Made by a program: the position numbers and the translations under genes | Part shown: positions 1 through 21,579 of the stretch, in pieces | Numbering within the stretch: the first letter of the stretch is position 1 | Layout of the letters: every line of letters starts with the position of its first letter | DNA from: a virus | Taxonomy: Duplodnaviria > Heunggongvirae > Uroviricota > Caudoviricetes | Direction: 5' to 3' (one strand) | Length of the DNA stretch: 21,579 bases | IMG/VR virus record: IMGVR_UViG_3300032245_001714 | The notes under the pieces: generated by a model | The model's input: only the letters and a program-made list of their open reading frames with translations | Database searches by the model: none | What the model was told of the DNA's origin: nothing

Positions 1-62
1 TCTACGTCAGAGGTAGCTAAATTATTTAAGCTGAAATCAGTAAATTTTGATATTCTTTTCAT
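1..62 (-). CDS. 5' end of a gene running off the window (MKRISKFTDFSLNNLATSDV...), CTS-like N-terminus
   Basis: Not in the ORF track. ATG at 62-60, open to position 1, GATATATA box 16 nt upstream, and an N-terminus matching the tag of neighbouring genes. Confidence 0.7.
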   Translation of the reverse strand, partial: MKRISKFTDFSLNNLATSDV

Positions 63-77
63 GTTTTATCTTTTTTT

Positions 78-368
78 TTATATATCTCTTTGATTTTTGA
101 CCTTTCCTGAGTATTCTGAGAATTTAAGGATTCCCTTGTCTTCGCCAGATTCTGTGAGCTTTTGATTTGGCTGCATAACAGGAGCATTCTGGATCCATTT
201 TGAAATTCCTAATGTTCTAGCCGCTGCTCTTTCGTGATATGCCTTATGAGGGAATGCACCACAGCTAGGACATTCTTTTTCCGGGTCCTCGATTGATTTC
301 CCGCACCCCGAGCAGACGTCTTGTCTTCTCCTTTCCTCTATTTGGTCGTATGCTTTAATGTTTTCCAT
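78..368 (-). CDS. small zinc-ribbon protein with CTS-like N-terminus
   Basis: CSGC-x10-CPSC Cys pairs; starts MENIKAYDQIEE; 3-nt gap to the upstream gene. Confidence 0.7.
   Translation of the reverse strand: MENIKAYDQIEERRRQDVCSGCGKSIEDPEKECPSCGAFPHKAYHERAAARTLGISKWIQNAPVMQPNQKLTESGEDKGILKFSEYSGKVKNQRDI
79..86 (-). promoter_or_regulatory. putative phage late promoter GATATATA
   Basis: Recurrent RATATATA box, 16 nt upstream of the ATG at 62. Confidence 0.55.
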
Positions 369-371
369 ATG

Positions 372-1601
372 TTAAATAAATTGGAGTAGCTTAGCAGCCT
401 TAATCAATCTTCTTGATAGATCGTCAATATCTTCTTGTGAAGTTGAGAATTCCACCAGATCTTCCAATCTTGGATTTGCTGCTATTTTTCCTTTAAGATC
501 TGTTGATCCGTTTTTAAGTAGGTATTTAATTAAAAGCGCTTTAGCGTTTTTAACTATTTCTGGGTGTGATTGAAGATCTCTTTCTATAAAAACACTAGGT
601 TCAAGGCCTGCTGAAGCTTCAAAGAAATAATCTGCCAGAAGATCGTTAACCTCATTAACTAGAGGATCGTTTCCGTGCCAAATCATTTTTTGGCTTATAT
701 TTTTTCCCTTTGCTCTTCTGAATGTTCTTTTGATGATAGAGAAGAAAACTGCACTCATCATTTCGTTACTTTGAACGTGACATTTAAGGGTATTTTCTCC
801 AGTTCTGAAGTTTACAGAGTTTAGAGGTATCCTATTTGTGTTTGTAACTGTCCAGGTTTCGTAGTCGCTATATCTTGAATTTAAAGTTCCCACGCAAGAT
901 CTAAATAGTGATCCTCCTAAGATCTCTTCTACCAGACTTGCATAAACATTTCTTGTTGTTTCTGCAGCGGTTGAATAAAATCTATATTTAACTATGGCGT
1001 TCTTAGAGATGTCGGTTACAACTTTAATCTCTTTTCCCGAAGAATACTTTTCGATCTTACCAATCAGGGAGAGATCCAATAGTCTCTCAACTGTATCTGT
1101 TTCAACAAGGTCTTTGTTTGACGGATGAGCTAATTCGTCACCTCCGATGATGGGCTTTAGTCTATCTAGAAAAACCTCCTGAGAAACTTTTGATCCAATC
1201 GGAAACATAGTTTCTAGATCTATTCTTTTTTCTGCCTCTCTTTTACTGATAAGCGAAGCGGGAATAATGTTTTTAGCTAATCTCATCCAAAGATGTCTGA
1301 AAAGTTCTTCTATGGTGTCGAAAGATTTTTCTCCGTAAACCTCTTGGCCTTTATAATGTTCTATGTGAAATTTTCCACCATCTTTATATACAAAAGTTCT
1401 TGGCATAGATTGACCGTAAGCTCTTCTTTCAAATCTAACTTTTTCAAACTCTGGTACATCTCTAACGCCAAGAGCGTATAAATCTCTTCCTGCGTCTGTG
1501 TGTCCAAAAGCGTCTAGAACCTCTTTGGTTCTTTCTGTTGGAGTGCCATAGTACCTAGAACCTTCTAGGATGTGATTTTCGTATGATAAAACGTAACTCA
1601 T
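372..1601 (-). CDS. hypothetical protein, 409 aa, CTS-like N-terminus
   Basis: Long ORF in a co-directional run; starts MSYVLSYENHILEG; no family recognised. Confidence 0.8.
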   Translation of the reverse strand: MSYVLSYENHILEGSRYYGTPTERTKEVLDAFGHTDAGRDLYALGVRDVPEFEKVRFERRAYGQSMPRTFVYKDGGKFHIEHYKGQEVYGEKSFDTIEELFRHLWMRLAKNIIPASLISKREAEKRIDLETMFPIGSKVSQEVFLDRLKPIIGGDELAHPSNKDLVETDTVERLLDLSLIGKIEKYSSGKEIKVVTDISKNAIVKYRFYSTAAETTRNVYASLVEEILGGSLFRSCVGTLNSRYSDYETWTVTNTNRIPLNSVNFRTGENTLKCHVQSNEMMSAVFFSIIKRTFRRAKGKNISQKMIWHGNDPLVNEVNDLLADYFFEASAGLEPSVFIERDLQSHPEIVKNAKALLIKYLLKNGSTDLKGKIAANPRLEDLVEFSTSQEDIDDLSRRLIKAAKLLQFI

Positions 1602-1616
1602 CTTTATATTTACTTT

Positions 1617-3197
1617 TTATTTGAATTTGGATAAAATGTTATCTTTATTATCTAATGCCTTTTTCATGATCTCTATTTCTAAAGGTTTCAGATTGGTAAT
1701 TCTACTCTTCATGTGATACAGAATATATTCCATAGTTTCAAAAGCATCAATTGTTGATTGCTTTATTTTTTCCATGCTTTCTTCTGTGTAGTCGTTCTTT
1801 ACTATAGTGTCAAAAACTCTCCAGGTGTTTTCTGTTGATAGTCCGTTCTCCTCAAAGAATTTGACAAATTCTGATACCTTTAGATTCTCCTCGTCTTTTA
1901 CTAGTAGTGAAACTATACCGACTATTTTAGACCATTCCTCTTCTGAAAATTTTCCTTCTAGTATTCCTCTGTTGATGTTAACCAGAGAAGAAACTATTTT
2001 GTTTACTTCCATTTTAGATCCTTCTTTAAAGAAGATTTCTAGAGCTATCTTAATTGATTTCTCTCTTTCAAATTCTCTTAGCACTTTATCGATCACATTC
2101 GAAGGATAATCAAGACCTTTTAGAAATTTATCCAGCGAAATTCCAGTCTTCATTAATTTATTGAATGGTGTTGTTTTATTATTCTTGTCGAAGGCGTCTT
2201 TAACGTTTTGATCCTTATTAACAGTAAGTCCAATTAAACTGTTGACATTTACTGTTGAAAGATTCTTATTGATAAGTATTAGTTGAACGTTTCCTTCGTT
2301 ATATCTCCAGTACTGAGTTTCGCCCTTTACACACCAAGGGGTTGATGCACCTATAACATCAACTGCTTTAGAGTTCCTTGCCGAAACCACGATGTATCCG
2401 TCTTGGTTGCATAAAAATCCCACTTTAGCTCCTAGGCCTTTTATGGTTTCAACTATTTCATCCTCGTCGGTTTGCCAATCCTCTATCCATTTTTTAGAAT
2501 CATCGATTAGATAAGCAAAAGCAGCTTTTGGATTTCTGTACTCGTCATAATACCCATTAGGATACCCTGGGATTGGACTATTTTCATATTTCCCCAATGT
2601 CTCTTCGTAACTTCTCCAAGGTTTTTTTGTGACTTTATCACCCTTTTCGTCTACACCCTCCTTGTTTGGAAGTCGATCTATTTCGTTTGCTATTTCAGTT
2701 AGATCTTTAATTTGCTCCTCTGTTGCTCTTTCAAACTCCTCCTTCATTTTTGGGAGAAGTCCATTATAGAGCTTTCTGAGCTTTATCTTTCTAGGTATGA
2801 GATTAAGATCATCTTGTAGTTTTTCCCATCCTGGAGTTTTATCCTTCTTGGTCGGGATCATTGCTCCGTAATCTTCCAATTTCATCGGAAGGTCTTTGGC
2901 GATGTTTTGCTTAAATTCTTTTAGTAAATCATATATCTCTTGAAGATTCTCCAGTGAAGCTTTTTGATCATAGAGGAATTTAACAAAAAGAGGGGTGTAT
3001 CCGGGATCCTTTTGTACCATGTCCCTGATTTTGATAAAAGAAGGATCCTTTAAGATCTTTTCTTTTATTTCCGCCGGGATCTCAGAGGTCTTAATTTTTT
3101 TACTCTCCGCATATCTTTTCAGCAAATAGTCTTTTGCCATCTGAACGCTTTCAAATATCGGGGTTTTTTCAAAAAAAGTCTTAAATCCTGTTTGCAT
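1617..3197 (-). CDS. hypothetical protein, 526 aa, CTS-like N-terminus, central 'GxxTxWC' (PcfJ-like?) region
   Basis: Long ORF; starts MQTGFKTFFEKTPIFES; contains GASTPWCVKG...YWRY; family assignment tentative. Confidence 0.75.
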   Translation of the reverse strand: MQTGFKTFFEKTPIFESVQMAKDYLLKRYAESKKIKTSEIPAEIKEKILKDPSFIKIRDMVQKDPGYTPLFVKFLYDQKASLENLQEIYDLLKEFKQNIAKDLPMKLEDYGAMIPTKKDKTPGWEKLQDDLNLIPRKIKLRKLYNGLLPKMKEEFERATEEQIKDLTEIANEIDRLPNKEGVDEKGDKVTKKPWRSYEETLGKYENSPIPGYPNGYYDEYRNPKAAFAYLIDDSKKWIEDWQTDEDEIVETIKGLGAKVGFLCNQDGYIVVSARNSKAVDVIGASTPWCVKGETQYWRYNEGNVQLILINKNLSTVNVNSLIGLTVNKDQNVKDAFDKNNKTTPFNKLMKTGISLDKFLKGLDYPSNVIDKVLREFEREKSIKIALEIFFKEGSKMEVNKIVSSLVNINRGILEGKFSEEEWSKIVGIVSLLVKDEENLKVSEFVKFFEENGLSTENTWRVFDTIVKNDYTEESMEKIKQSTIDAFETMEYILYHMKSRITNLKPLEIEIMKKALDNKDNILSKFK

Positions 3198-3220
3198 GCT
3201 TTATCTTAGAATTATATCTG

Positions 3221-3230
3221 GATATATATT
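3221..3230. promoter_or_regulatory. overlapping divergent late-type promoter boxes (GATATATA on +, AATATATA on -)
   Basis: GATATATATT reads RATATATA on both strands, 21 nt before ATG 3250 (+) and 25 nt before ATG 3197 (-). Confidence 0.6.
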
Positions 3231-3249
3231 CAAACTAAAATATCTAATA

Positions 3250-3522
3250 ATGAGAGTTTTAACTAAACTAGATGAATTTATAGCATCTCAACCAAAAACA
3301 AGTCCAAATCAGCCGACAACAAAGCCGGCTCCATCTACGACTCCTGCTCCAACGACAACTCCTAATAGACCAAGCCCCATAAGAAGGGATAAACCTTCAA
3401 AAGAGGGACAGCCTAAGGCCAAAGCTGAGGATGTGGTAAAGAGGTTTATGAAGGAACTAAGAAACCAGAAGATGGATATAAACTTTGACATTCAAATATT
3501 AAAAGACAGATACGATGATTAA
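3250..3522 (+). CDS. small Pro/Thr-rich protein, 90 aa (start moved from 3196 to 3250)
   Basis: ATG 3250 follows the RATATATA box and avoids overlap with the divergent gene; starts MRVLTKLDEFIAS; PTTKPAPSTTPAPTTTP linker. Confidence 0.75.
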   Translation: MRVLTKLDEFIASQPKTSPNQPTTKPAPSTTPAPTTTPNRPSPIRRDKPSKEGQPKAKAEDVVKRFMKELRNQKMDINFDIQILKDRYDD

Positions 3523-4927
3523 GACATTTTTTGATAAAATCGACGAGGCTTCTCTAAAAGGGAATCCTGCCATCCCAGGGGAAGGCGGAAAAAGCGGAAA
3601 CTACCTAAAATCGGTTGAAGCTAGAGCAAAAGCAAGAAACAGAGAATTGGAATCCAGATATGGAAGGGATATCCCCATGTTTATGTCTCTTGTTAGTGAA
3701 GTTAGAGCGATTCAGAGCGGCCACGAGAAAGAATTGGCTACTGCTGCTAAGAAATTAATTCTATCCCTATACGGCAGTATTTTGGATGGAGTTGAATTGA
3801 ATATAAAATTTCCAGAGAGCAAGGAAATAGAAAAAATGATGAAGGATGTTCCCAAAGAAGAGCCCAAAGACGATGTTAATTTAAAGAAACTTGAAGACGA
3901 GGGCGTAATATCTGAAATCCAAAGAAGAAAGATAGGGAATAATATATCCCAGGGTGAAGCAAAAAATGTTAAAAAGGTTTTGGCTATGCCAGAAACCATA
4001 GAAGAATTTGCAAGAATATTTTCCAAAGGAAAAAGTGAGGCTGAAGGAAAGAGCTTGGCAAAGAAATACAAAGACCTTCTAATTAAAATCTCCGATATTG
4101 CCGGATTCTTTGACTGGATGATTCCCATGGAAGTTCAATTGGAGATGTGGACAAGGGATAAATCGGGATTCTCTGGATCTGTTAAGATTGAATGGGAAAG
4201 TTCAGAAGCTCAGGAAGAAGATGAGACAAAAAAGAACATTATGGATGGACTTTCTGAAAGTCCTGATCTTCCTGATGAAACTGAGGAATTATTCAACGAG
4301 ATTGGTCCAACTATAAACGCTATAGGTACAGATTTCTCTATGCTTATTCATGAAACTATTAAAGGCATATACGATCTAATCGTTGCAGCTTCTATACCTG
4401 AAGATGAGGAGTTAGCAGACACTGTTATTCTAAATACTGACACTTTAGCTGACGAATTAGAAGATCTTAGATACGGCCCAGAATTGGCGGCGGACCTAAG
4501 GGATTATCTCAACACTTTTAAAGAGTCAAGTGAGATTGAAAATTTTAGGGAGCACATTTTCGGTAAAATGATGAGAATTCAGGACCCTAAAGAATTCCTA
4601 GAGCTTTTCTTTAAGATCTTAGATCAAGACGATGATTCAAGAGACGTGATTAAAGAAATGGCCAGAGAAATCAAAGAGGAGATTTCAAAATACGATCTTA
4701 AAGCCTCGGGGATTGAAATGGAAGAGCCAGAGATGGAATTACCAGTAACTAAGGTGGTTGACTATAAACAAATGTCTCAAAAAGATATCCAAGCAGAAGT
4801 TGATAAAGCTCTAGATGCTGAAGATTACGAAAAAGTGAAAGAATTATCACAGTATCTGAAAGAATCAAGAAGATATAAAGTTTACGAAAAGCTAAATGCT
4901 TATCCTTATAACACAAGTGAAGATTAA
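3515..4927 (+). CDS. acidic hypothetical protein, 470 aa, CTS-like N-terminus, C-terminal UVR-like helical hairpin
   Basis: Start overlaps the end of the preceding gene by 8 nt; starts MIKTFFDKIDEA; ends with ...VDKALDAEDYEKVKELSQYL. Confidence 0.8.
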   Translation: MIKTFFDKIDEASLKGNPAIPGEGGKSGNYLKSVEARAKARNRELESRYGRDIPMFMSLVSEVRAIQSGHEKELATAAKKLILSLYGSILDGVELNIKFPESKEIEKMMKDVPKEEPKDDVNLKKLEDEGVISEIQRRKIGNNISQGEAKNVKKVLAMPETIEEFARIFSKGKSEAEGKSLAKKYKDLLIKISDIAGFFDWMIPMEVQLEMWTRDKSGFSGSVKIEWESSEAQEEDETKKNIMDGLSESPDLPDETEELFNEIGPTINAIGTDFSMLIHETIKGIYDLIVAASIPEDEELADTVILNTDTLADELEDLRYGPELAADLRDYLNTFKESSEIENFREHIFGKMMRIQDPKEFLELFFKILDQDDDSRDVIKEMAREIKEEISKYDLKASGIEMEEPEMELPVTKVVDYKQMSQKDIQAEVDKALDAEDYEKVKELSQYLKESRRYKVYEKLNAYPYNTSED

Positions 4928-4935
4928 ACAAATAT

Positions 4936-5205
4936 ATGAAAAAATCAATTAAATGTGAAGTTTTTCTCCACGAGAGAGATAGATTTATACTAAAGGAAGT
5001 CAAAGTTCTATCAGTTGAATATACCGATTCTTTAACTCCTGCTGATATCTCTTCTCAGCTTATTCCGGTCCTTGTAAACCCAGATAAAACTGATGTCATA
5101 AAAGAGGAAACTTGGGAACCAGGAAAAAAGATAGAGGTTTCTAGCGATCGGGACGTTAAGGATCAAATTATACTTGAATATTGTCTTTACCTGAGAGATA
5201 AGTAA
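4936..5205 (+). CDS. hypothetical protein, 89 aa
   Basis: 8 nt after the previous stop, same strand, A-rich leader. Confidence 0.65.
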   Translation: MKKSIKCEVFLHERDRFILKEVKVLSVEYTDSLTPADISSQLIPVLVNPDKTDVIKEETWEPGKKIEVSSDRDVKDQIILEYCLYLRDK

Positions 5206-5206
5206 A

Positions 5207-5872
5207 TTACGGCCTATAGGTCTTGAAGTGATCAGAAAATTTCTTGGATTCTATTTCGATCCCCTTAATGGATTGCATTCTTGGTATTATCCCAGTGGAA
5301 AGATAGGCTTGGATCTCATCGTTTACCACCTCTTTGCAATAACCCATTCCTAGAATTACCTTAGATAGCTGGGTGTATATGGGCTTTTTAATTCCCTTTA
5401 TCAGTTTGGTAACACCCGCTTTATATTTGGAATCAACATAGAAAAGACCGTGTGCCACCTCGTGGTCCATTGTTTTGCTGTTAAGCTTATCAACTCCTAT
5501 TAAATAGAACCTCGTATTGTTATTCTTCCCTTCCTTTACTTTGTCCAAAATGGATTTCATGATGTAGTCATAGGGTGTGGGAAAAAGTCCGTTACGAGCG
5601 TCTAAAACGTGTTTAGTGCACTTCTCGACAATATCTCCTGGAACGTTAAAACCGGCCCAATCTACGGGATAAGTAAACGATTCGGAATTGTGGTGCTTTC
5701 TGTATCTGTCCATGAACTCAAAGATGTCAAAATGCTTTCCCTTGATCTCTGGGAATGCTGACTCGTAGTGCTCCTGACATCTCAAAAAAAGCATCGCTCT
5801 CTGGTATGAGTCCTTAACTATGACAGCAAAAATTCCGGGATGTATTTCTTTTAAAGTGTAGTCTATCTCCAT
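5207..5872 (-). CDS. putative zinc metallopeptidase-like (HExxH) protein; start likely ATG 5872 rather than TTG 5890
   Basis: DHEVAHG motif; TAACTTTG box 20 nt upstream of ATG 5872. Confidence 0.6.
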   Translation of the reverse strand: MEIDYTLKEIHPGIFAVIVKDSYQRAMLFLRCQEHYESAFPEIKGKHFDIFEFMDRYRKHHNSESFTYPVDWAGFNVPGDIVEKCTKHVLDARNGLFPTPYDYIMKSILDKVKEGKNNNTRFYLIGVDKLNSKTMDHEVAHGLFYVDSKYKAGVTKLIKGIKKPIYTQLSKVILGMGYCKEVVNDEIQAYLSTGIIPRMQSIKGIEIESKKFSDHFKTYRP

Positions 5873-5892
5873 TTTATATCTTTTATACAAGA

Positions 5893-5900
5893 CAAAGTTA
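5893..5900 (-). promoter_or_regulatory. Bacteroidota primary-sigma -7 box (TAACTTTG)
   Basis: Exact TAnnTTTG, 20 nt upstream of ATG 5872; a T-run rather than TTTG at the -33 position. Confidence 0.55.
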
Positions 5901-5945
5901 ACCTCTAATCTCGGTTAAAAAAATAAAAGTCTGATTTTTTTTAAA

Positions 5946-5953
5946 GATATATA
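5946..5953 (+). promoter_or_regulatory. putative phage late promoter GATATATA
   Basis: 24 nt upstream of ATG 5978. Confidence 0.6.
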
Positions 5954-5977
5954 AAGAAACATCAAAATACGTATAAA

Positions 5978-7210
5978 ATGGGAATAATTAAAAGCTTTAA
6001 AGCATTTATAAATGAATCGATTATTAACGAAGCAGCTGGGGAAGATAATAAAAGTATCGTTTTTCTAAGCGGTAGGGCTAGTTCTACTAGACTAGGAGAA
6101 GACGTAGCTAAGCAGCTGGGAATTAAAAAGGATGTTATCTACACAGTGGAATTACCTTCTTTCGGTTCTTTGGCCTTTATAGCTAATAAAGAATCCGGAC
6201 CTGCTGGGAACTTCACCTTAGGTGCAGAGAAAAATAACAAAATCAAAATCACCGACACTGGTAAAAAAAGCGTGGGTAAAGATGTTCTTATTGTTAACGG
6301 CAAGGGAATTAAAGATGGCAAAGGAACAATACTTTTTGAGAAGGAGGAAGTATTAGGTAAATCTCTAACCATCACTGCTTCTAATAATGGATTTTTGGCA
6401 ATGGTTAGATTGGGATCTGCTATGCTACAGTGTGCAGCTAAATCTAAAGAGATGGTTAAGCCATCCGGACTTTCTTGGTTCAATGCAACCAACTCGTCTA
6501 TTGAACTTGGACTAGGTGGAAATCCTAAAGAAGAATCTTCTAGAGAAGGCTTATTCACATATGCAATCACAAACTCGTATACGCCAACGTATAATGTTAT
6601 AAAACATATGATTAGTATTTGTATTGCTAAGTCTGCTGCTCCTGCAAATCAACCAGATGAATTAACTTTCCTAGATTACAAGGATGATAGCTGGACGGCG
6701 GAATTATTAAAGAGAACAAAAGGGGTTACTGACAGAGAGGAGATTTATAAAATTGCTGGAAAATACCTTGATGACTCAATAAATATAGCAAGAACCATTA
6801 GAATTAAGACTAATGATCTTATTAACGATCAGGAAATTAAGGCTAGCGATTTATGGTTTGATTACGTTAGCAACATCAAAAAATACACATCAAAGAAAAG
6901 AGTAGGATCTGGTGAAAAAGCCAGAGAAATTGTTACTCTTACCCCCGAAGGTTCTACTGAAGCAATAAAGTTACATAACGGATTGGCAAAAAGATTAGCT
7001 CCATCGAAGTTACCTGCACCGTTTAAAGCTTCTGAAAATCTTCTAAAAACAGCTAAGGAAATAGTTACATATGCTTGCGAATTCCCTACTAAGGGTAATT
7101 ACAATGGTCCATTAGAAAATTGCCAGGTTAAACACACTTTCACATCTGGAGTATCCCCATATGGATCTGCTAAATCCGAAGAAACAAAATACAAAGAGGG
7201 TAAATTCTAA
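5978..7210 (+). CDS. hypothetical protein, 410 aa, strong CTS-like N-terminus
   Basis: Starts MGIIKSFKAFINESIINEA; own promoter box upstream and terminator downstream; no family recognised. Confidence 0.85.
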   Translation: MGIIKSFKAFINESIINEAAGEDNKSIVFLSGRASSTRLGEDVAKQLGIKKDVIYTVELPSFGSLAFIANKESGPAGNFTLGAEKNNKIKITDTGKKSVGKDVLIVNGKGIKDGKGTILFEKEEVLGKSLTITASNNGFLAMVRLGSAMLQCAAKSKEMVKPSGLSWFNATNSSIELGLGGNPKEESSREGLFTYAITNSYTPTYNVIKHMISICIAKSAAPANQPDELTFLDYKDDSWTAELLKRTKGVTDREEIYKIAGKYLDDSINIARTIRIKTNDLINDQEIKASDLWFDYVSNIKKYTSKKRVGSGEKAREIVTLTPEGSTEAIKLHNGLAKRLAPSKLPAPFKASENLLKTAKEIVTYACEFPTKGNYNGPLENCQVKHTFTSGVSPYGSAKSEETKYKEGKF

Positions 7211-7225
7211 TAAACAGTAATACAT

Positions 7226-7256
7226 AAAAAAAGCCAGATGAGAGTCTGGCTTTTTT
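7226..7256. terminator. bidirectional intrinsic terminator
   Basis: A7-GCCAGA-tgagag-TCTGGC-T6 between convergent genes. Confidence 0.85.
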
Positions 7257-7273
7257 GTTGGACTGTGAATTAT

Positions 7274-7738
7274 TTAGAATAAACCATTTTTAGGATCTCT
7301 TGCCTGTACCACGATCAGAACTGTATTTCCGTATTCCTTATAATATGTAAATGCAGCAAACGGATCTGATCCTTTATCAATGGAATTAGTGTTAACCCCC
7401 TCTCCAGATCCACTTATAGGTACAGATGTACCATAAACGAAGTCTCCCTCAAAAACATACACCTCCTTATCATAAGGAACCCCTTTACGTCTAAGAGATT
7501 TCTCGAGACGATTGAGATTTTCTGGAGTTTTATGCTGAAGTGAAACCCCTTGATTGTACCAGTTGATTTTACAAACTGTCATGGAATCATTAGGAGAAAA
7601 TCCCGAATTGGGATCCATTTCATAAAGACTCATCTTGGATGATTCCTTTAAATATTTAACAAATTGGGTCTTAATATCAGTTTGGGCATTTGCACCGATT
7701 GCCAAAAATAATGACAGGATTAAAGCTAATTTTTTCAT
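7274..7738 (-). CDS. secreted hypothetical protein with Sec signal peptide
   Basis: MKKLALILSLFLAIGANA|QTD: basic N-terminus, hydrophobic core, AxA site, Gln at +1. Confidence 0.8.
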   Translation of the reverse strand: MKKLALILSLFLAIGANAQTDIKTQFVKYLKESSKMSLYEMDPNSGFSPNDSMTVCKINWYNQGVSLQHKTPENLNRLEKSLRRKGVPYDKEVYVFEGDFVYGTSVPISGSGEGVNTNSIDKGSDPFAAFTYYKEYGNTVLIVVQARDPKNGLF

Positions 7739-7757
7739 ATCTTTTGTTTTTATGTCC

Positions 7758-7765
7758 CAAATATA
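7758..7765 (-). promoter_or_regulatory. Bacteroidota primary-sigma -7 box (TATATTTG)
   Basis: Exact TAnnTTTG, 19 nt upstream of ATG 7738. Confidence 0.55.
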
Positions 7766-7855
7766 GTTCAGACATTCGATATAAAAAAATTTCTGAGGAG
7801 TATTTTTAACCCCAACCCTAAATTGTTAGACATTCCCGAATTCTGGCTTATCTTG

Positions 7856-7863
7856 AATATATA
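7856..7863 (+). promoter_or_regulatory. putative phage late promoter AATATATA
   Basis: 20 nt upstream of the endolysin ATG 7884. Confidence 0.6.
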
Positions 7864-7883
7864 AAGCAAAAACCGATCAAATT

Positions 7884-8717
7884 ATGTTACTAAAGAAAGG
7901 GTCTAAAGGAGATGACGTAAAAAAACTCCAGGAAAAATTAGGATTAAGTGCTGACGGCAATTTTGGCCCAGGCACAGAGGAAGCGGTAAAAGCATTTCAA
8001 ACAAAAAGCGGATTGACCCCAGACGGTCTAGTCGGAGATGGCACTTGGTCTAAGTTATTCGGTGCAGCTCAGGTAGAAGCTCCGGTAGCAGCTCCGGTAG
8101 CTAGCATTCCGCCTTCTTCTTTCAAATTAGATAAGCTTAAAGGTCACGTTCCTGATGCTGTTATTGCTCAGATCCCTGACACAGCAGCTAAATTCAACAT
8201 CACTACACCTCTAAGACTAGCACATTTCCTAGCTCAGTGTGGTCACGAATCTGGAAACTTTAAAGCAGTTAGTGAGAACCTTAATTATTCAGCAGATGGT
8301 CTTAAAAAGATCTTCCCTAAATATTTCCCAGGTAATCTGAATGAATCTTATGCAAGACAACCTGAAAAAATCGCCGCAAGAGTTTATGGTGGTAGAATGG
8401 GTAACGGAGACGAAGCTTCAGGAGAAGGATACAGATTTAGAGGAAGAGGCTATATTCAATTAACAGGTAAAGAAAACTATAAAGCTTTTGACGCAACAGT
8501 TGAGGATGATATCTTAGCAAACCCGGATTTAGTTGCTACTAAATACCCTTTGATGTCAGCAGCTTTCTTCTTCAATAACAATAAACTCTGGTCAATTTGC
8601 GATCTGGGTGCTACTGAAGATGTAGTAAAAAAAGTTACATTGAGAGTAAATGGTGGTCAAATTGGAATTTTAGATCGAATTAAGCATTTCAACGAGTTTT
8701 ATGCTCTTTTAAAATAA
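7884..8717 (+). CDS. endolysin: N-terminal PG_binding_1 domain + glycoside hydrolase family 19
   Basis: LKKGSKGDDVKKLQEKL...DGNFGPGT...DGLVGDGTW (PG-binding); HFLAQCGHESG, ENLNYS, RGRGYIQLTGKENY, VNGG (GH19). Confidence 0.92.
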   Translation: MLLKKGSKGDDVKKLQEKLGLSADGNFGPGTEEAVKAFQTKSGLTPDGLVGDGTWSKLFGAAQVEAPVAAPVASIPPSSFKLDKLKGHVPDAVIAQIPDTAAKFNITTPLRLAHFLAQCGHESGNFKAVSENLNYSADGLKKIFPKYFPGNLNESYARQPEKIAARVYGGRMGNGDEASGEGYRFRGRGYIQLTGKENYKAFDATVEDDILANPDLVATKYPLMSAAFFFNNNKLWSICDLGATEDVVKKVTLRVNGGQIGILDRIKHFNEFYALLK

Positions 8718-8732
8718 TTAAAATACTATAGA

Positions 8733-8768
8733 AAAAAGAAAGCCCAGATTATTCTGGGCTTTCTTTTT
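8733..8768 (+). terminator. intrinsic terminator after the endolysin
   Basis: Perfect 16-bp inverted repeat AAAAAGAAAGCCCAGA-ttat-TCTGGGCTTTCTTTTT. Confidence 0.85.
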
Positions 8769-8845
8769 GATAATCATTAACACTATAGGTTTTGTAGATC
8801 GTTATAATCTAGGTTACTGTGTCTTTTTGTGGGATCCCCTCACGG

Positions 8846-8853
8846 GATATATA
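8846..8853 (+). promoter_or_regulatory. putative phage late promoter GATATATA
   Basis: 21 nt upstream of TTG 8875. Confidence 0.6.
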
Positions 8854-8874
8854 AATCAAAATAATTAATAAAGA

Positions 8875-9876
8875 TTGGCAACAGTTAGATCATTTGCATA
8901 CAACTCGGGAACTGGAGTAACAGGAACAACCCAGGTTGGGTTCATAGCAGCAGGAAACGCGTCTCAGAATTATGGGAGCGGACTTACCTGGTGGAATGGA
9001 CCAGATGAAGATTTAGGCTATGTTATCTGTCACACATCAGGAGCAAGGACTGCAGGTCAGGGAACGATAAACGTGCCTTCGCCTACTATCGGTTTTTGGA
9101 GATCTGCCGCAAAAACTGATAATAGTTTTCTTACCCTCTGTAACAATTTATTTGGACAAAATTTCGCTGACCCTTCAAGTGCTAAAACGTGGTTAAATAC
9201 AAATGGATATTGGACTTCTTACGTTACTACACCAGCAGTGACCCCAGTCCTGTATCTAGACGCCGGTAATCCCGCTAGCTATCCAGGATCAGGCACTACT
9301 TGGACCGACACGATCGGGGGAAAGGTGTTCTACTTTCCTGTCACGCCGGCTTACAGTTCAGCGGATGGAGGTAAATTGTACTTCGACGGTAGTAACATTG
9401 CTGAAGGTTCTCCAAGTTTATCTAGCTTAAGCAATTGGACAGTTGCAGTTTGGCACTACTCCGTTGGGAGTCTTAATACTCCAGTTATATGGGAATCTTA
9501 CGCCTCCTCTGCAAATGTAAACTATCTGTTAGGAAATATTTATAGCGGCTACGGATTCGTAGCTGGATTTAATAGTGGAGCAGTATGGAGAACTACTACT
9601 ACCAGTTATCAGTTAACTGCAAATGCTTGGTCTTACATAGTCGGAACGTATGACGGGGCCACACTGAAGTTGTACGTTAACAATGTATTAATTGATAGCG
9701 CTAATCAGACGGCAGCTAGCGTAAGCTCAGGCGGAAGTATACAGTTAATGGGAAACAGTGAAGCAGGAGAGTATCTGGAAGGGTATTTAGCGACGGTTGG
9801 GATATACAATACTGCATTAACCGCAGGTCAAATTTCGTCAATTTGGAATTCAACGAAATCTAGATTTGGTCTTTAA
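8875..9876 (+). CDS. LamG/concanavalin-A-like lectin domain protein, probable virion component
   Basis: LYLDAGNPASYPGSGTTWTD, WSYIVGTYDGATLKLYVNN and IYNTALTAGQI match LamG-like motifs; Gly/Ser/Thr-rich; TTG start. Confidence 0.8.
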   Translation: MATVRSFAYNSGTGVTGTTQVGFIAAGNASQNYGSGLTWWNGPDEDLGYVICHTSGARTAGQGTINVPSPTIGFWRSAAKTDNSFLTLCNNLFGQNFADPSSAKTWLNTNGYWTSYVTTPAVTPVLYLDAGNPASYPGSGTTWTDTIGGKVFYFPVTPAYSSADGGKLYFDGSNIAEGSPSLSSLSNWTVAVWHYSVGSLNTPVIWESYASSANVNYLLGNIYSGYGFVAGFNSGAVWRTTTTSYQLTANAWSYIVGTYDGATLKLYVNNVLIDSANQTAASVSSGGSIQLMGNSEAGEYLEGYLATVGIYNTALTAGQISSIWNSTKSRFGL

Positions 9877-10046
9877 TAAAAATTAATAGGACCAAAGTAG
9901 ATTGAGCCCTTTAATTCTTTGGTATATTAATACTTCTAAAGACCGGGTCGATCGATCATACAGCAAAAGATGCAGGAAAAAGATATCTAAAAGTAAAGAA
10001 AATCATAAAAACTGGTTCTAATCTTATAGATTAATTAGAAAAGAAA

Positions 10047-10054
10047 AATATATA
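10047..10054 (+). promoter_or_regulatory. putative phage late promoter AATATATA
   Basis: 25 nt upstream of ATG 10080. Confidence 0.55.
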
Positions 10055-10079
10055 AATCAAAAAATTTAAAAGAGAATAA

Positions 10080-10481
10080 ATGAAAACCCCCTTTGTACCT
10101 AACCATCTCCATTTGATTGTTAAAGGATATGTGAAAACCTCTCCAAAGAAAGAGGAGATTCTTAATGATTGGCTAAAAAGGCTAGTAGAAAAAGTTAGAA
10201 TGGTAGTGGTTGCAGGACCAACATCGGTTTATGTTAATGAACCAGGAAACGAGGGGATAACAGGAACAGTGACCCTTGCTACTTCTCACGCAGCTATTCA
10301 TGTCTGGGATAAAGAATCCCCTTCATTGTTTCAATTTGACATCTATTCTTGCAGCTGTTTTTCTGCAGAAGAAGTCCTAGAGCATCTTGACGAATTTGGT
10401 CTATCTTCTTGCGAGTACATCTACATAGATAGAAATAAAGACATGGTGGTTGTGGACCAGAAAAAAATTGCATACAGTTAA
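10080..10481 (+). CDS. speD: S-adenosylmethionine decarboxylase-like pyruvoyl proenzyme (SpeD family; substrate uncertain)
   Basis: HLHLIVKG, GITGTVTLAT|SHAAIHVWD and FDIYSC match class 1b AdoMetDC motifs; Thr instead of Glu before the cleavage Ser. Confidence 0.8.
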   Translation: MKTPFVPNHLHLIVKGYVKTSPKKEEILNDWLKRLVEKVRMVVVAGPTSVYVNEPGNEGITGTVTLATSHAAIHVWDKESPSLFQFDIYSCSCFSAEEVLEHLDEFGLSSCEYIYIDRNKDMVVVDQKKIAYS

Positions 10482-10491
10482 TTCCTGTCAT

Positions 10492-11043
10492 ATGAGATAT
10501 ATTAAACTATTCGAGAATTTCAATAAAGTTTATTATCACGGAAGTGCTAAGAAATTTGACACCTTCGATAGAGGCGTAAGCAACTATTCAGGCACAATAT
10601 ACTTTACAGAAAGTAAACCTTTTGCTATGCAGTTTGCTTCTGATAGAGGAACCGATAAAACCTACTTATACACGGTTGAGCTCTATAATAAAAAATCATT
10701 TGACCCTTTTAATAAATCGGAAAGAGATAAACTAATTCCTGTTCTTAAAGATCTGATACAGAAGAGATATGAAGATAAACAGACTGGTGCAAAATTCTAC
10801 TCTAAGTACATAGTTCTAAATGGTGAATCAATACAAGATCCAGATACTGACCAGTCAGTTCAATATCTCTTATGGAGAATAGAAAACGGATCTTGGAGAA
10901 TAATAGAAAGTCAACCTGTTATAGACTCAATTAGATCAATGGGATATGATTCTATAATAACAATAGAAAAGGGTCAAGAAAACGTAGCCGTTTTTGACCC
11001 TTCATTAATAAAGATTCTCGATATAGAAGAAATAGAAAATTAA
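10492..11043 (+). CDS. ADP-ribosyltransferase-like protein (ART-PolyVal-like) with CTS-like N-terminus; start moved from 10450 to 10492
   Basis: YYHGS...FDTF...IYFT...A..F...LYTVEL...GYDSI...VAVFDP..IK pattern; starts MRYIKLFENF; ATG 10 nt after the speD stop. Confidence 0.7.
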   Translation: MRYIKLFENFNKVYYHGSAKKFDTFDRGVSNYSGTIYFTESKPFAMQFASDRGTDKTYLYTVELYNKKSFDPFNKSERDKLIPVLKDLIQKRYEDKQTGAKFYSKYIVLNGESIQDPDTDQSVQYLLWRIENGSWRIIESQPVIDSIRSMGYDSIITIEKGQENVAVFDPSLIKILDIEEIEN

Positions 11044-11321
11044 CTTGCTAAAGCTTCGTTTATTTTAGCTACTATTTTATCTTTAGGTTGAACCCCCACT
11101 GATTTTTGAATAACCTCTCCATCCTTTAAAAACACGAGAACCGGTATACTCCTAATCTCGTATTTTGCCGTTAATTCCGGTTCGCTGTCAACGTTAATCT
11201 TTTTGATTTCAACGTTTGATCCTTCGACGTTATGCTCTGTCATCAGTGCTTCAATTGCTGGAATCATTGCTCTGCAGGGACCACACCAATCTGCATAAAA
11301 ATCTAATACTTGTACTTTCAT
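11040..11321 (-). CDS. trxA: thioredoxin
   Basis: DFYADWCGPC; YEIRSIP cis-Pro motif; 93 aa. Confidence 0.95.
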   Translation of the reverse strand: MKVQVLDFYADWCGPCRAMIPAIEALMTEHNVEGSNVEIKKINVDSEPELTAKYEIRSIPVLVFLKDGEVIQKSVGVQPKDKIVAKINEALAS

Positions 11322-11352
11322 TTTTACTCTATTTTTTGTTTAATTAAAAATT

Positions 11353-12804
11353 CTAATCTTTTCTAGCTAGAGCTTGTGCTTGCTCTAGATCTTCCACTCC
11401 AAACTTTTGAGCTTGTTGTAAATATCCATTTGTGAAAGTCTTAGGCCTTCTTAAAGCCATATTATTCCATCCGTTGTATTGTGTTGTGTATTTCCAAATC
11501 TGTTCTGTTGTGATCAGATTAGGGTTAACTTTTTTATCGTAAAAATATCCACCAACATTTCCACCTGTTCTATCTGCACCGTGAGCACAATGTATTAAAG
11601 TGTTTCCCTTAAGTAATATTTCATTAACTTTGTCTTGATCTTTAGTTGCGGAAAGCTTATAGAAATTTATCCCAAGATCTTTGGCGATCTGTCTTTCTCT
11701 TTCTATCGAAACTGATTCATATTTAGCTTTGTGCTTTCCGTCCTTTCCATCTCCATTAAGCCTAATTACATTTTTTATTCCATACTTAGAATAAACATTC
11801 TTCATAATGTCTTCTGGAAATTGTGCACTTCTGTAATTTGTTCCTGTCTTATCTGGTATAAGATGAAAGTTAAATTCTTCAGAGATTTTTGGATCGTTCT
11901 TTTCTGGAGATATTTCTTTACCTTCTAAAGGTAATATACCTCCTTCCAAATCTTCCTCTTCTGAGCCTGTCTCGGGTTTATCTGGTGTTATGTTAGAAGT
12001 CCCGCTTCTCTTTGGTGCGTTCTTGCTTCTAGCAGAAGGGTTCTCGCTGTCTAAGGTGTCAATCGAAGGCTGAAATTGGGGTTTAAAATCTGCACCTGTG
12101 ATTTCGTACCATCTGGGTTGGACATCCTTCTTAGCTAACCAGTGATCATTTTCAACCTTATATTTATAAGGATCACCAGGTCTAGCTATAATTCCAATCG
12201 CTGTAACTACACCTTCCGGGTTTACCCCGGGAGAGATCCTCATTCTTGTTGGACTTGTGTATCTCTCAGTCTGAATTGCTTGGTCTATTGCATTTCCTAT
12301 AGTTGCTAAAACCGGTCTATCGCTATGAGCCTCTCTGTCGGTTGCAGAGAATCCTACTGGAGGTTCTATGACAGTTACCCCTAGATTTGAAAAAAGACTA
12401 TAGTATCTCCTAACATTATCTTCGGTGACTCCCCTATTTCCTCCCCATCCCCAAGATCCCTGGATAACCGTAATTTTAGACTCCTGGAATTTTGTTTTTA
12501 TGGAAGAGATTAACCCTGTGATATCCTCTCTTGGATTAAATCCGCCATTGGTTCCTATAGAGATAATTACATTTTTAACTGCTGGACTTACCGGGTATAA
12601 TGAAACTGCGTTTTTTAACCATTTAACTCCCATTCCCTGTTTCCAAAGAGATGCTTCCCCTGGTGTATTTGAGACTAGACCTGCTCCTTTTACATGTTTT
12701 GATATTAGAGGACATAACGAATCTCCTATAATAATATTAGATCCTCCAATCGCACCTTCAAAAATTTGGGAAAAGTCAGAAAAATTATGAATCCGGTTTG
12801 TCAT
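11353..12804 (-). CDS. SGNH/GDSL-hydrolase + Cys-based (tyrosine/dual-specificity) phosphatase fusion, CTS-like N-terminus
   Basis: IIGDSL, ISIGTNG and DREAH (SGNH blocks); NYRSAQ, IKNVIRL and HCAHGADRTG (CX5R P-loop). Confidence 0.75.
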   Translation of the reverse strand: MTNRIHNFSDFSQIFEGAIGGSNIIIGDSLCPLISKHVKGAGLVSNTPGEASLWKQGMGVKWLKNAVSLYPVSPAVKNVIISIGTNGGFNPREDITGLISSIKTKFQESKITVIQGSWGWGGNRGVTEDNVRRYYSLFSNLGVTVIEPPVGFSATDREAHSDRPVLATIGNAIDQAIQTERYTSPTRMRISPGVNPEGVVTAIGIIARPGDPYKYKVENDHWLAKKDVQPRWYEITGADFKPQFQPSIDTLDSENPSARSKNAPKRSGTSNITPDKPETGSEEEDLEGGILPLEGKEISPEKNDPKISEEFNFHLIPDKTGTNYRSAQFPEDIMKNVYSKYGIKNVIRLNGDGKDGKHKAKYESVSIERERQIAKDLGINFYKLSATKDQDKVNEILLKGNTLIHCAHGADRTGGNVGGYFYDKKVNPNLITTEQIWKYTTQYNGWNNMALRRPKTFTNGYLQQAQKFGVEDLEQAQALARKD

Positions 12805-12809
12805 GATAT

Positions 12810-12817
12810 TATATATC
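12810..12817 (-). promoter_or_regulatory. putative phage late promoter GATATATA
   Basis: Only 5 nt upstream of ATG 12804. Confidence 0.5.
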
Positions 12818-12833
12818 TATAAGAAGATTACTC

Positions 12834-13532
12834 CTATTGCCAATATCCATGATGGTTTCTGAAAAATTCAGGATTGTTTCTGTTGAAATAAGATCTGATC
12901 ATAATAGAGAACATCCAGAGAACCCCCTTGTTTCTAAACCTCCTAGCCGATGTCCATACTCTCATTCCACTCATGACTGTAAATCTTTTAGGTGAAACTT
13001 TCTTGGAAAGAGCATAGTCTTCTGCAAAAAGATCCATGGGATCATAACCTCCACACTTCCAGTATATGTCGGTTTTCCAGAGTTGAAATCCACCTATAGC
13101 AAATGGGGTTCCTAGCATCTTACTTATAGATTGAAAAAAATCAAATCCCCTATAAACCCAGTTCCACCCTTTATCAGTTTTCATTCTAAGTGTTAGAAGA
13201 TCAAAATCCGAGTTGATAACTTTCTCCAGAGTTCTTTGATCTGTTAACATTACATCCGAATCGAGAAATAGAACGTATGGGGTTTTTACAAGCTTTGATC
13301 CTTTTAGCCGGGCTTCTGCTGGGTAACCCCCTGGTATGAAATTTAGCTTAATTTTAAAAAAATCTTTCTTTGCTTTTTTTATCCACTCTAAAGATTCGTC
13401 ATCATCCGAACAGTCCGCTACAATAACGTTAGTTCCTCGTACTGAATTTTGGGATTCTATGTGAGATAAGCACTCGTAGAGAATTTCTCTCTCATTCTTT
13501 GAAGGTATGACTATCGTTAAACTATCCTTCAT
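12834..13532 (-). CDS. glycosyltransferase family 2
   Basis: IVIPSKNE, IVADCSDD, LFLDSD (DxD), GGYD...AEDYAL, TSARRF. Confidence 0.88.
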   Translation of the reverse strand: MKDSLTIVIPSKNEREILYECLSHIESQNSVRGTNVIVADCSDDDESLEWIKKAKKDFFKIKLNFIPGGYPAEARLKGSKLVKTPYVLFLDSDVMLTDQRTLEKVINSDFDLLTLRMKTDKGWNWVYRGFDFFQSISKMLGTPFAIGGFQLWKTDIYWKCGGYDPMDLFAEDYALSKKVSPKRFTVMSGMRVWTSARRFRNKGVLWMFSIMIRSYFNRNNPEFFRNHHGYWQ

Positions 13533-14217
13533 ATTTGTGAATAGTGAATTCCCCCTTTTCGTATATCACATAACTATTGTTCTCTATCCAATCCCCGGTG
13601 TTTAAATATCTGATCCCGTCTATATCTCTGTCTTCTGGGTGATGTATATGACCACAAATTACTGTGTGACAATGATGTTTCTTTGCTTGTCTAGTCAATT
13701 CGATCTCAAACTGAGTAATGAACTTAACAGCTTCCTTTACTTTTTGTTTTAAGAACTTAGATAATGATCTTTTCATTCCCAATTTTTTTAGTTTTCTATC
13801 AATTGAGATTGCCAGATCGTAACCAACTGATCCTAAAACACCTAACCATTTCAATTTAACAACACCATCATAAAGATCCCCGTGTGTAATGAATGTGTTT
13901 TTCCAGACATACTCGTTATGAACCTCTATGTTACCAAATGAGAATTCTCCATACTCTCTAAGAAACTCGTCATGGTTCCCTGGGATGTATATTACCCTTG
14001 TTCCATTCTTAGAATACGATAAAATTTTTCTGATTACATTGGTGTGGGATTGTGGCCAGCGAAATTTTCTCTTTAACAGCCAGCCATCTATAATATCGCC
14101 AACGAGAAAAAGAACCTCAGGGTCATATTTCTTGAATAATAACAGAAGTTCTTCTGCATTACTCCCTTTACTTCCTAAATGGACATCGCTAACAAATAAG
14201 GCCTCTATCTTTTGCAT
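13522..14217 (-). CDS. calcineurin-like metallophosphoesterase, LpxH/UDP-2,3-diacylglucosamine hydrolase-like family
   Basis: SDVHLG, GDIIDGW, GNHD, HGD, GHIH and NTGDW motifs; 11-nt overlap with the GT2 start. Confidence 0.85.
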   Translation of the reverse strand: MQKIEALFVSDVHLGSKGSNAEELLLLFKKYDPEVLFLVGDIIDGWLLKRKFRWPQSHTNVIRKILSYSKNGTRVIYIPGNHDEFLREYGEFSFGNIEVHNEYVWKNTFITHGDLYDGVVKLKWLGVLGSVGYDLAISIDRKLKKLGMKRSLSKFLKQKVKEAVKFITQFEIELTRQAKKHHCHTVICGHIHHPEDRDIDGIRYLNTGDWIENNSYVIYEKGEFTIHKYEG

Positions 14218-14234
14218 TTTGTTCTGGTATTTCC

Positions 14235-14242
14235 TATTTATC
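14235..14242 (-). promoter_or_regulatory. variant late-type box GATAAATA
   Basis: One mismatch to RATATATA, 17 nt upstream of ATG 14217; resembles the T4 late TATAAATA. Confidence 0.4.
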
Positions 14243-14314
14243 CTGGATCCGTGGCCCAGGGGGAGATGTTCTACGTTAAGAAATTATTCGCATTATTTTA
14301 TAGCTGTAAAACGC

Positions 14315-14875
14315 TTAAATTAAGTTGGAAATTATCCTCTCCTTTATGCCTGATTGCTTGATCCCCTCATTACTTCTGGGGGTAAGGATAAAATTGTCCA
14401 ATCCAGGATGGAGGAATTCATTAGACATGTTGAGATCATCTACTGCAACCCAAGATTCAACCGCATTTTCCTCTAGCCATTTTTTAATCTCTAGACATCT
14501 TGCTCTTTCAAGCCAGCCTTTCCATGAGAAAATCCACGATGTTTCTTCATCGAATTCAGCCAGGCTAGGTGTAAATGCGATAGGAGGCTTGATGATACCC
14601 TGTTTTTTGTAAAATTCTGATAACTCCTCAAGAGTTGCGTGCATTTTCCAATCGGAAGAAACAACAATTTCAGCTCCAGTGGTTTCCAATATTTCATTTA
14701 GCACCTCAACAGCCTTGGTGTCAAAATTATCGAGACGAACATGCACATCCACCGTTTTCGCATTAAGATCCCAATCGGGATTTTTCATCTTGTACTTTTT
14801 CATCTTCTTGTGTCTACTTCCCCAATTGTTGGAGAGACAAATAACACCATCATGATCTAAAAAAATAACTTTCAT
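14315..14875 (-). CDS. HAD-superfamily phosphatase (Swiss-Army-Knife RNA-repair-like HAD)
   Basis: IFLDHDGV (DxD), IVVSSDWK, EIKKWL, WVAVDDL. Confidence 0.8.
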   Translation of the reverse strand: MKVIFLDHDGVICLSNNWGSRHKKMKKYKMKNPDWDLNAKTVDVHVRLDNFDTKAVEVLNEILETTGAEIVVSSDWKMHATLEELSEFYKKQGIIKPPIAFTPSLAEFDEETSWIFSWKGWLERARCLEIKKWLEENAVESWVAVDDLNMSNEFLHPGLDNFILTPRSNEGIKQSGIKERIISNLI

Positions 14876-14903
14876 GTTCTATGTTTATCTAATGTTCAGA
14901 AAT

Positions 14904-15281
14904 TTATTTTACCACTCTGTGATTTTTTTCAAGATACTCCCAGGTTGATTTAATTGAATTGCATATGGGATTCCCGTTTTCGTCGTGTGCCCCGTATTTG
15001 CTTTTTTCTTTCTCCTCCATTTTTCGGATAGTCCCATCTTTCTCCTTTTTATAAGTATCACCTCTGCTCCAGTCTTTATCTCCAAAATCAGATTCGTAAC
15101 AGAACCAATAGAACCAATCTGCACCATCCTTGCCATAAACCTCCTCTAGTAGAATTTGTATAGCGGAGTGGAGATCGTCATTAAAATCAAAAAGATCAAT
15201 TCCGATCTTATGGGCTTTACTAGAATTCTCTGATGCTTTTTTAATAGAGAGAACAATCTTGGAAAAATTTTTGTACTGCAT
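14904..15281 (-). CDS. hypothetical protein, 125 aa
   Basis: Fits the minus-strand run; protein-like composition. Confidence 0.7.
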   Translation of the reverse strand: MQYKNFSKIVLSIKKASENSSKAHKIGIDLFDFNDDLHSAIQILLEEVYGKDGADWFYWFCYESDFGDKDWSRGDTYKKEKDGTIRKMEEKEKSKYGAHDENGNPICNSIKSTWEYLEKNHRVVK

Positions 15282-15382
15282 ATAAAGTTATATTCCTCCA
15301 GCGGTATTTTGTTTCCTGATATTTTATAAATTGCGTGAGCTGAAGCTATAAGACCAAGACCCATAAACATATATATTATATC

Positions 15383-15598
15383 ATGCAACCAAGTAAAGAA
15401 TATTTAGAAAGTATAGCTAAAAGACTAGAAGCTATGAATCCTGGACTAACTCCAGAAAGTGTAAAGGAGATGAAAAGACCACAGGACACTTCGGGTCTTA
15501 TGGGAGATATAGGATCTGCAGCATTAAACTTTCTTAAAAATAAAAAGGATCAGAATATAGATTCTGATCCTTTATTTCCCGATAGGAATACTTATTAA
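15383..15598 (+). CDS. hypothetical protein, 71 aa
   Basis: Fills the gap between minus-strand genes; ATATATA immediately upstream. Confidence 0.6.
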   Translation: MQPSKEYLESIAKRLEAMNPGLTPESVKEMKRPQDTSGLMGDIGSAALNFLKNKKDQNIDSDPLFPDRNTY

Positions 15599-15602
15599 TT
15601 TT

Positions 15603-16100
15603 CTAATTCAATTTTTTAGGTTTTCGTAAAAGTGAATCTGTATTTGGAACTGGATAAATTGAATCTTTCGGTACTCTTCCAGCCCCGTATATTTTTCTTC
15701 CTTTTAGATCGCTCACGATAACACCATCCATTCTATTTGCCGAATGGACAAATTTATTGTCGTATAGGTAAACCCCAACATGCCACCCGCTTGGACTTTG
15801 CTTGCTTTTAAAGAAAACGAGATCTCCTGTTTTTAGACTGTCCGTTTTAATCTTCTTAGTTTCAGCATATTGACTCTTAGCCGTTCTGGGTAGTGTAACA
15901 CCATAGACAAATTTAATCATCTCTCTGGAAAAGGCAGAACAATCTATACCGCTCTTTTTGGTTCCTCCGTATAAATATTTAACTCCAATCCAACTGTTAA
16001 CAAAACTATCAATCTTGCTTAGATTAACAAATTGAGCTTTAGCTGGCTGAAGACCTGCTAAAAAACAAAGTATAAATAAAAACTTTTTCATTTTTTTCAT
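15603..16100 (-). CDS. NlpC/P60 (C40) peptidoglycan peptidase with signal peptide; start could be 16106, 16100 or 16091
   Basis: YLYGG...GIDCSAF, LPRTA, GDLVFF, HVGVY, FVHS; MKKFLFILCFLAGLQPAKA|Q signal peptide. Confidence 0.88.
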   Translation of the reverse strand: MKKMKKFLFILCFLAGLQPAKAQFVNLSKIDSFVNSWIGVKYLYGGTKKSGIDCSAFSREMIKFVYGVTLPRTAKSQYAETKKIKTDSLKTGDLVFFKSKQSPSGWHVGVYLYDNKFVHSANRMDGVIVSDLKGRKIYGAGRVPKDSIYPVPNTDSLLRKPKKLN

Positions 16101-16151
16101 AATCATAATTTTAATATTGCAAAATAACGGAAAAATTCCATGGGATTTCGT

Positions 16152-16358
16152 TTATTGATCGTTATCGAGGTCCTCAATAACTTTCGGATTACTTAGGATT
16201 TCTATTAGAGTTTCTATTCTGCTTGACCTATAGATTCCTGGAACTTTCTCCTTCTTTGTTCTTCCGCTGAAGAATTCTACATATCCCTCCCGGGGTATAG
16301 CAGTCCAAATTTTTTCGTATTCGTTATACCAGAACACATATGAATAGCAATTTTCCAT
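16152..16358 (-). CDS. hypothetical protein, 68 aa
   Basis: AATATATA box 24 nt upstream; protein-like ORF. Confidence 0.7.
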   Translation of the reverse strand: MENCYSYVFWYNEYEKIWTAIPREGYVEFFSGRTKKEKVPGIYRSSRIETLIEILSNPKVIEDLDNDQ

Positions 16359-16382
16359 ATAGTTATTTTATTTGAGCCTATT

Positions 16383-16390
16383 TATATATT
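16383..16390 (-). promoter_or_regulatory. putative phage late promoter AATATATA(AATA)
   Basis: 24 nt upstream of ATG 16358; the run also contains TATAAATA. Confidence 0.55.
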
Positions 16391-16408
16391 CCAAAAAATA
16401 TACTCCAC

Positions 16409-17134
16409 TTAATTAAATATTCTTTCTCTTTCCATTCTTCTTAGACACTCAAGTGGAGTTTCATTTGGTAATAGTTCATATCCACATCCAAGGGTGCCTC
16501 CTTTCCAGCTACCTGATCTTTCCCCAACTTCGTCATTGAATGTAATATCAATGGTTCTCTTGACCTTTGCGAATAGACTGGTCCACTTAAACCATCTAGG
16601 TCTCCACTCTCTTTCTTCCACTCTAAGGGTAGCAGTTCTTTCCTGGACAGTTCCATTCTTTAGTGTATAAGTATATGGATAAGTCCACTCCCAAAGTATA
16701 CCACCCCATTTTTCCCTGTCGTAAAATTCTTTATTTCTTCTTCCTAGTTTTTCTGATAAGAGCTCGTGTTCCCATTCACCGTCCATCCTCATACATGATG
16801 TTCTAACCCATGTTAGATCCCATGGCATGTAGATAAATTTAGTTTTCTTTCCCAAACAAAAAACAAGTGAAGTTGGAAACCATGAATCGTTTGAATAAAG
16901 ATAAAACCCGTATTCTGGTGGATCACACTCGTCGTATTTACTTCTAATAAATGGAATGTTGATGTAAAATTGTCCCCATCCAGTGGAGAATGAAACATGA
17001 GCTCTGTTATCAAAGTAACTTGCTGGTGCTATCCTAAAGTTTAACTTGTGCCATCCTGTACAAAATTCCATCCAATTATTTTTGTAAATTGTACGCTTAC
17101 CGTATTTTTCTTTTCTGAATCCTATAAATTCCAT
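16409..17134 (-). CDS. hypothetical protein, 241 aa, aromatic-rich
   Basis: Long ORF in an operon-like run. Confidence 0.8.
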   Translation of the reverse strand: MEFIGFRKEKYGKRTIYKNNWMEFCTGWHKLNFRIAPASYFDNRAHVSFSTGWGQFYINIPFIRSKYDECDPPEYGFYLYSNDSWFPTSLVFCLGKKTKFIYMPWDLTWVRTSCMRMDGEWEHELLSEKLGRRNKEFYDREKWGGILWEWTYPYTYTLKNGTVQERTATLRVEEREWRPRWFKWTSLFAKVKRTIDITFNDEVGERSGSWKGGTLGCGYELLPNETPLECLRRMERERIFN

Positions 17135-17149
17135 TGCTATTTTTTTTAC

Positions 17150-17479
17150 TTAATATAAATCTTCGCTGAATAATCCTGTCAAAGGATTGTATAATTTACT
17201 TTCATCCACCTGACCTGTGGTTTTTGCAATTGCCATAGCTTCTTGTCTATCCACAAATCTATTCATACTCGTCATAAATCCCTGTATCGATTCTCCTACA
17301 CCATCAGGAGAAAATCTAACTGACCTTAAGCCTGATAGTGACTTCACTGTGTCAATACAATTACTGTGCCTGTGCCCACATACTACGATTCCTTTATCTA
17401 TGTTTACCGGTTTGAATGTGCTGTCCGGTAGATCCTTATACCAGATTGCTGAACATGTGATATACTCTGGCTTATCCAT
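17150..17479 (-). CDS. hypothetical phage protein (GHRH..C; QGF...RFVDR.EA)
   Basis: ATG 17479 overlaps the upstream stop by 8 nt; no function recognised. Confidence 0.75.
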   Translation of the reverse strand: MDKPEYITCSAIWYKDLPDSTFKPVNIDKGIVVCGHRHSNCIDTVKSLSGLRSVRFSPDGVGESIQGFMTSMNRFVDRQEAMAIAKTTGQVDESKLYNPLTGLFSEDLY

Positions 17480-17705
17480 TTTGAGCAATTATTTTTGTGG
17501 TGAATCTAGATTTTTTATCACAGTGGTACTCATACCATTTCATAGCTTCCTCTTTATCATAGTATGTTGCACCCCCACTCCATTGGCTGTGCTCTTCGAA
17601 ATAATCTGTCCACCAGAGTCCAAGAATCTTTTTTTCAATTCTCCAATACGGTTTACCTCCGTTAACGAGCTTGTCTGTAATCTCTAATAGTCTATATTTT
17701 GGCAT
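17472..17705 (-). CDS. hypothetical protein, 77 aa
   Basis: Tightly coupled to both neighbours. Confidence 0.7.
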   Translation of the reverse strand: MPKYRLLEITDKLVNGGKPYWRIEKKILGLWWTDYFEEHSQWSGGATYYDKEEAMKWYEYHCDKKSRFTTKIIAQNG

Positions 17706-17709
17706 ATAT

Positions 17710-18327
17710 TTAGCTTAAATGGTCACTCATATTTTTTGCAGATTGTATGGCATCTTCCCAATTCTCAATAGTCCTTGCTCCTCTTAATCTATATGGGATG
17801 TAACGAGCAACGCCATCATTTCTGATGTCATCTGCCCACCATGTATCTCCATCGGCTTCAGCCTGGGCGATCCCATCATTATACTCTTTTACCCAACCAG
17901 CCCATTGTTCTGGAGTGTAGTCTTTTTCCTGAGGCTCGTAATTACCGTCGAAAATTTTATCCCCGATTTTGAAAGTACAACCACCTCGATGAGTATAGCC
18001 ATAGTATCCAACAATTCCTGTAAGATCGTCATTCATTAGAATAGCAACACCATGAGGATAAGGTTCATATACTTTTAGCTTGTTCTTCTCATACCATTCA
18101 GCTCTTTTAAAATCTCCAATGTACTCACCTCCTTTACTAACAAATGAATTTTCTAGAACCCCATGGTAGATAATGTCTTCCCCATGAGATGGTTTTTCAT
18201 TTGATTTAAAATTACCACCTACACCTTTAACATCCCACCATTCATAGGTTTCAATTAAACCCCCTGTTGATTTTTCGATAACTGCTATCCTCTCGAAGGA
18301 TGGTCCATCATTTGTTTTTATTTCCAT
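17710..18327 (-). CDS. hypothetical protein, 205 aa
   Basis: Long ORF, 4 nt from the next gene. Confidence 0.8.
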   Translation of the reverse strand: MEIKTNDGPSFERIAVIEKSTGGLIETYEWWDVKGVGGNFKSNEKPSHGEDIIYHGVLENSFVSKGGEYIGDFKRAEWYEKNKLKVYEPYPHGVAILMNDDLTGIVGYYGYTHRGGCTFKIGDKIFDGNYEPQEKDYTPEQWAGWVKEYNDGIAQAEADGDTWWADDIRNDGVARYIPYRLRGARTIENWEDAIQSAKNMSDHLS

Positions 18328-18361
18328 GTTATATTTTTTAGATTTTATATTAAATTAAATT

Positions 18362-18634
18362 TTAATGAAAATTGTAGGAGTATCGTGTGTACTCGTACTC
18401 AACCCCTATCCTCTCACACATTCCAGGCCCCATATAATTAACTAGCATATACGCCTCCGCATCCTCGTAGGTTTTATGAGAGATTCTCTGAGAATCTATC
18501 TCGGTAGCAAATATCTCTTTCCACTTTCCCCAAAAGTTCTTCCTTTGGATCACATACTCGATTTTTGATCTACCCCCATTCTCTCTGGATAGTTCTTCCA
18601 CGCTGTGTATCATTTGTACGATTCTAAATTTCAT
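18362..18634 (-). CDS. hypothetical protein, 90 aa
   Basis: 6 nt after the epimerase stop; same strand. Confidence 0.7.
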   Translation of the reverse strand: MKFRIVQMIHSVEELSRENGGRSKIEYVIQRKNFWGKWKEIFATEIDSQRISHKTYEDAEAYMLVNYMGPGMCERIGVEYEYTRYSYNFH

Positions 18635-18640
18635 TTCGTG

Positions 18641-19498
18641 TTAATTTTTTTGATTTAAAATATACTCCCTTAATTGATCTTTAGGGCTCCAGCCTAATCT
18701 GTCAATAGCTTCGTTGTTTGTTCTTATAGTTTCTCTATAATTTCCTCCAACATCAGGCAAATGAATCTTACTCAGATTTCCTTGATGTCTTTCATTGAAC
18801 ATTTCATAGACTTCGTTAATGGAATAATTCCTCCCTGTTCCGAGTTCCCATGCGTCTGGATTCTTTTCATCTGATTCCGCTATTCTAATTAGGCCTTCAA
18901 CGATATCATCTACGTGGGTAAAATCTCTTCTCTGTTCTCCATCGCCATATATGGTAATAGGTTTACCCTCTCTAATCTGTTTTCGAAATATACCTATGAC
19001 AGCAGCCATATGGCTATCAACTAGTTCACCAGGACCATAAACATTGTAGAATCTAACTATTTCACAATTAAGATTAAAAACTTTTTTGTACATCTTACAC
19101 CACTCCTCGCCCATGTGCTTGGACATAGCATAGGGGGATAGTTCAGGATTATGATGTCTAGATGAAGACCCAGAGTAGATTAATTTAGATCCAGTTCTAG
19201 CTGCGTATTCCACGATCTTTCTCGTTCCATCAACATTAACAGAAAAAGTAAAATCTGGATTTTTAAATGATGGCTGGATTCGACTCAGAGCTGCCAGGTG
19301 AAAGATGTATTCGTAATTGTCCTCACGCTCCATTAGCCTGATATCACCGCTTAGAAAATTACATCCCTCGGGAATCTTAGCTTCTTTCCCTATTGATAGG
19401 TTATCTATTACGTCAACGACGTATCCCCTTCTAATTAGCTCATTTACTAGAATGTGTCCAATAAATCCGCATCCTCCTGTTACTAATACTTTTTTCAT
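18641..19498 (-). CDS. NAD-dependent nucleotide-sugar epimerase/dehydratase (extended SDR)
   Basis: TGGCGFIG, HLAA, YAMSK (YxxxK), RFYNVYGPG, RDFTHVDD. Confidence 0.9.
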   Translation of the reverse strand: MKKVLVTGGCGFIGHILVNELIRRGYVVDVIDNLSIGKEAKIPEGCNFLSGDIRLMEREDNYEYIFHLAALSRIQPSFKNPDFTFSVNVDGTRKIVEYAARTGSKLIYSGSSSRHHNPELSPYAMSKHMGEEWCKMYKKVFNLNCEIVRFYNVYGPGELVDSHMAAVIGIFRKQIREGKPITIYGDGEQRRDFTHVDDIVEGLIRIAESDEKNPDAWELGTGRNYSINEVYEMFNERHQGNLSKIHLPDVGGNYRETIRTNNEAIDRLGWSPKDQLREYILNQKN

Positions 19499-19500
19499 TT

Positions 19501-19710
19501 TTAATATTCTAAATCTTCATAAATTCGGATACCGAAATCCCATGCCAAGAAATTGATGCTTATAACCCAAAGGTTTGTACAAACCCCAGTTTCAATAAAG
19601 TTACCTTCCGGGTTGTGTGTGAAGTACGGACATGGTAGTAAAGCTATCTGCTTAAACCCGCCTTTATCCCAAGTACTGTAACAATAGCCTTTAATTCTAA
19701 TTTTTTTCAT
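19501..19710 (-). CDS. small hypothetical protein, 69 aa (start moved from 19740 to 19710)
   Basis: ATG 19710 forms an ATGA overlap with the 45-aa gene upstream. Confidence 0.65.
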   Translation of the reverse strand: MKKIRIKGYCYSTWDKGGFKQIALLPCPYFTHNPEGNFIETGVCTNLWVISINFLAWDFGIRIYEDLEY

Positions 19711-19844
19711 ATTCCTATTACCAGTTGCCATTTGAGCCAACCGATTATTAATTCATAGTCACCGTTTAACCATTTGTCATGTGTTACTTTAATGTATGGT
19801 AACACATATATCTGGCTCATTACTGTATCTAAACTTATCTTCAT
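19707..19844 (-). CDS. small hypothetical protein, 45 aa (MKISLDTVMSQIYVLPYIKVTHDKWLNGDYELIIGWLKWQLVIGI)
   Basis: Not in the ORF track; starts 2 nt after the thyA stop and ends in an ATGA overlap. Confidence 0.7.
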   Translation of the reverse strand: MKISLDTVMSQIYVLPYIKVTHDKWLNGDYELIIGWLKWQLVIGI

Positions 19845-19846
19845 AA

Positions 19847-21094
19847 TTAATTACTTAATGGTGCTTTAATTGATGGATGTGATTGATAATTCTCTAATTT
19901 AAAAGTTAATTCATTATCTAATGAGTAGACGATGTCATCTATATCTAACAAATGCCAATTTTCATTACCTGAATTTATTTTTAGTGTTGGTAATGGGTAT
20001 GGTTCTCTTGTGTGTTTTGATATGTTATTATCCTCAAATCGAGTCTGCCAAGTCCATTTATTTTCTCTATCTTTTTTATTTTCTATTGCATAATACATTT
20101 CAACCATTTCTTCGTGTGTTCTTTCTCTACCAATCTGTTCTTTTGCTTGTTCAACATGATTTGAATATAAATGTACATCACCTAAATTTCCAATCAGCTC
20201 ATCAGGAACCATATTAACTATCTTAGCAATAATTTCTAATAACAAACCATAAGAAGCAATGTTAAATGGTAAACCAAGAAAAGTGTCAATGCTTCTCATA
20301 TTAAACATTAAAGAGATTGCTCTGGTTGGTATATTCCATTGATTGATTTCAGAATGAGATAAAGTTTCTGGTCCACCTCCATTGTATATTTGATTAAACA
20401 TTTCTTGACTGACTAATGATCGTCTTTCTTCTAAACTCAACTCTCTTGTATAAACTTGAAATCCATAATGACAAGGTGGAAGAACCATTTGGTCGAGCTC
20501 GGATGGATTCCAGGCCGATACTAGTAGGCGTCTAGAGTCTGGATTTGTTTTAAGGTCGTTGATTAGGTTTGCGATTTGGTCATTGATTGTTGTTACAACT
20601 TTACCATCTTTTACAGACACTTGTTTACCGTTCCAATCTCTCCACTGCTTACCATAAATTGGACCTAATTCACCCCACTTCTTAGCAAACTCATCATCGG
20701 TTTTGATTTTGTTGATGAATTGTTCTTGTGTTAATTGAGTTATTTTTGGGTCTTTAGGTGAGCTAAGGTCCCAATTCAAGTCGTTTGGGTCTTCAATTTG
20801 ATTTTTTGTTTTTACGAGATAGTTAGCGTAACAGTCCCCATCCCAAATATGACAACCATTATTAACTAAGTACTTAATATTAGTATCTCCTCTTAAAAAC
20901 CAGATGAGCTCAGTTACTACTCCTTTAAAATAGAGTTTTTTAGTAGTCAAAGCAGGAAACCCGGTTTTCATATCATGTCTTATGGTTCTCCCAAAGACAC
21001 TTAAAGTACCAGTTCCTGTCCTATCTTGTTTTTCGATACCATTATCAAGAATGTCCTGTAAAAGAGCTTGATAATCTAAATCTAATTTATTCAT
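19847..21094 (-). CDS. thyA: thymidylate synthase (ThyA) with long insertions
   Basis: DRTGTGT, LIWFLRGDTN, GPIYGKQWR, SAWNP, LPPCH, RSIDTFLGLPFNIASY, GDVHLY.NH. Confidence 0.95.
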   Translation of the reverse strand: MNKLDLDYQALLQDILDNGIEKQDRTGTGTLSVFGRTIRHDMKTGFPALTTKKLYFKGVVTELIWFLRGDTNIKYLVNNGCHIWDGDCYANYLVKTKNQIEDPNDLNWDLSSPKDPKITQLTQEQFINKIKTDDEFAKKWGELGPIYGKQWRDWNGKQVSVKDGKVVTTINDQIANLINDLKTNPDSRRLLVSAWNPSELDQMVLPPCHYGFQVYTRELSLEERRSLVSQEMFNQIYNGGGPETLSHSEINQWNIPTRAISLMFNMRSIDTFLGLPFNIASYGLLLEIIAKIVNMVPDELIGNLGDVHLYSNHVEQAKEQIGRERTHEEMVEMYYAIENKKDRENKWTWQTRFEDNNISKHTREPYPLPTLKINSGNENWHLLDIDDIVYSLDNELTFKLENYQSHPSIKAPLSN

Positions 21095-21101
21095 TTTTAT
21101 T

Positions 21102-21579
21102 TTATTTTATTTTACGTTCACAATACCAGTTTTTCCATGTATTACTTTTCTTACATAAAGTTTGAAAACTAATGTTCTTCTCTTCACAAAATATTTTTGC
21201 ATTTGCTTGACCTAACGCCTCATAAACAAAAACATCATCACAATAAAACTTAAACGAAGCGAATACTTTCCCCAATCTATTTCCAGCTCTACCTAATGCT
21301 TTTTGTCTAATTTTCTCTTTAGTTTCTTTACTGTGGTTTTTTCCAAACATTGGATTTTTTTCTCCACTAAATGTATTATTTTCTTTTATAGTTTCTTTTC
21401 TTTTTCTTACAGACTCTGGATTCTTAGCAACACCCCTTTGGCTAATTGATATTTTTTCATTCCTTAAAGAAATTTTGTTAGGATCAGCATCTTTCCACCA
21501 AGCCTTTTTAGAATTAGATACGCGTTCAGATATTTCTTTTTTTTCTTCTATTGATAAGCTAGACCACCATTTTTTAGAA
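21102..21579 (-). CDS. C-terminal part of a NUMOD3-containing homing endonuclease (5'-truncated by the window edge)
   Basis: Frame is open to the window end (SKKWWSS...SGEKNPMFGKNHSKETKEKIR); GEKNPMFGKxHSxETKxK is the NUMOD3 motif; nuclease domain not visible. Confidence 0.7.
   Translation of the reverse strand, partial: SKKWWSSLSIEEKKEISERVSNSKKAWWKDADPNKISLRNEKISISQRGVAKNPESVRKRKETIKENNTFSGEKNPMFGKNHSKETKEKIRQKALGRAGNRLGKVFASFKFYCDDVFVYEALGQANAKIFCEEKNISFQTLCKKSNTWKNWYCERKIK

Follow-up and report, generated by a model that had tools for sequence, protein, structure and literature searches.

Described systems for loading proteins into phage heads

In phage T4, the N-terminal sequence MKTYQEFIAE of IPII and IPIII targets these proteins into the prohead, and gp21 cleaves after (L/I)-x-E (PMC3012670, PMC5694885). 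As presented in the same two reviews, the CTS of IPI, IPII and IPIII goes back to Mullaney and Black 1996. Foreign proteins that are given the CTS peptide are stably encapsidated as well (PMC3012670). Giant phages of the phiKZ-like and SPN3US kind package and eject dozens of protein species, and a protease related to T4 gp21 processes many of their head-internal proteins after Glu (PMC5694885, PMC10052503). They are members of another jumbo group, and their propeptides are mostly longer than 100 residues with no common short motif. A further strategy is seen in phages and conjugative elements whose polyvalent proteins string many domains together in one giant injected chain (Iyer et al. 2017, as cited in PMC7824862).

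The DNA analysed here (the window, a stretch of 21,579 nucleotides) is part of an uncultured freshwater Bacteroidota jumbo phage that is probably T4-related in its head genes. Evidence on the protease and capsid is taken from relatives of this genome (~36-62% identity). One of them, G001 (290 kb, 371 proteins), was the sole training set of a family-weighted PSSM with which the window's 32 proteins were scored. The window phage carries a short N-terminal tag on at least nine genes in 12.8 kb, large enzymes among them, whereas the T4 CTS is found on three small proteins. Both occupy the extreme N-terminus over 10-19 residues, occur on otherwise unrelated proteins and have a gp21-type site at their end. 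They also share the key residues K-x-[Y/F]-x-x-F-[I/L/V]-x-E, then A or S (the IPI tag is MKTFKEF). The likeness to T4 tags proposed in an earlier note on this DNA was borne out: the G001-trained PSSM gives IPII 18.9, IPIII 17.4 and IPI 8.7, which places these three above every other real gene among 121 T4 ORFs. However, packaging in T4 extends to Alt, gp67 and gp68, none of which matches the motif when scored in the same way, so that motif and packaging are not one to one even in T4.

The shared peptide is probably a portable, T4-like capsid-targeting propeptide, as judged from its sequence. Since it closely matches the T4 head-loading tag, the nine proteins are probably packed into the particle and injected into the host. 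Unlike in T4, the protease of the relatives is fused to a repeat scaffold and the host is a member of the Bacteroidota. Packaging, cleavage and injection, as well as binding of the tag to the prohead core, are proposed by analogy. During late gene expression, the short amphipathic tag helix would recruit the newly made protein into the prohead scaffolding core. The T4-type S77 prohead protease, fused to the repeat scaffold, would then cut after hydrophobic-x-Glu at the tag end, and the mature cargo protein would stay in the head and enter the host with the DNA.

Nine tagged genes in the window

All nine ORFs listed in the earlier note were recovered with their N-termini (Table 1). Its two inward-shifted starts, 3250 and 10492, agree with independent gene calls (a 90-aa gene and the 183-aa P0122/P0123). 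The bodies are indeed unrelated, with no mutual BLASTP match at E < 0.03 beyond residue 20. The tag is thus portable, and in G001 it is found on 35 families. It begins at residue 1 in all nine proteins, with the consensus M-[K/E]-x-[I/L]-[K/R]-x-[F/Y]-x-x-F-[I/L/V]-x-E, then A, S or G. Absence of the tag from thyA, trxA, GT2 and epimerase also held: Pfam confirms their identities and their PSSM scores range from -3 to -17.

Table 1. Tagged genes and RATATATA boxes of the window (boxes from the box scan)
Feature	Coordinates	Strand	Tag or remark	PSSM
t1, 5' end of 210-aa protein	1..62	-	MKRISKFTDF	10.0
Box near t1	79-86	-	GATATATA
t2, 96-aa zinc-ribbon-like protein	78..368	-	MENIKAYDQIEE; weak Zn_Ribbon match	10.7
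t3, 409-aa protein	372..1601	-	MSYVLSYENHILE then GS	7.2
t4, 526-aa protein	1617..3197	-	variant MQTGFKTFFEKTPIFE then S	-4.5
Overlapping divergent boxes between t4 and t5	3221..3230	both		
Box near t4	3223-3230	-		
Box near t5	3221-3228	+		
t5, 90-aa basic Pro/Thr-rich protein	3250..3522	+	MRVLTKLDEFIAS	1.3
t6, 470-aa acidic protein	3515..4927	+	MIKTFFDKIDE then A	5.4
Box near t7	5946-5953			
t7, 410-aa orphan protein	5978..7210	+	MGIIKSFKAFINE then S; best of nine	15.9
t8, 183-aa stand-alone ADP-ribosyltransferase (ART-PolyVal)	10492..11043	+	MRYIKLFENF	8.8
t9, 483-aa protein	11353..12804	-	MTNRIHNFSDFSQIFE then G	5.6
Box near t9	12810-12817		5 nt before ATG	

The partial t1 has a full-length 210-aa version on an ENA contig (L001:10306-10938). 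The t2 tag is less certain because its G001 orthologue lacks the aromatic pair. The same pair is missing from the G001 orthologue of t3, a protein for which no known fold match was found; in its AF2 model, residues 1-15 form a detached, low-confidence helix. The variant tag of t4 is kept in the G001 orthologue, and a G001 paralogue has the canonical MERIKLFEAF. In t5, Ser occupies the T4 cleavage position where T4 has Glu; the G001 orthologue begins with MAIITKMNEFLAT. The t6 tag has the exact hydrophobic(+4)/Glu(+6) geometry, and its G001 orthologue (49% identical) begins with MIKSFHDRLNE then A. Exact T4 geometry is also found in t7, for which a search for relatives returned none. The t9 protein pairs a GDS(L)-type N-domain with a CX5R phosphatase-like C-domain (weak Y_phosphatase3 match); its G001 orthologue is 57% identical and starts with MENIISFSTFSSINE then S.

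The t8 protein is a member of the ART-PolyVal family (Pfam PF18760, 48.4 bits against a cut-off of 31.2, E 2.2e-12) with 207 homologues at E <= 0.001. In nearly all of the 150 matches listed, homology begins at query residue 10-14. Many of those listed are internal domains of 1,000-3,800-aa proteins of polyvalent type. ART homologues of t8 exist with and without the tag, and some short ones have tags of their own. T4 Alt is a head-packaged, gp21-processed ADP-ribosyltransferase. It resembles t8, a small ART whose tag adjoins the catalytic domain directly, in that a short propeptide (in t8 a putative one) forms the N-terminus of the enzyme, and t8 may likewise be delivered with the DNA. However, t8 belongs to ART-PolyVal rather than to the Alt family, and the Alt N-terminus (MELITELFDE) scores -1.3. 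Like polyvalent proteins, of which the ART-PolyVal domain is one module, the window phage may deliver many effector domains with its DNA. Unlike them, it encodes each domain in a gene of its own and puts an address tag on each.

An N-terminal signal acting at the protein level

The motif is much commoner at N-termini than in internal or shuffled sequence; in this and its other sequence-level parts, the earlier reading withstood the refuting conditions it had set. A regex derived from the window matches 31 of 371 N-termini in G001 (27 families), against 4.8 +/- 2.0 shuffled N-termini and 1.06% of internal Met sites. Of 42 occurrences of the core motif in that proteome, 20 start within the first 8 residues, where 1.4 are expected. 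At >=9 bits the PSSM retrieves 43/371 proteins and 0/~1,500 internal Met sites. The tagged share of G001 amounts to ~43-58/371 genes, about one protein in seven (~15%).

In the window, the top eight of the 32 proteins scored are eight of the nine tagged ones (Table 1), and seven reach >=5 bits where ~0.2 are expected. Only t4 (MQTGFKTFFEK) falls outside these eight; together with t5 it is the weak-scoring member of the set. Such poor scores, the shortness of the tags and the missing aromatic pair in the orthologues of t2 and t3 could point to chance resemblance or to hidden paralogy of the nine proteins. Against this stand the seven window proteins above 5 bits and the 35 G001 families at >=9 bits. 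N-terminal enrichment, PSSM ranking and bodies unrelated by BLASTP also argue against this explanation, which may be considered effectively refuted.

Identical tag residues in different G001 families share a codon in 48.4% of cases, with 47.0% expected. Synonymous codons therefore vary freely in the tags, which indicates selection on the protein and not on the DNA. On these sequence grounds, the tag is a genuine signal that operates on the level of the protein.

RATATATA boxes

RATATATA boxes are tied to the tagged genes, in line with the earlier proposal. The window has 10 of them (expectation 3.5 +/- 2.0), of which five immediately precede tagged genes (Table 1) and a sixth heads the operon containing the ART gene t8. 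In G001 the same box class precedes 27/60 tagged and 34/311 untagged genes (OR 6.7, p 5e-9), and is also found before the protease-capsid operon and the sheath-like and neck-like genes. Tagged genes and head genes have this promoter box in common, which speaks for common timing.

The distance from box to start codon is 4-7 nt in many genes. Related freshwater Bacteroidota phages encode the ribosomal protein bS21, which was proposed to favour late phage transcripts (PMC9723584). Both points would fit a shared N-terminus that serves as no address but results from a nascent-peptide effect, or from constraints which translation starts impose on late, possibly leaderless mRNAs of an AT-rich genome. 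This explanation is very improbable. Synonymous sites are not conserved, as the codon comparison indicates. What is conserved is a set of helically spaced aromatic and hydrophobic positions, together with a Glu. Moreover, the sheath, neck, protease and endolysin genes are boxed but untagged, and the AT-rich relatives PTm1, RaK2 and Lak-B1 lack such N-termini. Among the ORFs of AT-rich T4-like jumbo phages, tags at >=9 bits number 0/297 in PTm1, 0/186 in MaF61, 0/532 in RaK2 and 1/423 in Lak-B1, which shows that the tag is not a composition effect.

A candidate cleavage site and the prohead protease

The end of the tag is a candidate gp21-type cleavage site. The earlier note had seen an [IL]-x-E within 18 residues in each complete ORF, and this was confirmed (8/8 in the window, against 16% of untagged N-termini; P ~5e-7). 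Among the G001 tag families, 32/51 have hydrophobic-x-E at +4 to +14, compared with 23% in controls, and 16 show the exact T4 geometry; P1' is mostly S, A or G. In about a third of the G001 tags there is no hydrophobic-x-E after the second aromatic residue, which counts against the capsid-targeting reading, as do the Ser of t5 and the missing aromatic pair in the G001 orthologues of t2 and t3. In the t3 family, hydrophobic-x-E stands directly before the conserved body in 65/65 homologues while the remaining tag drifts; 42/65 distinct homologue N-termini score >=5 and E14 is >=90% conserved. The G001 capsid protein carries L-N-E then S around residue 45-52.

In G001 a T4-type S77 protease match lies inside a 676-aa protein adjoining a gp23-like capsid gene. 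This protease-scaffold fusion has >5,500 homologues. Its C-terminal part is made of fourteen 14-residue repeats with L-A-E in each, and the density of hydrophobic-x-E is 5.5 per 100 aa in the repeat part and 2.3 in the proteome. The tag-core PSSM matches six of these scaffold repeats at >=8 bits, with 0.3 expected. Several neighbours of the capsid gene are tagged and core-protein-like.

The site after the tag, its presence in scaffold repeats of similar aromatic spacing and the tagged neighbours of the capsid gene would also be expected if the tag served to present proteins to the prohead protease and led to no lasting packaging. The tagged proteins would then either belong to the core transiently, to be broken down and expelled, or be pro-proteins that the cut activates. 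We regard this as rather improbable: folded enzymes (ART, wall hydrolases, kinases) are unlikely scaffold filler, a detached N-terminal helix of 10-13 residues is unlikely to hold an enzyme inactive, and in T4 the peptide brings about encapsidation that is stable (PMC3012670).

Probable cargo proteins

The tagged proteins of G001 include CHAP and SLT wall hydrolases, and also an adenylate kinase, a DNA ligase and an ATP-grasp enzyme. The wall hydrolases, and in the window the ART t8, are of a cargo type that speaks for packaging. The earlier note had spoken of a varied protein arsenal. The word arsenal is too narrow for a set containing the adenylate kinase, the ligase and the ATP-grasp enzyme.

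Adenylate kinase, DNA ligase and ATP-grasp would be unusual cargo and the tagged set is very large, which counts against packaging.

These cytoplasmic-type enzymes and the ~15% of G001 genes tagged could favour a docking or address peptide for other late-infection machinery (MoxR, a ClpX/ClpP-type or BCS1-like AAA+ unfoldase, a chaperone, or a replication/assembly factory). AAA+ translocases were speculated to help load head proteins in the jumbo group of the window phage (Iyer et al. 2021, PMC7824862), a further point for docking. It is nevertheless unlikely, for it leaves unexplained why the tag should match those of the T4 internal proteins, conserve a hydrophobic-x-E boundary and resemble the scaffold repeats. 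A search for a tubulin/PhuZ homologue in G001 found none, which makes a known type of phage nucleus unlikely there.

Distribution in other phages

The tag was found in none of the cultured relatives examined. The huge phage LR756500 carries at least 33 tags (33/486 ORFs at >=9 bits) and has, as does G001, T4-type head machinery (S77 protease, scaffold and gp23-type capsid).

Returning to the capsid-targeting propeptide, a broader and more tentative possibility is that a huge-phage clade, from freshwater and other sources, has turned the three-protein T4 CTS into a general loader. It might pre-pack ~15% of the proteome (40-60 proteins: ADP-ribosyltransferases, wall hydrolases, phosphatases, kinases, DNA ligase), the tag mimicking one 14-residue Y-x-x-Y-L-A-E scaffold repeat. 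If so, cargo and scaffold would assemble together, and the cut that acts on the scaffold would also free the cargo. Distant homologues of t4 are found in huge phages of 630-640 kb.

The tag in the window and in a large relative

The nine ORFs that the earlier note described as sharing an N-terminal tag, likened to the capsid targeting sequence of T4 (t1 to t9 in the first table), are all present with their N-termini, and the starts moved inward to 3250 and 10492 recur in independent gene calls. The partial first gene corresponds to a 210-aa protein on an ENA contig. Past residue 20 the bodies of the nine proteins are indeed unrelated. The proteins of the window (21.6 kb, 36% GC) recur letter for letter on scaffolds from ENA metagenomes, the longest of 132 kb; an exact search of viral_contigs with the window DNA gave no match. 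A relative, the IMG/VR contig G001 (289,651 bp, CheckV completeness 100%), shares a syntenic block with the window at 36-62% amino-acid identity. This block comprises orthologues of the genes at 78-4927, the gene pair 11353-12804 with thioredoxin, and the HAD gene.

Features of the window and of related contigs
Feature	Coordinates	Strand	Remark
t1	1-62		tagged, partial
t2	78-368		tagged
t3	372-1601	-	tagged
t4	1617-3197		divergent tag
Paired RATATATA boxes	3221-3230	both	overlapping
t5	3250-3522		tagged
t6	3515-4927		tagged
t7	5978-7210		tagged
Endolysin-like gene	7884-8717		GH19, untagged
AdoMet_dc operon	10080-11043	+	t8 is second gene
t8	10492-11043	+	tagged, ART-PolyVal
t9	11353-12804		tagged
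Untagged run	12834-14875	-	three proteins
Tad6 match	17710-18327	-	205 aa, untagged
Thymidylate synthase	19847-21094	-	415 aa
NUMOD3 ORF	21102-21578	-	runs off window
Protease fusion gene	G001 43277-45307 (L011:5277-7307)		S77 match
Extra genes	L002:11628-13357		strain variant

To avoid circularity, the scoring matrix was trained on G001 (sixteen overlapping pieces, 371 ORFs called, 349 families) and not on the window. The proposed enrichment of the motif at N-termini is borne out: a strict regular expression derived from the window tags retrieves 31 G001 N-termini from 27 families, against 4.8 ± 2.0 shuffled N-termini and 1.06% of internal Met sites. The whole G001 proteome contains 42 copies of the core motif, of which 20 start within the first eight residues (1.4 expected). 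In the family-weighted PSSM from G001, the consensus reads M-[K/E]-[H/N]-[I/L]-[K/R]-x-[F/Y]-E-x-F-[V/L]-N-E-A. This matrix reaches at least 9 bits in 43 G001 proteins (35 families) versus 0 of about 1,500 internal Met sites, and at least 5 bits in 58 proteins versus 2.3 expected. Applied to the window, it places eight of the nine tagged proteins as the top eight of 32, and seven of the nine score at least 5 bits. The ninth, t4 (MQTGFKTFFEK), carries a divergent variant which is kept in its G001 orthologue; a G001 paralogue has the canonical tag. The metabolic genes said to lack the tag (thyA, trxA, GT2 and epimerase) score at most 0 bits, as do all window genes from 12834 onward. Chance as the source of the tag is hard to reconcile with these expectations. 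Residues common to the tags of different families have the same codon in 48.4% of cases, versus 47.0% predicted by genome-wide codon usage, which rules out a signal at the mRNA level and makes an artefact of translation starts very unlikely.

A trait of the lineage

In four other AT-rich T4-related large phages with an S77 protease or a related capsid, the matrix finds nothing above chance, and the expansion is absent from the cultured or named relatives PTm1, RaK2, MaF61, immuto and Lak-B1. In LR756500 the tags have the consensus MKYIKEYEEF[I/L/V]NE[A/S]. Since the AT-rich controls lie near 0 and LR756500 has 33 matches among 486 ORFs, the tag expansion is a trait of the lineage and no by-product of base composition.

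Proteins matching the G001 matrix at 9 bits or more
Genome	Matches/ORFs
PTm1	0/297
MaF61	0/186
RaK2	0/532
Lak-B1 (code 15)	1/423
immuto	1/216
LR756500 (462 kb, first 381 kb)	33/486

The relatives of the G001 capsid protein are found in Lak megaphages, the LR7565xx huge phages, Sphingomonas phage PAU and Tenacibaculum jumbo phages. This kinship corresponds to the T4-related 'group 2.2' of Iyer et al. 2021 (PMC7824862). Freshwater Bacteroidota phages of 293-331 kb form a very similar clade (PMC9723584).

RATATATA boxes

RATATATA boxes number 10 in the window against 3.5 ± 2.0 expected, and all are intergenic. Five of the ten are directed at tagged genes, and a sixth stands at the head of the operon of the AdoMet decarboxylase and the ADP-ribosyltransferase. 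The suspected link between boxes and tags holds in G001, where a box lies within 45 nt upstream of 27/60 tagged versus 34/311 untagged genes (odds ratio 6.7, p 5e-9). Boxes of this class also stand before the protease-capsid operon of G001 and before sheath-like and neck-like genes. Because these boxes are common to tagged genes and head genes, the tagged genes seem to be of the structural (late) class. A tag with another late addressing function is a less likely reading, as it would leave unexplained the cleavage-like site and the T4 likeness described below.

The divergent genes t4 and t5 are 52 nt apart, and two of the window boxes, one on each strand, overlap in this gap; together they make up a compact, promoter-like bidirectional element. 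In the AdoMet_dc operon (Pfam), which is box-driven, the tagged ADP-ribosyltransferase gene follows the decarboxylase gene.

A cleavage-like site and the resemblance to T4 internal proteins

All eight complete window tags contain [I/L]-x-E within 18 residues, as the earlier note had stated, compared with 16% of untagged N-termini. Among 51 representatives of tagged G001 families, hydrophobic-x-E with its Glu 4-14 residues past the first aromatic occurs in 32 (23% in controls), and the exact T4 geometry in 16; in 21 of the 32, S, A, G or T comes directly after the Glu. The best evidence on this putative site comes from the family of t3, which has 85 metagenomic homologues. The aromatic pair drifts across its 65 distinct N-termini (42 score at least 5), and hydrophobic-x-E stands directly before the start of the conserved body in all 65, with the Glu at least 90% conserved. 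One homologue reads MNKVAKYSDFIAE followed by AW, nearly a T4 tag. In the AF2 model of t3 (mean pLDDT 86, pTM 0.76) residues 1-15 form a detached helix of low confidence.

T4 itself was scored with the jumbo-phage matrix (sequences from NC_000866, 121 ORFs in 80 kb). The internal proteins IPII (18.9), IPIII (17.4) and IPI (8.7) are the best real genes, with one intruder among the top scores, a spurious ORF across the tRNA cluster; Alt, gp67, gp68 and gp24 do not match. The T4 tag MKTYQEFIAE given in the earlier note is correct. The set of carriers is far larger and more varied here than in T4, and the open-access text searched holds no description of an expanded tag outside T4. Taken with the head genes known from relatives, these likenesses make it rather probable that the tag is a capsid-targeting propeptide of T4 type, cut off by the prohead protease. 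A protease handle without lasting packaging is an unlikely rival that would share the cleavage-like site; in T4 the peptide brings about stable encapsidation even of foreign proteins (PMC3012670). Import into a phage nucleus was rejected as unlikely, G001 having no tubulin homologue.

Head machinery and scaffold repeats

In G001 the Pfam S77 (T4 gp21) match lies within a 676-aa protein encoded directly upstream of a gp23-like capsid gene, and the genes just downstream of the latter also bear tags. G001 further has another gp23-like gene and a portal of T4 type. The S77 fusion protein has more than 5,500 metagenomic homologues, and the PTm1 counterpart bears the annotation 'prohead core scaffolding protein and protease'. 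A candidate for the window's own protease, P0045, led to contigs of other samples. In the G001 protein, residues 293-487 form fourteen tandem repeats of 14 residues (x-I-x-Y-S-E-Y-L-A-E-N-L-D-x), with L-A-E in every one, and an alignment of 34 homologues shows them conserved. Hydrophobic-x-E reaches 5.5 per 100 residues in this protein versus 2.3 in the G001 proteome. Repeats and density fit a scaffold that would be chopped by a protease of T4-like specificity. The T4 scaffold gp22 is likewise chopped up by the protease. In the G001 capsid protein, L-N-E followed by S lies near residue 45-52; a relative keeps it, and PTm1 has I-N-E at the aligned position.

The core of the tag matrix (positions -1 to +7) scores at least 8 bits on six of the scaffold repeats (0.3 expected), which sit among just 41 such internal matches in the whole G001 proteome. 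LR756500, which is tagged, has degenerate repeats of the G001 type, and the untagged PTm1 has a different repeat; among the few genomes compared, the tag and the Y-x-x-Y-L-A-E scaffold type occur together in G001 and LR756500 and neither occurs in PTm1. Since the matrix matches the repeats and the repeat type goes with the tags, the tag might be recruited by imitating one scaffold unit. In the reverse test, a matrix from the 14 near-identical repeats finds 0 tagged N-termini at 4 bits or more, with a weak median shift (p 2e-4); as the forward test alone supports it, the likeness is a lead and not a result.

If the tag acts as in T4, it would be a sequence-readable label of the injected proteome in uncultured huge phages, and the genome alone would predict which proteins reach the host first. 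The T4 head-loading signal would then have persisted across a very wide evolutionary gap, that between the phages of enterobacteria and those of Bacteroidota, and would be scalable from 3 to dozens of cargo proteins. Candidate early effectors and anti-defence proteins, most without a known fold, could be listed directly from it, and the engineering of phages for new hosts would gain a natural set of packaging tags.

Tagged proteins and their neighbours

Only t8 belongs to a clear family, that of the ART-PolyVal ADP-ribosyltransferases. Of the 150 homologues listed by an exhaustive search, nearly all align from query residue 10-14, past the tag. Many of them are domains embedded in proteins of 1,000-3,800 aa, and a few short homologues bear their own version of the tag. 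In t9 there are a GDS motif and the phosphatase signature HCxxGxxR, with a weak Pfam match. Seven of the nine have no match in Pfam and PHROGs. No relatives of t3 and t7 were found in viral_contigs, nor any match for t7 in the Atlas search or for t7 and t9 in PDB sequence searches. The t3 model has no significant match in a fold search of PDB and AFDB clusters and may represent a new fold. The G001 tagged set includes wall-acting domains (CHAP, SLT, OmpA-type), adenylate kinase, a RimK-type ATP-grasp enzyme, P-loop kinases and a DNA ligase. The GH19 endolysin-like gene of the window is untagged, which fits the idea that, of the wall enzymes, just the early-acting ones bear tags.

Next to t9 lies the untagged run, whose products are a GT2 glycosyltransferase, a calcineurin-like metallophosphatase and a protein with HAD_SAK_2, the HAD domain found in 'Swiss Army Knife' RNA-repair proteins. 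The Tad6 protein (Type I Thoeris inhibitor, Pfam 5.2e-12, above cut-off) is a candidate anti-defence gene product. The Pfam span of the thymidylate synthase, residues 7-331 for 232 model positions, indicates a sizeable insertion and a C-terminal extension. The adjacent ORF contains a NUMOD3 motif, typical of homing endonucleases. Just outside the window, at its start, one strain variant (L002) has two extra genes absent from the other (L001). One shows Gly_transf_sug and faint TcdA_TcdB-type glycosyltransferase matches, and both adjoin a small sigma-70-like gene.

Follow-up and report, generated by a model that had tools for sequence, protein, structure and literature searches.

The window (the whole stretch of 21,579 nucleotides that was analysed) belongs to an uncultured, giant, T4-like phage. 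One of its genes raises the question of why a phage would join an esterase to a cysteine phosphatase in a single protein, and of where in the host such a protein would act. From the N-terminus, its product consists of a 16-residue leader, an SGNH-fold esterase (N domain), a small beta-rich module (M), an acidic linker and a DSP/PTP-fold phosphatase (C domain) (Table 1). No transmembrane segment or signal peptide is predicted in the 483-amino-acid protein. The predicted mature protein, residues 17-483, has a mass of 51.6 kDa and a pI of 8.8.

The first-pass annotation had described a tag, an SGNH domain, a small module, a linker and a CX5R phosphatase. Every part of this reading was upheld and every motif lies where it had been placed, including the PGDPYKYK..W..W module (residues 209-232) and the acidic, proline-containing linker (about residues 263-303). 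Structure prediction for each domain (AlphaFold2, Foldseek, VIA-align) gave an SGNH fold for N and a DSP/PTP fold for C. Copies of the gene that are 99% identical occur in three independent assemblies. Furthermore, a search for this architecture elsewhere retrieved no fewer than 29 protein clusters with the same layout, drawn from independent assemblies.

Table 1. Features of the gene and of its product (positions in the window)
Feature	Residues	Position	Strand	Characteristics
Whole gene		11353..12804	-	Single intact ORF, 483 aa + stop
GATATATA box		12810..12817	-	5 nt upstream of ATG; promoter-like, putative role
Leader (MTNRIHNFSDFSQIFE)	1-16	12757..12804	-	Amphipathic, ends [LIV]-x-E; candidate capsid-targeting/propeptide tag
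SGNH-fold esterase	21-183	12256..12744	-	S29 (nt 12718-12720), G57, N86, H160 (nt 12325-12327)
Module M	199-262	12019..12210	-	Four short strands + helix (GDPYKYKV..W..W); candidate wall-binding module
Acidic Pro/Glu-rich linker	263-303	11896..12018	-	pI 4.4; variable among homologues
DSP/PTP-fold Cys phosphatase	304-483	11356..11895	-	NYRSAQ motif 323-328
P-loop HCAHGADRTG	405-414	11563..11592	-	C406 nucleophile, R412

The esterase and phosphatase domains

The protein very probably carries two active enzyme domains. A catalytically dead protein with a structural or binding role would fit with an unconserved acid in the SGNH triad and with Pfam scores that fall under the cut-off for this protein, but it is extremely unlikely: homologues down to about 40% identity all keep the Ser, Gly, Asn and His of the esterase as well as the P-loop Cys and Arg.

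In the N domain, the block I GDS (residues 27-29, nucleophile S29), the block II Gly and the block III GxN Asn (GTN, residues 84-86) of SGNH enzymes are all present. G27, D28, S29, G57, G84, N86, W118-G-W-G121 and H160 are invariant in 41/41 homologues of this domain, the WGWG (118-121) being an invariant motif specific to the family. The window protein lacks the block V DxxH, position -3 to H160 never being acidic. The D-x3-H proposed in its place is literally present (D156...H160), but D156 is conserved in only 14/41 homologues. An acid at position -2 (E158 here) occurs in 34 of the 41, and no acid is invariant. As in CE2 enzymes, the domain may work with a Ser-His dyad or with another acid.

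The AlphaFold2 model of N and M has a pLDDT of 81, with an SGNH core (21-182) mostly at 82-96 and one 10-residue block at 72. Foldseek retrieved 29 PDB matches at E<=1e-3 for the N domain, those listed being all of the SGNH fold, and VIA-align of residues 14-183 gave Z scores of 11-13. The closest structures are enzymes acting on acetyl groups of glycans or small lipids, i.e. OatA-C, PatB, sialate O-acetylesterase, CE2, CE3 and CE20 esterases and PAF-AH. The best match is OatA-C (6wn9; Z 13.1, rmsd 2.7, 141/155 residues). At the sequence level, the N domain has no match in Pfam (including the Lipase_GDSL family models), NCBIfam or PHROG, and the sole weak match of a PDB sequence profile search was a CE2 esterase at block III (E 0.34); Lipase_GDSL_2 does match some distant fusion relatives.

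The compact fold and the Ser/Gly/Asn/His set are shared with the peptidoglycan O-acetyl enzymes OatA-C, PatB and Ape1, and relatives of the window protein show the same link to peptidoglycan-directed modules. In contrast to these enzymes, the domain has no conserved DxxH Asp, its identity to them is 18-19% and its action on peptidoglycan is only putative. The structural score ties with those of other acetyl-esterases, and no MBOAT or AT3 partner is present here. Membership in the Ape1 family (CE3) was rejected: the Asp of the triad is unconserved and Ape1 is absent among the listed fold matches. The domain may nevertheless work like Ape1 without being a member.

The likeness to the acetyl-transferase OatA-C would fit a role in remodelling the host surface against superinfecting phages; such remodelling has been proposed for jumbo phages (PMC7824862). 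In this role, the SGNH domain would be an acyl-transferase or esterase and would modify LPS or wall glycan alongside the products of neighbouring genes: immediately upstream, on the same strand, are a GT2 gene and an LpxH-like Metallophos (phosphoesterase) gene, and an epimerase gene is nearby. This role is very unlikely. The window protein has no export signal, OatA/PatB-type transferases require a membrane acyl-donor partner that is not seen here, and relatives keep the order HAD_SAK_2-target-thioredoxin, not the GT2/Metallophos adjacency.

In the C domain, the HCX5R(S/T) signature is present as HCAHGADRT (405-413). Its Cys and Arg are invariant, as are H405, G409, D411, T413 and G414, among 21 full-length homologues. 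D411 is also at least 90% conserved over the wider family, in which no upstream Asp is invariant as general acid; D389 reaches at least 90% in close homologues. In myotubularins, the P-loop Asp serves instead as general acid, and D411 could do so here. The domain ends with a helical extension that is aromatic-rich, conserved and specific to the family.

The AlphaFold2 model of C has a pLDDT of 93 and all its fold matches (Foldseek, VIA-align) are DSP/PTP enzymes, for instance AtPFA-DSP1 (Z 13.0, rmsd 2.8-3.1, 132-134 residues aligned), with TpbA, Siw14, PTPMT1, Cdc14 and VHZ within 1 Z of it. The Pfam model Y_phosphatase3 (PF13350) gives 15.2 bits (E 0.022) for the window protein, under its gathering cut-off of 22.2 bits, and matches 75 of 135 distant relatives at E<=1e-3 (best 3.6e-19). 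A PDB sequence profile search returned matches at the level of the P-loop only (MptpB, E 0.11).

The C domain is small and has a DSP fold (Z 12.5-13.0), with an N-terminal motif of the NYRS type and an HCxxGxxRTG loop. It shares these features with TpbA (PA3885), the periplasmic DSP of Pseudomonas aeruginosa, and with the YRS-motif atypical DSPs (AtPFA-DSP1, Siw14, DUF442). TpbA is extracytoplasmic, like the site proposed here for the window phosphatase. Its substrate is a protein and those of PFA-DSPs are inositol pyrophosphates. Unlike these enzymes, to which its identity is 15-21%, the C domain has the aromatic C-terminal extension and the P-loop Asp, and is fused to an esterase or, in relatives, to wall hydrolases. 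Its putative tethering to a glycan-binding module resembles that of laforin, SEX4 and LSF2, glucan phosphatases in which a DSP domain is joined to a carbohydrate-binding module. Laforin and LSF2 are among its fold matches, but the resemblance is no more than an analogy and does not extend to any specific relation in sequence.

Between the two enzymes, M is modelled with a pLDDT of about 92 over most of its length (72 and 78 in the end blocks). Its weak SH3b leads (Atlas scores of 0.81-0.84) lie inside the noise range and it has no match in Pfam even at E 5. Its proposed role comes from its position and from these leads. No recognised peptidoglycan-binding or hydrolase domain was found in the window protein itself. 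In three relatives (P0024, P0026 and P0096), another small module takes the place of M; by eye, it is PG_binding_1-like and is undetected by Pfam. The linker varies in length and sequence across homologues.

Fusion partners and distribution of the family

The fusion is real and conserved, and no assembly artefact. Separate genes in relatives had been named beforehand as a sign of an artefact. SGNH+module proteins and PG-binding+phosphatase proteins do occur alone, but the esterase and the phosphatase are also found together in both orders and in distant lineages. The separability of the domains thus reflects modularity. Two complete relatives have the esterase and lack the phosphatase.

Partner domains were surveyed in about 220 relatives, i.e. 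84 close variants and 135 representatives from more distant parts of the phosphatase family. The close variants carry PG_binding_1 (26 proteins), Beta-lactamase2 (2), GDPD, Phage_lysozyme and Peptidase_M15_4 (1 each). The distant representatives carry PG_binding_1 (15), Lipase_GDSL_2 (8), Glucosaminidase (4), Phage_lysozyme2 and SLT (3 each) and, more rarely, M23, Amidase_2, VanY and Phage_base_V (1 each). A link to the wall is lacking solely for the TPR and MORN repeats, which one protein carries. For instance, P0142 combines a leader, GDSL, phosphatase, PG_binding_1 and SLT domains, P0093 joins a module and a phosphatase to GDPD, and P0149 carries the phosphatase on a baseplate-spike OB domain. 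Among the distant representatives, a hand count gave about 34 (of 135) that are short proteins with a hydrophobic N-terminal signal or anchor, and the nearest cellular relatives also have hydrophobic N-terminal signals.

The first-pass annotation had proposed that the phosphatase might undo defence phosphorylation or clear a phosphorylated signal. This proposal found no support: apart from the protein with TPR and MORN repeats, the partners that could be identified either hydrolyse or bind peptidoglycan, or are a phosphodiesterase or a baseplate spike. More broadly, the protein could be a counter-defence effector, injected or produced early in the cytoplasm, whose phosphatase would act on kinase targets, nucleotide signals or RNA ends; its esterase would then deacylate a cytoplasmic metabolite. 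The lack of a secretion signal on the window protein, the cytoplasmic action of the tagged cargo of T4 (IPs, Alt; PMC9026906) and weak Pfam matches to PTP-SAK and Tc-R-P are in line with such an effector. So are nearby genes, namely the counter-defence homologues Acb3 and Tad6, an ART (ART-PolyVal) and HAD_SAK_2, the last being the conserved upstream neighbour. This effector is nonetheless improbable. Domains related to nucleic acids, kinases or nucleotide signals are found in none of the about 220 architectures, the recurrent partners being wall hydrolases, PG_binding_1, GDPD and the baseplate spike. Moreover, peptidoglycan-binding domains would be of no use in the cytoplasm, and the closest cellular relatives bear export or anchor signals.

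Close relatives were not found in cultured phages (tblastn against 50,697 GenBank phage records). Only seven matches were found in 185,579 species genomes, each on a MAG contig; hence, the close family is essentially phage-borne. Single-sequence searches gave no match in NCBIfam or, with phmmer, in the PDB, and one family of unknown function in PHROGs (E 0.06). One distant representative is chromosomal in Lewinella (Bacteroidota). The genomic context of the cellular relatives (Lewinella and a Bacteroidota-like contig) is uninformative. Assignment to the polyvalent proteins (Iyer et al. 2017), which are injected, very large and built of many domains, LPD and other conflict domains among them, was rejected, the window protein having just 483 amino acids and the family no conflict-type partner domains; LPD29 gives a weak match in one relative (E 0.0066).

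The N-terminal leader

The leader of the window protein terminates in I-F-E. Among full-length homologues, E16 is invariant and the conservation of F8 and F11 is 90% or higher, whereas residues 17-21 are variable. The motif [LIVMF]-x-E is found within residues 6-24 of 101/118 Met-started relatives. In the AlphaFold2 model, the leader is detached (pLDDT 41-49), with a helix at 8-15. The same kind of leader also heads M+C proteins and proteins with other first domains, and in L085, from which the esterase was lost in-frame, it precedes the C domain alone. Similar leaders open other genes in the window and in related phages, many of them unrelated; a leader HMM gives a weak match to other N-termini of the window (6.4 bits, E 0.17).

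In T4-type phages, N-terminal propeptides of 10-20 residues direct cargo into the head, and the proteases cleave C-terminal to Glu (PMC9026906, PMC5694885). Peptidase_S77, the gp21-type protease, scores above the Pfam cut-off in 8/8 relatives that are at least 90% complete. By analogy with the capsid-targeting sequence (CTS) of T4, we infer that the leader may be a capsid-targeting tag. The gp21-processed CTS cargo of T4 (IPI-III, Alt) likewise has a short amphipathic N-terminal leader of 10-20 residues with a hydrophobic-x-Glu end, carried by unrelated cargo proteins, as here. The mature proteins are basic in both cases, and the gp21 prohead protease of T4 has its counterpart in the gp21-type gene of complete relatives. 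In contrast, the leader is unlike MKTYQEFIAE in sequence, and its predicted cargo combines two enzymes in 52 kDa and has relatives with wall hydrolases, packaging and cleavage being only predicted. The T4 cargo also works in the cytoplasm, the site proposed here being the periplasm. Leader-mediated packaging into the head is plausible, unproven and, in our opinion, has slightly better than an even chance.

The leader also speaks against a role as a lysis accessory, in which the protein would pass late through holin lesions and strip wall substituents for the endolysin; the leader would then have another role or none. Endolysin-type partners (GH24, amidase, PG_binding_1) and the promoter-like box that the gene has in common with a PG_binding_1+GH19 gene (7884-8717) are compatible with such a role, which we consider rather unlikely. 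Endolysins have no conserved leader ending in [LIV]-x-E, many unrelated genes bear such leaders, and in one relative the phosphatase is carried by a baseplate-spike domain, the spike acting at entry.

Proposed action at the host envelope

The wall-directed partners and the hydrophobic signals of the cellular relatives speak for the envelope, not for defence signalling, and the envelope is probably the site of action. The virion delivery and the action on an envelope glycan that were suggested from the first reading fit this evidence. The leader would act as a T4-type capsid-targeting sequence that loads the protein into the prohead, where a gp21-type protease would cut after E16 (I-F-E|G); the basic 52-kDa product would then leave the virion during infection. 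In the periplasm, M would anchor the protein on the wall; relatives have the other small module instead of M, or PG_binding_1 alongside. The SGNH domain would strip a small O-acyl group, most likely O-acetyl, from a wall or envelope glycan and thereby open this glycan to the glycan-cleaving enzymes of the phage. Finally, the phosphatase would take a phosphate monoester off a non-protein envelope substrate, for instance a wall or LPS sugar phosphate or a lipid-linked (pyro)phosphate. We know of no phosphate-bearing wall substrate in the presumed Gram-negative host. As a whole, this account of a modular, virion-delivered enzyme aimed at the envelope falls a little short of an even chance. Counting against it are the lack of such a substrate and of any recognised peptidoglycan-binding or hydrolase domain in the window protein, the weakness of the leader HMM matches, the destination of the tagged cargo of T4, which is the cytoplasm, the counter-defence neighbours, the unconserved acid of the SGNH triad, and a phosphatase that is dispensable, being absent from two complete relatives.

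A more specific view is that the two enzymes are a matched pair that clears the C6 hydroxyl of MurNAc, the esterase removing O-acetyl and the phosphatase the phosphate that phosphodiester-linked wall polymers leave behind. O-acetyl at this position stops lysozymes and lytic transglycosylases (PMC6174289), and the cleared C6 would let such a phage enzyme cut the wall at entry. The architectures of P0142 and P0093 and the two domain orders are consistent with this view, which we nevertheless hold to be improbable. If true, no wall-glycan phosphatase would have been known before the C domain, which would be to the bacterial wall what laforin and SEX4 are to glucans, and the Gram-negative hosts (probably Bacteroidota) would have phosphate-linked wall polymers.

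The envelope-breaching enzymes known from phages comprise glycosidases, peptidases, amidases and glycan deacetylases. Among them, T4 gp5 lysozyme (baseplate spike) and T7 gp16 transglycosylase (internal core) are borne by the particle and attack the wall during entry. Relatives of the window protein resemble them in bearing SLT, lysozyme or a Phage_base_V spike, but gp5 and gp16 are glycosidases. In the literature searched, an esterase-phosphatase pair is undescribed among virion-borne wall-breaching enzymes and no envelope-directed phage phosphatase activity was found. The repeated joining of a Cys phosphatase to wall enzymes, peptidoglycan-binding domains and a baseplate spike suggests something beyond these classes: in a large group of uncultured giant phages, an envelope component that bears phosphate may be relevant to entry or lysis. 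Compact and with clear active-site residues, the family is directly assayable. It also offers a well-defined cargo for the proposed N-terminal address-tag system of these phages. Should a wall or lipid-linked phosphate be the substrate, the phosphatase would give cell-wall biochemistry a new tool and lysins a new class of accessory domain.

Two other roles suggested by the neighbouring genes were rejected. The adjoining downstream thioredoxin is an unlikely reductant of the catalytic Cys, this adjacency persisting where the phosphatase domain is absent. RNA repair, suggested by HAD_SAK_2 and by the weak PTP-SAK match, was not retained as the main reading, no RNA-end-processing domain being found among the partners. 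RATATATA boxes occur 10 times in the window versus 3.5 expected, most of them just upstream of gene starts (two were checked loosely). As a promoter, the GATATATA box of the gene would yield a near-leaderless mRNA.

Catalytic residues and predicted folds

The target gene consists of one uninterrupted 483-codon frame, in which all motifs listed in the first-pass annotation were confirmed at their positions, and intact copies with 99% identity are present in three independent assemblies. A hydropathy scan detected neither a transmembrane segment nor a signal peptide (best 19-residue window, 1.2). The search of 5.8 billion proteins yielded 199 relatives, every one metagenomic, and their most informative name is 'protein tyrosine/serine phosphatase'. 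No curated family covers either domain, GenBank holds no close relative in any cultured phage and nothing was found in the literature on phage SGNH/phosphatase proteins or wall-directed phage phosphatases.

Full-length homologues (48-82% identity) keep the whole architecture. S29, G57, G84, N86 and H160 are invariant in the esterase, together with the family-specific W118-G-W-G121, as are H405, C406, G409, D411, R412, T413 and G414 in the phosphatase. The esterase lacks the usual DxxH aspartate: of 41 sequences, 34 have an acid at position -2 from the histidine and 14 keep D156. An inactive protein is very unlikely in view of these invariant residues which, judged from sequence, are precisely the set expected for active enzymes.

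Structure prediction recovered both folds proposed from the sequence, each with matches to a single class. In the AlphaFold2 model of residues 1-270 (pLDDT 81), a detached, low-confidence leader (helix at 8-15) precedes a confident alpha/beta core at 21-182, a disordered stretch and a confident small module (M) of four strands and one helix at 199-262. The Foldseek and VIA-align matches listed for the core are all SGNH-fold proteins: OatA-C aligns over 141/155 residues (Z 13.1, rmsd 2.7), and PAF acetylhydrolase, sialate O-acetylesterase, PatB and CE2/CE3/CE20 esterases are within 1 Z of it. The model of residues 286-483 (pLDDT 93) matches DSP/PTP enzymes only. Since AtPFA-DSP1 (Z 13.0) is tied with Tk-PTP, PTPMT1, Siw14, TpbA, DUF442 and Cdc14, the fold shows the enzyme class and not the substrate.

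Coordinates of the features in the target protein and in the window
Feature	Position	Strand
Target gene	11353-12804	-
GDS	residues 27-29	
GTN	residues 84-86	
D-x3-H	residues D156-H160	
PGDPYKYK..W..W	residues 209-232	
Acidic linker	residues about 263-303	
HCAHGADRTG	residues 405-414 (nt 11563-11592)	
RATATATA boxes	79-86, 3221-3230, 5946-5953, 7856-7863, 8846-8853, 10047-10054, 12810-12817 (target), 15370-15377, 16383-16390	
Small uncharacterised protein	7274-7738	-
AdoMetDC	10080-10481	+
ART-PolyVal	10492-11043	+
Thioredoxin	11040-11321	-
GT2 glycosyltransferase	12834-13532	-
LpxH-like Metallophos	13522-14217	-
HAD_SAK_2	14315-14875	-
NlpC/P60 peptidase	15603-16106	-
Acb3 homologue	16409-17134	-
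Tad6 homologue	17710-18327	-
Thymidylate synthase	19847-21094	-

Modules shuffled in a conserved slot

The first-pass annotation had envisaged that the domains might be separate in relatives and their fusion artefactual; the separation is real in some relatives, the artefact is not. Among 120 relatives, 29 have the order tag-N-M-C (leader, esterase, M, phosphatase), 39 have N-M with other C-terminal parts or none, 25 have C with other N-terminal parts, 13 have N and C without M (mostly reversed, C then N) and 12 are M-C. In related giant phages (genomes of 217-434 kb), the slot of the target is conserved between the HAD_SAK_2 gene upstream and the thioredoxin gene directly downstream, and its occupant varies by phage (NMC, NM, NM-X or N-C); both genes flank it in all eight of the distinct syntenic relatives that were compared, whichever architecture it holds. 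Because of this variation, and because two complete relatives that have the esterase lack the phosphatase domain genome-wide, the fusion cannot be called an artefact, nor is it obligatory; the modules are shuffled, and it represents one of their arrangements.

On the strand of the target and immediately upstream of it, genes for a GT2 glycosyltransferase and an LpxH-like Metallophos phosphoesterase overlap by 11 nt. The latter scores far under the NCBIfam LpxH cut-offs, and the adjacency is not kept in relatives.

Partner domains and probable site of action

In 84 close variants, Pfam scans identified PG_binding_1 (26), Beta-lactamase2 (2), GDPD, Phage_lysozyme and Peptidase_M15_4 (1 each). 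When only the phosphatase domain was used as a profile, 914 of 1.84 billion representatives were retrieved at E<=1e-3; the best 135 new ones carry PG_binding_1 (15), Lipase_GDSL_2 (8), Glucosaminidase (4), Phage_lysozyme2 (3), SLT (3), and Peptidase_M23, Amidase_2, VanY and Phage_base_V (1 each). For instance, one relative (P0142) combines leader, GDSL esterase, phosphatase, PG_binding_1 and SLT, another (P0153) phosphatase, PG_binding_1 and amidase, and in a third (P0149) the phosphatase follows a baseplate-spike OB domain. Only TPR and MORN repeats (one protein each) have no wall link, and no nucleic-acid, kinase or nucleotide-signal partner occurs in these 84 and 135 proteins. Of the 135, about 34 are short proteins whose N-terminus has a hydrophobic signal or anchor (hand count from a hydropathy listing), and one is chromosomal, in Lewinella.

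The partner tallies and hydrophobic N-termini thus suggest an envelope role for the phosphatase, and with it the esterase, over one in cytoplasmic signalling. With partners nearly all wall-linked, the earlier suggestion that the phosphatase reverses defence phosphorylation or removes a signal gains no support, and a cytoplasmic counter-defence effector is an unlikely reading of the target. It is coherent that an esterase should be fused to, or travel alongside, lysozymes and lytic transglycosylases, as both are blocked by MurNAc C6 O-acetyl groups (PMC6174289). The target could alternatively be a lysis accessory or, less probably, serve in surface remodelling; we class it with virion- or lysis-associated envelope enzymes bearing a T4-type address tag.

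Besides leader tags, classical hydrophobic signal peptides are carried by an NlpC/P60 peptidase (..AKAQ) and a small uncharacterised protein (..ANAQ), so the phage uses two routes for envelope proteins, Sec signals and leader tags.

Leader, proposed head packaging and promoter-like box

The leader (residues 1-16) has the consensus MxxxIxxFxxFxx[LI]xE; in full-length homologues, F8 and F11 reach at least 90% conservation and E16 is invariant, with residues 17-21 variable. M-C proteins have a similar leader immediately ahead. The top non-self match of the leader HMM in all six frames, MGIIKSFKAFINES at 5978, reaches just 6.4 bits; similar starts occur at 3197 (MQTGFKTFFEKTPIFES) and on the ART-PolyVal gene (MRYIKLFENF), whose product may correspond to Alt, the ART that T4 packages in its head. 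A second phage lineage has runs of neighbouring genes with other stereotyped leaders (MKKVIRLTESEL.., MKIIITESQ.., MNLQENIxRIK..). T4-type prohead proteases cleave after Glu, and N-terminal propeptides of 10-20 residues load head cargo (PMC9026906, PMC5694885). A Peptidase_S77 gene exceeds the Pfam cut-off in all eight relatives with a completeness of 90% or more. We infer that the target is packaged in the head through its leader.

RATATATA occurs 10 times in the window versus 3.5 expected, mostly just upstream of a gene start and usually 16-25 nt before the ATG; the target's box, GATATATA, is just 5 nt before it. Five boxes precede leader-tagged genes and others the GH19, LamG and AdoMetDC genes, the gene assignment being loose for those at 15370 and 16383.

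In the proposed mechanism, the target would be expressed from this phage-specific promoter-like box, loaded by its leader into the prohead, then cut after E16 and released at infection. M would tether it to the wall, the SGNH domain would strip small O-acyl groups and the DSP domain a phosphate monoester, for which lipid-linked (pyro)phosphates or sugar phosphates of the wall or LPS are candidate substrates.

A natural variant occurs in a viral contig of 181 kb (L085:1498-2271, minus strand): the leader MRVISKFELFEALNEG.. is in frame with the phosphatase, the esterase and most of M being lost; the adjoining gene begins MKHVKIFENFINEG. Two IMG/VR contigs, L024 (291 kb) and L044 (187 kb), contain long runs of adjacent small genes sharing near-identical leaders (MKKVIRLTESELVRLVK.., MKIVITESQFQFIRR.., MNLQENIQRILEII..), of classes distinct from those of the window. 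The frame containing the Peptidase_S77 match is 655-681 aa long in the window-like lineage and 241-258 aa long in the other (genomes G001-G004, G006, G011), so the prohead protease may be fused to another (scaffold?) protein. The leader of the ART-PolyVal ADP-ribosyltransferase (E 2.8e-12) comes from its likely true start, which relatives' gene calls use (183 aa). Two homologues of anti-defence proteins lie a few kb from the target, one of Acb3, which inhibits CBASS (E 2.3e-50), and one of Tad6, which inhibits Thoeris (E 5.2e-12). The phage also encodes an S-adenosylmethionine decarboxylase (PF02675, E 4e-11; 80% identity in relatives) and a thymidylate synthase of 415 aa; the match of the latter to the Pfam model (266 positions) is split in two, so it carries a large insertion.
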